DNA of 64,000 nt, from NCBI GenBank assembly GCA_963422375.2, contig OY729428.2:1152001-1216000 (forward strand), given 5' to 3'. This document shows positions 1 to 64,000 of this stretch, in pieces. The first letter of the stretch is position 1. Each line of letters opens with the position of its first letter. Under the pieces are notes generated by a model that ran no database searches, was not told the DNA's origin, and saw nothing but the letters and a program-made list of their open reading frames with translations. The stretch comes from Bryobacterales bacterium (GTDB lineage: Bacteria; Acidobacteriota; Terriglobia; Bryobacterales; UBA6623). Both the position numbers and the translations under genes were made by a program.

Positions 1-2
1 GG

Positions 3-1991
3 CTCGTCGAGCGCTTGCTCGCCTCGCCGCACTACGGCGAACGCTGGGGCCGGCACTGGCTGGATCTGGCTCGCTTCGCGGAGAGCGACGGATTCGAGCA
101 GGACGGCGCGCGGCCCAACGCCTGGCGCTACCGCGACTACGTCATCGAGTCGTTCAACGCGGACAAGCCCTACGACCGCTTCGTCCGGGAGCAGGTTGCC
201 GGCGACGAGCTGTGGCCGGACCGTTTCGACGCTCGCATCGCCACGGCCTTCAACCGCCACTACGCCGAGGAGGGCAACCAGAAGGACCTCCTGCTTGCCC
301 GCCAGGAGACGCTCCACGATGTCACCGCCGTCGTCGGTTCGACGTTCCTCGGCCTGACCTTCTCCTGCGCGCAGTGCCACGACCACAAGTTCGATCCGAT
401 CACGCAGAGGGACTACTACCGGCTCCAGGCGTTCTTCGCCAACGTCAAGCACGACGACCGGTTCCCGATCGCACCGCCGGACGAGCTCGCGGAGTACCGG
501 CGCAGCCTATCGGAATGGGAGGCGAAGACCGCGTCGGTCTGGGCGGAGATGGCCGACCTGCTGATGCCGTACCGCACGTACACTCCCGAGCAATTGCTCG
601 CGCGATACCCCGACTTTGTCATCGAGGCGATCGCGAAACGGCCCGGCGAGCGGACGGCAACGGAAGCATGGATGGCGAGCCTGCTTGCCACCAAGGACTG
701 CGGCACCTGTCCGTTGCGCCCGGCGCCCTACAGGGATCCGGCATTTCGCAGTGTCGTCAGGAAGCTCGAGGGCAGGGACAAGGACCGTTTCGAGGAGTTG
801 GAAGCACAGCTTGAAGAGTTCGCGCATCTCAAGCCTGCCGACATCAACCGCGGGTCCGGGATCGTCGATGTCAGCGCCCACGCCCCTCCCACCTACGTGC
901 TGGCGAACGGTCTCTACACGAGTCCCCGAGAAGAGGTGCAGCCGGGCTTCCTTTCGATCCTTGACCCCCGGCCTGCGGCGATTTCGCCGCCTGCAGGCGG
1001 ACGTTCGACCGGACGGCGCACGGCGCTCTCGGAATGGCTCGTGGATCCCTCCAATCCGCTGACGGCGCGAGTGATGGCCAACCGGATCTGGCACCATCAC
1101 TTCGGCCGGGGCATCGTCGCGACGCCCGGCGACTTCGGCCTGATGGGCGAGCGCCCGTCCCATCCCGATCTATTGGACTGGCTGGCGGACGAGTTCGTGC
1201 GGGCCGGGTGGAGCCTCAAGCACGTCCACCGCCTGATCATGCTGTCGAGCACCTATCGACAAGGTGCGGGGCCGGCGGCCAGCACGCTGCTCGCCACCCA
1301 AGGCGCGTCGGATGCTGATGCTGGAGTCCGCGCGGCGTCGAAGGTCGATCCCTTCAACAAGCTCCTGTGGCGGTTCCCGCCCCGCAGGCACGACGGCGAG
1401 GTCGTCCGGGACGCCGGCCTAGCCGTGGCAGGCTTGCTCAACCGCAGGGTCGGTGGCCCCAGCGTGTTTCCGCCGCTCCCGGAGGGCATGCCGAAGCCGC
1501 GCGGCGACTGGGGCGCCGACACGGCGCCGTCGCGTCATCGGCGGCGCAGCGTGTACGTATTCGTGCAGCGGAACTCGCCCTATCCGATGCTGGATGCGTT
1601 CGACTTTCCGGATACCCACGAGTCGTGCGCGGCGCGCAATCGCACGGTCACGGCCCCGCAGGCGCTGGCCTTGCTGAACGGCGAGGAGCCTGCCGCGTGG
1701 GCGCGTTCCTTCGCGGGACGGGTGTTGGGCTTGGCGGGAGGCAACCCATCCGATCAGGTCGCCGCCGCATACCGCATCGCGTACTCGCGCAGCCCGGACC
1801 CGGCCGAGAAGGACATGGCGATGACGTTCTTGGAGAGCCACTCCAAACTGCTCGCTGAGGATCGCGATCAGGACGGGGAAGCGTCCGTGCCCGACTCACT
1901 GCCCCCGGGCGTGAGCCGCGAGCGGGCGGCGGCGCTGGTAGACTTCTGCCTGACGCTGCTGAACTCGAACGAGTTCGCGTACGCCTTCTAG
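3..1991 (+). CDS. DUF1549/DUF1553 domain protein (planctomycete-type), 5' end lies outside the window
   Basis: Frame open from base 3; motifs HYGERWGRHWLDLARFAES, AWRYRDYVIESFNADKPYDRF, CAQCHDHKFDPITQRDYY, NPLTARVMANRIW, PSHPDLLDWLA, LLNSNEF. Confidence 0.93.
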   Translation, partial: LVERLLASPHYGERWGRHWLDLARFAESDGFEQDGARPNAWRYRDYVIESFNADKPYDRFVREQVAGDELWPDRFDARIATAFNRHYAEEGNQKDLLLARQETLHDVTAVVGSTFLGLTFSCAQCHDHKFDPITQRDYYRLQAFFANVKHDDRFPIAPPDELAEYRRSLSEWEAKTASVWAEMADLLMPYRTYTPEQLLARYPDFVIEAIAKRPGERTATEAWMASLLATKDCGTCPLRPAPYRDPAFRSVVRKLEGRDKDRFEELEAQLEEFAHLKPADINRGSGIVDVSAHAPPTYVLANGLYTSPREEVQPGFLSILDPRPAAISPPAGGRSTGRRTALSEWLVDPSNPLTARVMANRIWHHHFGRGIVATPGDFGLMGERPSHPDLLDWLADEFVRAGWSLKHVHRLIMLSSTYRQGAGPAASTLLATQGASDADAGVRAASKVDPFNKLLWRFPPRRHDGEVVRDAGLAVAGLLNRRVGGPSVFPPLPEGMPKPRGDWGADTAPSRHRRRSVYVFVQRNSPYPMLDAFDFPDTHESCAARNRTVTAPQALALLNGEEPAAWARSFAGRVLGLAGGNPSDQVAAAYRIAYSRSPDPAEKDMAMTFLESHSKLLAEDRDQDGEASVPDSLPPGVSRERAAALVDFCLTLLNSNEFAYAF

Positions 1992-1996
1992 AGAGC

Positions 1997-3472
1997 ATGC
2001 CCGTGCCGATGCCGAACCGCGCGCCTCGCCGCCAGGGCGCTGTCTCGCGTCGGGAGTTGCTCTCGCGCACGGGAAGCGGGCTGGGGAGCCTGGCACTCGC
2101 CCACCTGCTGTCGTCCACCGGCGCGCTGCCCCCGGCGAATGCCGCCCGGCGCAGCGGGTTGGAGCCGCGCGAGCCCCATCACGAGCCTCGCGCCAAGTCC
2201 GTGATCTGGCTCTTTATGGAGGGCGGGCCCAGTCACATCGACCTTTTCGACCCCAAGCCCGAACTCGAGCGGCTCGCCGGCCAAGTGACGCCGCCGTCGT
2301 TCAATCTGCCGGTGACCAGCGCCACGGGCTCGCATCGCATGCCGCTCGTGCCGTCGCGGAGGCAGTGGCGGCGGCACGGACAGAGCGGACTGTGGGTGTC
2401 GGATTGGTATCCCCACTTAGCCGAGCATGTCGACGATCTCGCGGTTATCAGGTCCTGCTGGTCCAACGGCGTCAACCACGTGGGCGCCAATCGTCAGATG
2501 AACACCGGCTCGATTCTCGCCGGACGGCCTTCTTTGGGCGCATGGACGACCTACGGCCTAGGCACGGCGAACGAGGATCTGCCCGCTTTCGTCGTCCTGA
2601 CGGACAGCAAGGTGGTGCGCGGCGGCCCGACCAACTGGGGTGCCGGATTCCTCCCGGCGACATTCCAGGGGACGCACTTCCGCCAGCAGGGACCTCCGAT
2701 CCTCGACCTGCGGCCGCCCGCCAACGTGACGGATCGCCAGCAGCGGAGCAGGCTCGATCTCCTGCAGTCCCTGAACCGGCATCATGCCGGTCGCTGGCCG
2801 TCCGACGACGAGCTCGACGCGAGGATCGAATCGTACGAGCTCGCCTACCGCATGCAGCAGACGGCGCCCGAGGCGGTGGATCTTGACGAGGAGAGCGAAG
2901 CGACCAAGCGCCTGTACGGCATGGACGAGGAGGAGTCGCGGAAGTTCGGCGCGAACTGCCTGCTAGCCAGGCGCCTTGTGGAGCGCGGCGTGCGGTTCGT
3001 CGAGGCCTATTGCGGCAGCGGCAGCGGCTGGGACGGGCATGCCAAGCTGGAAGAGAACCACACTAAGTGGTGCAAGGTCTCCGACCGACCTGTCGCGGGC
3101 CTTCTGGCCGACTTGAAAGGCCGCGGCCTGCTGGACACCACCTTGGTGGTTTGGGGCGGCGAATTCGGCCGCACTCCATTCACCGACACGAACTCCCTCT
3201 CGGTTCCGGCCGACAAGTATGGTCGCGACCACAACCCGTGGGGATTCACGATCTGGATGGCGGGGGCCGGCATCCGGGGAGGCCGCGCCATCGGCTCGAC
3301 CGACGAGATCGGCTTCCGGGCCGTGGACAAGCCGTACCATGTCCATGACATCCACGCCACGATCCTGCACCTCCTGGGTCTCAACCACTTGGACGTGACG
3401 TACTTGCACAACGGTCGCTCCGAGAGGTCCACGATCAACGGAGGACACCTAATCGAGGAAGTGCTGGCGTGA
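1997..3472 (+). CDS. DUF1501 domain protein, TAT-like leader
   Basis: SRRELL leader; VIWLFMEGGPSHIDLFDPKP, ARRLVERGVRFV, WDGH, GEFGRTP, GRDHNP; directly follows the DUF1553 gene as is typical. Confidence 0.93.
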   Translation: MPVPMPNRAPRRQGAVSRRELLSRTGSGLGSLALAHLLSSTGALPPANAARRSGLEPREPHHEPRAKSVIWLFMEGGPSHIDLFDPKPELERLAGQVTPPSFNLPVTSATGSHRMPLVPSRRQWRRHGQSGLWVSDWYPHLAEHVDDLAVIRSCWSNGVNHVGANRQMNTGSILAGRPSLGAWTTYGLGTANEDLPAFVVLTDSKVVRGGPTNWGAGFLPATFQGTHFRQQGPPILDLRPPANVTDRQQRSRLDLLQSLNRHHAGRWPSDDELDARIESYELAYRMQQTAPEAVDLDEESEATKRLYGMDEEESRKFGANCLLARRLVERGVRFVEAYCGSGSGWDGHAKLEENHTKWCKVSDRPVAGLLADLKGRGLLDTTLVVWGGEFGRTPFTDTNSLSVPADKYGRDHNPWGFTIWMAGAGIRGGRAIGSTDEIGFRAVDKPYHVHDIHATILHLLGLNHLDVTYLHNGRSERSTINGGHLIEEVLA

Positions 3473-3548
3473 GCGCGGACGGAAAGACCGCGACCTCGCG
3501 GCGTCCGTCGACCGGCCCGCTTGGAATCGCAGCAGCGGAAGCGGCGGC

Positions 3549-3881
3549 ATGACCACCTTCGATTTCTTCGTCCAACACGGATGCGTTCCCGAAGACGCCA
3601 GGCAGGAGATCGAATCCGCGCTTGCATCCGTTTGCAGCGACATCCTCGGCCCGGGTGCGACACCGGTCTCCGCCTCGTGGACGGTGATCGGGAAGGGATT
3701 CGGTTTCCGCGGCGGGAAGCCGTCCACGACGTCCCTTGTTCGCGGCCGGATCCCGGACGGCTGCGGCTCGGAAACGAGAGCCCGGTTTCTCCGCACCGTC
3801 GCGGAGGAGTGGTGCCGCATCACCGGCGCGGCGCAAGACGAAGTGATCGTGTCGGCCCGCGACTGGAGCTGGGCCGGCTGA
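3549..3881 (+). CDS. Putative tautomerase-superfamily (double beta-alpha-beta) protein lacking Pro-1
   Basis: 110 aa; pattern parallels the downstream cis-CaaD-like gene (GFGFRGGKPS, TRARFLRTVAEEWCRITG..EVIVS); starts Met-Thr. Confidence 0.55.
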   Translation: MTTFDFFVQHGCVPEDARQEIESALASVCSDILGPGATPVSASWTVIGKGFGFRGGKPSTTSLVRGRIPDGCGSETRARFLRTVAEEWCRITGAAQDEVIVSARDWSWAG

Positions 3882-3909
3882 TCCGAGCCAATGCGAGAGG
3901 AGCCCACCC

Positions 3910-4335
3910 ATGCCGTTCTATCGCTGCTTGATTCCCGAGGACTCGCTGACCTACGACCAGCGGGAGCGTATCGCCGTGGCGTTCACGGACGTTCACTGCG
4001 GACTCTCGGGCGCGCCGCGGAGCTTCGTGCAGGTCGCGTTCCTGGAGACGGACGGCTCTCGCGAGGTGGCCGACGCCTACGGCCAGGGCACGATGAAATT
4101 CAGCACGCCGTACTTCATTGCCGGCGGCAACCGAGCGGGACGCTCCCCGGACATGAAGAGCAGGATCCTCGAGGGGTTGCTGGGCCGGTTCGCCGAGATC
4201 GCGGGCATTTCCGGGGAGATGGTGTCCGGGCGCATTAGCGAGGCCCCTGCCTCATGGACGATGGAGGAGGGGAAGATCCTGCCCGATCCAGGGCAGGAAT
4301 CCGAGTGGTTCGCGCAGCATGCGCGCTCGGGGTAG
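3910..4335 (+). CDS. cis-3-chloroacrylic acid dehalogenase (cis-CaaD/Cg10062)-like tautomerase
   Basis: Met-Pro start, His at mature position 28, NRAGRS Arg pair, C-terminal MEEGKILPDPGQESEWF resembling cis-CaaD EYGRFLPQPGHEGEWF; GAGGAG SD upstream. Confidence 0.85.
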   Translation: MPFYRCLIPEDSLTYDQRERIAVAFTDVHCGLSGAPRSFVQVAFLETDGSREVADAYGQGTMKFSTPYFIAGGNRAGRSPDMKSRILEGLLGRFAEIAGISGEMVSGRISEAPASWTMEEGKILPDPGQESEWFAQHARSG

Positions 4336-4585
4336 CTGGCTCCAAAGTCCCTCCAATCGAGATCGTCCGCCGAATGGTGGCGATTTCCTCACTTCTAGGC
4401 GAAGACTTGGGTTGGGAGGCGGCTTGGCGTGCCGGCCTTTCGAGCGCTCATTTCGAAGTCCACTTCGGCGCTACCCTTGAGACTGTCCCGCCGGGCGAGG
4501 GCAACCTCCTATTGAAGCTGTAGGTGTACACTATCAAGCGTGCCCCATTGTCGGCTGTGGCGCTGATCGAATCGACCAACAAAGG

Positions 4586-5259
4586 TCACCGCATGGGAGA
4601 AGGAGATGCCTTGATGACGAGGTTGAAATGTGCAAGAGCGCTCGCTTTGATCTGTTCGCCAATCACTTCGGCGAACAATGGAGGAACTGCATTTCCGATT
4701 TGCATGCATACTTTGTCCATTCGATCCGTAGCAAACACATAATCTTGCGGAAACGTCTGGAGCAGGGCTGCTTCCCGAACAGAGATAGTCGTCCGTCCGC
4801 CGTCGGGGTGGCCGAAACGCCCCTTTGCTGGTGTTGTACAGCCGGCTGTGATGGTCGGTGACGCTTGGTCCCAGGACATTCGACCGTAGATATTCGTGAA
4901 GCCCACATAGTTTCCTTGATGGCAGGTGGGCCGAAGACTCTCATCAATGTCGCGCCAAGACCCGCCAGGGACAGCCGCACGCAGCCTTGCCTCGGTCTGC
5001 GGTTGAAGATCCCTGACAACATGCCAGCCGAATCGCTGAGGGCCCCCGCACTCCATCGCGCGCTTCATTTGCAACGGCATGCCTAGTCGAGGCAGCGCTT
5101 CTCGAACCGTTACCCAAGGGCGGAGACGTCTATCAGGTTTCGGATGTCGTGCATGGGTGATCGGTGGAAACGGAATAGCGAAGCCACGCCCAGCCATGAT
5201 CACAAGTCGTCTCCTTGACTGAGGGACTCCATAATCCGCCATTTGCAGCACCCTGCTAG
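4586..5259 (-). pseudogene. DNA (cytosine-5) methyltransferase, C-terminal half only
   Basis: Motifs VII-X present (ADYGVPQSRRR, SVREAALLQTFP, QIGNAVPP); motifs I, IV (PC) and VI (ENV) absent; cut at the terminal inverted repeat starting at 5260; lower GC than flanks. Confidence 0.88.
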
Positions 5260-5520
5260 TTAGTGCCCGTGACAAAACTCGTATCCCCTTGACAACAAAG
5301 GCGTTAGGCCCAATCTCTCAAGGCGAAGATTTCGCTGGAATGCTACGACTAATCCGAAATCCTGGCGATTCTGGGTAGAGCGCGGAAATCTTCGCGATTG
5401 GCGGCTGAGCAACTTCCGACCTTGGGCCCTATATGTTGTGTTTGGAGATCCATCCGACCTCAGGATGTAGTATGAAATGCTGATCAGGCCAGAATTCAGG
5501 GGTTTTGTCACAAGCACTAA
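5260..5520. mobile_element. MITE-like or internally deleted IS element with 19-bp terminal inverted repeats
   Basis: TTAGTGCCCGTGACAAAAC (5260-5278) versus reverse complement of GTTTTGTCACAAGCACTAA (5502-5520), 17/19 identical; flanked by CTAG and TTAG; no transposase ORF; AT-richer. Confidence 0.7.
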
Positions 5521-5709
5521 TTAGTGGGCTCGGTACTTGTGGGCAGCTCAGTCTCGGAGGATTCAGATAGGCGATGAAGATCGACGAGATTTCCCGCCCA
5601 CGCGACCAGAAACGGGATGCACGAGCCGGGAGAAAACTCTTGACGCTCTCTGTATCATACTAAGTGGCTGATAAGACTGCAGGAGGCTCGGGAGGCAGGC
5701 CTGCGAGCA

Positions 5710-8700
5710 ATGGGCCAATGGATGCGGATCTGGACGTCACTAGCGACGGCTGCGGCCATCGCCGGCCTGTGCCTGGCCGCCCAAGCGCAGGAGCCCCCAG
5801 TCGAACCAGCGAACCGCACCGAGCTTCTCGAGCGCTTCGCGCAGAGGTTCCGGGGCGAGATTTACCCGCTGCTGGCTCGAGACTCGAATGGCTGCAGGCT
5901 CTGCCACAACGCAGACACCGCCCGCGCGTTTCGAGTCCTCGCGTCCCCGGTGTCAACATTCAGCCTGCTGCTGGAACACGATCTCCTCGCGCCGGGCGAT
6001 CCGATGGCGATTCCGGGCCGGCTGGAGACGGAAGACAACGGGCTGCGAATGCCGCAGGCAGGCACCCTGGCCGCGACGGAAATCGATCTGATCCGGCGGT
6101 TCGCGTCCGAGCTCGACCAGTCACTGAGAGATCTCGATGCGACTGCCGGGCTGCGCCGAGACGAGCGTTTCCCGGACAGTCTCCTGCTCGGGTACGACGG
6201 AGAGGCCCGCGACGAGCAAGTGCGACGGCGGATGAGCTACTTCCAGTTGCAGCGGTCGTACGCAACTCTCTTCGGCGCGCAGTGGCTGGCCGGATCGGGC
6301 GCCGACCTGTTCCGTAACAAGGCGCATGCTTTGGGCGGGGCGGACTTCCGCAGCAGCTTCGACGTCGCGCGAACGGTGACCGCGAGCTACCTAGCAGCCG
6401 TCCAAGAGGTCGCTCGCAAGGCGGCTCGCCGGTTCGTGTCGGCGCCGCGAGAAGCACTCTTCGAGGGTTTCGACCCCGACACGGTCGTCGACACCAACCC
6501 GAGGGCCGCCAGACAGAACGTACGCACCCTGTACAGGCGCATCCTGTTCGCCGACCCGGATAGGGACGAGGTGGACAGGGCGTTGCGGCTGGTGCGGGAA
6601 CTGCAGGCCATGCGCGAGTCGGGGCGAACGGTTCGCTTCGCGATGAGCGTCACGGACACGGACGGACGCCGCGACCGCAAGGAGGTCGACGTCAGGCTGC
6701 GCGCGTCGAGGGCGTCCGTGTCGCGGCACCTGCTGGACCAGACCCGGGTCCCGCAGGGCGATCCGTGGGTGCGCGTCGGCAGCGCGCCGTTCCGGTTCGA
6801 AGCGGGGAATCCGGACCACTTCGTGCGGCTCGTGGCGCGGCCCGGCAACCACGTCACCGCGTTCGACGCGGTCAAGCTGGCGCGAGTCCGCGACGGCGCG
6901 GAGGCAGGCGAAGCGGTCGTGCTGGACAATCTCGACCCGGAATGCACGGTTTCCGGCAGCTGGGAGCCCGTGTCGCGGGACGGCGAGCGGAGCCGCGCCG
7001 GGGATCCCAAGAAGAAGTACGACCTGGACCTGCACGTCGTCGGGAGCAATCATCTCGAGCGGCGCAGCTTGGAGAACCGGCTGGGCTGGGTCACCGTCGC
7101 GCTGCGCATCCCGGAGGACGGCGACTACAACGTCTACCTGAGCTGGCCGGGAATCCCTCGAGCCGCCGAGGCCGCGCTCGTGGAAGTGCATGCCGCGACA
7201 GGCTCCGCCCGCCCCGTGATCGAACGCAGCGCGAGGGAGCCCGGATTCGCGACTGCCTACCTCGACCAGACCGAGAGCACCCTAGACGCCGCGGGCGAGA
7301 CGCAGTGGCAGCTCGTGCATCGCGAGGTGCTGCTCGGGGGCCCCGCCGACTTCGTTCAAGTCAGCAACCGAGGCGTGGACTCGGCCGAGAGAGTCATCGT
7401 GGCCGACGCCGTCAAGTTCGTGTCGCTCGAGGACGGCACCGAGGTGATCATTGACAACTCCTCGGAGGAGGGCTTCGAGGCGTCCCCGGGCTGGGCCCCC
7501 GACCAGTTGGTCCGCAACCTGCCGGGACGAGGCAAGATGTTCGGCGAAGATGTCCTGCACTACCCGCCGTCCGAGAGCGGCGAGCCGCGCGAGGACGTCG
7601 AAATCGACCCGGGCCTCGGCGTGTGGGCCAGGTACCGGCCCGTTGCGGACGGCAAGTACCGCCCAGGCTGGTACAGCGTCCATGCGTGGACGCCGGGCGG
7701 GCACACCCATGCCGACAGGGTTCCCATCGACATCAGGGGGAGCGCATTCGCGCCGGTAGGCTTCGTCGAGGCCCCGCCGAATTTCAATGTCGGCGAGACT
7801 GCCTTGCTGAACGCCAGCGAAACCTACCACCCGGCGGGCCAGCCGCTCGCGTACCGCTGGAGCCACAACGCAAGCGACCTCGGGCTTCGGATCGAAGGCG
7901 GCTCCACGCCGACCCCTCGATTCCATGTCCCTTCGCTCGACTCGCCGCGCCCGGGCTGGGCCGGCCTGATCGAAGCCCTGCTGCAGCGCCCGGAGTTCCT
8001 GATGCCCGGCGACGGCCGGGAGGAGCGCCCGTCCGCCAAGCTGGCCCGCGTCGCGCTCGACCTGGCGGGCCGGATCCCCACGCCGGCGGAAGCGCGCCGC
8101 TTCGAGCGCGACGGGCGCCTCGAGCCCATGATTGACGGCTACCTGGCCTCCGACGACTTCAGGGACTTCTTCTTCCACCGAGCCCGCGCGCACTTCCGTT
8201 CTCGCGGCACTGAGGAGAGCGACGAGCCGGCGCGCCTGTGGACCTATATCGCGACGAGCGACCTGTCGTACCGGGAGCTATTCACCGCCAACTACACGGT
8301 CGACTCGGACTGGCAAAGGGTCGACCGCCGACCCGTCCACGGGCCGACCGGATTCCTCACCATGAAAGGCTACATGGCCGGCAAGCCCGGCCTGCCGCGG
8401 TACACGTACCCCGCGCAAGTCCTCACGTTCGCTCTCGGGGTGCAGTTCGAAGTCTCCGACGCGGTCGAGGACGCCCGCGACCAAGTGGCGAGCACGACCG
8501 ACCCGGCCAGCGTGTGCTACTCGTGCCACCGCCTGCTGACCCCGCTCGCGTTCCAGAGGGAGCGCTGGGACGCGCACGGACACTACCGCGAAGTCGACGC
8601 CGAGCACCGGCCGATCGACGACAGCGACCGGGGCGTCGTGCCCGACTACCCGTTCAAGGGCACCGGGCTGGCCGCCTTCGCGTCGCAGGTGGTGCGCAAG

Positions 8701-8892
8701 GAGAGATTCGTGCGGGCGTTCGTCAACCTGCACCACGACATGCTGTTCCACCGCCCGCTGCGCCTCTACGAGGACCAGAGGGACGACTACCGGGAGCTGT
8801 TCGACTTCTCGATGGCGAGCGACCTGCGGATCCGCCCGTTGCTGAAGAAGCTGATTCTCATGCGTTACGGCGCGGCGTCCGGAGAGACCTAG
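5710..8892 (+). CDS. Large secreted protein: planctomycete cytochrome c-like domain, DUF1587/1595/1549/1588/1585-like helical modules, inserted PKD-like and golvesin-like domains
   Basis: Signal peptide (…LAAQA); CRLCH and RMP; RRMSYFQLQRSYATLFG; AFDAVKL and VADAVKF; ALLQRPEFL; ARVALDLAGRIPT; CYSCH..LTPLAF..ERWD. Confidence 0.75.
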   Translation: MGQWMRIWTSLATAAAIAGLCLAAQAQEPPVEPANRTELLERFAQRFRGEIYPLLARDSNGCRLCHNADTARAFRVLASPVSTFSLLLEHDLLAPGDPMAIPGRLETEDNGLRMPQAGTLAATEIDLIRRFASELDQSLRDLDATAGLRRDERFPDSLLLGYDGEARDEQVRRRMSYFQLQRSYATLFGAQWLAGSGADLFRNKAHALGGADFRSSFDVARTVTASYLAAVQEVARKAARRFVSAPREALFEGFDPDTVVDTNPRAARQNVRTLYRRILFADPDRDEVDRALRLVRELQAMRESGRTVRFAMSVTDTDGRRDRKEVDVRLRASRASVSRHLLDQTRVPQGDPWVRVGSAPFRFEAGNPDHFVRLVARPGNHVTAFDAVKLARVRDGAEAGEAVVLDNLDPECTVSGSWEPVSRDGERSRAGDPKKKYDLDLHVVGSNHLERRSLENRLGWVTVALRIPEDGDYNVYLSWPGIPRAAEAALVEVHAATGSARPVIERSAREPGFATAYLDQTESTLDAAGETQWQLVHREVLLGGPADFVQVSNRGVDSAERVIVADAVKFVSLEDGTEVIIDNSSEEGFEASPGWAPDQLVRNLPGRGKMFGEDVLHYPPSESGEPREDVEIDPGLGVWARYRPVADGKYRPGWYSVHAWTPGGHTHADRVPIDIRGSAFAPVGFVEAPPNFNVGETALLNASETYHPAGQPLAYRWSHNASDLGLRIEGGSTPTPRFHVPSLDSPRPGWAGLIEALLQRPEFLMPGDGREERPSAKLARVALDLAGRIPTPAEARRFERDGRLEPMIDGYLASDDFRDFFFHRARAHFRSRGTEESDEPARLWTYIATSDLSYRELFTANYTVDSDWQRVDRRPVHGPTGFLTMKGYMAGKPGLPRYTYPAQVLTFALGVQFEVSDAVEDARDQVASTTDPASVCYSCHRLLTPLAFQRERWDAHGHYREVDAEHRPIDDSDRGVVPDYPFKGTGLAAFASQVVRKERFVRAFVNLHHDMLFHRPLRLYEDQRDDYRELFDFSMASDLRIRPLLKKLILMRYGAASGET

Positions 8893-9045
8893 CCCCGGAC
8901 CGGCAGCGCACCGAGCGCCGTCGACCGCTCGGTTGGCGATCCGACGCAACGATTCCGCCCGCTCCGAGCAGATTCCGAGCCGTGGCCGCCCCCGCCGGAC
9001 CTATAATCGGACGGACGGGACGGTGGGCCGCACGCCGAGACAGCT

Positions 9046-10710
9046 ATGGACCGCAGGAAATTCCTAGCAAGCACGGCCCGGGCCGCCGGGGCGCTGGCCG
9101 CCGCGGACTTCTTCAGCTATTGCGCCAGCGGCGGACTCGACTCGCTGAGCCCGGCTCTGATCGGCGCGGTCGAGGAGCACGCCCGGGAGGCTTCCGAGCC
9201 CGAGTTCCTCGTCTACTTCTTCATGGAAGGGGCGTGGATGAGCTACGACATGTTCGGCCCAGTCGTGCCGGCTCGCAACGACGCCGCCTTCTCCGAGCTC
9301 CCGCGGGATCCCGGCGACTGGGGCGTTATCTCCGACCACGCGTATCGCACGAAGGATCTGTCCCCGGAAGACTTCCGCCGGCACGGCGAGATCTTCCACG
9401 GACCGCTGGCCGAGGACGGCCGGGAGCTTTTCGGGGAGATGGCCATCCTGTCCAGCGCGCTGACCGGCAGCGGCCATACCCGGGACCGCTTCAAGGCGCA
9501 CTACGGCCACTACAGCGTCGACATGAAGGCACGGCGCGAGCCGGACGAGAGAACAGTCTTGCAGGCGTTCTGCGAGCGGGCCGGCCGCCCGTACCTGCTG
9601 CCGAATCTCAACTGGCATCGCTGGCTGTCCGACGGCGAGCTCGACATCGCCGCCTATCCCGAAGGGACCGGAATCTACCACGCGCTTGGGCCGAACTGGG
9701 CCCATATCGTCTATCCGCAAACACCGAAGTACACTCGCGGCCTAGTCGGCCAGACTCTCGCGATGCGCAACGACGACCGCAACCGGTCGGTCCAGCGGTT
9801 CTTGGAGCGACCGCGCCAGGCGGTCCTGTCCGACCGCAACAGCCCGGAGGTCCGGAGCTTCGCGTCGGCACTGGACGTCTACAAGCGCCTGCTGGAGAGC
9901 GGCGGCGAGCCGGTCGAGGCGGCGCGCCTGTTCCTGGACGCGGGCCTCCGCGAGGAATTCGGCGTGCGGCCCGCGGACGAGGAGATCCACTTCGAGCTGA
10001 TCAACCAGACCCTGCCGCGCAGCAAGTACACGCCGAACATCAACGTCCAGGCCATGATGATGTTCGAAATGATGACGAAGGGCCTGAGCTGCGCGGGCTG
10101 GCTCGAGAACCGGCTCGTCCGGGGATTCGACCACCACTGGAACCGCAAGCGGATCCTGTCCGGCTATCCCTTCGACCAGCGAGAGATGATGCGGACCCAG
10201 CTGTGGGACCCGCTCAAGGCGTTCGTGCGGAAGCTCCGGGAGACCGAGTACGGCAGCACGGGGAACTCGTTCTACGACTACACCACCATCGTCCTCGCCA
10301 GCGAGTTCGGTCGCACGGTCGGCGGGAGCGTGGCGAGCATCCTCGAGAACGCGGAGCTCGACGACGCCGAGAAGCGGGAGCAAATCCTGTCCCAGGACAT
10401 CAGCGCGCACAACCCGGTCAACTCGTGCGCCTTCATTGGGCCGCGGGTCCGCGGCGGCGCGCAGTTCGGATGGGTCGGGCAGAAGACGTTCCAGCCCGTT
10501 CCGATCCATCCCAAGACCGGCGACCTGGATCCCCGCTACGACCGCGACGGCAACGTGCGCCAAGGATTCAGCGGGCCCTCCGACGGGTTCATCGTTCCCA
10601 ATCACGGGCACATCTACGCCACAGCGTTGAAGCTGGCGGGCGTTGACCCTAAAGGGGCCGGGCGCAACGAGTCGCCGCACCTGCCGTTCATCCTCAAGGA
10701 CGAGGCATAG
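9046..10710 (+). CDS. Divergent DUF1501-like protein with TAT signal
   Basis: MDRRKFL leader; YFFMEGAWMSYDMF, GFDHH, TTIVLASEFGRT, RVRGGAQFG; TATAAT at 9002-9007 upstream. Confidence 0.75.
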   Translation: MDRRKFLASTARAAGALAAADFFSYCASGGLDSLSPALIGAVEEHAREASEPEFLVYFFMEGAWMSYDMFGPVVPARNDAAFSELPRDPGDWGVISDHAYRTKDLSPEDFRRHGEIFHGPLAEDGRELFGEMAILSSALTGSGHTRDRFKAHYGHYSVDMKARREPDERTVLQAFCERAGRPYLLPNLNWHRWLSDGELDIAAYPEGTGIYHALGPNWAHIVYPQTPKYTRGLVGQTLAMRNDDRNRSVQRFLERPRQAVLSDRNSPEVRSFASALDVYKRLLESGGEPVEAARLFLDAGLREEFGVRPADEEIHFELINQTLPRSKYTPNINVQAMMMFEMMTKGLSCAGWLENRLVRGFDHHWNRKRILSGYPFDQREMMRTQLWDPLKAFVRKLRETEYGSTGNSFYDYTTIVLASEFGRTVGGSVASILENAELDDAEKREQILSQDISAHNPVNSCAFIGPRVRGGAQFGWVGQKTFQPVPIHPKTGDLDPRYDRDGNVRQGFSGPSDGFIVPNHGHIYATALKLAGVDPKGAGRNESPHLPFILKDEA

Positions 10711-10732
10711 CGCAGCCGCCGGGAAGCTCGCC

Positions 10733-11872
10733 GTGCGCCGAGCTCGCGACGATTCCGATACCCTGACCGCGCCGGGCCGGGGCCTCGCGCGGGCGGCGGC
10801 CGCGACGAGCGTCCTGCTGTGGTGCGTTCCTGGCGGCCTCGGGCAGACCGCTCGCCTCGCGGATCCGACGCGCTTCTGGCTCCACGAATCGGAGTATGCC
10901 GGGGCACCGGCCTGCGAGGCCTGCCATGCGGAAATCTACGCCCGCCAGCAGGCCAGCAACCACGCCGCCTCGCTGCGGGTCGCAGGCGACGTGCCGGAAC
11001 TGCTGGCCGAGGTTCCGGCGGCCCGCCGCGACCGCGTGTCGGGGTTCGCCCTGACGCTCGATCGCGACCGCGCGGGCTCCCTGCGCATCCGGGCGCGGAG
11101 CGAGCGGGAGGAGAGCGCGGCGACGCTCGAATGGGCCTTCGGCAGCGGGATCAAGGGGGTGACCCCGATCGGAAGGACCGCGGCCGGCGAATGGGTGGAG
11201 AGCCGTCTGACGTGGTACGCGAGCCTGGGCACCGTCGACTTCACCACCGGCGCTTCGAAGCACGATCCGGAGGACGCCGTCGAGAGCCTCGGCCGCAGGC
11301 TGGACAGGCGGGAGGTCTCGGAATGCTTCGGCTGCCACACAACCGGCTACGACAGCCTGTCCGGCGCTCCGGCCGGGCCGTCCCTCGGCGTCCGCTGCGA
11401 GCGCTGCCACGGACCCGGCCGGGAGCACGCGCGGGCCGCGGCAAGCGGCCGGCCCGCGGCCGCGAAGATCTTCAACCCCGCGACGCTCGGCGGCTTCGCG
11501 CAAGCCCAGATGTGCGGCGCCTGCCACGGGCGGCCACCGCAGGACAACGACTTCGACGCCCTCGCCCTGCTGGAGCGAACGCCTCATAGCGTGCGGTTCC
11601 CCAGCCAAAGGATCGTTCTGAGCCGGTGCTTCAACGAGAGTTTCGGGGAGCTCGCCTGCACGGACTGCCACGACCCGCACGGCGATGTCGCCGACGAGGC
11701 CGGTTCCTTCGACGGCTCGTGCCGCTCGTGCCACGACCCGGCGGCGCGCCAGGGAGCGTCGGCCTGCCCGGTCGGCACGTCCGGCTGCTCGAGCTGCCAC
11801 ATGCCTAGGGAGAGAGTCATGCGCCATTCGACGTTCGCCGACCATTGGATCCGGGTTGTACACTCGAACTGA
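10733..11872 (+). CDS. Multiheme c-type cytochrome (7 CxxCH)
   Basis: CEACH, CFGCH, CERCH, CGACH, CTDCH, CRSCH, CSSCH; terminal FADHWIR; in-frame GTG start at 10733 gives a signal-like N-terminus (start uncertain). Confidence 0.88.
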   Translation: MRRARDDSDTLTAPGRGLARAAAATSVLLWCVPGGLGQTARLADPTRFWLHESEYAGAPACEACHAEIYARQQASNHAASLRVAGDVPELLAEVPAARRDRVSGFALTLDRDRAGSLRIRARSEREESAATLEWAFGSGIKGVTPIGRTAAGEWVESRLTWYASLGTVDFTTGASKHDPEDAVESLGRRLDRREVSECFGCHTTGYDSLSGAPAGPSLGVRCERCHGPGREHARAAASGRPAAAKIFNPATLGGFAQAQMCGACHGRPPQDNDFDALALLERTPHSVRFPSQRIVLSRCFNESFGELACTDCHDPHGDVADEAGSFDGSCRSCHDPAARQGASACPVGTSGCSSCHMPRERVMRHSTFADHWIRVVHSN

Positions 11873-11897
11873 CCCCGGGCGACGGCAGGCAGCGCGG

Positions 11898-13760
11898 ATG
11901 GATCGTCGAGTCAGCTCCGGGACGCTCGCGCGCGCCGCCTTGGCCGCCTTGGCCGCGACGGCGGCAGCGTTCCCGCAGCCGGCCGCTCTCGGCCCGGCCG
12001 ACTACCGGGAGATCGAGGGCCTCTTCCTAGCCGCCAAGCGGCACGAGGCCGCCGGCGAGCTGCACGAGGCCGCGAGCCGATACCGCCAGCTCCTCGGCAA
12101 GTACCCCTCCGCCGTGCCGAGGGCGTACCACAACCTCGGCCTCGTGCAGTACCGCCAACGCGATTACCCCGGAGCGATCCTGACGCTCGAGAAGGGGCTG
12201 GCGCTCGACGCGAATATGTGGCCCAGCCGCCTGTTCCTAGGCATGGCCTACCTGTACAAGGAGCGCCCGGAGTCCGCCCTGCCCCATCTCGAGGCGGCGC
12301 ACGCGAGGCAGCCGGGCTTCGAGAGCGGCCTGGCCCTCGGGCAGGCGTACCAGGCGCACAAGCTTCACGAGAAGGCGATCCAGCGCTTCGAGGAAGCGCT
12401 GCCGCTGGCCGCGCGCAGGGAGGACGAGGCCAGCGCCCTGTACTCGACCGGCCAAGCCTACCTGAAGCTCGCGGAGAGCATCGCCAACCGCCAGTCCGAG
12501 CGCTTTCCCGAATCCAAGGACACCTACGTAGTCGCCGCCAAGCTCTTCGAGAGCCAGCGCGGTTACCAGATCGCGGCCATCAAGTACCTCGAGGCTTCCG
12601 AGCTGGATCCGATGAACGCGTCGATCTTCTTCCCGCTGGCGCGGATGCTCGCGATCCTCGGGCTCGAGGCCGAGTCGCGCCTCGCCTTGGAGCGCTACTG
12701 GGACCTGCTTCCCTCCGTTCCGCGGACGCCGATCGACAGGCAGTTGCTGCCAAGGGAGCAAGTTGCCGAGATCGGCACGAAGGTCGACTTCGGGGGCATC
12801 CTGCGGTCCCTGCCGCCGGTCGCGCCTGACCGGCTCCCGCCCCTGCCGATCCTGCCGGGGGACATCAACAGCGAGATCAGCGCCCGCCTGAGCCGGGACG
12901 GCGACCGCGAGTGGGCCGCCGCCGTCGAAGCGGTATCCGCCGGCAGGTTCAGGGAGGCCCTCGGGCTGCTCGCCTCGCTCGGGGACCCCGGCGAGCGCTG
13001 GCTCCGCGACTACCTGCTGGCGAGCGTTCACGTGCTGCTGGACGACTACCGCCAAGCGGCCCGGGTGTCGGCCGGAAGGGCGCTGTCGGAATCCTCGTCG
13101 CAAGCCGCCCAGGTGCTGCGCGCCGAGGTGTTCCGGCAGACCTCGATCGAGTACTTCGACCGGCTGGTCCGCGAGCACCCCGACTCCTGCCGCACCAGGC
13201 TCGTCCGGGCCATGAACTTCGCTTCCCGGGAGATGGAGGAAGCGGAGGCCGAATTCCTCGCCGCCATCGAAGCGTGCCCCTTCGACACCGAGATCCGGAT
13301 CGAGCTCGCGGACTACTACCTCTCGAACTCTCGGTACGTCGAGGCACGCGACGCCTGCGCGGAGGAACTGGCCATCCATCCCCACTCCAGCGCGGCGAAG
13401 AAACGACTGGGGCGGATTCACGTGCAGCTGCGCGAAGCCGACAAGGCGCTGCCGTACCTGACCGCCGCGGCCGAGGCCGACTCGGAGGATCCGGACGTGC
13501 GGTCCGATATGGGCCGGGCCTACGAGCTGATCGGAAAAACCGAGGAGGCGGTGGCCCAGTACCGGCTCGCGCTGGAGCTGAATCCCGGCATGAACCGTGT
13601 GCATTACGTGCTGGCGAGGCTTTACCGGCAGCTCGGGCGGGACGACCAAGCTCGAGCGGAGTTCGAGCGCTTCAAGCAGAACGAGGAGGAGGAGCGGCAG
13701 GCGCGGGTCGCGCGGATCCAGCGCCTGCGGCAGAAGGATGCGCCCGAGACTTCGCCCTGA
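11898..13760 (+). CDS. Secreted tetratricopeptide-repeat protein
   Basis: ATG 11898 with Ala-rich signal; TPR-like repeats AYHNLGLVQY, RLFLGMAY, DMGRAYE..A..QYRLALELNP, HYVLARLY. Confidence 0.85.
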   Translation: MDRRVSSGTLARAALAALAATAAAFPQPAALGPADYREIEGLFLAAKRHEAAGELHEAASRYRQLLGKYPSAVPRAYHNLGLVQYRQRDYPGAILTLEKGLALDANMWPSRLFLGMAYLYKERPESALPHLEAAHARQPGFESGLALGQAYQAHKLHEKAIQRFEEALPLAARREDEASALYSTGQAYLKLAESIANRQSERFPESKDTYVVAAKLFESQRGYQIAAIKYLEASELDPMNASIFFPLARMLAILGLEAESRLALERYWDLLPSVPRTPIDRQLLPREQVAEIGTKVDFGGILRSLPPVAPDRLPPLPILPGDINSEISARLSRDGDREWAAAVEAVSAGRFREALGLLASLGDPGERWLRDYLLASVHVLLDDYRQAARVSAGRALSESSSQAAQVLRAEVFRQTSIEYFDRLVREHPDSCRTRLVRAMNFASREMEEAEAEFLAAIEACPFDTEIRIELADYYLSNSRYVEARDACAEELAIHPHSSAAKKRLGRIHVQLREADKALPYLTAAAEADSEDPDVRSDMGRAYELIGKTEEAVAQYRLALELNPGMNRVHYVLARLYRQLGRDDQARAEFERFKQNEEEERQARVARIQRLRQKDAPETSP

Positions 13761-13868
13761 GCGGGGGAGCCGGGCCGCGGGGCCGGGACCTCGGTCCCTC
13801 CGGGGCGGCGGCTGCCGGAGTCGGGACCCGCGCGAGTCGCGCCGACGGGCGCGAGCGGAGGCTTGCCC

Positions 13869-15623
13869 GTGAACCGCCGCCAGTTCGCCAGACTGGGAGT
13901 CCCGGCCTGCCTAGCCGGGCCGCGGGCCTTCCTGGGCGGACGCCGGCTCGGAGCGCAGGCCGGCGGGCCGAGGAGGCCGTACGGCGTGCGGTTCGTCGAC
14001 ATCGCCCCCGAGGCCGGTCTGACCGAGACCGTCTACTACGGAGGCGCTGACCGCGTGCGCTACATCGTGGAGGCTAACGGCTGCGGCGTGGCGTTCTGCG
14101 ACTACGACAACGACGGCTGGCTCGACATCTTCGTCCTCAACGGAACGCGGCTCGACGGGCTCCCTGACGGCGCGCGACCGACGAACCGGCTGTACCACAA
14201 CAACCGCGACGGCACCTTCACCGACGTCACCGCCGAGAGCGGCCTGGCCCGGAGCGGCTGGGCGAACAGCGTCTGCATCGGGGACTTCGACAACGATGGC
14301 CACGACGACCTGTTCGTCACCTACTGGGGGCAGAACGTCCTCTATCGCAACAACGGCGACGGGACATTCAGCGACGTCACCCTCGACGCCGGCCTGGGCG
14401 GCTTCCCGGACCGCTGGAACGCCGGAGCGACCTTCGTGGACTACGACCGGGACGGCTACCTGGACCTGCTGGTCACCAACTACGTGGAAGTCGACCTCGA
14501 GAGGCTGCCGCTGCCCGGACAGGGCAGCAACTGCAGGTGGAAGGGCGTCCCCGTGTTCTGCGGGCCGCGCGGGATGAAAGGGACCCGCAACTACCTCTAC
14601 CGCAACAACCGCGACGGCACCTTCACCGACGTGAGCGCCGAGAGCGGCATTCACGACCCGCACGGGTATTACGGGATGACCGCCGTGGTCGCCGACATCG
14701 ACACCGACGGGTGGACCGACATCTACGTGGCCTGCGATTCGACGCCGAGCATCCTGTACCGCAACAACCGCGACGGCACCTTCACGGACATCGCCGTAGA
14801 GAGCGGAGTGGCCTACAGCGAGGACGGCCGGGAGCAGGCCGGCATGGGGCTCGCGCTGGGCGATTTCGACGGGGACGGCGGCCTCGACATCGTCAAGACC
14901 CTGTTCGCCGACGAGATGCCGGCCCTGTACCGGAATCGCGGCAACGGCACGTTCGCGGACATGTCGGTCGCGGCGGGCCTGCATGCCGTGACGCAGCACG
15001 TCCAGTGGGGCGTCGGCCTGGTCGACTTCGACAACGACGGCCGGCCCGACCTCTTCTACTCCGTAGGCAACCTGTACCCGCGCGTCGAACGTTTCAACAG
15101 CCGGTACCCCTACCGCGGCCCGCGCTTCCTGTTCCGCAACCGGGGCGACGGCACGTTCGACAACATCACCGCCGAATGCGGCCCGGGCCTCACCACTCCG
15201 CACTCGAGCCGCGGCTGCGCGTTCGGCGATTTCGACAATGACGGCGACATGGACATCGTCGTCATGAACATGAACGAGCCGCCGTCCCTGATCCGCGCGG
15301 ACGTGTCGAACGGCAACAACTGGCTCAAGGTCAAGCTCGCGGGAGTGGAGTCGAACCGGACGGCGATCGGGGCGCGGGTCGACGTCACGGCGGGAGGCCT
15401 GCGCCAGTCGCAGGTCGTCCAGAGCCAGTCGAGCTACTACTCGGTCAACGATCTCCGCCTGCACTTCGGCCTGGGACGCGCGGCAAGGGCGGACTCGGTG
15501 ACAATTCGCTGGCCCAGCGGCAGGCGAGAGGAGCTGGCGAACGTGCGAGCGAATCGCGTCGTCCTCGTCGAGGAGGGACGCGGCATCGTCCGCTCGCAGA
15601 AGCTACCCAACGCCCGGGAGTAG
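13869..15623 (+). CDS. CRTAC1-family protein (FG-GAP repeats + ASPIC/UnbV), TAT-like leader
   Basis: NRRQF leader; repeated DYDNDGWLD and LYRNNxDGTFTDV; C-terminal SNRTAIGARV…LHFGLG…IRWPSG. Confidence 0.93.
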   Translation: MNRRQFARLGVPACLAGPRAFLGGRRLGAQAGGPRRPYGVRFVDIAPEAGLTETVYYGGADRVRYIVEANGCGVAFCDYDNDGWLDIFVLNGTRLDGLPDGARPTNRLYHNNRDGTFTDVTAESGLARSGWANSVCIGDFDNDGHDDLFVTYWGQNVLYRNNGDGTFSDVTLDAGLGGFPDRWNAGATFVDYDRDGYLDLLVTNYVEVDLERLPLPGQGSNCRWKGVPVFCGPRGMKGTRNYLYRNNRDGTFTDVSAESGIHDPHGYYGMTAVVADIDTDGWTDIYVACDSTPSILYRNNRDGTFTDIAVESGVAYSEDGREQAGMGLALGDFDGDGGLDIVKTLFADEMPALYRNRGNGTFADMSVAAGLHAVTQHVQWGVGLVDFDNDGRPDLFYSVGNLYPRVERFNSRYPYRGPRFLFRNRGDGTFDNITAECGPGLTTPHSSRGCAFGDFDNDGDMDIVVMNMNEPPSLIRADVSNGNNWLKVKLAGVESNRTAIGARVDVTAGGLRQSQVVQSQSSYYSVNDLRLHFGLGRAARADSVTIRWPSGRREELANVRANRVVLVEEGRGIVRSQKLPNARE

Positions 15624-15638
15624 CCGGGCAGCGCGCCC

Positions 15639-17522
15639 TCAGGAGCCGGCGGGCAGCAGCTCGGCGATACCCTCGTAGCCCCGCTCGGAAGCAAGCGAGC
15701 GGGCGGTCGCGCCGTCCGCCGTCCTAGCCGACGGGTCCGCGCCACGGCCCAGCAGCTCCCGCACGACGAGGGTGCGGCCGCGGGCGGCGGCGATGATCAG
15801 CGACGTGAAGCCTCGCTCGTCCCTTGCCTCGAGATCGGCGCCGCGATCCAGCAGGGACTGCACGCCAGCAAGCGTGCCGGCGGACGAGGCCAGCATCAGC
15901 GGCGTCACCCCGCCCGGACCGGCCCTGTTGGGATCGGCGGCGGCCAGCACATCGAGCACCCCGGAATGCCCTTCCGCCGCGGCGAACATAAGGGCCGTGC
16001 TGCCTTCGATGTCCGGGAGGTCGGGGTCGGCCCCTCCGGCCACCAGCGTCTCGACCGTGGCCGAGTGCCCCTCGTAAGACGCCATCATCAGCGCGGTGCG
16101 CCCTCCGGGCGTCCGGAGGTCCGGGTCGGCCCCTCCCGCGAGCAGGGCCGTCACGGCCGAGGCGTGGCCGTCGGCGGCGGCCAGCACGAGCGGGGTGCTG
16201 CCCTCGGCGTCGACGGAATCGACGCCGGCGCCGTCCGCGAGCAAGACCGCAATTCTGGCGGCGCGCCCGGTGGACGCGACGATGCGTAGCAGCTGGTCGA
16301 GGTCCTCGGTCACGCCGGCGCGCTCGAACAGCCAAGCAGCCTCGTCGCGGCCGGCCAAGGCGGCATGCGCCGGCGCATCGACGTCGGCACCAGCCGCCAG
16401 GAGGGCCTCCAAGACCAGCAGGTCGCCGCGGCTCGCCGCGACCATCAGCGCCGTCTGGCGGTCCGGGGACCAACGCCGGACGTCGGAACCGCTGCGGAGC
16501 AGGAAGTCGACCATCGAGCGGTCCGCATTCGCGACGGCGATCGTCTGGGGGGTCGCGCCGCCGCCGCTGAGGGCGTGGACGTCGGCGCCCGCGTCGACGA
16601 GGATGCGAGCCATCGTCGGCAGCCCCTTCGCCACGGCCAGCGCCAAGGCCGTGCGACCACCCTCGCCGCGGCCCTCCAGGTCGACGCCGGTCGCCAGGAG
16701 GGCCCTCACGACGGCTGTCTGGCCCTCCCACGCCGCCATCAGCAAGGGCGTTCAGCCGTCCGCGCTTGCCAAGGAGGGGTCGGCGCCAGCCCGCAGCAGG
16801 TCCTCGACCACCGGGAGATGCCCCTCCACCGAGGCCAGCATCAGCGCCGTGACCGCTCCGCCCGCGACCGTGCCGCCCTGCACAGCAATCGGGACACCCG
16901 GCGTGCTCCGGCGGTTGACGTCCGCGCCGCGCCTGGCCAGAAGGAGGGCCATCTCGCGGTGACCGTAGACGGAAGCGGTCATCAGCGCGGTCACTCCGCG
17001 GCTATCGCTCGCATGCACCTCGGCGTTGGCGGCGAGCGCGCGCCGCGCATCGCTGGCGCGCCCGACAAAGAGCAGCGCCTCACTCGGGGTCCAGCTCGCA
17101 CCGGCACCGCGCAGCACCTCGACAGCCTCGGTCCGCCCCATCAGCGCCGCTTGCACCAGGGCGGATTCCCCGAGCCCGTCAACGGCAGAGACGTCCGCCC
17201 CGTGACGCAGCAACGCACCCGCGATCCCCGCGTGGCCGTTGGCAGCGGCGTACATCAGAGCCGTGCGGCCGTCCACCGAGCGGGCATCGACTCTCGCACC
17301 GGCCTCGGCTAGCGCCTCGACCGCCGGTCCGGACCCCTTCGCCGAGGCCAGGATCAAGGCGGTCACGCCTCCCAGGGGAATCTCGATTCCGTCCGAAGCT
17401 ACGGTCGCGCCGGCGGAGCCGCGGGAGTCGGCCTCCGCCCCGTGCGCCAACAGCAGACCCACGACCACCGTGTGGCCGCGGAAGGCCGCGGCCATGAGAG
17501 GCGTCTGGCCCGCGTCGTCCGG
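15639..17522 (-). pseudogene. Ankyrin-repeat protein, 5'-truncated, with in-frame TGA at 16752-16754
   Basis: About 15 G-x-T-(P/A)-L-x-x-A repeats; ORFs 16752-17495 and 15639-16745 are in one frame, reading DG*TPLLMAAW; the repeat pattern PDDAGQTPLM continues to ~17522 and then breaks. Confidence 0.85.
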
Positions 17523-17524
17523 AA

Positions 17525-18796
17525 GTCGCCTTCTACGACCACGACGGCTGGCTCGACGTGTTCCTGCTCAATGGATCCCGCCGCGGCGGGTTCGAAGGCG
17601 GACTGGAACCCACGAACCGCCTGTACAGGAACAACCGCGACGGAACCTTCACCGACGTAACCGAGGAATCGGGCCTGGCCCGGTCCGGATGGGCGAGCGG
17701 CGTCTGCGTAGGGGACTACAACAACGACGGCTTCGACGACCTATTCGTCAGCTATCGGGGCCGCAACGTCCTCTACCGCAACAACGGCGACGGCACCTTC
17801 AGCGACGTCACGGAGCGGGCCCAGATCTCCGACGCCGCCGGCTACGGCCTGACCTCGATGGCGCTGGACTACGACGCGGACGGCTGGCAGGACATCTACG
17901 TCGCCTGCGACTCGAGTCCGAGCATCCTGTTCCGCAACAATCGCGACGGCACGTTCACCAACATCGCGACCTGGAAGGGCCTGGCCTACAGTCCCGACGG
18001 GGCGGCCCAAGCCGGCATGGGGCTGGCAATCGGCGACTACTCGGGCGACGGGCAGCTCGACATTCTCAAGACGCACTTCGCCGACGACATGCCGGGCCTC
18101 TACCGCAACGACGGGCAGGGCTTTTTCCGGGATGTATCCGCCGCGGCCGGCCTGCGCGCCAGCTTGAGGCACTTGGAATGGGGCGCCGGGATCGCGGACT
18201 TCGACAACGACGGGCGGCCCGACATCTTCTACGTCACAGGCAGCGTGTACCCCGAGGTCGAGGCGTTCAATCCCGACTACCCCTACAGGGGCCCGCGGTT
18301 CCTCTTCCGCAACCCGGGCGGCGGGAGGTTCGCCAACGTCAGCGACCGCTGCGGGCCAGGCTTGGTCGCGCGGCATTCTAGCCGGGGCTGCGCGTTCGGC
18401 GACTTCGACAACGACGGTGACCTGGACGTCCTCGTGATGAACATGAACGAGCCCCCATCGCTACTACGGGCGGACGTGCAGTCGGGTCACCACTGGCTCA
18501 AGGTCAAGCTGGTCGGCGTGGAGTCCAATCGGACCACGATCGGGGCTCGGGTGACCGTGCGGTCCGGCAGGTGGGTGCAAGCCCAGGAACTGCACAGCCA
18601 GACGAGCTACCTGTCCGTGAACGACCTGCGGTTGCATTTCGGCTTGGGTCCAGCCAGCCAGGCAGACTCGATCCACGTCGCATGGCCGAACGGCCGCCAA
18701 GAGACCGTCAGGGACGTCGGCACCAACCTGCTGGTGTATCTCAAGGAAGGCAGCGGAATCGTACGCACGGAGCGCTTCGAGCCGCGGACGGACTGA
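17525..18796 (+). pseudogene. CRTAC1-family paralog, 5'-truncated and missing one FG-GAP unit
   Basis: Begins mid-motif (VAFYDHDGWLDVF) with no signal peptide; lacks ~85 aa relative to 13869-15623; ASPIC/UnbV C-terminus intact. Confidence 0.85.
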
Positions 18797-19582
18797 TGCC
18801 GCAATGTTTGCACTGCCGCGGGGTAGCCAGCTTCGCTTCCGTCTCGGTGGACGGCCCAATTTGCCATGAGTCAGGGGTCTGGGCCGGGGCGATCGGAAGT
18901 TGGCCCGAAGGCGTATGATCGCCGAGTCCTATACGGCCTGCTGGCTGATCGTATCGCTCGCGACCCGGGTTTCATTGGCGTTTCATTCCGCAACGTGCTC
19001 TATGATCAGTCTCATTGGCGGCGGACTTGCGATCATAGTCAGCCAAGATTCTTCAATATTCATGGCGAGACGATCCAGAGAATTTTCGATACGGTTATCA
19101 GAGAGAAATGAAGAATATTTTACTCAGTTCGTGAACCTATCTACGAATCTAAAAACCGTCAATATTCAAGATTCTCCATTCTTACATCGACACGAGAACC
19201 GCATATCGCCGTATCATGGAACAACGATTCTCGTTGCTGAAGAAGAGTACGGAAAAATAGCCAAGGGGTTGACTCGACGTCAGTTCCTTAACTGTGCGGC
19301 AATTGCCGTTACGGGTCCGTCTACGACGAACGGGCTGGGACGCTAACCCGACGAGGCTGAACTGAGTGCAAGGCGACTGTCGGACGACTAACGAGCATTC
19401 GGGAGTCACCGCTGCATCGGGAGTTCGCAGCGCCTCTGCTCAGACGCGATACTTGCGCTGGTCGCCTGTAGCGAGGAGTCGCATTCGATGCCCGCCTGCG
19501 ACTTGGAGTCGGTCCCGTCCGGACGCGCACACATGACTGCATTCAGCACTGCACGACCTGTCTGTTCGCTACGCCGAACTGC

Positions 19583-20250
19583 TGTGAAACAAGACTCAGC
19601 CACCTAGGCACGGGGTGCACACTTCTACCGGTCGGACGAACAGCGATCTCCGCTGTGGCGTCTTCCTTGCTGCTCCGCCGTGCGTTCGCGACGGGTGCGG
19701 GCAGCCCCGATTGTGGCCCGGGCTCGCACGCTGGGCCAGGGGGGAGTGAGGGCGCGGGCCGCGCTAGGGGCGAGCACGGAGTCGCCGCCGGGCCGTCATC
19801 GCCCGGTGGAAGCCGTGAAACTGGCAGTCCTTGGCGCGGGCGGCCCCGCGGGGGTACTCGATCAGCAGCACCCGCAGGTGCGGGCTGCCGCTGCGGGCGA
19901 CGCCGGAGCGGCGCTTGCCGGCGCACTCGTTGCTGCCCGGGGGCAAGCCCGCCCAAGCCGCGAAATGCTCCGCGCCGGGGAAGGCGGCAGGCGCCCAGGG
20001 CGTCGACCCCGGGCATGATCTGCAGCACAGACAGCAGGGGCTCGCGCTCCCGCAGGCTCTCCTCCAGGCGACCGTCCAGCGCGGCTAAGTTCGCGAACGA
20101 AGGGTCGAAGACCTGCAGCTGCCGGCGCAGAATCCAGAGCCCCTCGCCGTCGAGGCGGCCCTGCAGGACCTCCGCGCGACCGTCCAGCGAGGCGAGGATC
20201 TGCGCGCTCGGGAGGCCCTCGACCGGGCGGGCGAGCAGAGGCGGCACCCG
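19583..20250 (-). mobile_element. IS110-family transposase remnant (C-terminal part, frameshifted)
   Basis: LQIMPGVD, then in a shifted frame HFAAWAGLPPGSNECAGKRRSG…LRVLLIE…AARAKDCQFHGFH; element boundary approximate. Confidence 0.8.
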
Positions 20251-20287
20251 TTCAGGCCGAACTGGTGGCTATTTCGGTCGGGAGCGA

Positions 20288-20795
20288 TGGCGCATTCGGA
20301 GAAGTCGCGATCAAGCGTTCCAATCCCAAGCGACTGCGCAGTCCGATTTGACGTGATCCTCCTTTCCGGTCAGTAGCGATCGCGTTTGCTGTTCCAAGGA
20401 CAGGGACCGGGGCGTCGCGGCAGCGAGCGCTGGGTCCCGGGAGGGGGCGCGATGCGGAGAGCGAGCATCGCGATGTTCGACATCGAACAGGTCCTACCAC
20501 TGCAACACGAAGGCGGGCCCAGCCAGAGTGAGATCGCCCGGACATGCGGCTTGGGCCAGTCGATTGTGAACGGCCTGCTGCAGCGGGCCGCCCGGGCAGC
20601 CTGGGATGGCCCTGGATGAGGCCGCCCTACGGGACAGGCTGTGCCGCCAACAGTGCGCGCGCCGGGACCTGACGATGATCCAGTAGCACCCGCCGGGACA
20701 TAAGGTCTTCGTGGACTACGCCGGCCAGACCGTGACGGTCTTGGACGTGCCCACGGGCCAGAAGCGCGAGGCGCAGGTGTTCGTGGCCGTGCCAA
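20288..20795 (+). mobile_element. IS21-family istA remnant
   Basis: HTH-like MFDIEQVLPLQHEGGPSQSEIARTCGLG and VFVDYAGQTVTVLDVPTGQKREAQVFVAV; stops and deletions; degenerate GATC..TTCC end repeats at ~20290-20370. Confidence 0.8.
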
Positions 20796-20864
20796 AGACT
20801 CTTGGGCCAACCGACCGGCATGCACAAAGGGCACGGCACGTGCCGATGGCGTGCCCGCCAATGC

Positions 20865-23852
20865 TCAGGGAGTGTCGCCGAAGAGGCCCGCCTGCTTGGC
20901 AGGTGTTGTCCGCGCCAATCGCGTTATCTCCGACCAGCTCTGAACGAGGGTGTTGTATCGCAGCGCTTCAGCAGCGCGCTTCTTCCGGTCGCAGAGCGTG
21001 TAGAGTCGGTAGCAGAGTTCGCGAGCCGCCTCGGCCCTCCCGCCAAGGGCGGTGACGATTTTAGCCGCGCAGGTCTCCCCGCGCTTCTCGAGAACCCGAA
21101 TGAGATGGTGGACCGTCTCCCACGTGGTCAACCGTGCGTCGCCGGCCGGATCCCAAGCGTCGGACAACTCATCTGGAGTCAGCAGGCGTACCGTGCCGCC
21201 CTTCGACACCAGAATACCTGCTTCACGCATCCCGGTGACGGACGTGTTCTTCGCCTTGGAGAGTGTCTCGGCGATGCCATAGTCGCCTTCGCCGAAGCCG
21301 TGCTGCGCGAACCAATCGAGCGCCCAGCGGCTGTCCGAATCGAAGTCACCCTCTTGCTCGGCGAGAACCTCGTCGAGAATCTGGTTGATGAGCGCCAGTG
21401 CTTCTCGAACCGACATGTGCTTGCCGGCTGCATCGAGCACCCTCTCGTAGCGCGTGTACACGGCCATGCCGGGGCCGATGGCGGCCTGGGCCAGATCCAC
21501 GGGGGCCACGTTGCCGGACTGCAGCAGGCGCAGCGCCGGGGGCAGCTCCGCGCGCAGGGCGGCCAGGAACTCGCGGCGCGCGGCCGCCGGGGCGCCCGGC
21601 GGGCGCCGGCGGCACACGAGGACGATGCTGGAGGCGAGGGCGTTCGTGCCCATGCCGACCATGCGGTTGCTCAGCTCGGTCCGCATCGGCCACGTGCCGG
21701 TGATGGCGAACCCGGATCGGATCGCGGCGTCCAGGAACGTCTCCCAGCCCGTGCTCGCGACTCCCGTCCCCCCTTTCCGCTCCGACTGCTTGAAGGCGTA
21801 GTAGATGGTGACCGGGAAACCGGGATGCGACCGCCCCGCGAGCCGGCCGAGCGCCCGCGTCATGCCGTCTAGGAAGAAGCGCTCCGCGGCATCGCGGCTG
21901 CCGTGGCGGTACGGCGTGGCGACCAGCTCCTCGGCCTTCGGGACTGCCAGCGTGGCGAACAGGTCCGGGAACACCGGCTTCAGCGAGCGGCGGAGCCAGA
22001 CGTAGAAGAAGTCCGACAGGTCGGCGTAGCCGATGTTGTCGTAATACGGCGGATCGGTTGATAGGAGCTTCGCGCCTCCAATCGATTGTGAGGATGCGTC
22101 GATTTGTAAGCTGCTGCCATATACCGTGGCACGTGCGTTGAGAAGAAACTTCTCGATCCATTTCAAGAGCGAAGCGAAGCTGCCACTGGAACCCGAGAAT
22201 GGATTCCCTTCCGCGAAATCCCAGGTCATTGGAATCGCCTGGCGCGCGAAGGTGTTCCGAATCTTCGCATACCCAACATCCCAACTGGAGATCGTCGAGA
22301 GACGATCAGCGAGACGATCGACGCCCAAGCTCAGATACAGGGACACCGCCTCGGCGTACGCCGTCGCGCCCGCGCCGCCCTCGCGCAGGGGCCGCCCGTC
22401 GTCGATCAGCCCCGCCGCGACCGCGTCCCGCCGGACGCGCTCCGCCGCCGCGCCCACCAGGTCCGAGAAGGTCGTCAGGGCGACGAGCTGGCGGGAGGTG
22501 AAGAGGTCAGCCCAGCGGAGCATCCCGTACTCCTGCACACGAAAGCCAAGCGCCCGTTGGGGAAGATCGGTCTCGGGAGACCACGCCGGGCGGGTTTCCG
22601 TTGCCGCGACTTCCTGGTCAGGCGGGGGAGTCAAGTAGATCCGTTCGCGGTTGCCCTCCGCGACTACTGCGAGCAGACGTGAACCCATCCGTCCCGCCTT
22701 GCCCTCCGCCCGCAGGTAGTCGAACGGCATCGGCGTTCCCGACATCAGGCAGAGGAAAGGCTTGCCGCTGCCGCCAGCCTTCGTGCCCCGCTTGGCAGCT
22801 GCCGCATCCGGCGGCGCGCCGACCTTCACCTCGAACCGATACCCCCGCCCCTCGATCACCGGCTCGACATACGCCTCCTTGCCCTGCTTCGTCGACAGCA
22901 TCCACGTCGACGCCAGCGGCACCTCCACGTCCGCGAACGCCGGGTTCGGACTCCGCACCGTCCGCGCCCACAGCCACGCAATCACCGTCAGCTTGCGCCC
23001 CGCATACCGCTGCAGGTCCGGACGCTCTCGCACCAGCGCCGGCGTGACCTCCACCGCCGGGTACAGATGCCCGATCCGCTCCGCCGCCTCGTCCCGCATC
23101 CACCGCCCGTAGCGCCGCACGTCCTCGGCCAGCCCCCGCGCGCCGCGCCATGCCTTCTCGACGAGGTTCCGCTCGGCCCGGGCATCCGGATGCACCGGCG
23201 CCCGGCGCGCGAACCGCGGCGGGATCTCGATCATCGCCTTGTTGATCAGCACCGCCACCGGGTTCAGGTCGCTCGCGTGGGCCTCGAGGCCGAGGCGCTG
23301 CGCCTCCAGCGGCAGCGAGCCGCCGCCCGCGAACGGATCGTGGAACGCCGGCAGGCGACCCGGGTCGAACAGTTCGGGCGCACGCGGATGGCCGGCGTGC
23401 TCGGCGCAGGCCCGGCGCCAGCTCCGCCGGATCTCGGCCCGCGCGCGCTCGAGCACCGTCTCGTTGGCCGTGTTCTCCCACAAGACCAGCTCCCGCACGA
23501 TGCCGAACAGGCGCTCGCGCTCCTGCTCGGCGGCGACCTCCCGCAGCGCCGCCCGCTCGTCCTCGCGGTTCGTCGCCGCTGGTACATCGCTAGCCGGCCG
23601 GCGCCGCCTGAGCACCCGCAGAGCGGCGCTCCTCCTCTCCGGGTCCTTCAGCAGCGCGTCGACGTACTCCGAGGGATCATCGACCATCTGCGCGAAGATC
23701 ACGGCGCGCGCCGCCGCCAGCGGTCGCCGCGCCCACCACAGATGCAGCGTCGACGGATGGCCATGGCGGATCGACTTTTCCCGCGCCGACGCCGCGTTGA
23801 TGGCGTCCAGCGGCAGCGCGACCTCGATCAGTTTCCTGCGGTCCGGGCTCAC
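20865..23852 (-). CDS. DUF1156-domain DNA amino-methyltransferase, copy A (intact)
   Basis: [10 protein letters not shown]…[11 protein letters not shown], motif [14 protein letters not shown], motif [17 protein letters not shown] before GTG at 23852. Confidence 0.92.
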   Translation of the reverse strand: MSPDRRKLIEVALPLDAINAASAREKSIRHGHPSTLHLWWARRPLAAARAVIFAQMVDDPSEYVDALLKDPERRSAALRVLRRRRPASDVPAATNREDERAALREVAAEQERERLFGIVRELVLWENTANETVLERARAEIRRSWRRACAEHAGHPRAPELFDPGRLPAFHDPFAGGGSLPLEAQRLGLEAHASDLNPVAVLINKAMIEIPPRFARRAPVHPDARAERNLVEKAWRGARGLAEDVRRYGRWMRDEAAERIGHLYPAVEVTPALVRERPDLQRYAGRKLTVIAWLWARTVRSPNPAFADVEVPLASTWMLSTKQGKEAYVEPVIEGRGYRFEVKVGAPPDAAAAKRGTKAGGSGKPFLCLMSGTPMPFDYLRAEGKAGRMGSRLLAVVAEGNRERIYLTPPPDQEVAATETRPAWSPETDLPQRALGFRVQEYGMLRWADLFTSRQLVALTTFSDLVGAAAERVRRDAVAAGLIDDGRPLREGGAGATAYAEAVSLYLSLGVDRLADRLSTISSWDVGYAKIRNTFARQAIPMTWDFAEGNPFSGSSGSFASLLKWIEKFLLNARATVYGSSLQIDASSQSIGGAKLLSTDPPYYDNIGYADLSDFFYVWLRRSLKPVFPDLFATLAVPKAEELVATPYRHGSRDAAERFFLDGMTRALGRLAGRSHPGFPVTIYYAFKQSERKGGTGVASTGWETFLDAAIRSGFAITGTWPMRTELSNRMVGMGTNALASSIVLVCRRRPPGAPAAARREFLAALRAELPPALRLLQSGNVAPVDLAQAAIGPGMAVYTRYERVLDAAGKHMSVREALALINQILDEVLAEQEGDFDSDSRWALDWFAQHGFGEGDYGIAETLSKAKNTSVTGMREAGILVSKGGTVRLLTPDELSDAWDPAGDARLTTWETVHHLIRVLEKRGETCAAKIVTALGGRAEAARELCYRLYTLCDRKKRAAEALRYNTLVQSWSEITRLARTTPAKQAGLFGDTP
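21446..21646. repeat. Outer inverted repeat, left arm (201 bp; partner 28046-28246)
   Basis: Reverse complement matches 28046-28246 with no mismatch seen; encodes NALASS…VYTRY. Confidence 0.9.
22336..23840. repeat. Inner inverted repeat, left arm (~1.5 kb; partner ~25853-27360)
   Basis: Near-identical reverse complement with a few SNPs and short divergent patches; inner boundary approximate. Confidence 0.9.
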
Positions 23853-23871
23853 AACAGACTCCACCAAGGAT

Positions 23872-24240
23872 CTACGGCCCGAGCACCTGCACGAGGCTGG
23901 GCCTGCGGATGCGGCCCGCGGCGCGGACCACGTACACCGCGTCGTAGCCCGGCACCTTCCACTGCCCCGCGAAGTCGGCGGCGAACCCGAGCAGTTCGTG
24001 CCCGTTTCCGACTAGGGCCATGCCCAACGCTTCGACGAGCGACAGGGCTTCCTGCACCTTGGACGCCTGACTTCCGGGCAGGAGGCACAGCACCGCTAGC
24101 AACTCGTTCATGAAGAGATCCGGAGTCGCGTACGGTGAAGGTTCGCGCCCGATCTTGGCAAGCACCAGCGCGGCTTCCTCGACAAGTGGGTCGTCCGTCA
24201 CGAACCACTTGATCGTGACCGAGGAATCGACCACGATCAC
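23872..24240 (-). CDS. vapC: PIN-domain (VapC-type) toxin, probably with a C-terminal internal deletion
   Basis: MIVVDSSVTIKW, E in MNELL, YDAVYV; the usual terminal LTAD motif is missing; overlaps the antitoxin stop codon. Confidence 0.75.
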   Translation of the reverse strand: MIVVDSSVTIKWFVTDDPLVEEAALVLAKIGREPSPYATPDLFMNELLAVLCLLPGSQASKVQEALSLVEALGMALVGNGHELLGFAADFAGQWKVPGYDAVYVVRAAGRIRRPSLVQVLGP

Positions 24241-24500
24241 GACCGCAAATCGCGCAGCACGTCGAGGGTCGTTCCAGCCGCGGGCGACCCGAACTTGAGT
24301 TGCTTCAACCGGGCGATCACTTCTCGGCGCTGATCGTCGGCATACCGGTCAACGCACCGTTCGCGGTAGTCCTTGATGCTCACGAGTGCGGCCGCAGGGG
24401 TGTGCCGGCGACACACCGGAATGGGATTGCCGCCACGTTCGAGCTGGTCGACCACCTTGCCGAAGGAGTGGCGGAGATCCAAAGCGTTCACAGTCTCCAT
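24237..24500 (-). CDS. Phd/YefM-family antitoxin
   Basis: METVNALDLRHSFGKVVDQLERGGNPIPVCRRHTPAAALVSIKDY; translationally coupled to the PIN gene. Confidence 0.8.
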   Translation of the reverse strand: METVNALDLRHSFGKVVDQLERGGNPIPVCRRHTPAAALVSIKDYRERCVDRYADDQRREVIARLKQLKFGSPAAGTTLDVLRDLRS

Positions 24501-24654
24501 GGCTTGCCCCAGCATCCTACTTGCACAGTTTGGTGTCAAGAGCGTGCCCGCTGTCTCCTCGGCCGACACCGCGGCCACTCCGCTGGCGACGGAACGGCCG
24601 TTCGAGTTCCGGGTCGTCGTGGGTTCCTGTGCGTCGGGAGCCGGTGCCGACGGG

Positions 24655-24900
24655 AGCTTCGCGATAGCACCTCCGATTTGCTCGGCCGCTGCCTCGGGCG
24701 CTCGGTTGCTGAAATGCGCCTAACGCAGCGTTATCCGGCTTTGCGCATGACCGAGCAGGCGCGAGACCACCGGCAGCGGTACGGACCGTATCACGGCGTG
24801 GCTCGCGCACGCGTACCACAGATCGTGCAAGCGCACGACCGCGATCCCGGCCTGTTGGCTCACCTTCCGCCACAAGGACAGCCCGCCTGAGTGGCTCTGC
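24655..24900 (-). pseudogene. Tyrosine recombinase/integrase C-terminal remnant
   Basis: VRLHDLWY (for HDLRH), VSRLLGH, TLR*AHF with TAG at the catalytic Tyr position, then EAAAEQIG; N-terminal part absent. Confidence 0.82.
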
Positions 24901-25144
24901 GACGAATCGGTCAGCGAGGAAAACACCTACGCGCCCCCCGCCCCGTCTTTCTTGGGGTATAGGCCCCAGCGCAGCGGAACCAATCACTAGACTCCCGCTA
25001 GGGCAGGATCTGATTGCGCAAGTACGCCCGATTGACTTTGGCGGTCCGCGGCTTTCACGAGCGCCCGTGGCGGTGGAAGACTTCCTCGGAGACCGTCTCG
25101 AAACGGGCGCCACTGGCTGTCGTCCATGTGGTATGGTTTGCCAT

Positions 25145-25381
25145 ATGAAGACGACCCTCAACATCGACGATTCGGTCATGCAGCGCCTGCGGGAAGAGGC
25201 GGTACGACGCGGAACCACTATGTCCATGCTCGTCGAAGCAGGTCTCCGGCGCGTGCTCGCCGCTCCCAAGGTCATGGGTTCGTCGGAGACCCTGCCTCCG
25301 CTGCCGTCGTGGAACGGAGGAGAGGAACTGGTCAACATTTCGGACCGGGAAGCGCTCTACCGGTCCATGGAAGAGGAATGA
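25145..25381 (+). CDS. vapB: RHH/CopG-type VapB antitoxin
   Basis: MKTTLNIDDSVMQRLREEAVRRGTTMSMLVEAGLR; directly upstream of a PIN gene; TGGTATGGT just upstream. Confidence 0.85.
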   Translation: MKTTLNIDDSVMQRLREEAVRRGTTMSMLVEAGLRRVLAAPKVMGSSETLPPLPSWNGGEELVNISDREALYRSMEEE

Positions 25382-25382
25382 C

Positions 25383-25823
25383 GTGCTCCTGTTCGACACC
25401 AACGTGCTGGTGTACGCGGCCAACAGGGACTCCGCGTTTCACCTTCCGTGTCGCGAGCGGCTCGGAGAAGCGCGTTGCGATCCTTCTCCAGCATTTCTTA
25501 CGTGGAGCGTCTGCTACGAGTTTCTGCGGGTGACCACCCATCCGCGTGCTCTCCGGTCACCGTGGCGAGCGGAGGATGCGTATCGCTTCGTTGCAGACCT
25601 GCTTGCGTCGCCGGGGTTCGATCTGCTGATCGCGACTCCACGTCACGCGGCTGTGCTGGCGCATACGCTGTCGGAACTGCCCGACCTTCGCGGCAACGTG
25701 CTGCACGACGTGCATACGGCGGTGCTCATGCGCGAGCACGGCGTCAGCCGCATCTGTACTCGCGATGCCGACTTCGGCCGGTTTCCGTTCCTGACAGTCG
25801 TCGACCCGCTCGACCAAGCCTGA
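25383..25823 (+). CDS. vapC: PIN-domain VapC toxin
   Basis: [35 protein letters not shown]: all four acidic PIN residues present. Confidence 0.92.
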
Positions 25824-25834
25824 CGGAGCTGCTG

Positions 25835-28246
25835 GTGACTAGGTCGCACGTGCGCAGGAAACTGATCGAGGTCGCGCTGCCGCTGGACGCCATCAACGCG
25901 GCGTCGGCGCGGGAAAAGTCGATCCGCCATGGCCATCCGTCGACGCTGCATCTGTGGTGGGCGCGGCGACCGCTGGCGGCGGCGCGCGCCGTGATCTTCG
26001 CGCAGATGGTCGATGATCCCTCGGAGTACGTCGACGCGCTGCTGAAGGACCCGGAGAGGAGGAGCGCCGCTCTGCGGGTGCTCAGGCGGCGCCGGCCGGC
26101 TAGCGATGTACCAGCGGCGACGAACCGCGAGGACGAGCGGGCGGCGCTGCGGGAGGTCGCCGCCGAGCAGGAGCGCGAGCGCCTGTTCGGCATCGTGCGG
26201 GAGCTGGTCTTGTGGGAGAACACGGCCAACGAGAGGGTGCTCGAGCGGGCCCGGGCCGAGATCCGGCGGAGCTGGCGCCGGGCGTGCGCCGAGCACGCCG
26301 GCCATCCGCGTGCGCCCGAACTGTTCGACCCGGGTCGCCTGCCGGCGTTCCACGATCCGTTCGCGGGCGGCGGCTCGCTGCCGCTGGAGGCGCAGCGCCT
26401 CGGCCTCGAGGCCCACGCGAGCGACCTGAACCCGGTGGCGGTGCTGATCAACAAGGCGATGATCGAGATCCCGCCGCGGTTCGCGCGCCGGGCGCCGGTG
26501 CATCCGGATGCCCGGGCCGAGCGGAACCTCGTCGAGAAGGCATGGCGCGGCGCGCGGGGGCTGGCCGAGGACGTGCGGCGCTACGGGCGGTGGATGCGGG
26601 ACGAGGCGGCGGAGCGGATCGGGCATCTGTACCCGGCGGTGGAGGTCACGCCGGCGCTGGTGCGGGAGCGTCCGGACCTGCAGCGGTATGCGGGGCGCAA
26701 GCTGACGGTGATTGCGTGGCTGTGGGCGCGGACGGTGCGGAGTCCGAACCCGGCGTTCGCGGACGTGGAGGTGCCGCTGGCGTCGACGTGGATGCTGTCG
26801 ACGAAGAAGGGCCGGGAGGCGCATGTCGAGCCGGTGATCGAGGGGCGGGAGTATCGGTTCGTAGTACGTGCCGGAGCGCCGCCGGATGCGAAGGCGGCCA
26901 AGCGGGGGACGAAGGCTGGCGGCAGCGGCAAGCCTTTCCTCTGCCTGCTGTCGGGAACGCCGATGCCGTTCGACTACCTGCGGGTGGAGGGCAAGGCGGG
27001 ACGGATGAGTTCACGTCTGCTCGCAGTGGTCGCGGAGGGCAACCGCGAACGGATCTACTTGAGTCCCCCGCCTGACCAGGAAGTCGCGGCAACAGAAGCC
27101 CACCCGGCGTGGTCTCCCGAGACCGATCTTCCCCAACGGGCGCTTGGCTTTCGTGTGCAGGAGTACGGGATGCTCCGCTGGGCTGACCTCTTCACATCCC
27201 GCCAGCTCGTCGCCCTGACGACCTTCTCGGACCTGGTGGGCGCGGCGGCGGAGCGCGTCCGGCGGGACGCCGCGGCCGCCGGCCTGCCCGAGGACGGCAA
27301 GCCGCTGCGCGACGGCGGGACGGGCGCGACCGCGTACGCCGAGGCGGTGTCCCTGTATCTGGCGTTCGCATTGTCGAAAATCGCGAATGTCGGTTCATCC
27401 ATTACGTCGTGGATGAGCGACCGCGGTGCGTTTCGTGAGACCTTCGCTCGACAAGCCATTCCAATGATGTGGGACTTCGCCGAAGCGAATCCATTCGCCG
27501 GCGCTGGAGGCAGTCTGACAGCGGCTCTGAGCAAGGGGGCATGGTGATCGACGCCCTTCCCGCAACGCTGCGCGGCTTGAGCAACCAACGGGATGCCGCA
27601 AGCCAAGCGATTCATGCCAGTGTGCTGATATCGACAGATCCACCCTACTATGACAACATCGGCTACGCCGACCTCTCGGATTTCTTCTACGTCTGGCTTC
27701 GTCGCTCGTTGCGATCGGTGTTCCCGGAGTTGTTCGCAACCGTCGCCGTACCGAAGGCCGAGGAATTGGTGGCCACGCCATACCGCCACGGCGGCAAGGC
27801 GGCGGCGAAGAGGTTCTTTCTTAGCGGCATGACCAAGGCTCTCAGCAACCTTGCCGACCACGCGCATCCCGGATTTCCGGCGACGATCTACTATGCGTTC
27901 AAGCAGTCTGAGACGACTGGAGACAGCGGGACCGCGAGTACGGGCTGGGAGACCTTCCTTGGTGCGGTTATCCGGGCCGGTTTCGCGATCTCAGGCACTT
28001 GGCCGGTGCGAACCGAAGGAGCAGGACGTATCCTTGCGAGAGACGCGAACGCCCTCGCCTCCAGCATCGTCCTCGTGTGCCGCCGGCGCCCGCCGGGCGC
28101 CCCGGCGGCCGCGCGCCGCGAGTTCCTGGCCGCCCTGCGCGCGGAGCTGCCCCCGGCGCTGCGCCTGCTGCAGTCCGGCAACGTGGCCCCCGTGGATCTG
28201 GCCCAGGCCGCCATCGGCCCCGGCATGGCCGTGTACACGCGCTACG
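25835..28246 (+). pseudogene. DUF1156 methyltransferase copy B: alternative variable region, 1-nt frameshift near 27535-27540, no C-terminus
   Basis: GGAG SD and GTG at 25835; 5' part nearly identical to copy A; adding one base at AAGGGGGCATG restores the frame to TDPPYY; homology to A stops at 28246. Confidence 0.9.
28046..28246. repeat. Outer inverted repeat, right arm
   Basis: Identical to the reverse complement of 21446-21646. Confidence 0.9.
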
Positions 28247-28629
28247 CACCGTCGCACGTCGCGTGTCACTTCCACAGCCATCGTCCCGTGCCCTCGACCT
28301 AATGCGCTTCCCCATTGCGCAAGAGGTGCTCAATATCTCTCCTGATCCCTATTCCACTCGCTTTATGGGACGGCGCAAGCATGACTTCCTCAGGCGATTG
28401 GCTCGCTAGAGGAGTATGGAGACCTCGGCAGATCGGCAGGTTGGTCCATCGCTCTGCACGGTCGCCCCTCTGCGGAACGCCGGCGCGTGCGTCGAGACTC
28501 TGAAGCGCGCGCCGGGGGCGCGGTTGGATCGCTGTCGGTGGATGGCCGTTCACCGCGTGCCGACCAAGTTGGGCACTCGCTCGCAGGCAGTCCTCAGACG
28601 GCGGCTGCGGTTCCTTCAGACAAGCTGCT

Positions 28630-28960
28630 AAGTCCTTTCGATGAAAGGACTTGACCGTTGTCCTCCCTGCGCTTCAGTCCGCTCGGGGGACGGTCTCGGC
28701 AGCTTGCGGACAGAGCGTGTATTTCTACTCAGGCAGGTCCTTCATCGCCCTGGCGCATATCTTGACGCCCTTGGGGTATTCCTCCGAAAACAGCACGGCT
28801 GCCGCACGCACCTGGTCCGAGTGACGGTGGCTCGGATGAACCGCGCCATTGTGTCGAGGCTGTCCAGCGGATGCCCGGCCCAGTTGTGGCTGACGAAGCT
28901 GAACACCTTGTCTTCTACGGGGTGCCAATTGTTCTGTGCCGCGACACATCGCAAGTGGAG
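28630..28960 (-). mobile_element. ISAzo13-like transposase 3' remnant with nearby palindrome
   Basis: NWHPVEDKVFSFVSHNWAGHPLDS…FIRATVTRT and YPKGVKI in shifted frames; perfect 10-bp hairpin AAGTCCTTTC-GAT-GAAAGGACTT at 28630-28652. Confidence 0.75.
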
Positions 28961-30771
28961 CGCGATTCGGCATCCCGTTGTCGCGTCAGGGAGAACTCTG
29001 CGCCTTCTACGATCCGGATGAACTTGCCAGTCGGCACGTTGGTCAGCACGTCGCGCGAGGACGCATAGGGCCAGTCGATCTCGATCGAGTCGGCATGCTC
29101 GTGCGAACCCATGCCGAAGTGCAGCCGGAAGTCGCTGCTCGACATGAAGCTCGAACCGGATCGAACCTCTTGGACCATGTGTCGCTCGCCCACCCTGACG
29201 GTCACGCGGGCACCGATCGCGCTGCAGTTCGACTTCGTTCCCACCAAGTCGACCGACAAGAAACCACCCGCGCCCTCTGTGTCGTTGCGCAGCAGGCTCG
29301 GACGCTCGTTCATGTTGTTGACGAACACGTCGACGTCGCCGTCGTTGTCGTAGTCGCCAACGGCCAGGCCGCGGCTCGAATGCGCCGCGGCCAGGCCGGG
29401 CCCGCCCGAGACGCCGACCTCCTCGAGCGCCCGGCCTTCAACGTTGCGATATAGCAACCGTCGCTGTCTGTACGGGTTGTTCGGCAGGCGGGACTCGATC
29501 TCCGGATACACGTGGCCGTTGGCGACGACGATGTCGGGCCAGGTGTCGAGGTCGACGTCGAGCGCCGCGACTCCCCAGCCCATGTAGCCCGAGCTCACCC
29601 CGCCACCCATCGCGTGGACGCGGTCATCAAAGGAGGCGGTCCCGCTGGCGAGGTAGAAGTTCGAGGTCTCCTGGATGAAGTTGGTCTTGACGAGATCGAG
29701 ATGCCCGTCGCCGTCGAGGTCTGTCGCGGCCGACCCCATGCCCGCTTGGACCCTGCCGTGCTCGTCGAGCGCGGCCCCGCTCGCAATGCCGACCTCCTTG
29801 AACGAGCCGTCGCCGAGGTTCCGGAAGAGCGCGCTCGCCTGCGAGTCCACGGCGACGTAGATATCGGTCCAGCCGTCGGCGTCCATGTCCAGCGTCGTGA
29901 CCGACAGCGAATAGCGCGCCCCCGCCGCCGCGACCCCGGCCGCGCGCGAGACGTCTTCGAAGCGGCCGTCACCGAGGTTCCGGTACAGCTCGTCGGTCTC
30001 GGCCGGCAGGCCCCGGGGGCCGCACAGCACGGCCTGCCCCTTCCACCTGCAGCTGGGAGCGCTGCCCCGGACCGGCACCCTGTCCCTGTCGAAGACCAAG
30101 TAGTTGGCAACGAAGAGGTCGAGAAGGCCGTCACGATCGAAGTCGAGGAAGGCGCAGCCGGTCGACCAGCGCCTGCCAGCCGCGATGCCGGACGGCGCCG
30201 TGACGTCGGCGAACGAGCCGGAGCCGTCGTTGCGCATGAGGAGGTTCGGCCCGAAGAACGTTACGAACAGGTCCTCGAATCCGTCGTTGTCGATGTCGCC
30301 GACGCAGGCACCCTGGCCCCATCCGTCGCTGGCCAGTCCGGCCTTCTCGGTTACGTTCTCGAATGTGCCGTCGCGCCTGTTGCGATAGAGATGGTTGCTG
30401 GGTCTCGATTCCGGCCGAAGGGGCTCGAGGGTGCTGCCGGAAACGAAGAAGGCGTCGAGGAAGCCGTCGTGGTCGTAGTCCAGCAGGGCCACGCCGCCGC
30501 CGAGCGTCTCGAGGATGTAGTCCTTCCGATCATCGCGCCCGCAGTAGAAGACGTCCGTGAGGCCCGATTCGGCCGCGACGTCAACGAATCCGGGCGCTGC
30601 AAGGGCTGCGGCGGCACCTATGAAGGTCGAGCCCATCGCGAGCGGGGTGGCGGGAAGCCGCGTTAGCAGGGCAGCTAGGCTGGCTAGCAGGCCCGTCCGA
30701 GTCGACGGTGTCCTAGCGGACGCACCCGGTCCAACTGTGGAGAAAACGACATCGCTCGCCTTCATTCGCAC
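28915..30771 (-). CDS. CRTAC1-family protein (FG-GAP + ASPIC/UnbV), third paralog
   Basis: DYDHDGFLD, DIDNDGFED, DFDRDGLLD, CRWKG..VLCGPRGL, SNCSAIGARV…LHFGMG; extreme C-terminus runs into the IS remnant; start uncertain. Confidence 0.92.
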   Translation of the reverse strand: MRMKASDVVFSTVGPGASARTPSTRTGLLASLAALLTRLPATPLAMGSTFIGAAAALAAPGFVDVAAESGLTDVFYCGRDDRKDYILETLGGGVALLDYDHDGFLDAFFVSGSTLEPLRPESRPSNHLYRNRRDGTFENVTEKAGLASDGWGQGACVGDIDNDGFEDLFVTFFGPNLLMRNDGSGSFADVTAPSGIAAGRRWSTGCAFLDFDRDGLLDLFVANYLVFDRDRVPVRGSAPSCRWKGQAVLCGPRGLPAETDELYRNLGDGRFEDVSRAAGVAAAGARYSLSVTTLDMDADGWTDIYVAVDSQASALFRNLGDGSFKEVGIASGAALDEHGRVQAGMGSAATDLDGDGHLDLVKTNFIQETSNFYLASGTASFDDRVHAMGGGVSSGYMGWGVAALDVDLDTWPDIVVANGHVYPEIESRLPNNPYRQRRLLYRNVEGRALEEVGVSGGPGLAAAHSSRGLAVGDYDNDGDVDVFVNNMNERPSLLRNDTEGAGGFLSVDLVGTKSNCSAIGARVTVRVGERHMVQEVRSGSSFMSSSDFRLHFGMGSHEHADSIEIDWPYASSRDVLTNVPTGKFIRIVEGAEFSLTRQRDAESRSTCDVSRHRTIGTP

Positions 30772-30862
30772 GCCCCCGGCACCCGATTGGTACCTGCAAC
30801 TGCGCGATCCGGGGACGGCATAGTCCCGGCCGTGCCCGGTGTCCGAGAGTGCCCGGGAATGG

Positions 30863-30897
30863 GTGGTCCGTCCCGCCCGCTAGGCGGGACGGACCAC
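30863..30897 (-). terminator. Strong hairpin downstream of the TBDR gene (terminator or stability element)
   Basis: Perfect 15-bp stem GTGGTCCGTCCCGCC / GGCGGGACGGACCAC with a 5-nt loop, about 24 nt after the TBDR stop; no poly-U tail. Confidence 0.6.
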
Positions 30898-30920
30898 GTC
30901 GGACGCCCACGGGCTGCCGA

Positions 30921-33900
30921 CTACCATTGCACCCGCATGCGGAACTGGATCGTCCGCGGGCCCTTCGGCTGCTCCGGCACGATCCTCCCGAAGCTCGAGC
31001 TGTTGATGTTGTTGCCGAACCTGCCCGCGATCCAGCGGTGCCGGTTCAAGCAGTTGAAGCAGTCCGCCCCGATCTGGAGCCGCACGTTCTCCGTCACTGG
31101 AATCTTCTTGAGCAGCGAGAAGTTCTCGTTGAAGTTGGGGCACTGCCGGGTTTCCTGATCGACCTCGGGGGCGTTGCCGAGCACGTAGTCGCCGGGCGGA
31201 AGCCAAGCCTGGGGCCTGTTCGGCGTGACCTGGCTCGGATTGCCGGCATTCAGGATGTAGTTTCGCTGGGGATCCCCGAAGACCATGTCGCCGCAGCCGA
31301 TATTGCTGCGCCACGGCACCTCCAAGGCGCGGTCGGCCAAGTTGCGCACGCCGCCTGGAATCCCGACCGAGAGCCCGCCCGAGGTCGAAATCGGAAAGCC
31401 GTTGACGTACTCCTGCACGCCGGCCACGGTCCAGCCGCCCAGCGCGTACTTGCTGAACAGGCTGCTGCTCCCCCAGCGCTGGCCCGGCCCGAACGGGAGA
31501 TCGTAGGAGTAGTTGAAGACCACTCGGTGGGTGGTGTCGTAGCGATTGATCCGCTTGTCTGTCCTGCGATTGTACGAGTTGCGGGTGTTGCTGCCGAAGG
31601 CCCCTGGAGCCCAGTCCACGTCGCCCAGCTGCTTGGCGAGCGTCCAGTGACCGAGGAAGGAGAGGCCGTTGGAATAGCGCTTCGTCGCCTTGAGCATGAA
31701 GGCGTTGTAATTCATGCCCGTGTTGATGCCGGCATCGTTGGAGATGTTGCCGTACTGCGGGAATCGCCGCAGGGCCCGCTGCAGCGGCAGCCCGTCCGGG
31801 AATTCCGGAAACGGCTTGCCGAAACCGGCATCCGCCACAGCCGGATCGTTGATCGGCAGGTTCAGCAGGGGCCCGAGGCTCCAGTAGTCGGGATGCAGGT
31901 CGTTGATCCGCTCGTGATCGGCGTTGTTCCGGCCCATGTTGGAGTAGAAGCTCGTCTCGAGCACCCAGCTGCGGAAAAACTCCCGCTGGAAGCCTGCGGT
32001 GATCATGTAGAGAACCGGCGGCGTCCCGATCGTGGCGGGGTTCATCCAGTTCGAAATGTTCTGGTTGTTCAGGAACGTCGGGTCGATGAACGGCGGCGTG
32101 CCGAGCTGAGAGGCCGGGAAGCCGTCGTCCCATTCGTAGTAAGGGGCGTACGGGTCGGTGCGCTGCGGGGGGTTCCCCCGGGCCTCGTGCCCCGTGCGCA
32201 GGACCGATCGAATGTTCGTGTTCTGGATGGCCATGTACTGGACACCGGCACCCGCGCGGAACACCAGCTTGTCGGTGATCTGGAAGGCGAGCCCGGCGCG
32301 CGGCCCGAGGTTGGCGTACGTCGGGTCGCCGACTCGCAGCCTGCCGTTCGCCCCGGGAGCGGTGCCGTAGAATTCGAGCGCCCCGCGGTAGCCTGTCACA
32401 CCGGAATTCTCCAGCGTCTCGTCGAAGCCCGTGAACTGGCCGCGATTCTCCTTGAACGGTAACTGCAGGTCCCATCGCAGGCCGAGATTCAGCGTCAGCC
32501 GAGGATGGATTTTCCAGTCGTCCTGCACGTAGACGGCGTGATGCGCCTCGCGCTCTTCCAAGGCAAGACCCGCGGCCGTGCCGACGAAGTTCGGCAGTCC
32601 TAGGAAGAAATCAGCGAGATGGAAGCCGCCCTGCCCGTTGGTGTCCTGAGTCTCGCTGCCGAGGTTGCCCTCCGAGACGCCGAACAGGTACGTGCCGGCC
32701 GCCCCGACAGTGAGGCCTCCGGCGAAGCCGCCCCGGTCGTGCCGGTCCACTCTCCAGTTCTGGCCCTGGTAGCCGAACTTGATCGCGTGCGCGCCTTTAT
32801 TCCAAAGGGTGCTGTAGGCCCAGTTGGTGATCAGCCGCGACTCGCTGTTGGCGGGCGGGTTGGCGCAGATCGACACCCCGAAACTGGAGGCCCGGGCCAG
32901 CTGGATCCACGGGCACTCGTTGCTCGGCATGCCGGTGAGTCCCAACTGGTCTGAAATCCCTTGGCCGAAGTTGTTCTGCTCTTGGCCGAAGTCGTTGTAG
33001 TTGACGCCGACAAGCAGCTGATGGACGATTGACGGACTCTGGATCCAAGAATAATCGGCGCGCAGGCGGTGGTAGCGGCTGTAATCGGTCCTGCCGAAGC
33101 TGCCGTCAAGGATCCCGCCTGGGTCGCTGCCGATTCTCGGTGCCGTGCCGTACTGGTAGAACGACGCAAGCCGGTGCCGGTCGTTGAAATGGTGGTCGAT
33201 CTTCGTGGTCAGGTCCCACGGCTTGAACGAGGTCGCGACGCTTCCCACGTGGTTGAGTTCCGGCGTGTCGCGCGCATTGGGCAGCGGCAGCAGCTGCATC
33301 ACGTTGCCGCTGACGCGGCTCAGCCTGCTCACCGGGATCTGGTTGTTCACGAACGGGCGGAAGCGAACCTGCTCCTCGGCGTCTCGGTACTGGTCCATGC
33401 GGTCGTACAGCCGGTTGAGGTCGGGGTGCGAGAAGTCGCCTTTGCGCATGGCGGCGGTCGGCAGCGTGAGGAAGTTCGTCGCGCTGCCCGTCGCGCTCTG
33501 GCGGTAGTAGGCCAGCGTGCTCCAAAAGAACGTCTTGTTGCGCCCGTCATAGATCTTCGGGATCAGCACCGGCCCGCCGCCGGCAATGCCGAATTCGTTG
33601 TTGCGGCTGTTCGAGCGCTCGGCTGCCTGCCACGGCCGCGCGTTGACGAACGAGTTGTTGTGGTAGTTCCATACCGAGCCGTGGAAGTCGTTCGTGCCGG
33701 ACTTGGTCGCATAGGTGATCAGGCCCCCGCTGCTGCGACCGTACTCGGCGGACATGTTGCTGAGCAGCATCTTGTACTCGCCGATCGCTTCGACGCTCGG
33801 CTCGGTGTTGCGCGCACCCTCGCCGACTTGGTTGTTCGTGATCTCCGTGGAGAGACCGTCCAGCAGCATCACGGTGTTCAGAGTGCGCGATCCGGCGATG

Positions 33901-34421
33901 TTGCCGCGCCCGTTGGTCTCGTTGACGCCCGGGGAAAGCGAAATGTACTGGTAGGGGCGCCGTTTCTGCCCTTGCACCGGAATGGGCGCGTGCCGCATCA
34001 GATTCTCCTCGATGGCGGCGCCCACCGTCGTATCGCTTGTCTCGAGCTGGGCTACCGCGGCCGAGACGCTTACTTCCTCCGCAACCGCCTCCACGCGCAT
34101 CTCGACGTTCACGGTCGTTTCCGAGGCGGTCGTGATCAGCACGCCCGTCGTGACGCTCGTGGCAAAGCCGGGAGACGTCACGCGCACCTCGTAGGTCCCG
34201 AACGGCAGGTACACGACGTACTGGCCCACTTCGTTTGCCGTGAGGGCCTGCGTCACACCGGTGGAGGGGTTGGTGACTTGGATCTCGGCGCCCGGGATGA
34301 CTGCACCGGACAGGTCGGCGATCCGCCCGTTGAGCTGGCCCTGAGTTGTCTGGGCCAAGACCGGCGAGGCGAGAGTCGCGGCTAGGACGGCGATCGCGAC
34401 CGCGAGGACGAGTCTGTACAT
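30921..34421 (-). CDS. TonB-dependent receptor, Oar-like, with N-terminal carboxypeptidase-regulatory-like domain
   Basis: GGAGG SD and ATG 34421; signal peptide; GRIADLSGAVIPGA, SAEYGRSSGG, TKSGTNDFHG, YVQDDWK…TLNLGLRWD, terminal PRTIQFRMRVQW. Confidence 0.93.
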   Translation of the reverse strand: MYRLVLAVAIAVLAATLASPVLAQTTQGQLNGRIADLSGAVIPGAEIQVTNPSTGVTQALTANEVGQYVVYLPFGTYEVRVTSPGFATSVTTGVLITTASETTVNVEMRVEAVAEEVSVSAAVAQLETSDTTVGAAIEENLMRHAPIPVQGQKRRPYQYISLSPGVNETNGRGNIAGSRTLNTVMLLDGLSTEITNNQVGEGARNTEPSVEAIGEYKMLLSNMSAEYGRSSGGLITYATKSGTNDFHGSVWNYHNNSFVNARPWQAAERSNSRNNEFGIAGGGPVLIPKIYDGRNKTFFWSTLAYYRQSATGSATNFLTLPTAAMRKGDFSHPDLNRLYDRMDQYRDAEEQVRFRPFVNNQIPVSRLSRVSGNVMQLLPLPNARDTPELNHVGSVATSFKPWDLTTKIDHHFNDRHRLASFYQYGTAPRIGSDPGGILDGSFGRTDYSRYHRLRADYSWIQSPSIVHQLLVGVNYNDFGQEQNNFGQGISDQLGLTGMPSNECPWIQLARASSFGVSICANPPANSESRLITNWAYSTLWNKGAHAIKFGYQGQNWRVDRHDRGGFAGGLTVGAAGTYLFGVSEGNLGSETQDTNGQGGFHLADFFLGLPNFVGTAAGLALEEREAHHAVYVQDDWKIHPRLTLNLGLRWDLQLPFKENRGQFTGFDETLENSGVTGYRGALEFYGTAPGANGRLRVGDPTYANLGPRAGLAFQITDKLVFRAGAGVQYMAIQNTNIRSVLRTGHEARGNPPQRTDPYAPYYEWDDGFPASQLGTPPFIDPTFLNNQNISNWMNPATIGTPPVLYMITAGFQREFFRSWVLETSFYSNMGRNNADHERINDLHPDYWSLGPLLNLPINDPAVADAGFGKPFPEFPDGLPLQRALRRFPQYGNISNDAGINTGMNYNAFMLKATKRYSNGLSFLGHWTLAKQLGDVDWAPGAFGSNTRNSYNRRTDKRINRYDTTHRVVFNYSYDLPFGPGQRWGSSSLFSKYALGGWTVAGVQEYVNGFPISTSGGLSVGIPGGVRNLADRALEVPWRSNIGCGDMVFGDPQRNYILNAGNPSQVTPNRPQAWLPPGDYVLGNAPEVDQETRQCPNFNENFSLLKKIPVTENVRLQIGADCFNCLNRHRWIAGRFGNNINSSSFGRIVPEQPKGPRTIQFRMRVQW

Positions 34422-34889
34422 CGTTGGCACCTCCGAAACGATTCCGAGCGTGCGCCGGACGTTCGGTGCTAATCGTCTCACGTCGCGCGCCCCAGGTCAA
34501 CCGGAAATCGCGGTCCCGGGCGTCCAATCCGCACGCAGCCGCGAGCGGGCCGCCCGAAGATCCAGCGCGCCCCTGCCACCCACCGGACGCGACACTTCCG
34601 GCTTGGGGTCGGCGTCCCGAGGCTGCCCGCATCGCCGGTCTGCGGGCCGCCGGCGCGCTCCTAGCAATGCCGTGCGGCCCACCCGCCCGGATCGTCCCGA
34701 TTCGGGCCCGTCGAAACGGTGCCGCGGAGCCCGGCGGACCCGCTCGTGCTAGAGTCCGGCTTCGGTCCTCACCAGCCGATTGATTGCGGACTGCCGTCCG
34801 CCGGGATGCATTGCGAGCCAACGCAACGAACGAGCGCGAGCCTCGCAGCGGCGGCTGCCACGGCACCCGGGGCAGAAGCTGCGCCGGAC

Positions 34890-35758
34890 GTGCCGATCTC
34901 GCCGATCCCCGCGGCCAACGTGGCCGCCGTGCCCCAGCGCAGCCCGCTGTGCTACCCGGGAGGCAAGACGTGGCTGATTCCTCATGTCCGGTCGTGGCTG
35001 CGGCAGTGCGGCCCGAACGTCCCGCTGATCATCGAGCCGTTCGCCGGCGGAGGAATCGTTTCCATCACCGCTGTCATGGAATACCTGGCGCGCAGCTGCC
35101 TCATGGCCGAGCTCGACCGGGACGTGGCGGTCTTCTGGCATGCGAGTCTCTCCGCCGGCCGCGCCCTCGCCCGTCGCATCCGGGAATTCGAGCCCTCGCG
35201 GGAGGCCGTCGACGCCCTTTCGGAGGGACCCGTCTCGGACGTGCTCGATCACGGCTTCCGGACGCTGGTAATCAAGCAGGACGCGCCGCAGCAGCATCCT
35301 CGCGCCGGGCGCCTCGTTCCCGCGCGCCGGCGAGAACGGCAGGGGCATCGCATCGCGCTGGTACGCCGCAACGCTCGCGCGCAGGATCGAAGAGATTCGG
35401 TCGGTACGCCGACCGCATACGGTTCGCCGAGACCGACGGACTGGCACTGCTCGAGACGCTCGCCCCGTGCCTCCGAAAGAGCGACGCCGTGATCTTCGTC
35501 GACCCGCCGTACACGGCCGGCGGCAAGCGAGCGGGCAGGCGACTTTACTCGCATTCGGAAGTCGATCACTCCGCCCTGTTCGCAATCCTGGCGGACTGCG
35601 ACGCGCGATTCATGCTGACGTACGACTGCACGCCGGAGATACTCGATCTCGTGCGCTGACATGGCTTCTCCGCCGTCAGGGTGTTCATGAAGAACTCGCA
35701 TCACAGGCGCATTCCGGAACTGGTAATCACCCGGAGCCCGGCCTTTTCCGAGGCGTGA
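34890..35758 (+). pseudogene. Dam-family (D12 class) adenine methyltransferase pseudogene
   Basis: SPLCYPGGKTW, IEPFAGGG and VIFVDPPY lie in different frames; in-frame TGA at 35657-35659 followed by a further 32 plausible codons. Confidence 0.88.
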
Positions 35759-35908
35759 GGCATGCCGGGCATCTGCCCCGGCAGGCGGTCCGACGCACGA
35801 GCCACGGAAGTGCGCAGACGCCTTGACCGACGGGCGAACGAGGTTCCCGGCCCGCTCGGATGCGGGCAGTCCTTTGAGGTACTCGATCCGCGGGGAGGGC
35901 GCGCCCGC

Positions 35909-37147
35909 TCAGGCGGCCGCCCCGAAAGCCCCGGCCAGCACGCCGTGGACCTTCCGGCCCACGACCCGCTCCTCGCCCGGGCCCAGCATCCACACGGCCA
36001 CTTCCAAGCCGTTCTCGTAGCCGGGACGCACCTCGATGCTGGGCTCGCCCCGGCGCAGCCGCTCCGCCGCCTGGGCCGGGCCCAGCCCGGCAGAAGCGTA
36101 GTCCCACTGGATGCGCACGTGGGGCACGGCGTTCGCGATCTCCGGCACGAACACCTCCGTCCGGACGCCGCGCAGGCTCGCCACAGCCTTCTCGATCCGC
36201 CTGCACCGCCGGGTCCACTCCCTCGAAGTGGCGTCGTGGTCGCGCTCCAGGAAGAGCTCCAAGGCAACCAGCATCCCTACGATCTCCTCCTTGTTGACCT
36301 TGTTGGTGCGGCCCACCGAGTCGGAGTGCGGGCTGTTGTTGAGCCGCGCCGAGCGGATCAGGTCCCGCCGGCCCAGAAGCAGGCCGGCCGACTGAGGCCC
36401 CAGCAGGCCCTTGCCGCCGGAGTAGGCGACCAGGTCGTAGCCCATCTTCGTGTAGCGGAAGAGGTTGTCGACGGGCGGGACGTCCGCGGCCGCGTCGTTC
36501 AGCGTCGGAATCCCGTGGCTCCTCCCGATGCGCACGAAGTCCTCGTGCCCGATGCGCCCGTCTCTCTCTGCGCGGTTGAGGAAAAACAGCATCGCGGTGC
36601 GCGGGCCGATCGCGCTCTCCAGCTCGTCCGCCGTCTCGACCTCCACCAGCCGCACGCCGCAGTTTCGAATCGCGTGATCGTACCCGTTGCGATGCGTGCG
36701 CTGCAGCACGACCTCGTCCTTCATGCCGGCGGTGTCGGGAAGGCGCTTGACGCGTTCCGCGTCGTCGCCCGCGACGCAGGCCGCCGTGGCGAGCGTCAGC
36801 GCGGAGGCGCAGCCCGCGGTCACCAGCGCGGCCTCGCACTCGAGCAGCTGGGCGATCCGGTCGCCCGCCTTCCCGTGCAGCTCGCCCAGGTCGACGTACC
36901 GCGTCGACGCGCCCTGCATGGCGCTCAGCACTTCCGGCGGCATCCTGGACGCGGTCAGCCTCGTGTACGTTCCGGCTGCGTTGATGAACGTCCGCACGCC
37001 AAGCTCGCCGATGACATCCCGCGCGGCGCGAATCGATTTCTTCGGCTTGGCGGCAGCCGCCGGGCCCGACGCGAGCGGCGCGACAGCTGCAGCACCGGCC
37101 ACGGATCTCAAGAAGGCGCGGCGACCGCGCGGAAGCCAGCGGAACAT
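35909..37147 (-). CDS. SelA/DgaE-like PLP-dependent enzyme with TAT-like signal
   Basis: GRRAFL leader; FINAAGTYT, DAAAD, YSGGKGLLGPQSAGLL (PLP lysine), KVNKEEIVGM. Confidence 0.88.
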   Translation of the reverse strand: MFRWLPRGRRAFLRSVAGAAAVAPLASGPAAAAKPKKSIRAARDVIGELGVRTFINAAGTYTRLTASRMPPEVLSAMQGASTRYVDLGELHGKAGDRIAQLLECEAALVTAGCASALTLATAACVAGDDAERVKRLPDTAGMKDEVVLQRTHRNGYDHAIRNCGVRLVEVETADELESAIGPRTAMLFFLNRAERDGRIGHEDFVRIGRSHGIPTLNDAAADVPPVDNLFRYTKMGYDLVAYSGGKGLLGPQSAGLLLGRRDLIRSARLNNSPHSDSVGRTNKVNKEEIVGMLVALELFLERDHDATSREWTRRCRRIEKAVASLRGVRTEVFVPEIANAVPHVRIQWDYASAGLGPAQAAERLRRGEPSIEVRPGYENGLEVAVWMLGPGEERVVGRKVHGVLAGAFGAAA

Positions 37148-37209
37148 TGGAAGCCCTAACCCAATCCGCCTACAGCGTACATCACGAACCGGCACGGCCG
37201 ACGAGGCCG

Positions 37210-37851
37210 TCAGAGCTCCTTGATACGAATGTTCCGGAACGCGACGGGCTCGTTGTGCCCGAGAAAGCCCACGTGCCCGCTCGCCCGCTTCAAGCCGGGA
37301 TGGCCGGAGAGGATTCTGCGGTCCGTCACCTCGGCAGCGTCCGCGTCCAAGATCAGCTGCCCGTTGAGCACGACCCGAACCTTCGTGCCCCGGACCGTCA
37401 CCTCCTGGAAGTTCCACTCCCCGACCGGCTCGAGCGCGCCGGTCTTCGCCGGGAATACATGGTAGAGCGAGCCGTGCTTCTGCCACGGCTTGATGTCCCG
37501 GTAGCGGGCCGCGCTGTTGTCGATGATCTGGAGCTCGTTGCCGTCGTAGGCCAGGCGGCGCCACGCGAGCGGGCAGCGGATGCACAGGCCGTTGTTGGAT
37601 CCGTCCTCGAGGCGGAACTCGAAGCGCAGGATGAAATCGGAGTATTCCGCAGCGGAGAGCAGGTTCCCGCCGCTCTCTCGCGGGCAGACGATCTTCCCGT
37701 CTTCCACGACGTAGCCGTCGCCGTGCTGTCCGAGCAGCACCCAGCCGTCCAGCGACGAGCCGTCGAAGAGGCTCTTGAAGCCCTCCTCCGCCCGCGCGAG
37801 CGGACCGGACGCCAGGAAGGCGAAGCACAGAGCGAGAGCCAGCCGTTGCAC
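37210..37851 (-). CDS. DUF1080 (3-keto-disaccharide hydrolase-like) secreted protein
   Basis: Signal peptide; GFKSLFDGSSLDGW, YSDFILRFEF, ELQIID, GEWN, VAFRNIRIKEL. Confidence 0.92.
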   Translation of the reverse strand: MQRLALALCFAFLASGPLARAEEGFKSLFDGSSLDGWVLLGQHGDGYVVEDGKIVCPRESGGNLLSAAEYSDFILRFEFRLEDGSNNGLCIRCPLAWRRLAYDGNELQIIDNSAARYRDIKPWQKHGSLYHVFPAKTGALEPVGEWNFQEVTVRGTKVRVVLNGQLILDADAAEVTDRRILSGHPGLKRASGHVGFLGHNEPVAFRNIRIKEL

Positions 37852-37945
37852 TGTCGGACCTGATTCTAGCAGGCAGGCCGCGCCAGCCGCCCGTCGCCGG
37901 GCGGCCCTTGCAGGCGGCCCGGGCGAATCTGCACAATGAGTGGCG

Positions 37946-38323
37946 ATGGAGAGCAGCCTGTTCGAGCTCATCGGCGAGGAGGGATTCGAGCGCCTGACGC
38001 TGGCATTCTACGCCCAAGTGCCGGCCGACGACATCCTAGGACCCATGTACCCCGCCGGTCAGGTCGAGGCGGCGCGGGTACGCCTGCGCGATTTCCTGGT
38101 GGGCAGGTTCGGCGGTCCCCAGCGCTACATCCGGCAGCGAGGGCATCCCCGTCTGCGAATGCGGCACATGCCATTCCCGGTCGACGCCCGCGCCCGCGAC
38201 CGGTGGATGCAGCTGATGTCGAAGGCCTTGGACGAGTGCGCGTTCGCCCCGGCGGTCAGGCGGACGCTGCTGAGGTACTTCGCCGACACGGCCACGTTCA
38301 TGATCAACCGGAACCCCTCCTAG
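37946..38323 (+). CDS. glbO: Group II truncated hemoglobin
   Basis: FY..V..DDILGPMY, FGGPQRY, GHPRLRMRH, RDRW. Confidence 0.9.
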   Translation: MESSLFELIGEEGFERLTLAFYAQVPADDILGPMYPAGQVEAARVRLRDFLVGRFGGPQRYIRQRGHPRLRMRHMPFPVDARARDRWMQLMSKALDECAFAPAVRRTLLRYFADTATFMINRNPS

Positions 38324-38326
38324 CGC

Positions 38327-38992
38327 TCACTTCCCGGCCAGTTCCTGGAACGCGTCGGCCACCTGGCGCGCGATGATCTCGTTGCCCCGGGCGTTCGGAT
38401 GGATGCCGTCGCGATTGTTCAGATCCCGCACCATCGCGACGTTCTCGAGGAGGAACGGGATCAGGGGCGTCTCGAGTTCTGCGGCGACGCGCGGATAGAT
38501 CGCGTCGAATTCGCGCACGTAGTCGGGCCCGTAGTTGCGCGGCAGCTTCATGCCCGCCAGGATCACCCGCGCCCCGCCGTCCCTGAACCGCGCGACCATC
38601 TCGCCGAGGTTGCTCTCCAGCGCGTCCAGCGGCAGCCCGCGCAGGCCGTCGTTCGCCCCGACCGCCAGCACGACCCATTCCGGCCCGTGGGCCAAGGCGG
38701 CGTCCACGCGGCTCATGGCCCTGGCGGTCGTGTCGCCGCTGACGCCTTCGTTGACCACGCGCACGGCGAGTCCGCGACGATCGACCTCGCGCTGCAGGAA
38801 GGCCGGGTAGGACTCGTCCCGGGCGACGCCGTGCCCTGCCGTGAGGCTGTCCCCGAACGCGACCAGCACTGGCCGCGGGTCGCTGGCCGGGACGGGCGCC
38901 TCCCCCAGCGCGGCCGGGGCTTCCGTCCCGGCCGGCTCGGGCGCGCCGCAGGCGGCCATGAGCGCGGCCCACACGGCGAGAGATCCGGCCAT
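38327..38992 (-). CDS. tesA: SGNH/GDSL arylesterase (TesA-like), probable lipoprotein
   Basis: FGDSLTAG, NEGVSGDTT, GANDGLRG, DGIHPN; LMAAC lipobox-like sequence; divergent from ybbA; start may be 39019. Confidence 0.88.
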   Translation of the reverse strand: MAGSLAVWAALMAACGAPEPAGTEAPAALGEAPVPASDPRPVLVAFGDSLTAGHGVARDESYPAFLQREVDRRGLAVRVVNEGVSGDTTARAMSRVDAALAHGPEWVVLAVGANDGLRGLPLDALESNLGEMVARFRDGGARVILAGMKLPRNYGPDYVREFDAIYPRVAAELETPLIPFLLENVAMVRDLNNRDGIHPNARGNEIIARQVADAFQELAGK

Positions 38993-39049
38993 GCGTAACG
39001 CCTCGCAGCGTCCGAGCATCTAATCATGATAGGGAACCGCGCTCAGCTC

Positions 39050-39772
39050 ATGTCCATCCAAGGCCCCGTGCTGGAAGTGCGAGGCCTCGCGAAGTCCATC
39101 CGCAGCGGATCGCGCGTGGTGGAGATCCTGCGGGGCGTCGACTTCTCGATTCCCGCAGGCACGTTCACCGTCATCCAAGGGCCGTCCGGAAGCGGCAAGA
39201 GCACGCTGCTGGGCCTGCTGGCCGGCTTGGACAGGCCGACGCAGGGCGAGATCCTGCTTGACGGCCAGCCGCTCTCCGGGCTGGCCGAGGACGAGATGGC
39301 GCTGCTGCGGGGCCGCAAGATCGGCTTCGTGTTCCAGGCGTACCAGCTCGTGCCCACGCTGACCGCGCTCGAGAACGTCATGCTGCCGCTCGACCTGACG
39401 GGATGCGCCGACAGCGAGTCGCGGACCCGCGCCATCGCCCTGCTGGGCGAGGTGGGCCTCGGCGACAGGACCGACCACTACCCGGTCCAGCTGTCGGGAG
39501 GCGAGCAGCAGCGCGTGGCCCTGGCCAGAGCCTTCGTCACGCGCCCGCCCATCGTCCTCGCCGACGAACCCACGGGCAACCTCGACAGCCGCAACGGCGC
39601 GATGGTGCTCGACATGCTGCTGGCGCTGAACCGCGAGGCCGGCACGACCCTGATGATGGTTACCCACGACGACGGGATCGCCCGCCAGGCAAGCCGGCGC
39701 ATCGCGCTGATGGACGGCCGCGTCGTGGCGGACGAGGTCTCCCGGCCGACCCTCGAGGCCGTGATGGCGTGA
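39050..39772 (+). CDS. ybbA: ABC transporter ATP-binding protein (YbbA/LolD-like)
   Basis: GPSGSGKS, IGFVFQ, LSGGEQQRV, ADEPTGNLD, VTHD. Confidence 0.88.
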   Translation: MSIQGPVLEVRGLAKSIRSGSRVVEILRGVDFSIPAGTFTVIQGPSGSGKSTLLGLLAGLDRPTQGEILLDGQPLSGLAEDEMALLRGRKIGFVFQAYQLVPTLTALENVMLPLDLTGCADSESRTRAIALLGEVGLGDRTDHYPVQLSGGEQQRVALARAFVTRPPIVLADEPTGNLDSRNGAMVLDMLLALNREAGTTLMMVTHDDGIARQASRRIALMDGRVVADEVSRPTLEAVMA

Positions 39773-39791
39773 CGGAGCGGCCCCGCCCGAG

Positions 39792-39800
39792 TGCTAGACT
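39792..39800 (+). promoter_or_regulatory. Extended -10 promoter candidate for ffs
   Basis: TG-C-TAGACT a few bases upstream of the SRP RNA stem. Confidence 0.5.
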
Positions 39801-39803
39801 GAC

Positions 39804-39910
39804 GGTGGGCTTCGGACTCGTGCAGCGGCATGCCGCGAACCCCGCCAGGTCCGGGAGGAAGCAACGGTAGCGGCCGCTGCCGCGTGCCGCGGTTGTATCC
39901 GAAGCCCATC
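39804..39910 (+). ncRNA. ffs: Signal recognition particle 4.5S RNA
   Basis: Domain IV motif CCAGGTCC-GGGA-GGAAGCAACGG (GNRA loop); closing stem GGTGGGCTTCGGA / TCCGAAGCCCATC; located upstream of dnaX as in many bacteria. Confidence 0.93.
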
Positions 39911-39928
39911 TCTCTCCCCGCCTGCTAG

Positions 39929-41782
39929 ATGTACCAGGTCATCGCGCGCAAGTACCGGCCGCAGACCTTCGAGGAGGTGGTCGGCCAGGCCCACGTCAAG
40001 CAGACGCTGCGCAACGCGATAGACCAAGGCCGCATCGCACACGGCTACATCTTTTCCGGCCCGCGCGGGACGGGCAAGACGACCATGGCCCGCATCCTGG
40101 CCATGGCGCTCAACTGCGAGGGCGGCCCGACCTCGACCCCGGACCCCCAGTCGGTGGCGTGCAAGGAGATCGCCGCCGGAGCGTCGCTGGACGTGATCGA
40201 GATCGACGCGGCCTCCAACCGCCGCATCGACGACATCCGCGAGCTGCGCGAGAGCGTGAAATTCCGCCCGGTGCGCGACCGCTACAAGGTCTTCATCATC
40301 GACGAGGCGCATCAAATCACCAACGACGCGTTCAACGCGCTGCTGAAGACCTTGGAGGAGCCGCCGGAGTGGACGGTGTTCGTGCTCTGCACCACGGAGC
40401 CGCAAGCCATCCCCGCCACGATCGTGTCGCGATGCCAGAGCTTCGCATTCCGCGCGGTCGACCTGCCTGACGTGCTCGGGCACCTGCGCAAGATCTGCGC
40501 CAGCGAGGGCATCGAGGCCGAGGACGACGCCCTGGCAGCGCTGGCCCTGGCGGGGGACGGCTCCTTGCGCGACTCGCTATCCACGCTGGACCAAGCGATC
40601 GCCGCCTTCGGAAGGAATCTCGAGGCCGCCGGGGTGCGCGACCTGCTCGGCGCCATACCGAGCGAGATGACCGAGCGGATCCTCGCCGCGATCCGCGACG
40701 CGAACCCGGCCGCGATGCTGTCGGTGATCGACGACCTGTTCCGCCAAGGGCGGCATCCCCAGCACTTCTGCGGCGAGCTGGCGCGCCAGTTCCGCAACCT
40801 GATGGTGATGCAGGTAGCCGGGACGGACTCCAAGCTGGTCTCGGCCGGCCAGGGCGAGCGCGCGGCGGCCGGAACGTGGCTCAAGGAGTTCTCGAGCGAG
40901 GACCTGACGCGCTACGTTCACCTCCTGCTCGCGCTGTACCAAGATCTCCAGCTGGCGACCCAGCAGCGGTTCCGCCTGGAAATCGGGCTGCTCAAGCTCG
41001 TGTACGCCGGTCGGCTGCGGCCGATCGAGCAAGTCTTGTCGGAGCTGCCGACCGGAGGCCGGACCGCCGCCCCCCGGCCAGCGGAGACCGCTCCGGCACC
41101 GAAGCAGGCGGACAGGGCACCGAGCCGCAGGCCGCAACGCCAGACCCAGCCGACCGCGCCTCCGCCCCAGCCGGACGCTCTCAAGCCCCCGCAGGCACCG
41201 ACGGCGCCTCGCACGCAGCCAACCCCGGCGGCACCTGCAGCGAAGGCCGCTCCGCGTCCTAAGACGCCGGCAGCGGAAGCCCCCCCGGGCAAGCCCGCCC
41301 CAGCACGGCCGGAGAGCGGCTCTTCCGCCCCAGCCCCGTCGCCCGCAGCTCCCGAACCTGCTCCCGAGCGACCGGCACCGGACGAATTGAAAGCGAAACT
41401 GCTCGAGGCGATCGGGAATTCCGGTGAACAGTACGTCTTGGATGCCATTCAGGCCAGCCGCCTGGAACGGGACGGCCGCGCGGTGACGATCCATGTCCAC
41501 TCGGACTGGCTCGCGATGCTGGAATTGCAGCTCCAAGTGCTCGAGGCCGGGTTGGCGGGACTGGTTGGCGGCAAGCCTGATGTTAGACTCATATGCGAGA
41601 CCGACAAGGCGCCGGCGCGGAAGGCTTCGCCCGGACGGCCTCGTCGAGCGGTCGCTCGGAAGCCCGCGGTGAAGGGCGATGTTCGCGAGCGGGCGCAGTC
41701 CGACCCGGCATTCCTAGCATTCAGCAAGCGATTGAATGGCCGCGTGACCAACGTAGTCGACCTGAGGGAGATTTCAAAGTGA
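39929..41782 (+). CDS. dnaX: DNA polymerase III subunit gamma/tau
   Basis: ARKYRPQTF, GPRGTGKTT, IEIDAAS, IIDEAH, NALLKTLEEPP, SRC; long Pro/Ala-rich linker. Confidence 0.97.
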   Translation: MYQVIARKYRPQTFEEVVGQAHVKQTLRNAIDQGRIAHGYIFSGPRGTGKTTMARILAMALNCEGGPTSTPDPQSVACKEIAAGASLDVIEIDAASNRRIDDIRELRESVKFRPVRDRYKVFIIDEAHQITNDAFNALLKTLEEPPEWTVFVLCTTEPQAIPATIVSRCQSFAFRAVDLPDVLGHLRKICASEGIEAEDDALAALALAGDGSLRDSLSTLDQAIAAFGRNLEAAGVRDLLGAIPSEMTERILAAIRDANPAAMLSVIDDLFRQGRHPQHFCGELARQFRNLMVMQVAGTDSKLVSAGQGERAAAGTWLKEFSSEDLTRYVHLLLALYQDLQLATQQRFRLEIGLLKLVYAGRLRPIEQVLSELPTGGRTAAPRPAETAPAPKQADRAPSRRPQRQTQPTAPPPQPDALKPPQAPTAPRTQPTPAAPAAKAAPRPKTPAAEAPPGKPAPARPESGSSAPAPSPAAPEPAPERPAPDELKAKLLEAIGNSGEQYVLDAIQASRLERDGRAVTIHVHSDWLAMLELQLQVLEAGLAGLVGGKPDVRLICETDKAPARKASPGRPRRAVARKPAVKGDVRERAQSDPAFLAFSKRLNGRVTNVVDLREISK

Positions 41783-42081
41783 CGGGCAGTCCGAAGAAAA
41801 TTCTCGAGCAAGCCAAGAAGATGGAACAACACCTCAACACCGAGCTCGACGCGATCCGAGTCGAAGCGTCGACCGGCGGAGGCATGGTCACAGTGAGGAT
41901 GGACGGCCACAAGAGGGTGATCGGAGTGGTGATCGAGCCGCAGGCCGCTGAAGACATCGACATGCTTCAGGATATGATTCGCGGGGCGTGCAACGAGGCC
42001 GTCAAGCGGGTTGAGGCGGCGGCGGATCGGAAGATGGGCGGCGTCGTCGCTCGCCTCGCCCTGCCCATGCTGTCGGGCTAG
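41779..42081 (+). CDS. ybaB: YbaB/EbfC nucleoid-associated protein
   Basis: GTGA overlap with dnaX; GGGMVTVRMDG, EDIDMLQDMI..A.NEA; dnaX-ybaB-recR synteny. Confidence 0.93.
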   Translation: MTGSPKKILEQAKKMEQHLNTELDAIRVEASTGGGMVTVRMDGHKRVIGVVIEPQAAEDIDMLQDMIRGACNEAVKRVEAAADRKMGGVVARLALPMLSG

Positions 42082-42113
42082 TCGGCGAGCGTCCGCCGGC
42101 ACATGAAGAATCG

Positions 42114-42719
42114 ATGCCCGCCGAAGACCTTGCGGCACCGATGTCCCGCTTGGTGGACGAGTTCAAGCGCCTGCCGGGCATCGGGGCGAAGTCGGCCCAG
42201 CGCCTAGCATTCCATCTCTTGGGGATCGATCGGAAGAAAGCCGAAAGCCTGGCGCAGGCGATCCTGGAGATGCGCGAGCGAATCCAGCTCTGCGGACGCT
42301 GCAACAACATCGCGGTGGGTCCGCTCTGTCCTATCTGCAAGGATCCGAAGCGCGACCATGCGCTGGTCTGCGTTCTCGAGCAGCCCAACAACATCATGCT
42401 GATCGAGAGGACTCGGTCCTATAGGGGGGTCTACCACATCCTCCACGGCGCTCTTTCGCCTCTGCGGAATGTCCAACCGCAGGACCTCAAGATCCAGAGC
42501 CTGTTGAAGCGCATGCAGGCCGTTGAGACCCGCGAAATCATTCTGGCGACGAGCCCTACGACAGAGGGCCAGGCCACCTCGGCCTACCTGAGCCGGCTGC
42601 TCAAGCCGCTCGATGTCAAGGTGACTCGCATCGGGCTCGGCATCCCGATCGGAAGCGAGCTCGAGTTCGTCGACGAGGCCACGATGATCGAGTCGATCGA
42701 GGGCCGACGGGAGCTCTGA
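42114..42719 (+). CDS. recR: Recombination protein RecR
   Basis: LPGIGAKSAQRLAF, C4 zinc finger CGRC…CPIC, YHILHG.LSP, TOPRIM ILATSPTTEG. Confidence 0.97.
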   Translation: MPAEDLAAPMSRLVDEFKRLPGIGAKSAQRLAFHLLGIDRKKAESLAQAILEMRERIQLCGRCNNIAVGPLCPICKDPKRDHALVCVLEQPNNIMLIERTRSYRGVYHILHGALSPLRNVQPQDLKIQSLLKRMQAVETREIILATSPTTEGQATSAYLSRLLKPLDVKVTRIGLGIPIGSELEFVDEATMIESIEGRREL

Positions 42720-42754
42720 CCGAGGGCCGGACCAAGCCGGGTGCGGCTGGCGCC

Positions 42755-43672
42755 TCAGGTCAGCTGCATGAACAGCTGGATCAGCGCGACCAGCTCGGAG
42801 GAGGAGTCCTCCTGGCAGAAGTGACCCGCGCTTTCGAGGCGCACCACCGGCCCCGACGGGAACAGCGACTTGAAGTCGGCGATCGCGAGCTCCGGCGGGA
42901 TGGCGCGATCCTTCATGCCCTCGGCCAGCATCGCCGCCTTGGACCGCAGCGCGGGGACCCCCGCGGCACCCGCCCGGACGTACGCGCCGATCCGGTTCAG
43001 GGCGACGTCCAAGGGGAACTCGACCGCGCCCTTGCACTCCTCCGGCGTGCCGAAGGGCGCCGCGTAGGCGCGCAGCGCGGACTCGCTCAGGCCGGACTCC
43101 GTGCCGAGCCTCTGCATCAGAGCGCCCACGTGGGTCCGCAGGTCGAGCATGGTCTCGTAGTAGGAGCCGTCCCGGACGGACGAGGTCACCCACCGAAACC
43201 ATTCCGATTCATGGAGCCGCGGCGGCCTGGGCGCATCTCGCGGGGCCACCATGGCACCGTAGCCGCAGATGCTGTTGATCAGGCAGACGCGCTTGACGCG
43301 CTCGGGATGCCGCACGGTATAGGCGGCCAGCATCGGCCCGCCCCAGTCCTGCCCGACGAAGGTGATGCCATCAAGGTCCAGTTCGGCGATCAGCGCAGCG
43401 AGGTTGCCGACGTGCGTCTCAAGAGTGTACTCGCGGTCCTGGGGCGTCTCGCTCTTGCCGAAGCCCATGTGGTCGGGCACAATCACCCGCCAGCGCTCCG
43501 AGAGAGCGGGCACGAACTTGCGGTAGATGTAGCCCCACGTCGGCTCGCCGTGGAGGCAGACGATCGGCTCGCCCTCGCCCTCGTCCACGTAGTGCATTCG
43601 AAACCCCGCGCCGGTGCTGAAACGAGGCCGAAAGGGGAAGGTCCCCTCGAAAGTCTGCCCGGCAGGAACCAT
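42755..43672 (-). CDS. Haloalkane dehalogenase-like alpha/beta hydrolase
   Basis: MHYVDEG, LHGEPTW, PDHMGFGKS, nucleophile QDWGG, AGHFCQED. Confidence 0.85.
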   Translation of the reverse strand: MVPAGQTFEGTFPFRPRFSTGAGFRMHYVDEGEGEPIVCLHGEPTWGYIYRKFVPALSERWRVIVPDHMGFGKSETPQDREYTLETHVGNLAALIAELDLDGITFVGQDWGGPMLAAYTVRHPERVKRVCLINSICGYGAMVAPRDAPRPPRLHESEWFRWVTSSVRDGSYYETMLDLRTHVGALMQRLGTESGLSESALRAYAAPFGTPEECKGAVEFPLDVALNRIGAYVRAGAAGVPALRSKAAMLAEGMKDRAIPPELAIADFKSLFPSGPVVRLESAGHFCQEDSSSELVALIQLFMQLT

Positions 43673-43807
43673 AGGCAACCAATCTTACCCAGTCCGAAGC
43701 CCCCTAGGCAGGCGCCAGTCCCCCGTCAAGGGTCTGGCGGCCCGGACTCCCCTGATCAGCCAAGGCGACCCGGCGGGGGTGATAGACTCGGGCACTGCGA
43801 GACCGCG

Positions 43808-45250
43808 ATGCAGCGAACCTTGCCAGTTCTCCTTCTACTCGGCCTGTGCTCCGGAGCCTATGGAGCCGTCCCGGAGCGACCGAACTTTGTCGTCCTGTTC
43901 GCCGACGACCAAGGCTGGGGGGACCTTGGCTCCTACGGGCATCCGGATATTCGGACGCCCCATCTCGACCGCATGGCCGACGAGGGCATTCGATTCACCA
44001 GCTTCTACGCAGCCCCTTTCTGCGGGCCATCGCGGGCGGCGCTGATGACGGGATCCTACCCGCCGCGCCTCAGCCTCGCGTTCAATCACGGCCCGAAGGC
44101 ATCGACGGGAATCCATCCGGACGAGTTGACGATCGCGGAACTGCTGAAGGCGCGAGGCTACGCCACCAAGATGATCGGGAAGTGGCATCTGGGCGACGCA
44201 CCGGAGTTCCTGCCGCACAGGCACGGATTCGACAATTGGTTCGGCATTCCGTTCTCCAACGACATGTGGCGCTTTCACCCCGTCATGCCCGTCCGGGAGC
44301 CTGAGGGCGAGCGCATGATCTCGGCCCGGGAGCGGGCCGCGATGACTGGCTTCGCGGGCGAAGGCGCGCACTACGACCTCGAGCGGGGGCAGGGATTCCC
44401 GCATCCCCTGCCGCTGATGCGGGATGACGAAGTCGTGGAGGAGGACTCGGACCAGCGCAAGCTGACGACCCAGTACACCGAGATGGCCCTGGCCTTCATC
44501 GAAGAGAACCGGAGCAACCCATTCTTCCTGTACCTGCCCTACGCGATGCCGCACGTCCCGCTGTTCGTGTCGAACGCCCGCTGGGGCAAGTCGCTCCGGG
44601 GCCGGTACGGCGACGTGATCGAGGAACTCGACTGGTCGGTCGGGCAGATTCTCGGCAAGCTGCAGGAACTGGACTTGGACCGGAAAACCTTAGTGGTGTA
44701 TACGTCGGACAATGGTCCGTGGCTCGAATACGGCATTGACGCGGGCTCGGCCGGGCCGTTCAAGCTCGGCAAGGCCACCACCTGGGAGGGCGGGATGCGC
44801 GTCCCGGGGATCTTCCGGATGCCCGGCTCGATACCGCCGGGTCGCGTGAGTTCGGCGGTCGCCGCCAACATGGACCTGCTTCCGACGTTCACGTCGCTGG
44901 CGGGGAGCGACCTGCCGGGGGATCGCACTTTGGACGGCCGAAACCTCTGGCCGCTGCTCAGCGGCGCGACCGACGAGTCGCCGCACGAGTACTTCTACTT
45001 CTTCGCCGGGAGCAGCCCGGAAACGCCGACAAGGCTGCAGGGAATTCGCAAGGGACGCCACAAGCTGCGCCTGCGGAGGGGCGGGGACGGACGATTTCAG
45101 GCCGTCGCGCTGTTCGACCTGCTGGCCGACGCGGGCGAGAAGTTCGACATCCGCGACAGGCATCCGGACTTGGTGGCGGCGCTGCTCGAGCAGTCGCGGG
45201 CCTTCGTCGAGGAACTGGAAGCGAACGTGCGTCCGCTGGGCGGGCTCTGA
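43808..45250 (+). CDS. Secreted Cys-type (formylglycine) sulfatase
   Basis: Signal peptide; PNFVVLFADDQG, CGPSRAALMTG, GKWHLG, TSDNG, EGGMRVP. Confidence 0.95.
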   Translation: MQRTLPVLLLLGLCSGAYGAVPERPNFVVLFADDQGWGDLGSYGHPDIRTPHLDRMADEGIRFTSFYAAPFCGPSRAALMTGSYPPRLSLAFNHGPKASTGIHPDELTIAELLKARGYATKMIGKWHLGDAPEFLPHRHGFDNWFGIPFSNDMWRFHPVMPVREPEGERMISARERAAMTGFAGEGAHYDLERGQGFPHPLPLMRDDEVVEEDSDQRKLTTQYTEMALAFIEENRSNPFFLYLPYAMPHVPLFVSNARWGKSLRGRYGDVIEELDWSVGQILGKLQELDLDRKTLVVYTSDNGPWLEYGIDAGSAGPFKLGKATTWEGGMRVPGIFRMPGSIPPGRVSSAVAANMDLLPTFTSLAGSDLPGDRTLDGRNLWPLLSGATDESPHEYFYFFAGSSPETPTRLQGIRKGRHKLRLRRGGDGRFQAVALFDLLADAGEKFDIRDRHPDLVAALLEQSRAFVEELEANVRPLGGL

Positions 45251-45276
45251 TCTCGAAGACAGCAAGAGTGTTTGCA

Positions 45277-45562
45277 GTGGAGGTAATATTCACCTACTGC
45301 GAAATCGAGGCACTCTTGGAGGAGCGGAAAGAGCTGCCACTTGGCTGGGAAAAACGTCCCAAGAAAAAAAGCACTTCCAATTCGAAGAAAAACACATCGA
45401 CCTGAATACATGTTCCGAGCACAATTTCCGGATAATTATTAGGAAGAATCGAAATAGGGCACTTGATTTTTCGATCATTCTTGGGCTTATAGTGTCAGGC
45501 TCTAAGAAAGTATTTCGTCTTTGTCGATACAACGGAAATAGTCATAAACACACAAACATCAT
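45277..45562 (+). pseudogene. Low-GC gene fragment of the kind found upstream of DUF1828 genes; frameshifted and IS-truncated
   Basis: MEVIFTYCEIEALLEERKELP; after a shift in the A7 run (45364-45370) reads FRIIIRKNRNRALDFSIILG…FRLCRYNGNSHKHTN; cut by the IS1595 TIR. Confidence 0.6.
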
Positions 45563-46584
45563 CCTGATTATCCACAAGACTCAGCCAAGGTTAGGAGGCG
45601 GTAAGGCCTGGGCGGGGTGCGCACGGAGGCGTGGAGCAGGCGGGGGACCAGCGCCTCCAGGTCGTAGCGGCGGTTGAAGCGGTAGCGGAACTCGGCGAGG
45701 TACCGCGGCAGGTGCTTGCCGTCGAGCGCAGGGCAGGTTCCCGCCAGGGACTGCTTGACGTTCGCCAGCATCGTGTTGACCCGGACGTTGACCCGGACGA
45801 AGCGGGAATCCCCGCAGCTCCGCTGCCCGCCTCCGGTGACGGTCGGCACGTGCTCGCAGCCGGCGCCGGCCACGCCCCGCAAGCAGGCCGGGCCGTCGGA
45901 ATGCACCTCCGTGCCGGGCTGCAAGTGCCGCCCGGCCCACGCTGCCAGCGTCTTCTGGCGCAAGCCCGCCACGCTGCTCATGCGCATCCTTGCCGGCTGG
46001 CCGGCGGCGGTGACCTGCACGGCGGCCACGAACGGCGTCTTGCCCGCCGCGCCCCAGTAGGCCCCAGTAGGCGTCGTCCATCTGCACGATGCCGTGCAGC
46101 GGCACGCGCTCGTCGCGCTCCTTCAGCACTTGCAAAAGCTTGTGCTTCATCTTCCAAGCCGTGTTCCGGCTGACCCCCAGCTGCCGCGCCAGTTCCAGCG
46201 ACGAAACGCCGTGCTTGCCCTGCGTCAGCAGGTGGATCGCCAGCAACCGGACGGTCAGCGGCAGCTTGCTGGCGGCGAAGATCGTGCCGGCGACGAGGGA
46301 GCTCTGGCGGTGGCAGGCATGGCACTGCCGGAGCTTGCGGGAGCGGATGCGGCAGTGCCGTCGGGAGCCGCACTCCGGGCAGCGGAAGCCGTCCGGCCAG
46401 CGGGCGTTGAAGACGGCCTGCTCGCATGGCCCCTCGCTGCCGTAGCGCTGCAGGAACTTGCCCGGGCTGAGTCCCTTCTGGAATTGCACGCGATTGCGTT
46501 TCAGCTGCTATCTCCTTTCCTATCAGAGATTTCCGACCTCCTTCAGTAGAGCATATCCTCGGCTGACGTTCGTTGGTAATCAAG
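45563..46584 (-). mobile_element. IS1595-family element with frameshifted transposase
   Basis: Zinc ribbon RWPDGFRCPECG…CHACH, QMDDAYWG, VHSDG, YLAEFRYRFNRR; 24-bp TIRs at 45563-45586 and 46561-46584 (17/24 identical); tandem GCCCCAGTAG at the frameshift; no target duplication. Confidence 0.92.
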
Positions 46585-47227
46585 TACATATATGCATCTG
46601 AGCTATGATCGTGATGTGGCTGAACTGCGTCAAGGACACAAGTGGAACCTCGTCTCCAACGCTCTATCCATCTTCAGTGTCGAAGACCGTGATGGAGAAC
46701 TAGTCCGTAACATTTCAGACGAACGGTATGCCGATGCATTGTACTCTTTCGTCCAATCTGTGCTCAAGATTGCAGATGTTGCAGATGCATGGCAGCCGTT
46801 GCAAGCGCGAAAGCATTCGACATTTATGGATGATTTTCAAGAATTTCTGAGGGAGACCATTCCTGAAGAGCGAATGGCATTCAACTGGTGCGATCCGCAA
46901 CGCGATCATACACGAAAGTACATCGTTGACTGTCGAATTAGCGGAATGCCCCGTCCGATCTTTCTTCACGGACTTCCAAACGACTCCAGAACTCGTGATG
47001 CAACGCTCACACTGCATCAGTGCCAGAAGTGGGAAATTCGCCACCATGCCATTGGAATCTTCGAAGACAAAACGTTGATCACTCGCAATGTTCGGGCGAG
47101 ATACCATGACGTATCTGACAAGTCCTTTCCTAGCCTGAGCTCAGACCGAGATAAGATCTTGCTCCACTTGCGTGACCACTTGCAGGAACGGCTGGCTCCA
47201 AATTCAACCCTAAGCGAGCACACTTAG
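46585..47227 (+). pseudogene. DUF1828-like protein, N-terminus removed at the IS end
   Basis: Starts mid-protein TYMHLSYD; EDRDGEL, ALYSFVQ..LKI.DV, STFMDDF, YIVDCRI, RDATLTL, GIFED; low GC. Confidence 0.65.
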
Positions 47228-47445
47228 GAAGAATCAAACTCTCGCCCAACTCAACATCTCTGCGGTCCATCAGATCTCGAATTCCCGGACAGATGCTTTA
47301 GTATTTCTAGAGCTTTCCCCAATCAATCGACGTGCTCAAGCCTCGCAAGAATCTGTTCATCCTCCGCTCAAGGGCCTTTTATTCAGAATTGATGGCGAGC
47401 TGGCCCTCACCGAAAATTGCGTCTTGAGCGACCGGATCTCTCTGA

Positions 47446-48726
47446 CTAGAGCGCGGGCGATTCGAAGAAAATCCCGCCGAACAGCAGCCATGCAATCAGC
47501 AATGTCCAGAAGATGTTGACTCCTTGCGCTAGGAGAAACGCGATCGCGGGCCGCCCTTCGTCCATCGACACAAGATCCCGGAAGTGCGTCTCCAAGCCTA
47601 TGCAGACGAAGGCCAGCGCAAACCACCACGTCCGCAGGCCCTTCATCAGGCTCTTGGTCGAGTCGACGAATTCCGGAGCGAGGGCGAACGAGAACACCAC
47701 CGACGCCACGACGAACCCTAGGACGAACTTCGGGAACCGCTCCCAGATGATCGAGACCGACGGCTTCTCGCCCGTCACAGCGCCGGCCCGGAACGTCCAC
47801 CAGACCGAGAGAGCGAACGCCGCCAGCCCGAGCATTGCGTTCTGCGAGAACTTCACGATCACCGCGGCGTTCATTGCCGAATCGCCAACGATCTCGCCCG
47901 CCGCAACCACCGCCCCAGAAGTGTCGATGGTGCCGCCGAGCCACGCCCCGCCGACCACCGGAGGGATGTCGAAGTGTCCGATGACCCACGGCATGACGAT
48001 CATCATCGGAATCGCGACGATCAAGACGAGCGAGGTGACATAGGAAAGCTGCTTGCGGTCACCTTGGATCGCCCCGCAGGCGGCGATCGCGGCCGATACG
48101 CCGCAGATCGAGACCGCCGTGGCGAGCATGGCCGAGAAGTTGTCGTCGACGCGCAGCCGCCGTGCGATCCAAAAGCAGGCGTACCAGATCGCCGCGATGA
48201 CGAGGAACGCCTGCCCGACTCCGAGCAGGCCGGCCTGCAGGATGTCCCCCAGCAAGATGTTGGACCCGAGGATCACCAGACCCGTCTTGATGAAGTACTC
48301 GGTGCGCACGGCGCCGCGCATCCATCGCGGAACCGAAAGCACGTTCGAAATGAACAGTCCGATCAGCAATCCGGTCAGGACGTACGTAAGGCCCCAAGCC
48401 TTCGCGCCGGCGTTGCCGGCGATGACTTGTGCGATCCAGGCGATCAGGAACACCGCGGGAAAGCCGGCGGCGAACGCGCCGACGCCGCCGCCCATCACGC
48501 GGACGCCCGCCGCCGCGAGGACTAGGAAGAACGCGAACAGGACCGCGCCCGCGAGCAGGCTGGCTCCGGAGAAGGCGGCGCCGCCCGAGCCGGCGTCCCA
48601 CGAGAAGCTAGGCAGGGCCGGCTGCACTCCGAGAACGGCCAGCGCGATCAGGGCGAATCCCAAGGCGCAGGAGACCCAGTCCTCGCTGGCGCGCGCGCGG
48701 GGCGGGGCGGTCGGCGTCCTGGTCAT
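47446..48726 (-). CDS. YeiH / putative sulfate exporter family membrane protein
   Basis: EYFIKTGLVILG, SICGVSAAIA, GAWLGGTIDTSGAV, RFPKFVLGF; many transmembrane segments. Confidence 0.9.
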   Translation of the reverse strand: MTRTPTAPPRARASEDWVSCALGFALIALAVLGVQPALPSFSWDAGSGGAAFSGASLLAGAVLFAFFLVLAAAGVRVMGGGVGAFAAGFPAVFLIAWIAQVIAGNAGAKAWGLTYVLTGLLIGLFISNVLSVPRWMRGAVRTEYFIKTGLVILGSNILLGDILQAGLLGVGQAFLVIAAIWYACFWIARRLRVDDNFSAMLATAVSICGVSAAIAACGAIQGDRKQLSYVTSLVLIVAIPMMIVMPWVIGHFDIPPVVGGAWLGGTIDTSGAVVAAGEIVGDSAMNAAVIVKFSQNAMLGLAAFALSVWWTFRAGAVTGEKPSVSIIWERFPKFVLGFVVASVVFSFALAPEFVDSTKSLMKGLRTWWFALAFVCIGLETHFRDLVSMDEGRPAIAFLLAQGVNIFWTLLIAWLLFGGIFFESPAL

Positions 48727-48811
48727 CGCTTCAGTCTCTGAGACAGCCGCTAGCGTAGCGCACGGCAAGGCGGTGCCAGAGCCGTCGGGAACGCGCCCCG
48801 GCCCGACCGCC

Positions 48812-50410
48812 TTACGAGGCCCTTTCCGCCCCGAGACCCGTGTTGGCCCTCACGCTGAGTTCCACGTACCGCTCCTCGGCATCCGGCTCGCGCGAGAGGA
48901 TCGACCCTAGGTACGCTGCGAGAAAGCCGAGGGGGATGCTCACGATACCGGGATTCTTGAGCGGGTACCAAGCGTCGGCCTGGATCAAGCGCCGCGCGCT
49001 TTCCGCCACCTCCGGCCCGTCGATGCCCATGAAGCTGGGGCTGGCGATGATCAGCCCCACCGACGAAAGCAGGCCGGCCGCCAAGCCCGAGACCGCGCCA
49101 TTCGTGTTGAACCGCTTCCAGTACAGCGAGAACAGGATTACCGGCAAGTTGGCCGACGCGGCTACCGCGAAGGCGAGCCCCACGAGGAACGCCACGTTGG
49201 CGTTCGGCCCCAGACCGATGGCGATCAGTATCGACAGGGCTCCCACGACGAAGGCCGTCCAGCGTGCCACGCGCACCTCGTCACCGGGCGCCTTCTTCTT
49301 GCCGTGGTGCAGCACGTTCGAATAGAAGTCGTGCGCGAACGAGGTCGACGCGCTGATCGTCAGCCCGGCCACCACCGCCAGAATCGTGGCGAAGGCCACC
49401 GCCGAGATGAAGGCGAAGAAGACGTCCCCGGCCAGGGCCTGGGCCAGCAGCGGAGCGCTCATGTTCGTCCCGCCGTTGGCCGAAATCAAGTCGGGCCCGA
49501 CGATCGTTGCGGCTCCGAAACCGAGGAAGGTCGTCATGATGTAGAAGGCCCCGATCAGGAGCATGGCCCAGAAGACGCTCACGCGCGCCGTCTTAGCGTC
49601 CGGTACCGTGTAGAAGCGGATCAGAATGTGGGGCAGGCCGGCCGTGCCGAAGATGAGCGCTACGCCCAGCGAGATCAGGTCCAGAGCGCCGTACGGCGGC
49701 TTGAAGTAGTGGCCCGGCGTCATGAAGTCGCGCGTCACGGTCTGCCCGTCCACCTGCAGGCTGACGCTGCTCGCGGCCTCGAACAGCGCGCCCAGGTCGA
49801 ATCCGAATCGCGCCAGCACCAAGACGCTCAGCAGCAGAGTGCCGCTCATCAGCAGCACGGCCTTGACGATCTGGACCCAGGTCGTCGCCAGCATGCCACC
49901 GAAGACCACGTAGACGATCATCAGGATCCCCACCCCGGTCACGGCCTGGACGTAGCCCACGCCGGAATCGGCCAGCAGCAGACTTACCAAGGCACCCGCG
50001 CCCACCATCTGGGCAATCATGTAGAACGTCGACACGGTCAGGGTGCTCAGGGAAGCCCACGCCCGGACCGGCCGGGGACGCAGGCGGAACGCGAGCACGT
50101 CGGCCATCGTGTACTTGCCGGTGTTGCGCAGAGGTTCCGCCACCACAAGCAGCACGGTTAGGTAGGCGACCAGGAATCCTACCGAGTACATGAACCCGTC
50201 GTACCCGTAGAACGCGATCAGGCCCGCGATGCCGAGAAACGAGGCCGCGCTCATGTAGTCGCCGGATATCGCGAGACCGTTCTGCCATCCGGTGATACGA
50301 CGGCCCGCCGCGAAGAAGGCTTTCTCCCCCGCCGACCGGCCCGCGGCCCAGTACGTGATGCCGAGCGTGGCGACGACGAAGGTCAGGAACATTACGAGGG
50401 GCAGCGACAC
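48812..50410 (-). CDS. actP: Cation/acetate symporter (SSS family)
   Basis: QNGLAISGDYMSAASFLG, AEPLRN.GKYT, GTAGLPHILIRFYTVP, AFATILAVVAGL. Confidence 0.93.
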   Translation of the reverse strand: MSLPLVMFLTFVVATLGITYWAAGRSAGEKAFFAAGRRITGWQNGLAISGDYMSAASFLGIAGLIAFYGYDGFMYSVGFLVAYLTVLLVVAEPLRNTGKYTMADVLAFRLRPRPVRAWASLSTLTVSTFYMIAQMVGAGALVSLLLADSGVGYVQAVTGVGILMIVYVVFGGMLATTWVQIVKAVLLMSGTLLLSVLVLARFGFDLGALFEAASSVSLQVDGQTVTRDFMTPGHYFKPPYGALDLISLGVALIFGTAGLPHILIRFYTVPDAKTARVSVFWAMLLIGAFYIMTTFLGFGAATIVGPDLISANGGTNMSAPLLAQALAGDVFFAFISAVAFATILAVVAGLTISASTSFAHDFYSNVLHHGKKKAPGDEVRVARWTAFVVGALSILIAIGLGPNANVAFLVGLAFAVAASANLPVILFSLYWKRFNTNGAVSGLAAGLLSSVGLIIASPSFMGIDGPEVAESARRLIQADAWYPLKNPGIVSIPLGFLAAYLGSILSREPDAEERYVELSVRANTGLGAERAS

Positions 50411-50411
50411 G

Positions 50412-50756
50412 TCAGCTCCCCCCTTCCGGCAGGCCCGCCGAGGAAGCGCCCGGAGCCTCGGCCAGAAGGCTGGCTGTCATCCGGTCGTAGCGTCCCGCGA
50501 ACCGCATGTACAGGTACGCGATCGCCCAGGTCATGAGGAACTGGGAGAACGCGAAGAGGTAGGCCAGGTTGGCGTGCCCCCACACCTTGCGGGCCATCAG
50601 TTCGGGCCAGTAGCCCACCAAGACCGGAAGAGCGAAGTAGTAGGCGATAAAAAATACAGTCAAGGCCACGACGGCTGCGGTTTTTTGCCTGATCAAATCC
50701 CGGTAGGCGGGAGTTGCGTACAATTGATCGGAAAGGCTCATAGCACGCGACTCCAT
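50412..50756 (-). CDS. yjcH: DUF485 (YjcH-like) membrane protein
   Basis: Two transmembrane segments, NLAYLFAFSQF, Y…A..YD; immediately upstream of actP; start may be 50741. Confidence 0.88.
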   Translation of the reverse strand: MESRAMSLSDQLYATPAYRDLIRQKTAAVVALTVFFIAYYFALPVLVGYWPELMARKVWGHANLAYLFAFSQFLMTWAIAYLYMRFAGRYDRMTASLLAEAPGASSAGLPEGGS

Positions 50757-50855
50757 AGAATACACCTCGTTTCATCGGGATGCGCGTCGGATCCGTGACC
50801 GGCATGTCTCCGATGCCGCCGTCCGGACCGGCCGGGTCCCGCGCGCGACGGGCGC

Positions 50856-51704
50856 CTACAGAGCGCTGAGGCGGATCTCGTACTCGATCGGCCCCGTCGC
50901 GACGCTTCCGCGGAAACTTCCGCTGGTCGGCGCGGCGCCGCTCGGAACGTGGGCGGCCGCCACGGCGACGTGGCTGTCGGCGACAGCCAGGCCTTGGGAC
51001 GGGTCGTAGCCGCGCCAGCCGGCACCGGGCAGGTACACCTCGGCCCACGCGTGCATCTGGGTGGCGGCCGACTCCGACGGCTGGTGGGCGTAGCCGCTCA
51101 CGAAGCGAGCCGCGATCCCGACCTCCCGGCAGCACTCGGCGAACAGTACCGCGAGGTCGCGGCAGGCCACCCGCGACGCTCGCAGGCACTCGCCCGGCGC
51201 CATCGGGTCGCCGCTGACCCGCAATTCGGGCTCGGAGCGGCTGTGCAGCGACGAAGTCAGGGCGCCCAGGAAGGCCAGTGTCCCGCCTCCGGCCCGGTGG
51301 GCCAAGGTCCGGGCAAATTCCGACACCGACGCAGCGGTCGGATCGCAGCGTTCCAGCGCCCCGGCGAGTTGCCGGCGCTCGGCCGGAGCGTAGTCCACGG
51401 GCAGCTGCGCGGGGCGCTCGCCGAACAGGATGTACTCGAAGGGATTCTTTCGCAGAGTTTCGACCTCGAATTCCGTGCGTACGCGCAGCTCGCTGGCTGG
51501 GCCCGAGAACCAGGCCTGCGCCACGTCGTTGCCCTCGCTGTCGACGAATTCCGCAAGCAGCGAGGGACGCGGCTCGATCTCGAGGCGGAAGCGCAGCAGG
51601 CGCTGCGAGCCGTCGCAGCGCGGGCGCAGCCGGATCGCGTGCGTCTCCAGATGCACCGGCGCGCCGTAGCGGAACCGCGTCAGGTGATTCGCGACGAAAC
51701 GCAT
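50856..51704 (-). CDS. Transglutaminase-like protein with bacterial N-terminal domain
   Basis: H.TRFRY..PV, IRLRPR, DSEGN, catalytic ACRDLA / HAWAEVY / GYDP, ARFVSGY. Confidence 0.92.
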   Translation of the reverse strand: MRFVANHLTRFRYGAPVHLETHAIRLRPRCDGSQRLLRFRLEIEPRPSLLAEFVDSEGNDVAQAWFSGPASELRVRTEFEVETLRKNPFEYILFGERPAQLPVDYAPAERRQLAGALERCDPTAASVSEFARTLAHRAGGGTLAFLGALTSSLHSRSEPELRVSGDPMAPGECLRASRVACRDLAVLFAECCREVGIAARFVSGYAHQPSESAATQMHAWAEVYLPGAGWRGYDPSQGLAVADSHVAVAAAHVPSGAAPTSGSFRGSVATGPIEYEIRLSAL

Positions 51705-51729
51705 GCGGGTGGGGGTTGCGCCACGGCAC

Positions 51730-52467
51730 CTACCGGTCGGCGGGCCGCAGCTTCGCGAACAGCTCCTCCAGCCAGTCCCCGGGCAGGTCGCGCACGGACC
51801 TGCGCAGATTCTCCTGCCACCAGTGCGAAATGTCCGCCAGATCTTCCTTCTGGTAGCGCTGCTCGACCATGCGGAACGACTTCGGCGCGTAAAGCACCGC
51901 GTCGATGGGAAAGTCGACATCCGCGGCGCTGATCCGGGTGGAGTCGAAGGCGAGGCATCCGGTCTTGAAGGCGTGCCGCAGCGAATCGCCGTAGGTCAGC
52001 GTCCGGTCCAGGATGGGCTTGCCGTAACCGGTGGAACCGATCACGTGATAGGGAGTGGCGCGGCCCGTGTCGACCCAGTTCCCTTCGGGGTAGACCAAGT
52101 ACAGCTTGTGAGTCGCGTCGGAGGGCATCTGCCCTCCGATCAGCGCGTTCATGTTGAACGCCAGCCCGCCGGCGGACAGGGCCGCCTTGTCCTCGGCGGA
52201 TACCCTGCGGACCTGCTCGCTGAACAGGTTCACCACCTGGTAGAGTCGGCCGTACGATTCCTGGCGCTCGTGGAGAGCCTCCTCGAAATAGGTGACGACC
52301 TTGTCGCGGACCGACCGCAGGCCGGAAGTCATGATGAACAGAGCGCCGCCGTCCCGCTCGTAGCAGGTGACCTTCTTGGCGGTCAGGCACTCCGTGCCCG
52401 AGACGACCCGCGTGTCGGCGATCCCGACCAAGCCGTCGCGGACGTTGATTCCCAAGCAGAACGTCAT
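51730..52467 (-). CDS. anbu: Anbu proteasome-type Ntn peptidase
   Basis: MTFCLGI..RDGLVGIADTR (Thr-1), LIGGQ, LYLVYPEGNW, IG…YGKPILDR, FDST. Confidence 0.9.
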   Translation of the reverse strand: MTFCLGINVRDGLVGIADTRVVSGTECLTAKKVTCYERDGGALFIMTSGLRSVRDKVVTYFEEALHERQESYGRLYQVVNLFSEQVRRVSAEDKAALSAGGLAFNMNALIGGQMPSDATHKLYLVYPEGNWVDTGRATPYHVIGSTGYGKPILDRTLTYGDSLRHAFKTGCLAFDSTRISAADVDFPIDAVLYAPKSFRMVEQRYQKEDLADISHWWQENLRRSVRDLPGDWLEELFAKLRPADR

Positions 52468-53441
52468 TCCGTCGCAGCTTCCGAGCGGCCTTCCCGTCCG
52501 GCCAGCCGCGGAGCGAAGAAGGTGTTCTGGAGGGCCTCGCCGACGCCGTTCAGGAGGCCCTGCAGGCCGTCGAGGAACTCGTGGAGCCCGCCGGCTATCA
52601 CCTCGTCGATTGCCGTGTAGTTGAGATCCGCGACGAGGCGGCCCAGGCGGCGTTCGGCCGCGCTGCGATAGGTGCCCGCAGGCGTGCCGGTGATCGAGTG
52701 CAACGAGGCGTTGGCGCGCCTCAGACAGTTGCGCGCCGACCGCGGGAACCGCTCGTCCAAGAGCAGGAAATCCGTCGTCGCGTCCATGCGGACCATGCCG
52801 TGACGCCGACGGTACATCTCCAGCGCGCTGACGGACTGCAGCACGGCGATCCAGTACAGGTCGTCGGCCGGGCTCCCTACGTCGGCCGGAGAGGGCAGCC
52901 GGGTGAAGTAGCGGATGTCCACGATGCGCGTGGTCTTGTCGGCGCGCTCCAGCAGTCGCCCCATGCGGCCGAAATGCCAGGCCTCCGCGTGCGACAGCGT
53001 CGCGCAGCAGGCGCCCTCGGCAGCGTGGCTGGCGCGAATCACCTGCTGCAGGAAGGCGTGGTGGGGCGCGGACCGCTCCGAGGCGTGGTGCTCGACGTAG
53101 AGATACATCTCGTTGATCTCGGCCCAGACCGCCGAGGAGAGGACCTCCCGGATCGAGCGAGCGTTCTCGCGGGCCGCGCGGAGCGACGACAGGATCGAGT
53201 TCGGATTCTCCTCGTCGAACGTGAGAAACCAGCTCACTTCGTCCTGGTCCGCGGCGTGGTAGCGCTTGTAGAAGTCCTCGGCGTCCCCGGTGATCTGCAC
53301 CAAGGGAGCCCATTGCGGCGGCATCCCGGGCGGCAGGTCGAGCATCAGGTGCTCGTTGACGTCGACGAAGCGCGCCACGTTCTCGGCGCGCTCGATGTAC
53401 CGGCACATCCAGTACATCGATTCGGCGACCCGGCTCAGCAT
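52464..53441 (-). CDS. Alpha-E domain protein (DUF403)
   Basis: MLSRVAESMYWMCRYIERAEN, ARENARSIRE, GRLLERADKTTR, FPRS. Confidence 0.93.
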   Translation of the reverse strand: MLSRVAESMYWMCRYIERAENVARFVDVNEHLMLDLPPGMPPQWAPLVQITGDAEDFYKRYHAADQDEVSWFLTFDEENPNSILSSLRAARENARSIREVLSSAVWAEINEMYLYVEHHASERSAPHHAFLQQVIRASHAAEGACCATLSHAEAWHFGRMGRLLERADKTTRIVDIRYFTRLPSPADVGSPADDLYWIAVLQSVSALEMYRRRHGMVRMDATTDFLLLDERFPRSARNCLRRANASLHSITGTPAGTYRSAAERRLGRLVADLNYTAIDEVIAGGLHEFLDGLQGLLNGVGEALQNTFFAPRLAGREGRSEAATE

Positions 53442-53457
53442 GGCTCCGGCACCGCGC

Positions 53458-54918
53458 CTACGCCGCGCCCGGCGACCGCCCGCCGCCGGGAGCCAGCACC
53501 CAGGTGTCCTTGCTGCCGCCGCCCTGGGACGAGTTGACCACCAGCGAGCCCTTGCGCAACGCGACCCGGGTCAGCCCGCCCGGCAGGACGAAGATGTCGC
53601 TGCCGTACAGCACGAAGGGCCGCAAGTCCACGTGGCGACCCTCCAAGCGGCCGTCGACCAAGGTCGGCACGCGGGACAGGGACAGGGTGGTCTGCGCGAT
53701 GTAGTTCCGGCTATTGGCCAGGATGCGCTCGCGAAACTCCTCGCGCTCCTGCTTCGTCGCGTGCGGGCCGATCAGCAGGCCGTACCCGCCGGACTCGTTC
53801 GCCGGCTTCACGACCAGGTCGGCGATGTTGTCCAGGACGTACTCCCGCTGGCGGCGGTCCCAGCACACGTAGGTGGGTACGTTCGGAAGGATCAAGTCCT
53901 CTCCCAGGTAGTAGCGCACGATCGCCGGCACGTACGCGTAGATCGCCTTGTCGTCGGCGACGCCGGTCCCCGGTGCGTTCACCAAGGTCACGCGCTTCCG
54001 CCGGTAGGCATCCAAGAGACCGGGCACGCCCAGCACCGAATCGGCCCGGAACGCCCGCGGGTCGAGGAAGTCGTCGTCGATGCGGCGGTAGATCACGTGA
54101 ACGCGCTGCAAGCCCGCCGTGGTGCGCATGAATACGGTGCCGCCCTCGACCGTCAGGTCGCGACCCTCGACCAGTTCGACGCCCATCTGCTGCGCCAGGA
54201 AGGAGTGCTCGAAGTAGGCCGAATTGTAGGGGCCGGGCGTGAGCACGACCGCCTTCACGTCCCCGGACGCCGGCGGCGCGACATCGGCCAGGGCGGCCAG
54301 CAGCCGTCCCGGATAGTCCACCACCGGCCGCACGCCGAGGCCTTGGAAGACCCTCGGGAACGTCCGCTTGAGCACGGCCCTGTTCTGCAGCATGTACGAC
54401 ACGCCGGACGGCACGCGCAGGTTGTCCTCGAGCACGTAGAACTGCCCGTCGGCGTGCCGGACGATGTCGGTGCCGGTGACGTGGCACCACACGCCCAGCG
54501 GCGGGTCGATGCCCAGGCACTCCCGGCGGAAGCCCTGGGCGGATCGCACGATCTCCTCGGGGACGACCTTGTCGCGGAGGATCTTCCGGTCGTGGTAGAT
54601 GTCGTCGATGAACAGGTTGAGGGCGCGGATCCGCTGCTTCAGGCCGCGCTCGATGCGCTCCCATTCGCCGGCCGCCACGAGACGCGGCACGACGTCGAAG
54701 GGAAAGATCCTCTCGCGGCCCCGCTGGTCCCCGTAGACATTGAAGGTGATGCCCATGCGCATGAGGCTGCGCTCCGCAGCTTCATGCCGTTGCAGCAAGT
54801 GGCCCGGCGGCAGCGAATCGATGCGATCGACCAAGCTGCGGAACTCGGGGCGCGGGGCGCCGTCGGGCTGGAAGAGCTCGTCGTAGAATCCCTCCGTGCT
54901 GTAGGAGTCGAACTTCAT
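53458..54918 (-). CDS. Circularly permuted type 2 ATP-grasp protein
   Basis: [63 protein letters not shown]. Confidence 0.95.
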
Positions 54919-54987
54919 CCGGAGCGCCGGCAGCGAGACCGACGCGACCTGTCGTCGGAAGGACGTGGTCTGAGGTCAGCATTCAGG

Positions 54988-56649
54988 CTAGCGCAACCCG
55001 GGGCCCGCAGGGGCTGCCGGCGCCTGATCCCGGCGCTCCCCGTCGCCGGCGCTCCCGGCCGACTCGCCGTCCCCCAACGGACCGCCGGTACGCTCCCAGA
55101 GCCAGCGGGCGGCCCGCTCCGGGGATTCCCCGTCAACCTCCACGCGCCGGTTGGCAAGTCCCATCGTGCGGTCGTCGATACGATTCACGAGACCGCCCAG
55201 AACCGCGACCAGCGCCGCGTTGCGCGACGCGGCCGGCGATACCAGCAGGATGGCGTCGTAGGGCGGGAAACCGTGCAGCGGATCGTCCAGCAGGGACAGG
55301 CCTCCCTCCGCGAGGCGCCCGTCGGTAGTGTAGGCGGTGATCACGTCCACCTGGCCGGCCCGCACGGCGTCGAACATGTAGATCGCCTGCATGGGGCGCG
55401 TGAGCAGCGACTCGAGGCCGTACACCTCGCGCACGCGGTCCCATTCGGGACGGCCGAACACCTCGGGATCGCCTCCGATCTCGAGATCGCGGCCGGACAG
55501 GTCGGCGATCGTGCGGATGCCGAACTCCTCCGCGCGGTCCTCGCGCATCGCCAGGGCGTAATCGTTCCTGAACCCGAGATGGCCCACCGCGAGCACGCGA
55601 TGCTCGCGGAGCAGGTAGGCGGCGGCCTCGACTCGCGTCCGCAGGCGCGAAGCCGGCTCGCCGCGCTTCATCAGGGTGGCCCAGACCGTGCCCGTGTAGT
55701 CCACGTAGCAGTCCACCGCGTCGCTGCGCAGCGCGTCGAACAGGATGGTCGATCCCATGCTGGGCCGGTTGACCACCTCGGCGCCGGCGGCCTGCAGCTG
55801 CAGACCGACCAGCGCGGCAAGGACGTGGCTCTCGACAAACGTCTTGGAGCCGGTGACGAAGCGCTGCCCGGCCAGCAGCCTGCCGGGATCCGCCGCGGCC
55901 GGGTCCCCGGCCGCGGCGGTCTGGCTCGCGGGCCCGGCCGGAGCCGCCGGTCGCGGCCACAGGGCCAGGCCCGCCGAAGCAGCGAGGGCGAGCGCGAGCC
56001 CGGCCCCGACGAGCCTGGCCCGCATGCGCCGACGGCGGCGCACCGCGTCCTCGACGACGCGCAGCGACTGGTCCAGCGCCACGGCCAGGACGGCGGCAAA
56101 GAAGCACCCGAAGAGCGTGGTGGGGTGATTGCGCGTCTGCAGGCCCGTGAAAATATACGACCCGAGGCCGGCCGCCCCGACGGCGGTCGCCAGGGTGGTC
56201 GTCCCCACGGTCCAGACGGTGGAGGTGCGCAGGCCGGCCAGGATCACGGGGAACGCGAGCGGGAAGCGCACCCGTAGCAGGACCTGGCGCTCGGTCATCC
56301 CGAGGCCGCGCGCCGCCTCGACGAGCTGCGGGTCCGTGCCCGTCAGGCCGGTGACCGTGTTCTGCAGCAGCGGCAGCAGCGCGTAGACGGTCAGCGCGAC
56401 GAAGGCCGGAGCGAAGCCGATCGCGCCGCCCAGCAGCGGGACCATCAGGGCCAGCAGCGCGAGGCCCGGTATCGTCTGGAGCACCCCCGCCGCCGCCAGG
56501 ATCCAGTTCCTCAGCCCGGGGCGGCGATCGGCGAGCAGGGCCATCGACATGGCCGTCGCCGCCGCCGCGCCGACGGCGGACATCGACAGCAGCAGGTGCC
56601 ACGCCAGCAGCGACGGCAGGTCGCGCAGGTTCTGGCCGAGCTCCGTCAC
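54988..56649 (-). CDS. Osmoprotectant-type ABC transporter, fused permease + substrate-binding protein
   Basis: LQTIPGLALLA, EAARGLGMT, GAAGLG; binding domain GSKTFVE, YVDYTGT, FRNDYALA, YTTDG, FPPYDA; GTGA overlap with the ATPase gene. Confidence 0.92.
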   Translation of the reverse strand: MTELGQNLRDLPSLLAWHLLLSMSAVGAAAATAMSMALLADRRPGLRNWILAAAGVLQTIPGLALLALMVPLLGGAIGFAPAFVALTVYALLPLLQNTVTGLTGTDPQLVEAARGLGMTERQVLLRVRFPLAFPVILAGLRTSTVWTVGTTTLATAVGAAGLGSYIFTGLQTRNHPTTLFGCFFAAVLAVALDQSLRVVEDAVRRRRRMRARLVGAGLALALAASAGLALWPRPAAPAGPASQTAAAGDPAAADPGRLLAGQRFVTGSKTFVESHVLAALVGLQLQAAGAEVVNRPSMGSTILFDALRSDAVDCYVDYTGTVWATLMKRGEPASRLRTRVEAAAYLLREHRVLAVGHLGFRNDYALAMREDRAEEFGIRTIADLSGRDLEIGGDPEVFGRPEWDRVREVYGLESLLTRPMQAIYMFDAVRAGQVDVITAYTTDGRLAEGGLSLLDDPLHGFPPYDAILLVSPAASRNAALVAVLGGLVNRIDDRTMGLANRRVEVDGESPERAARWLWERTGGPLGDGESAGSAGDGERRDQAPAAPAGPGLR

Positions 56650-57416
56650 TGCCCCAGCAATCCCTTCCAGGCCGCGGCCTGCCGGCGCGGAGTGGTCAGC
56701 AGATCCTCGACCTCCGCGCTCGACGGGCGCCGCAGGATGTCCGCGGGACGGCCCGTCTGGACAACGCGCCCGCGCGACAGGATCGCGATCCTGTCCGCCA
56801 GCAGCAGCGCCTCGGACACGTCGTGCGTGACCAGCACGGCGGTGAACCCGAGGCGACACTGCAGATCCCGGAAGTCGGACTGCACCCCCTCGCGCGTGAG
56901 CGGGTCGAGCGCTCCGAACGGCTCGTCCATCAGCACGAGCGAGGGCTGCGCAGCGAGCGCCCGGGCCACGCCCACGCGCTGCTGCTGCCCGCCCGAAAGG
57001 CTGTCGGGCGGCCTGTCGCGGAACTCCGGCGGTTCGAGCCGCACGAGTTCCAGCAGCTCGTCGACCCGTCGCGCCATGCGGGCCGCGTCCCACCCGAGCA
57101 GCCGCGGGACGACCGCGATGTTCTCGGCCACGGTCCAGTGGGGGAACAGCGCGGCGCCCTGCAGCACGTACCCGACCGAGAGGCGCAGCGCCACCGGATC
57201 GATCTCCGCGACGCTGCGGCCCGCGACCTCGACGGCACCGCGCTCGAGCGGCACCAGGCGGTTGATGCTCCGCAGCAGGGTCGTCTTGCCGGACCCGGAC
57301 GCCCCGAGGAGCGCGAGGATCTCGCCGGCGGCGGCATCCAAGTCGATGTCGTGCAGGATCCGGGCGCCGGGGCGCCCGAGCCTGACGCAGACCCCGGCGA
57401 GCCGGAGGCTGCTCAC
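56646..57416 (-). CDS. Osmoprotectant ABC transporter ATP-binding subunit
   Basis: GASGSGKTT, INRL, LFPHWTVAENI, LSGGQQQRVG, MDEPFGALDP, VTHD. Confidence 0.92.
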   Translation of the reverse strand: MSSLRLAGVCVRLGRPGARILHDIDLDAAAGEILALLGASGSGKTTLLRSINRLVPLERGAVEVAGRSVAEIDPVALRLSVGYVLQGAALFPHWTVAENIAVVPRLLGWDAARMARRVDELLELVRLEPPEFRDRPPDSLSGGQQQRVGVARALAAQPSLVLMDEPFGALDPLTREGVQSDFRDLQCRLGFTAVLVTHDVSEALLLADRIAILSRGRVVQTGRPADILRRPSSAEVEDLLTTPRRQAAAWKGLLGQ

Positions 57417-57507
57417 TGCCGCACCCCGCCCGCGCCGGCCGAGGCAGTGCGTCCCTTGCCGACGCGCCGCATCGCGCCCCCGGCGGGCACCGTCGAGCGC
57501 CCGCTCA

Positions 57508-59196
57508 TCAGGCGAAGTAGACCAGCATGAAGACGGTCGCGGCCGCGAGCAGCCACGCCCAGGGACGCTCGCTGCCCCAGAAGCCGCGGGCCGGCTCGCC
57601 GCCGCCGGCGCCCAGCGCCCGCCACGTGTACCGGTCCACCGCCGACGGCAGGGGCGAGCGCGCACGGGAAAGCGCGACGATCACCGCCAGCGCGAAGGCC
57701 GCCGTCAGGGCGGTGCGATGCAGGAAGTTCAGCTGCGGGCCGAACGCCCCGCTGACCGCGGCCGCCAGCGCGGAGGCCCCGCCGACCCACGCGCCGTAGC
57801 CCCACTCGATCGCGAACGAGAACAGCGGCGACAGCAGCATGGCCCAGAACGAGCCGGACGCCGACGCGCCCCTCCACAGCACCCCGGCCAGGAAGGCCAC
57901 CGCCATGCCCGGCACGAAGTGGCCGATCTGCGCGGGCACCTTCAGGAAGAAATTGTCCGCGGCGTCCTCGGTGTAGATCCCCGCCGCGATGCACGCCGCG
58001 ATCGCCACGAAGGCGAGGATAGCGATCCTCCCCACCAGGATCAGTCGCCGCTCGGAAGCCTCCGGGGCGGCGTAGCGCTTGTAGAAGTCGAACGTGAAGA
58101 GCGTCGCGCCGGAGTTCATCATCGAGTCGATGCTCGAGAGAATGGCGCCGATCAGGCCCGCCGTGATGAGGCCGACCAAGCCGTAGCCCGCCGGCACGAT
58201 CATGCGCACGAGCAGGGGGAAGGCGTCGTCGGGAAGGGGCAGCGCCGCGATCTCGCCGGCCGCCAGGCGCGTTTCGAAGAGAAAGCCCGCAGCGACCCCG
58301 GTCGCGATCGAGACGAACGGGATCAGCAGCTTGAGAAAGCCCGCGACCAGGATGCCCATGCGGGCGTCGAAGTCCGAGCGCGCGGCCAGGGCCCGCTGGG
58401 CAATGAACTGGTTCGTCGACCAGTAGAAGACGTGAATGATCAGCAGCCCGCTGACCACGCCGGTCCAAGGCAGCTGGGGATGGTCGGGCGGCAGGTACAG
58501 GTGGAACTTCTGCTCGGCCGGCGGACGGGCCGCGTCCTTGGCGAGCAGCCCGCCGAGCCCGCCGATCTCGGGCTGGGCGAACACGAGCACGGCCACGAAG
58601 ATCCCGGCCAGGAGCAGCAGCACCGACTGCATGACGTCGGTCCAGATCACGGCCTTGAGCCCGCCCACGATGGTGTAAGTGGCGGTGACGACCGCGAATA
58701 CGAGGATGCCGGGCAGGTAGCCGATCTCGAGCGGCGTGCCGTCGAGCAGGAAGCTCAGCGCACGAGCCCCGATGTAGAAGCCCAGCGCCATGCGGACCAC
58801 CACGATCATGAGGATGTTGAACGCCGAGTAGAGCACGCTGCAGCGCTCGTCGAATCGCCCGGCCAGGTACTCGGACAGCGTGTAGACCCCCATGCGCCGG
58901 TACAGCGGAAGGAAGACGAACGCCAGAATCAGCAGCCCGGCGATCGCCCCGTACTCGAAGTGCGCCTGGGCGAATCCGATCGAGTAGCCGATGCCCAGCA
59001 TGCCGACCAAGTGCTCGGCGCTGACGTTGGTGCCGAAGATCGAGCCCGCCACGCCCCACCACGGCACGCTCTTGCCTGCGAGATAGAAGTCCCGCGTGTC
59101 GTCCTCCTTGCGCCCGGCCCACAGGCCGATGGCCAGGACGCTTAGCAGGCTGGCCAGGAAGATGGCAATGTCGAAGGCCGCCAGCGGGATCGGCAC
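57508..59196 (-). CDS. Sodium:solute symporter (SLC5/SGLT-like)
   Basis: FYLAGK, TNVSAEHLVG, GGLKAVIWTDVMQ, YWSTNQFIAQRALAA, SSIDSMMNS. Confidence 0.93.
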   Translation of the reverse strand: MPIPLAAFDIAIFLASLLSVLAIGLWAGRKEDDTRDFYLAGKSVPWWGVAGSIFGTNVSAEHLVGMLGIGYSIGFAQAHFEYGAIAGLLILAFVFLPLYRRMGVYTLSEYLAGRFDERCSVLYSAFNILMIVVVRMALGFYIGARALSFLLDGTPLEIGYLPGILVFAVVTATYTIVGGLKAVIWTDVMQSVLLLLAGIFVAVLVFAQPEIGGLGGLLAKDAARPPAEQKFHLYLPPDHPQLPWTGVVSGLLIIHVFYWSTNQFIAQRALAARSDFDARMGILVAGFLKLLIPFVSIATGVAAGFLFETRLAAGEIAALPLPDDAFPLLVRMIVPAGYGLVGLITAGLIGAILSSIDSMMNSGATLFTFDFYKRYAAPEASERRLILVGRIAILAFVAIAACIAAGIYTEDAADNFFLKVPAQIGHFVPGMAVAFLAGVLWRGASASGSFWAMLLSPLFSFAIEWGYGAWVGGASALAAAVSGAFGPQLNFLHRTALTAAFALAVIVALSRARSPLPSAVDRYTWRALGAGGGEPARGFWGSERPWAWLLAAATVFMLVYFA

Positions 59197-59231
59197 GGAT
59201 CAAAGCCTAGCGCAGCGGCACTGCAGGCCCG

Positions 59232-60662
59232 CTACCACGCTCCGATGAGCTTCCACCAAAGCGTTCCGACCGAGCACCACACGGCCACGTTCCACACCCC
59301 GACCAGGAATCCGGCCAGCCACCACTGCTGGAACGTGGCGTACTCCTGCGCGAAGTAGATCGGCGAGGGCACCGTGCCGTAGTGCGTCAGGCCGGCCGAG
59401 AGGTTCGCGAGGCTCACCAGCAGCAGCACGGTCAGCCCGACCGGGGCCCCTTCGTCGCGGAGCATCAGCAGGAACACCGGGAACAGCGTCAGGAAATGCA
59501 TGGTGATGCTGGCCAGGCCGTAATGGGCGAAGTAGTAGACCGGCACGGCGATCGCGAGCATGGGAAGCCAGGGCAGGTCGCCGAGCGCCGCCCCGATGCT
59601 GGCGGTCAGCGCGGCCGGCACGCCGGCCGCGCTGAGTTCCCGGCCGAGAGTGATCACGCAGGCGTACCAGACCATGATGTCCCAGACCCCGTGCTGCCGG
59701 ACCACGTCGCGCCATGGCAGGACCCCGCAGAGGACGAGGACGGACGCCCCCGAGATCGACGCCAGCGCGACGGGAACGGAATGCAGGCCGGCCGTGACCC
59801 ACAGCCCGCACATGACCGCCACGGTCGCGACCGTGAGCCACTCGCCGCGCCCCAGCCGGCCCAGCCCGCGCAGCTCCTCGCCGGCGAATTCCTTCGCCTG
59901 CTGCGTCTGGCGGACTTCGGGCGGCAGGGCCTTGGAGACGATCCAGACGAGGCCCGCGACGCTGACAATGCCCGGAACGATGCCGGCGAGGGCCCAGCTC
60001 GCCCAGTTCATCTCGTATCCCGCGAGGGACTGCGCGAGCTCGACGGCGATGAAGTTGCCCGCCTGGCCGGTCAGGAACATGGCGCCCGCGACGATGTCGC
60101 CTTGGTAGACAGCCACGAGCAGGAAGGTGCCGAGCCGGCCGGCGGTTCGGCCGGGGCGCGATCCGAGGAGCTCGGACACGCTGCGGGCGACGGGCATGAC
60201 GACCCCCGCCGAGCGCGAGGTGTTGGACGGGATCATCGTGGCGAGAGTCAGGTCGCTCAGGATCAGCGCGCAGGCGACGCCCGTCGGGTTGCCGCCAAGC
60301 GAGCGCACGAAGAACAAGGCCACGCGCCTCGCCAGCGCCGTCTCGATCAGCACGTGCGCGATCAGCAGGGCCCCGACCACCAGCCAGACCGCGGGCACGG
60401 CGAAGCCCGCCAGAGCCTGCTCGACGGTCAGCGACCCGCACCAGACCGCCGCCAGGATCGCCAGGAAGGGCACGGCGCCCCCGGACAGCGGGCGCAGGAC
60501 CAAGCCGGCGATGGCCGCCGCGAAAACGGCGAGCAACCGCCAGCCCTCGTCAGCGACCGCCTCCGGGCGGGGCGCGAGCCAGTACACCGCGAACCCGATG
60601 GCGGCGACCGCCGCTAGGCGGCGGAAATCCGGGTTCCCGGTCGCTGTCGGGGTGTCGGGCAT
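59232..60662 (-). CDS. DASS-family anion transporter (CitT/DiT-like)
   Basis: ETALARRVA, IPSNTSRSAGV, MFLTGQAGN, LTHYGT.PSPIYF, WWKLIG. Confidence 0.92.
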   Translation of the reverse strand: MPDTPTATGNPDFRRLAAVAAIGFAVYWLAPRPEAVADEGWRLLAVFAAAIAGLVLRPLSGGAVPFLAILAAVWCGSLTVEQALAGFAVPAVWLVVGALLIAHVLIETALARRVALFFVRSLGGNPTGVACALILSDLTLATMIPSNTSRSAGVVMPVARSVSELLGSRPGRTAGRLGTFLLVAVYQGDIVAGAMFLTGQAGNFIAVELAQSLAGYEMNWASWALAGIVPGIVSVAGLVWIVSKALPPEVRQTQQAKEFAGEELRGLGRLGRGEWLTVATVAVMCGLWVTAGLHSVPVALASISGASVLVLCGVLPWRDVVRQHGVWDIMVWYACVITLGRELSAAGVPAALTASIGAALGDLPWLPMLAIAVPVYYFAHYGLASITMHFLTLFPVFLLMLRDEGAPVGLTVLLLVSLANLSAGLTHYGTVPSPIYFAQEYATFQQWWLAGFLVGVWNVAVWCSVGTLWWKLIGAW

Positions 60663-60722
60663 GGGCGCGGCGCGTTCCTCGCGCGGACCGGGAGCGCGGC
60701 TGCTGACGGCGGGAGGCGCCCG

Positions 60723-61892
60723 TCAAACCACCGCCAGTCCCTCGGCGTCCCAGCCGACCTTCCGGGCCTCGCGAATCGAGATATTCGCGAGCTGGACAAT
60801 CAGCGCCGCCTGGAAGCCCTGCTCGACAGTGGCTCGAGGCGTCTCCCGCGTGCGGACGCAGTGCAGGAAATTCATGACGTGGTCGATCGTAGCCTGGGCG
60901 AAGCCGCCCGGCTGCTCCTTCGCGAACGAGGCCGTCTCGGGCGCGTCGCGATCGTGGATTCGCAGGAACTCCCGCCCGATATCCATGCGCGCGAGCGAAC
61001 CGTCGTAGGCGTTGAGCTGGTCGGCCCGCATTGCGTAGCGCATCGCGCTGTAGTTGATCGTGAAGACCGCGAGGAAGTCGCCGGGGTACTCGGCGGCCAC
61101 GACAACCGATTCGGGCAGGTCCATGCCCTCCACGTACGGCCGCAGGGCGACCGCGTTGACCGAAACCGGGTAGCCCGCGTCCATGATCAGGTGGATGGAG
61201 TCGAAGATGTGGCAGCCTTGGTCCTGCGCGATGCCCCCGGAGTAAGCGGACAGGCTGCGCCAGTTGAAGAAGACCAGCGGATCCTTCGAAATCTCCGGCG
61301 CCGGGCCGAGCCAGGCGTTCCAGTCGATCGGCCCGGCGAACGGCGACCGTCTCGGCTCCGTCCTCGAGTTGAGCCAATAGGTGCGCACCATGCGCACGGT
61401 GCCGAGCCTGCCGTCGCGCAGCATGTCGCGCGCCTCCAAGTACAGGTTGTAGCTGCGTCGCTGCATCCCGACCTGAACGATGCGGTCCGAGGCGCGCTGC
61501 GCGTCGACGAGCTCCCTGCCCTCCTCGGGCGTGTGGCACAGGGGCTTCTCCACGTAGACGTCCTTGCCCGCGGCCATCGCGTCCAGCGTCATGCGATGGT
61601 GCCAGTGCTCCGGCGTGGCGATCAGCACGGCGTCGACGTCCCGGTCGTCCAGGACCTCCCGGTAGTCGCGGAACGCCCGCGTGCCCGGCCCGGCGGCCGA
61701 GAGCCCCTGCTCGAGGTTCGGCTCGTACACGTCGCAGACACCGTGGACCTTGAGGCCCGGGTCGCGCTTGAACTCGGACATGACGCGCCGGCCGCGCCCG
61801 CCCGCGCCGATCAGGGCTAGCCGCACGCTCTCGCCGGGCGACTGGGCCAGCGCGGCGCCGGCCGAGGACAGGAAGAAGACGCGCCGGTCCAT
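60723..61892 (-). CDS. Gfo/Idh/MocA-family oxidoreductase with short TAT-like leader
   Basis: MDRRVFFL; LIGAGGRG, IATPEHWH, GKDVYVEKP, QVGMQRRS, DQGCHIFD. Confidence 0.93.
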   Translation of the reverse strand: MDRRVFFLSSAGAALAQSPGESVRLALIGAGGRGRRVMSEFKRDPGLKVHGVCDVYEPNLEQGLSAAGPGTRAFRDYREVLDDRDVDAVLIATPEHWHHRMTLDAMAAGKDVYVEKPLCHTPEEGRELVDAQRASDRIVQVGMQRRSYNLYLEARDMLRDGRLGTVRMVRTYWLNSRTEPRRSPFAGPIDWNAWLGPAPEISKDPLVFFNWRSLSAYSGGIAQDQGCHIFDSIHLIMDAGYPVSVNAVALRPYVEGMDLPESVVVAAEYPGDFLAVFTINYSAMRYAMRADQLNAYDGSLARMDIGREFLRIHDRDAPETASFAKEQPGGFAQATIDHVMNFLHCVRTRETPRATVEQGFQAALIVQLANISIREARKVGWDAEGLAVV

Positions 61893-62072
61893 CGCAGCGA
61901 AGATTCTCGCACACCGGCCGACCGCCGCCGACCGCGCTCGCGAATCCGGCTCGCGAGGGGCCCTCGGCCCCGGACGGAGCCCGCCGAATTCGCGACGCCT
62001 AATACACTGTTGGCGTCTCGCCACTCGGTCCGCTCCGCGGCGGAACCGACTTCCGCTGGTGAAGCCAAGCGC

Positions 62073-63818
62073 ATGCTCACCAAGGTCACGGTCCGGAACT
62101 TCAAGCGATTCGATCTGGTCGAGGTGGAGCTGGGCAATCCCGTCGTCTTTCTCGGCCCGAATAACTCGGGCAAATCGACCGTGATGCAGGCGCTTTCCCT
62201 GTGGGAGACCGGCCTCAAGCGCTGGACCGAGAAGCGCGCGCATGCCAAGAACGCCGAAACGCGCCCTGGGGTGACCCTGAACCGCCGGGATCTCGTCTCG
62301 GTCCCGGCCGCGCGAGCGAACCTGCTGTGGAAGAACCTGAGGGTCCGCCAAGCCAGCCATGTTGGCGGGCGCCAGTCCACCGCCAACATCCGCATCGAAA
62401 TCCTCGTCGAGGGAAGGGCGCTCGGGACGGGGTGGTCCTGCGGGCTCGAGTTCGACTACGCGAACGAGGAGTCGTTCTACTGCCGACCGCTGCGAACCGG
62501 AGAGGGACCGGAACCGGCCCGCATGCCGGTGCCCGAGGAGGCCGGTGCGGTGCGCACGGCGTTCCTCGCCCCGATCACGGGGCTCGCACAATCCGAGACG
62601 CTCCTCGCGCCCGGCGCGGTCGATGTGCGGATCGGCCAGGGCCGCATCGACGAAGTGCTGCGCAACCTGTGCTTTCACGTCTTCGAGAGCGATCCGGAGA
62701 GTTGGGACTCCGTGGTCGAGCGGGTCCGCGCCATCTTCGGCGTCGCGCTCGACGCGCCGCTCTTCCTGCCGCAGCGAGGCGAGATCACGATGTCATTCCG
62801 CGAAGCCGGCTGCCGCCTCGACATCTCGTCGGCGGGCCGGGGGCTGCACCAGACGCTCCTGCTCCTAGCGTTCATGCATGCGCGTCCGGGGTCCGTCCTG
62901 CTGCTCGACGAACCGGACGCGCACCTGGAGCCGCTGCGCCAGCGCCAGGCCTACAGAACCGTCCGGGAGGTCGCCGGCGACTGCGGCTGCCAGCTGATCA
63001 TGGCGACGCATTCGGAGGTGCTGCTGAACGAAGCCGCCGACCAAGATCTCGCGCTGGCCTTCGTGGGCAAGCCGCATCGGATCGGCAGGGAATACCGCGA
63101 GCGGGTTTCCCAAGCGCTGCGCGAGATCGGCTTCGAGCACTACCTGCAAGCCGAGCAGACGGGCTGGGTGCTCTATCTGCGCAGCCCGGCCGAGCTCAGC
63201 GCGCTGCAGGCGCTGGCCAGGCGCATCGGTCACGACGAAGCGGCCGCGGCACTCCAGCGGCCGTTCGTACACTACGTTGCCGACTCCCGCGACGCAGTCG
63301 AGCGCCACTTCCAGTCGCTGGTCGGGGTCCTCCCCTCCGTGCGAGGACTGGCGATTCTGGGCGGCCCGCCCGGAGGCGCCGACCGCGAGGGGGCGCTGCC
63401 GGGCCTGACCGACCTCTGGTGGCTTCGCGGCGGGATCGGGGCATACGTCTGCACGAGGTCGGCGCTCGAGTCGTACGCCCTCCGCGAAGGGCGCAAGGAA
63501 GCGGCCGGCCCGCTGTTCGCCGCGGACCAGTCGGAGCGCCGTCTCGCTGCCATGCGGGAGGCGATCAGCGAATCGGGTCCGGCGCTGGAAGTCGAGCGGG
63601 ATTCAACGGGGGCCGCGGCGGACATGCTGGGCACCGTGTTCCGGGTGTACCGCTCGCGATTGCGTGAGGACGAGCGGAGTCCGGCACCGGACGCCTGGGA
63701 TCTCGTAGAGGATCTTCCCGCGACGGAGATCGACGACGAGATCCTCGAGAAGCTGGACGCGGTCGCGACGTTCGCCGCGAGCGCCCCCGGCAGTCCCCGG
63801 GGTGCGAGCGGTCCCTGA
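62073..63818 (+). CDS. ABC/SMC-like (OLD-type) AAA ATPase with degenerate C-terminal TOPRIM-like region
   Basis: VRNFKRF, GPNNSGKS, SSAGRG signature, LLLDEPDAHL, MATHS. Confidence 0.85.
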   Translation: MLTKVTVRNFKRFDLVEVELGNPVVFLGPNNSGKSTVMQALSLWETGLKRWTEKRAHAKNAETRPGVTLNRRDLVSVPAARANLLWKNLRVRQASHVGGRQSTANIRIEILVEGRALGTGWSCGLEFDYANEESFYCRPLRTGEGPEPARMPVPEEAGAVRTAFLAPITGLAQSETLLAPGAVDVRIGQGRIDEVLRNLCFHVFESDPESWDSVVERVRAIFGVALDAPLFLPQRGEITMSFREAGCRLDISSAGRGLHQTLLLLAFMHARPGSVLLLDEPDAHLEPLRQRQAYRTVREVAGDCGCQLIMATHSEVLLNEAADQDLALAFVGKPHRIGREYRERVSQALREIGFEHYLQAEQTGWVLYLRSPAELSALQALARRIGHDEAAAALQRPFVHYVADSRDAVERHFQSLVGVLPSVRGLAILGGPPGGADREGALPGLTDLWWLRGGIGAYVCTRSALESYALREGRKEAAGPLFAADQSERRLAAMREAISESGPALEVERDSTGAAADMLGTVFRVYRSRLREDERSPAPDAWDLVEDLPATEIDDEILEKLDAVATFAASAPGSPRGASGP

Positions 63819-63832
63819 CCGCGGCCCGAAGA

Positions 63833-64000
63833 CTAGCTTTCGCTCGGATCTCGCCGGCGAACCGCCTGCTCAATGCGCGCCCGCGCCTTCGGGCTGAGCC
63901 TAGGCATGCCTAGGTTCCGCGCGATCTCGGCGACATTTCCGCGCGCCTTCAAGGCACTGTCGATCGCCAGAATCTCTTCCGGCGCGATGTGCTCGACCTT
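63833..64000 (-). CDS. 3' end of a gene entering from beyond the window (possibly a DUF3320-type helicase tail)
   Basis: 56 open codons: KVEHIAPEEILAIDSALKARGNVAEIARNLGMPRLSPKARARIEQAVRRRDPSES*. Confidence 0.45.
   Translation of the reverse strand, partial: KVEHIAPEEILAIDSALKARGNVAEIARNLGMPRLSPKARARIEQAVRRRDPSES

Follow-up and report, generated by a model that had tools for sequence, protein, structure and literature searches.

An inverted hmaB methylase gene pair in a Bryobacterales bacterium resembles a decayed copy of a likely two-recombinase DNA-inversion switch

Hma, as named in PADLOC, is a Type-1 DUF499-centered BREX-related (BR) system (PMC12839542, PMC11232893). Overexpression of one of its components, HmaB, had no effect on phage T4 (PMC11232893), and the accessible literature, in which the defense role of HmaB is unsettled, yielded no report of its target or recognition code. 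In Type-3 BREX, BrxXI carries a four-cysteine zinc finger at the tip of an insert, and the BR enzymes are said to mirror this arrangement (PMC12839542). Programmed inversions are known for other defense methylases, including BREX type 1 pglX, class 1 DISARM drmMI, and Cj0031-like genes (Milman et al. 2023, PMC9881135). For instance, two nested inversions are needed in pglX of L. rhamnosus, with an intermediate that lacks a C-terminus (PMC9881135). A full-text literature search, within the text accessible to it, returned no description of inversion switching of Hma and, in DUF1156 papers, no link between hmaB and inversion or a recombinase. The main text of the BR survey mentions neither recombinases nor phase variation, and its supplements could list such loci (PMC12839542). 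Similarly, DUF1156 is absent from the main text and one supplement of PMC9881135, the further supplementary tables of which could list them. The HEC preprint kept Hma loci only if each gene was single, on the same strand, and intact, so loci with inverted hmaB copies would be excluded from its set.

The locus described here lies in a stretch of 64,000 nucleotides from a Bryobacterales bacterium, referred to as the window (Table 1). An initial annotation had described two outward-pointing genes, a complete copy A and a tail-less copy B, with a shared arm of ~1.5 kb, a diverged region of ~0.7 kb, and a mismatch-free 201-bp block at the end of which the homology of B stops. This description was borne out by repeat search, self-BLAST, and open frames. 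The long inverted arms (22332–23840 and 25853–27361) extend over 1509 nt at 97% identity by both repeat search and self-BLAST, the diverged middle holds an inner 393-nt piece of 76% identity (21676–22068 and 27624–28016), and the 201-nt blocks, with zero mismatches, are 6399 nt apart. The whole match between A and B covers 2411 columns at 88.5% identity (self-BLAST, E = 0). Within it, variable module V1 hardly differs between A and B (6 of 91 aa). The C-terminal tail of A has no counterpart in B and lies outside the invertible segment. B also bears a one-base frameshift at or beside a run of five G residues at 27535–27539 (about 27535–27541), with a stop at 27545–27547.

Table 1. Features of the inverted hmaB locus (positions in the window; empty strand cell, none assigned).
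Feature	Position	Strand	Remarks
Copy A, complete hmaB	20865..23867	minus	DUF1156 N6-adenine methyltransferase-like; open frame of 1000 aa from TTG
Single-copy C-terminal tail	20865..21445	minus	aa about 809–1000; mostly helical (model secondary structure)
201-bp arm in A	21446..21646		100% identical to 28046–28246; outer 16 bp (21446–21461), likely outer crossover site S2
Variable module V2, catalytic DPPY segment, and loop V3 of A	21647..22331	minus	Versus B, 51/89 aa differ (aa 512–600) and 9/13 (aa 728–740)
Likely inner crossover patch S1 in A	22332..22361		aa 502–511, end of long arm; 30 nt identical to 27332–27361
Variable module V1 of A	22518..22790	minus	aa about 360–450; same allele family as B
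PIN-domain gene, weak match	23872..24240	minus	Pfam PF01850, E=2.6e-4, below curated cut-off
Phd/YefM antitoxin gene	24237..24578	minus	Pfam PF02604, E=2.6e-8
Int2 tyrosine recombinase remnant	24624..24941	minus	C-terminal third; 67% identity to intact Int2 of C3 locus
Int1 tyrosine recombinase remnant	24974..25152	minus	N-terminal about 55 aa, with stops; tblastn 60%
Ribbon-helix-helix antitoxin-like gene	25145..25381	plus	Weak Pfam DUF6364 and FitA-like RHH matches, below cut-off; conserved in relatives' centers
PIN-domain gene	25383..25823	plus	Pfam PF01850, E=1.3e-10
Copy B, inverted hmaB without C-terminal tail	25850..28302	plus	tblastn to A: aa 10–568 at 91%, aa 580–807 at 79%
Likely inner crossover patch S1 in B	27332..27361		Within-pair identity peak
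Alternative V2/V3 module of B	27362..28045	plus	Same V2 family in complete genes of relatives
201-bp arm in B	28046..28246		A homology stops at 28246, outer edge of likely S2 (28231–28246)
ISAzo13-type transposase fragment, right flank	28742..28954	minus	Pfam PF07592, E=4.4e-8

Copy A, for which a GTG at 23852 is an alternative start, matches the PADLOC HmaB profile PDLC00660 over aa 10–991 and hence full-length (E = 0, 1492 bits). The initial identification as a DUF1156 methyltransferase holds for the head of the protein (Pfam PF06634) and is refined here to hmaB of the BREX-related Hma system. Copy A scored 112 bits against NCBIfam NF042963, under the cut-off of 1000, and so falls outside that subfamily. 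The two genes are DUF1156/HmaB and gave no HsdS match among the Pfam and PADLOC profiles, and the locus is not a Type I hsdS inverton, in which an hsdS target occurs with hsdM and hsdR. A structure model of copy A with a pLDDT of 92.9, built on a more diverse alignment and replacing an earlier model of pLDDT 54, shows a Rossmann core over aa 17–756. Its strands at 175–177 and 196–200 are followed by those at 584–588 and 600–604, leaving a large insert after strand 2. The SAM-binding and DPPY motifs of HmaB are conserved in alignments. The best structural match was Trm14 (Z 15.9, rmsd 2.4, 176 aligned), and a wide search with the model returned only generic SAM-methyltransferase folds that barely cover the insert and tail. 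A sequence search of solved structures with HmaB gave no match below E 0.1, and a Foldseek search with the HmaB model gave none at E 0.001 or better. In alignments, C373 is the sole conserved cysteine of the insert, and copy A lacks a four-cysteine motif; BR enzymes are noted to vary subtly among themselves (PMC12839542).

Between A and B lie two antitoxin/PIN pairs and what is left of two tyrosine recombinases. Alignment comparison revealed a changed catalytic Arg in the Int2 remnant and a stop at its catalytic Tyr codon, and mapping against three intact centers indicated that about 1.3 kb is deleted between the Int1 and Int2 remnants. Judging from these lesions, both recombinases are dead. 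A promoter scan of 24900–25200 found none, and the hmaA helicase and hmaC DUF499 ATPase genes are absent from positions 14001–34000 of the window. In short, the window locus does have repeats in inverted orientation within a coding gene, along with a second, partial version of that gene, while an intact site-specific recombinase is absent from it and present both in relatives and at a second locus of the same genome. This locus, on contig C3, comprises another inverted hmaB pair with two intact recombinases and with HmaC and HmaA adjoining, and it alone in the genome holds full-length matches to these two proteins. It forms a complete Hma locus, with HmaA and a HEPN-DUF499 HmaC beside hmaB, as the window locus does not, and it also has an embedded HEC-01 pair.

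Inverted DUF1156 pairs, for which the initial annotation had suggested a search of related genomes, were found in three phyla. Among 31 genomes searched in the window's genus, 11 had a strong hmaB match, and nine of these had two inverted copies (one split over contigs). The layout of a full and a truncated, or “spare”, inverted copy also occurs in Vicinamibacteria, other Acidobacteriota, Gemmatimonadota, and Ca. Binatota, and since the phylum search scored two candidates per genome, it may have missed pairs. In a metagenome scan, five of 80 loci had an hmaB match, two had a recombinase pair beside it, and one (L155) had an inverted pair. In 16 loci the recombinases face the full copy and in 11 they face the spare one, such that the center occurs in both orientations among relatives; L056/L066 and L132/L134 have a common flank and opposite orientations. 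This count leaves out loci of exceptional layout, with two tails (L039, L133), no tail (L238), or recombinases outside the pair (L057, L237, L240), as well as contig ends (L040, L041, L042/L043, L061, L075, L155, L163, L241) and a locus with one hmaB only (L053). Duplicate loci (L054, L064, L065, L239) were dropped before all counts. In a quick tree, all 32 Int2 proteins found beside hmaB fall on one side of a branch versus 65 others (SH-aLRT 93), and none of the 15 fetched loci that have just one hmaB contains such a recombinase pair. Of note is that the loci are kin that probably spread as one unit; their counts are therefore not independent, and a shared end point could be partly inherited.

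Such an end point is seen at S2. In 22 full/truncated pairs, exact identity ends within 0–7 nt of the same base, and positions −15 to −3 are identical within every pair, including positions that match only 32–61% between loci. The last 16 nt are likewise identical in six of six further pairs. Beyond S2, where the DNA is otherwise unrelated, most spare copies have the same two bases, a G at +5 (21 of 22) and a T at +6 (19 of 22). A few spare copies extend past this point (L001 and L079, weakly L063 and L074). At position −14, all 22 full copies that belong to a pair carry A, T, or G, and 8 of 12 single-copy genes carry C, a contrast that is suggestive only, since the loci are related. A second within-pair identity peak, S1, is located at aa 502–511 (normalized 0.91, falling to about 0 in V2), where 13 of 17 pairs are perfect; pairs split over contigs or carrying large insertions were not included in this 17-pair profile. 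Inspection by eye found no convincing dyad or motif common to S1 and S2. The initial annotation had placed the crossover at the 201-bp arms. This stands insofar as what acts within the arm is probably a short stretch at its outer edge, and it is amended by S1, likely a second patch for crossover where the long arm ends, so that the family design would involve two sites rather than one.

Across 118 proteins, V1 and V2 similarities are uncorrelated (Spearman 0.05), while those of V2 and V3 are linked (0.39). The V2 family of B occurs in full-length copies of L036, L037, L039, L052, L062, L134, and G433. The V1 allele of the G433 spare copy was found in full-length P0024, the tail of which is nearly the same as that of G433. 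A comparison of 144 of 269 proteins (P0002–P0270) with the gene copies collected here found no match to a truncated copy that reached 84% over 250 aa. P0003 and P0004, left out of the counts, have the same V2 and tail and different N-termini, and their longest contigs are equal in length; they may represent either two states seen in separate assemblies or a pair of genes on a single contig. Based on their position and variability, V1 and V2 are predicted to be target-recognition parts, no solved relative with DNA having been found.

Taken together, the window locus is probably a decayed copy of a two-recombinase DNA-inversion switch in which hmaB and a tail-less spare copy share one tail. In such a switch, two neighboring tyrosine recombinases would flip the DNA between the full and spare copies. 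Crossover at S2 would join the N-terminus, V1, and V2 of the spare copy to the tail, crossover at S1 would exchange the N-terminus and V1 only, and both together could yield up to four complete methylase alleles. As V1 and V2+V3 may each set part of the DNA target, flipping would change the sequence marked as “self” for Hma defense. Inversion in a population, DNA methylation, and changed specificity are predictions from sequence. Among sequencing runs, a search listed nine, of which five (from two studies, in the form of assembled contigs, one possibly the source) contain 87–90% of the sampled words; these runs form no part of the evidence, and contigs of this type would probably end at a 201-bp repeat. 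The invertible switch proposed in the initial annotation draws good support from comparison with relatives (layout, fixed end point, both orientations, recombinase clade, three phyla), although the window's own recombinases are destroyed. What did not hold is the expectation that joining the variable region of B to the tail would give a new specificity: as assembled, B is frameshifted, and a flip would instead turn the gene ON or OFF. Because its recombinases are dead and hmaA and hmaC are not nearby, the window copy would be either frozen with A complete or served in trans. In the latter case, the intact C3 recombinases would flip it, with an ON/OFF outcome if the frameshift of B is real and two specificities if it is an assembly error.

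An unlikely alternative to inversion switching is silent-cassette gene conversion, by which host recombination copies spare modules into the full gene, inversions are by-products, and the recombinases only move the island. This reading fits the long tracts, of up to 901 nt, that are homogenized in the N-terminal half, as well as exact runs shared by the window and C3 loci (e.g., one of 205 nt that A has in common with the C3 spare copy and that B lacks), the still perfect 201-bp arm despite dead local recombinases, and related recombinase pairs without hmaB in Alphaproteobacteria. It leaves unexplained, however, the fixed end point in three phyla, the conserved bases at +5 and +6, and the short identical patches in diverged pairs such as L035 (70% overall identity). 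Moreover, integration of an island leaves direct repeats, unlike the inverted ones observed here. Quite improbable is an ancient inverted duplication that spread horizontally as an island without any switching, the spare copy being either a relic in decay or a short enzyme expressed on its own. It is true that long open frames and an entire methyltransferase core are retained in most spare copies and that several loci, the window locus among them, show decay, but the centers lie in both orientations relative to homologous flanks, the same alleles occur in full and spare positions, and within-pair identity is kept at two patches. Fusion of two strain alleles into one contig is scarcely credible, even if the genome was probably assembled from a mixed sample and the frameshift of B sits at a homopolymer, given that the same layout and conserved center genes recur in >25 other loci from separate assemblies and that fragmented assemblies break in the repeats, leaving a short contig that holds the center with the 5′ ends of the two copies (L041, L241).

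A broader version of the switch, which we regard as doubtful, would have the recombinase pair, acting jointly or one per site, build four bipartite specificities in one methylase, with the module and its pool of V1 and V2 spreading between phyla. Because recombinase-less “satellites” such as the window copy would be flipped in trans and exchange modules with the main locus, a lineage could reach a larger set of specificities than is present at either locus. The inverted hmaB loci show precisely where two exchangeable modules begin and end, and they offer a natural library of V1 and V2 alleles. They make testable whether HmaB methylates DNA, which module reads which half-site, and whether the motif steers HmaA restriction, and they point to an uncharacterized two-recombinase invertase with short sites. 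The window copy, being decayed, is a poor model for such work, and the C3 locus or intact relatives are better ones. If the switch is real, programmed specificity switching extends to BREX-related systems, from which the published survey filter would have removed such loci.

Compared with published Hma and BR systems, copy A resembles HmaB from end to end, the C3 locus shares HmaA, HmaC, and the HEC-01 pair, and the large insert in the model of A corresponds to what is termed the target-recognition insert (PMC12839542). In contrast, two inverted hmaB copies around two recombinases, and a window copy without adjoining hmaA and hmaC, set the present loci apart. As in the pglX, drmMI, and Cj0031-like inversions, the variable part of a defense methylase would be exchanged by inversion beside a recombinase (PMC9881135), whereas hmaB belongs to a different methylase family, with an internal recognition insert and a DUF1156 head, and is accompanied by two tandem recombinases. 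Unlike L. rhamnosus pglX, one flip would suffice to give a complete hmaB, since each copy brings its own 5′ end. The pneumococcal cod (SpnIII/ivr) hsdS locus likewise has several inverted-repeat pairs and contains a tyrosine recombinase (PsrA), and its two variable modules have been shown to be exchanged combinatorially (PMC7096588), as we infer for hmaB. The cod locus, however, varies a separate HsdS subunit of a Type I system by means of one recombinase and silent partial genes (PMC7096588), whereas at the hmaB locus it would be the catalytic methylase itself that is varied, and the spare copy, which has a start of its own, is an almost entire gene.

The inverted hmaB feature of the window is real, and related loci give good support, from sequence comparison, to a switch at the level of the hmaB family, which makes the recognition code of HmaB testable; the window copy itself is a damaged, decayed satellite. 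The anatomy described in the initial annotation (a long near-identical arm, a diverged part of ~0.7 kb and a perfect 201-bp block) is present in the sequence, as repeat search and self-comparison of the window confirmed. Copy A is complete, and the inverted copy B lacks the final ~190 residues of HmaB, its homology ending where the block ends, as had been claimed. The long arm terminates at S1 and the 201-bp arm at S2, the inner and outer of two likely crossover patches. Copy B carries a one-base frame shift at or beside a G5 run, and an X was placed at this break for the residue comparison. Differences between A and B number 9/350 residues in aa 10–359, 6/91 in aa 360–450, 51/89 in aa 512–600, 26/127 in aa 601–727, 9/13 in aa 728–740 and 1/67 in aa 741–807.

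Features of the hmaB loci and their surroundings (window positions unless a contig or locus is named)
Feature	Coordinates	Strand	Remarks
Copy A, complete hmaB	20865-23867	-	open reading frame, 1000 aa
Copy B, tail-less spare copy	start ~25850	+	
Long inverted arms	22332-23840 / 25853-27361		1509 nt, 97% identity
Diverged middle			0.7 kb, between long arm and 201-nt block
201-nt block	21446-21646 / 28046-28246		zero mismatches; A/B homology stops at 28246
G5 run in copy B	27535-27539	
FG-GAP/ASPIC-UnbV, ankyrin, TPR and TonB-dependent receptor gene cluster	11685-18796 and 28915-34481		around locus
Open frame left of locus	18900-19346	+	148 aa; low GC (~51%); no Pfam match
Sequence resembling insertion-sequence debris	19540-20800		partial copies elsewhere in the genome (G000)
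Second locus (C3), complete hmaB and inverted spare copy	G000:C3:409735-420656		
C3 locus including hmaC/hmaA (L001, L003)	G000:C3:409735-427781		
Two IS1595-family transposase genes beside C3 locus	L001:1257-3641		
More distant Int1/Int2-type recombinase pair, contig C1	G000:C1:1228812-1230303		same genome as window
REP-associated tyrosine transposase domain in hmaB	L145:10451-11074		NF047646, E=1.4e-27

Copy A is a full-length match to PADLOC HmaB (E=0) and matches Pfam DUF1156. PMC12839542 describes Hma as the Type-1 DUF499-centred BREX-related system; in its account the methyltransferase core carries a target-recognition insert behind strand 2, and the C-terminus comprises three HTH-like domains. 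A structure model of copy A from 140 sequences (pLDDT 92.9) has strands at 175–177 and 196–200, an insert reaching to ~aa 580, and further strands at 584–588 and 600–604, ahead of DPPY; this predicted layout fits the published one. The top structural matches are generic SAM methyltransferases, the best being Trm14 (Z 15.9, rmsd 2.4, 176 aligned). Since searches of solved structures gave no DNA-bound relative, we only infer that the insert is the target-recognition part. The portion of PMC11232893 dealing with HmaB overexpression reports T4 infection to be unaltered, which disfavors a simple restriction-modification role.

V1 and V2, two of the variable modules of HmaB, occur as discrete allele families common to distant taxa, in complete and spare positions alike. 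For example, the V2 family of B is found in complete genes of six loci (L036, L037, L039, L052, L062, L134) and of genome G433. The V1 allele of the G433 spare copy is found in a full-length protein (P0024) whose tail is about the same as that of the G433 complete gene. Among 118 proteins, similarity in V1 is uncorrelated with that in V2 (Spearman 0.05), while V2 is linked to V3, the strand 6–7 loop (0.39). Such patterns would fit two independent recognition modules.

In 22 pairs of full and truncated copies, exact identity stops 0–7 nt from the same base (aa 808). From -15 to -3 of S2, the two copies agree completely in every one of these pairs, but between loci positions -14, -8 and -5 match in only 46%, 32% and 61%; the last 16 nt are likewise identical in six further pairs. 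Past the end point, spare copies have G at +5 (21/22) and T at +6 (19/22) within otherwise unrelated DNA. Normalized within-pair identity in 17 pairs peaks at aa 502–511 (0.91, perfect in 13/17) and again at aa 782–801 (0.82 and 0.79), and falls to ~0 directly beyond each peak. We infer from these profiles that S1 and S2 are crossover sites; a clear dyad was not found at either.

A crossover at S2 would exchange everything upstream of the tail, one at S1 would exchange the N-terminus and V1, and both together could give a locus as many as four complete enzymes. Flipping, where it occurs, is predicted to alter the sequence that HmaB marks as self, and would probably serve Hma defence by bet-hedging this mark. 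Where recombinases lie inside a pair of one complete and one tail-less copy (n=27), they are directed at the complete copy in 16 and at the spare in 11, related loci for which no statistic is claimed. Two loci with nearly identical Int2 and a common flank (L056, L066) have centers flipped relative to that flank, and the centers of L132 and L134 are likewise opposite, these loci having in common the flank behind the complete gene. The module is most probably an inversion switch driven by its two recombinases; gene conversion from a silent cassette, in which the spare copy would act as donor to the complete gene, is unlikely.

The inverted DUF1156 pairs proposed for a search of related genomes do occur. 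A strong hmaB match was present in 11 of 31 genomes of the window's genus (Bryobacterales), nine of them with two inverted copies. Of 401 Acidobacteriota genomes drawn, 40 gave a match, with two candidates per genome scored; at least five of the latter besides the window's own have inverted pairs, and a sixth has two copies at contig ends. In genus g148, 16/42 genomes match, many with paired copies. An Int2 scan returned 79 loci, 18 of which adjoin hmaB (Acidobacteriota, Gemmatimonadota, Ca. Binatota and one gammaproteobacterial fragment), the remainder being mostly alphaproteobacterial and not beside hmaB. A quick tree built from 97 Int2 proteins separates, at one branch (SH-aLRT 93), the 32 that adjoin hmaB from the others. 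The Int1/Int2 pair was found in none of the 15 single-hmaB loci compared (L044, L045, L139–L151); it accompanies a single hmaB in L053. A relic duplication, by which the second copy would be only a leftover, is improbable.

Variants of this arrangement were also seen. The spare copy begins near aa 260 in L057, L237 and L240, with the recombinase pair outside, beyond the spare-copy end. L039 (G023:C73) and L133 (G233) have the C-terminal tail on both copies, the inverted repeat of L039 (4.4 kb) reaching beyond the gene; elsewhere in G023, extra short pieces of hmaB span the catalytic segment (L047, L048, L049), one of them ending at a contig edge. A single hmaB in L145 and L146 (G308, G359) holds the REP-associated transposase domain in frame near aa 485. 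Short palindromic repeats also form part of its reading frame in several places, and its V1 and V2 alleles differ between the two genomes. A sister group of tandem Int1/Int2 pairs (L067–L130, mostly Alphaproteobacteria) has no hmaB nearby; these pairs are ~290 bp apart, often several per genome.

In the center of the window locus, two antitoxin/PIN pairs accompany what is left of two tyrosine recombinases; between the recombinase remnants, ~1.3 kb is absent relative to three intact centers. Both remnants contain stops, and Int2 lacks its catalytic Arg and Tyr; because these lesions are several and independent, they point to true decay and not sequencing error. That the whole arrangement is an assembly artefact is very improbable. 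Neither hmaA nor hmaC was found in 14001–34000, a transposase fragment lies on the right flank, and other repeats detected in the window are due to the surrounding gene cluster. The inversion switch of the initial annotation finds good comparative support at family level; the window's recombinases are destroyed. The flip that it proposed at the 201-bp arms, joining the module of B to the tail, agrees with the position of S2. In the DNA as assembled, such a flip would fuse the tail to a B that is out of frame, and the locus would then have no complete hmaB, except if the shift in frame stems from an assembly error. An S1 flip would change little.

The center of the C3 locus of the same genome holds two tandem recombinases, both intact, together with an HsdR_N gene and an HEC-01 pair, and hmaC and hmaA adjoin the spare copy. 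At C3 the copies have V2 in common (623 identical nt) but not V1, the opposite of the window pair, and the center is oriented oppositely relative to the complete gene. The two loci have likely exchanged DNA, since they share exact runs (e.g., 205 nt in A and the C3 spare copy, absent from B). The window copy may be either frozen or served in trans by C3 enzymes, the latter being conceivable because the two loci agree in the final 13 nt of S2 and the 201-bp arm has kept its full identity. At C3, Int2 forms an in-frame fusion with a Phd antitoxin, the second HEC-01 gene is split, and the spare copy extends beyond the usual end point and has an internal deletion.

A full-text literature search found no description of an inversion switch for Hma, in line with the earlier statement that none was known for DUF1156 enzymes. 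The filter set out in the HEC preprint admitted Hma loci whose genes were each single and lay on a common strand, and would have excluded loci of the inverted-hmaB kind. As far as the relevant sections of PMC7096588 and PMC9881135 describe them, the pneumococcal hsdS locus and the pglX and drmMI inversions, respectively, work in the way proposed here; the hmaB loci differ from them in having HmaB as the target, a separate 5′ end on each copy, and two recombinases.
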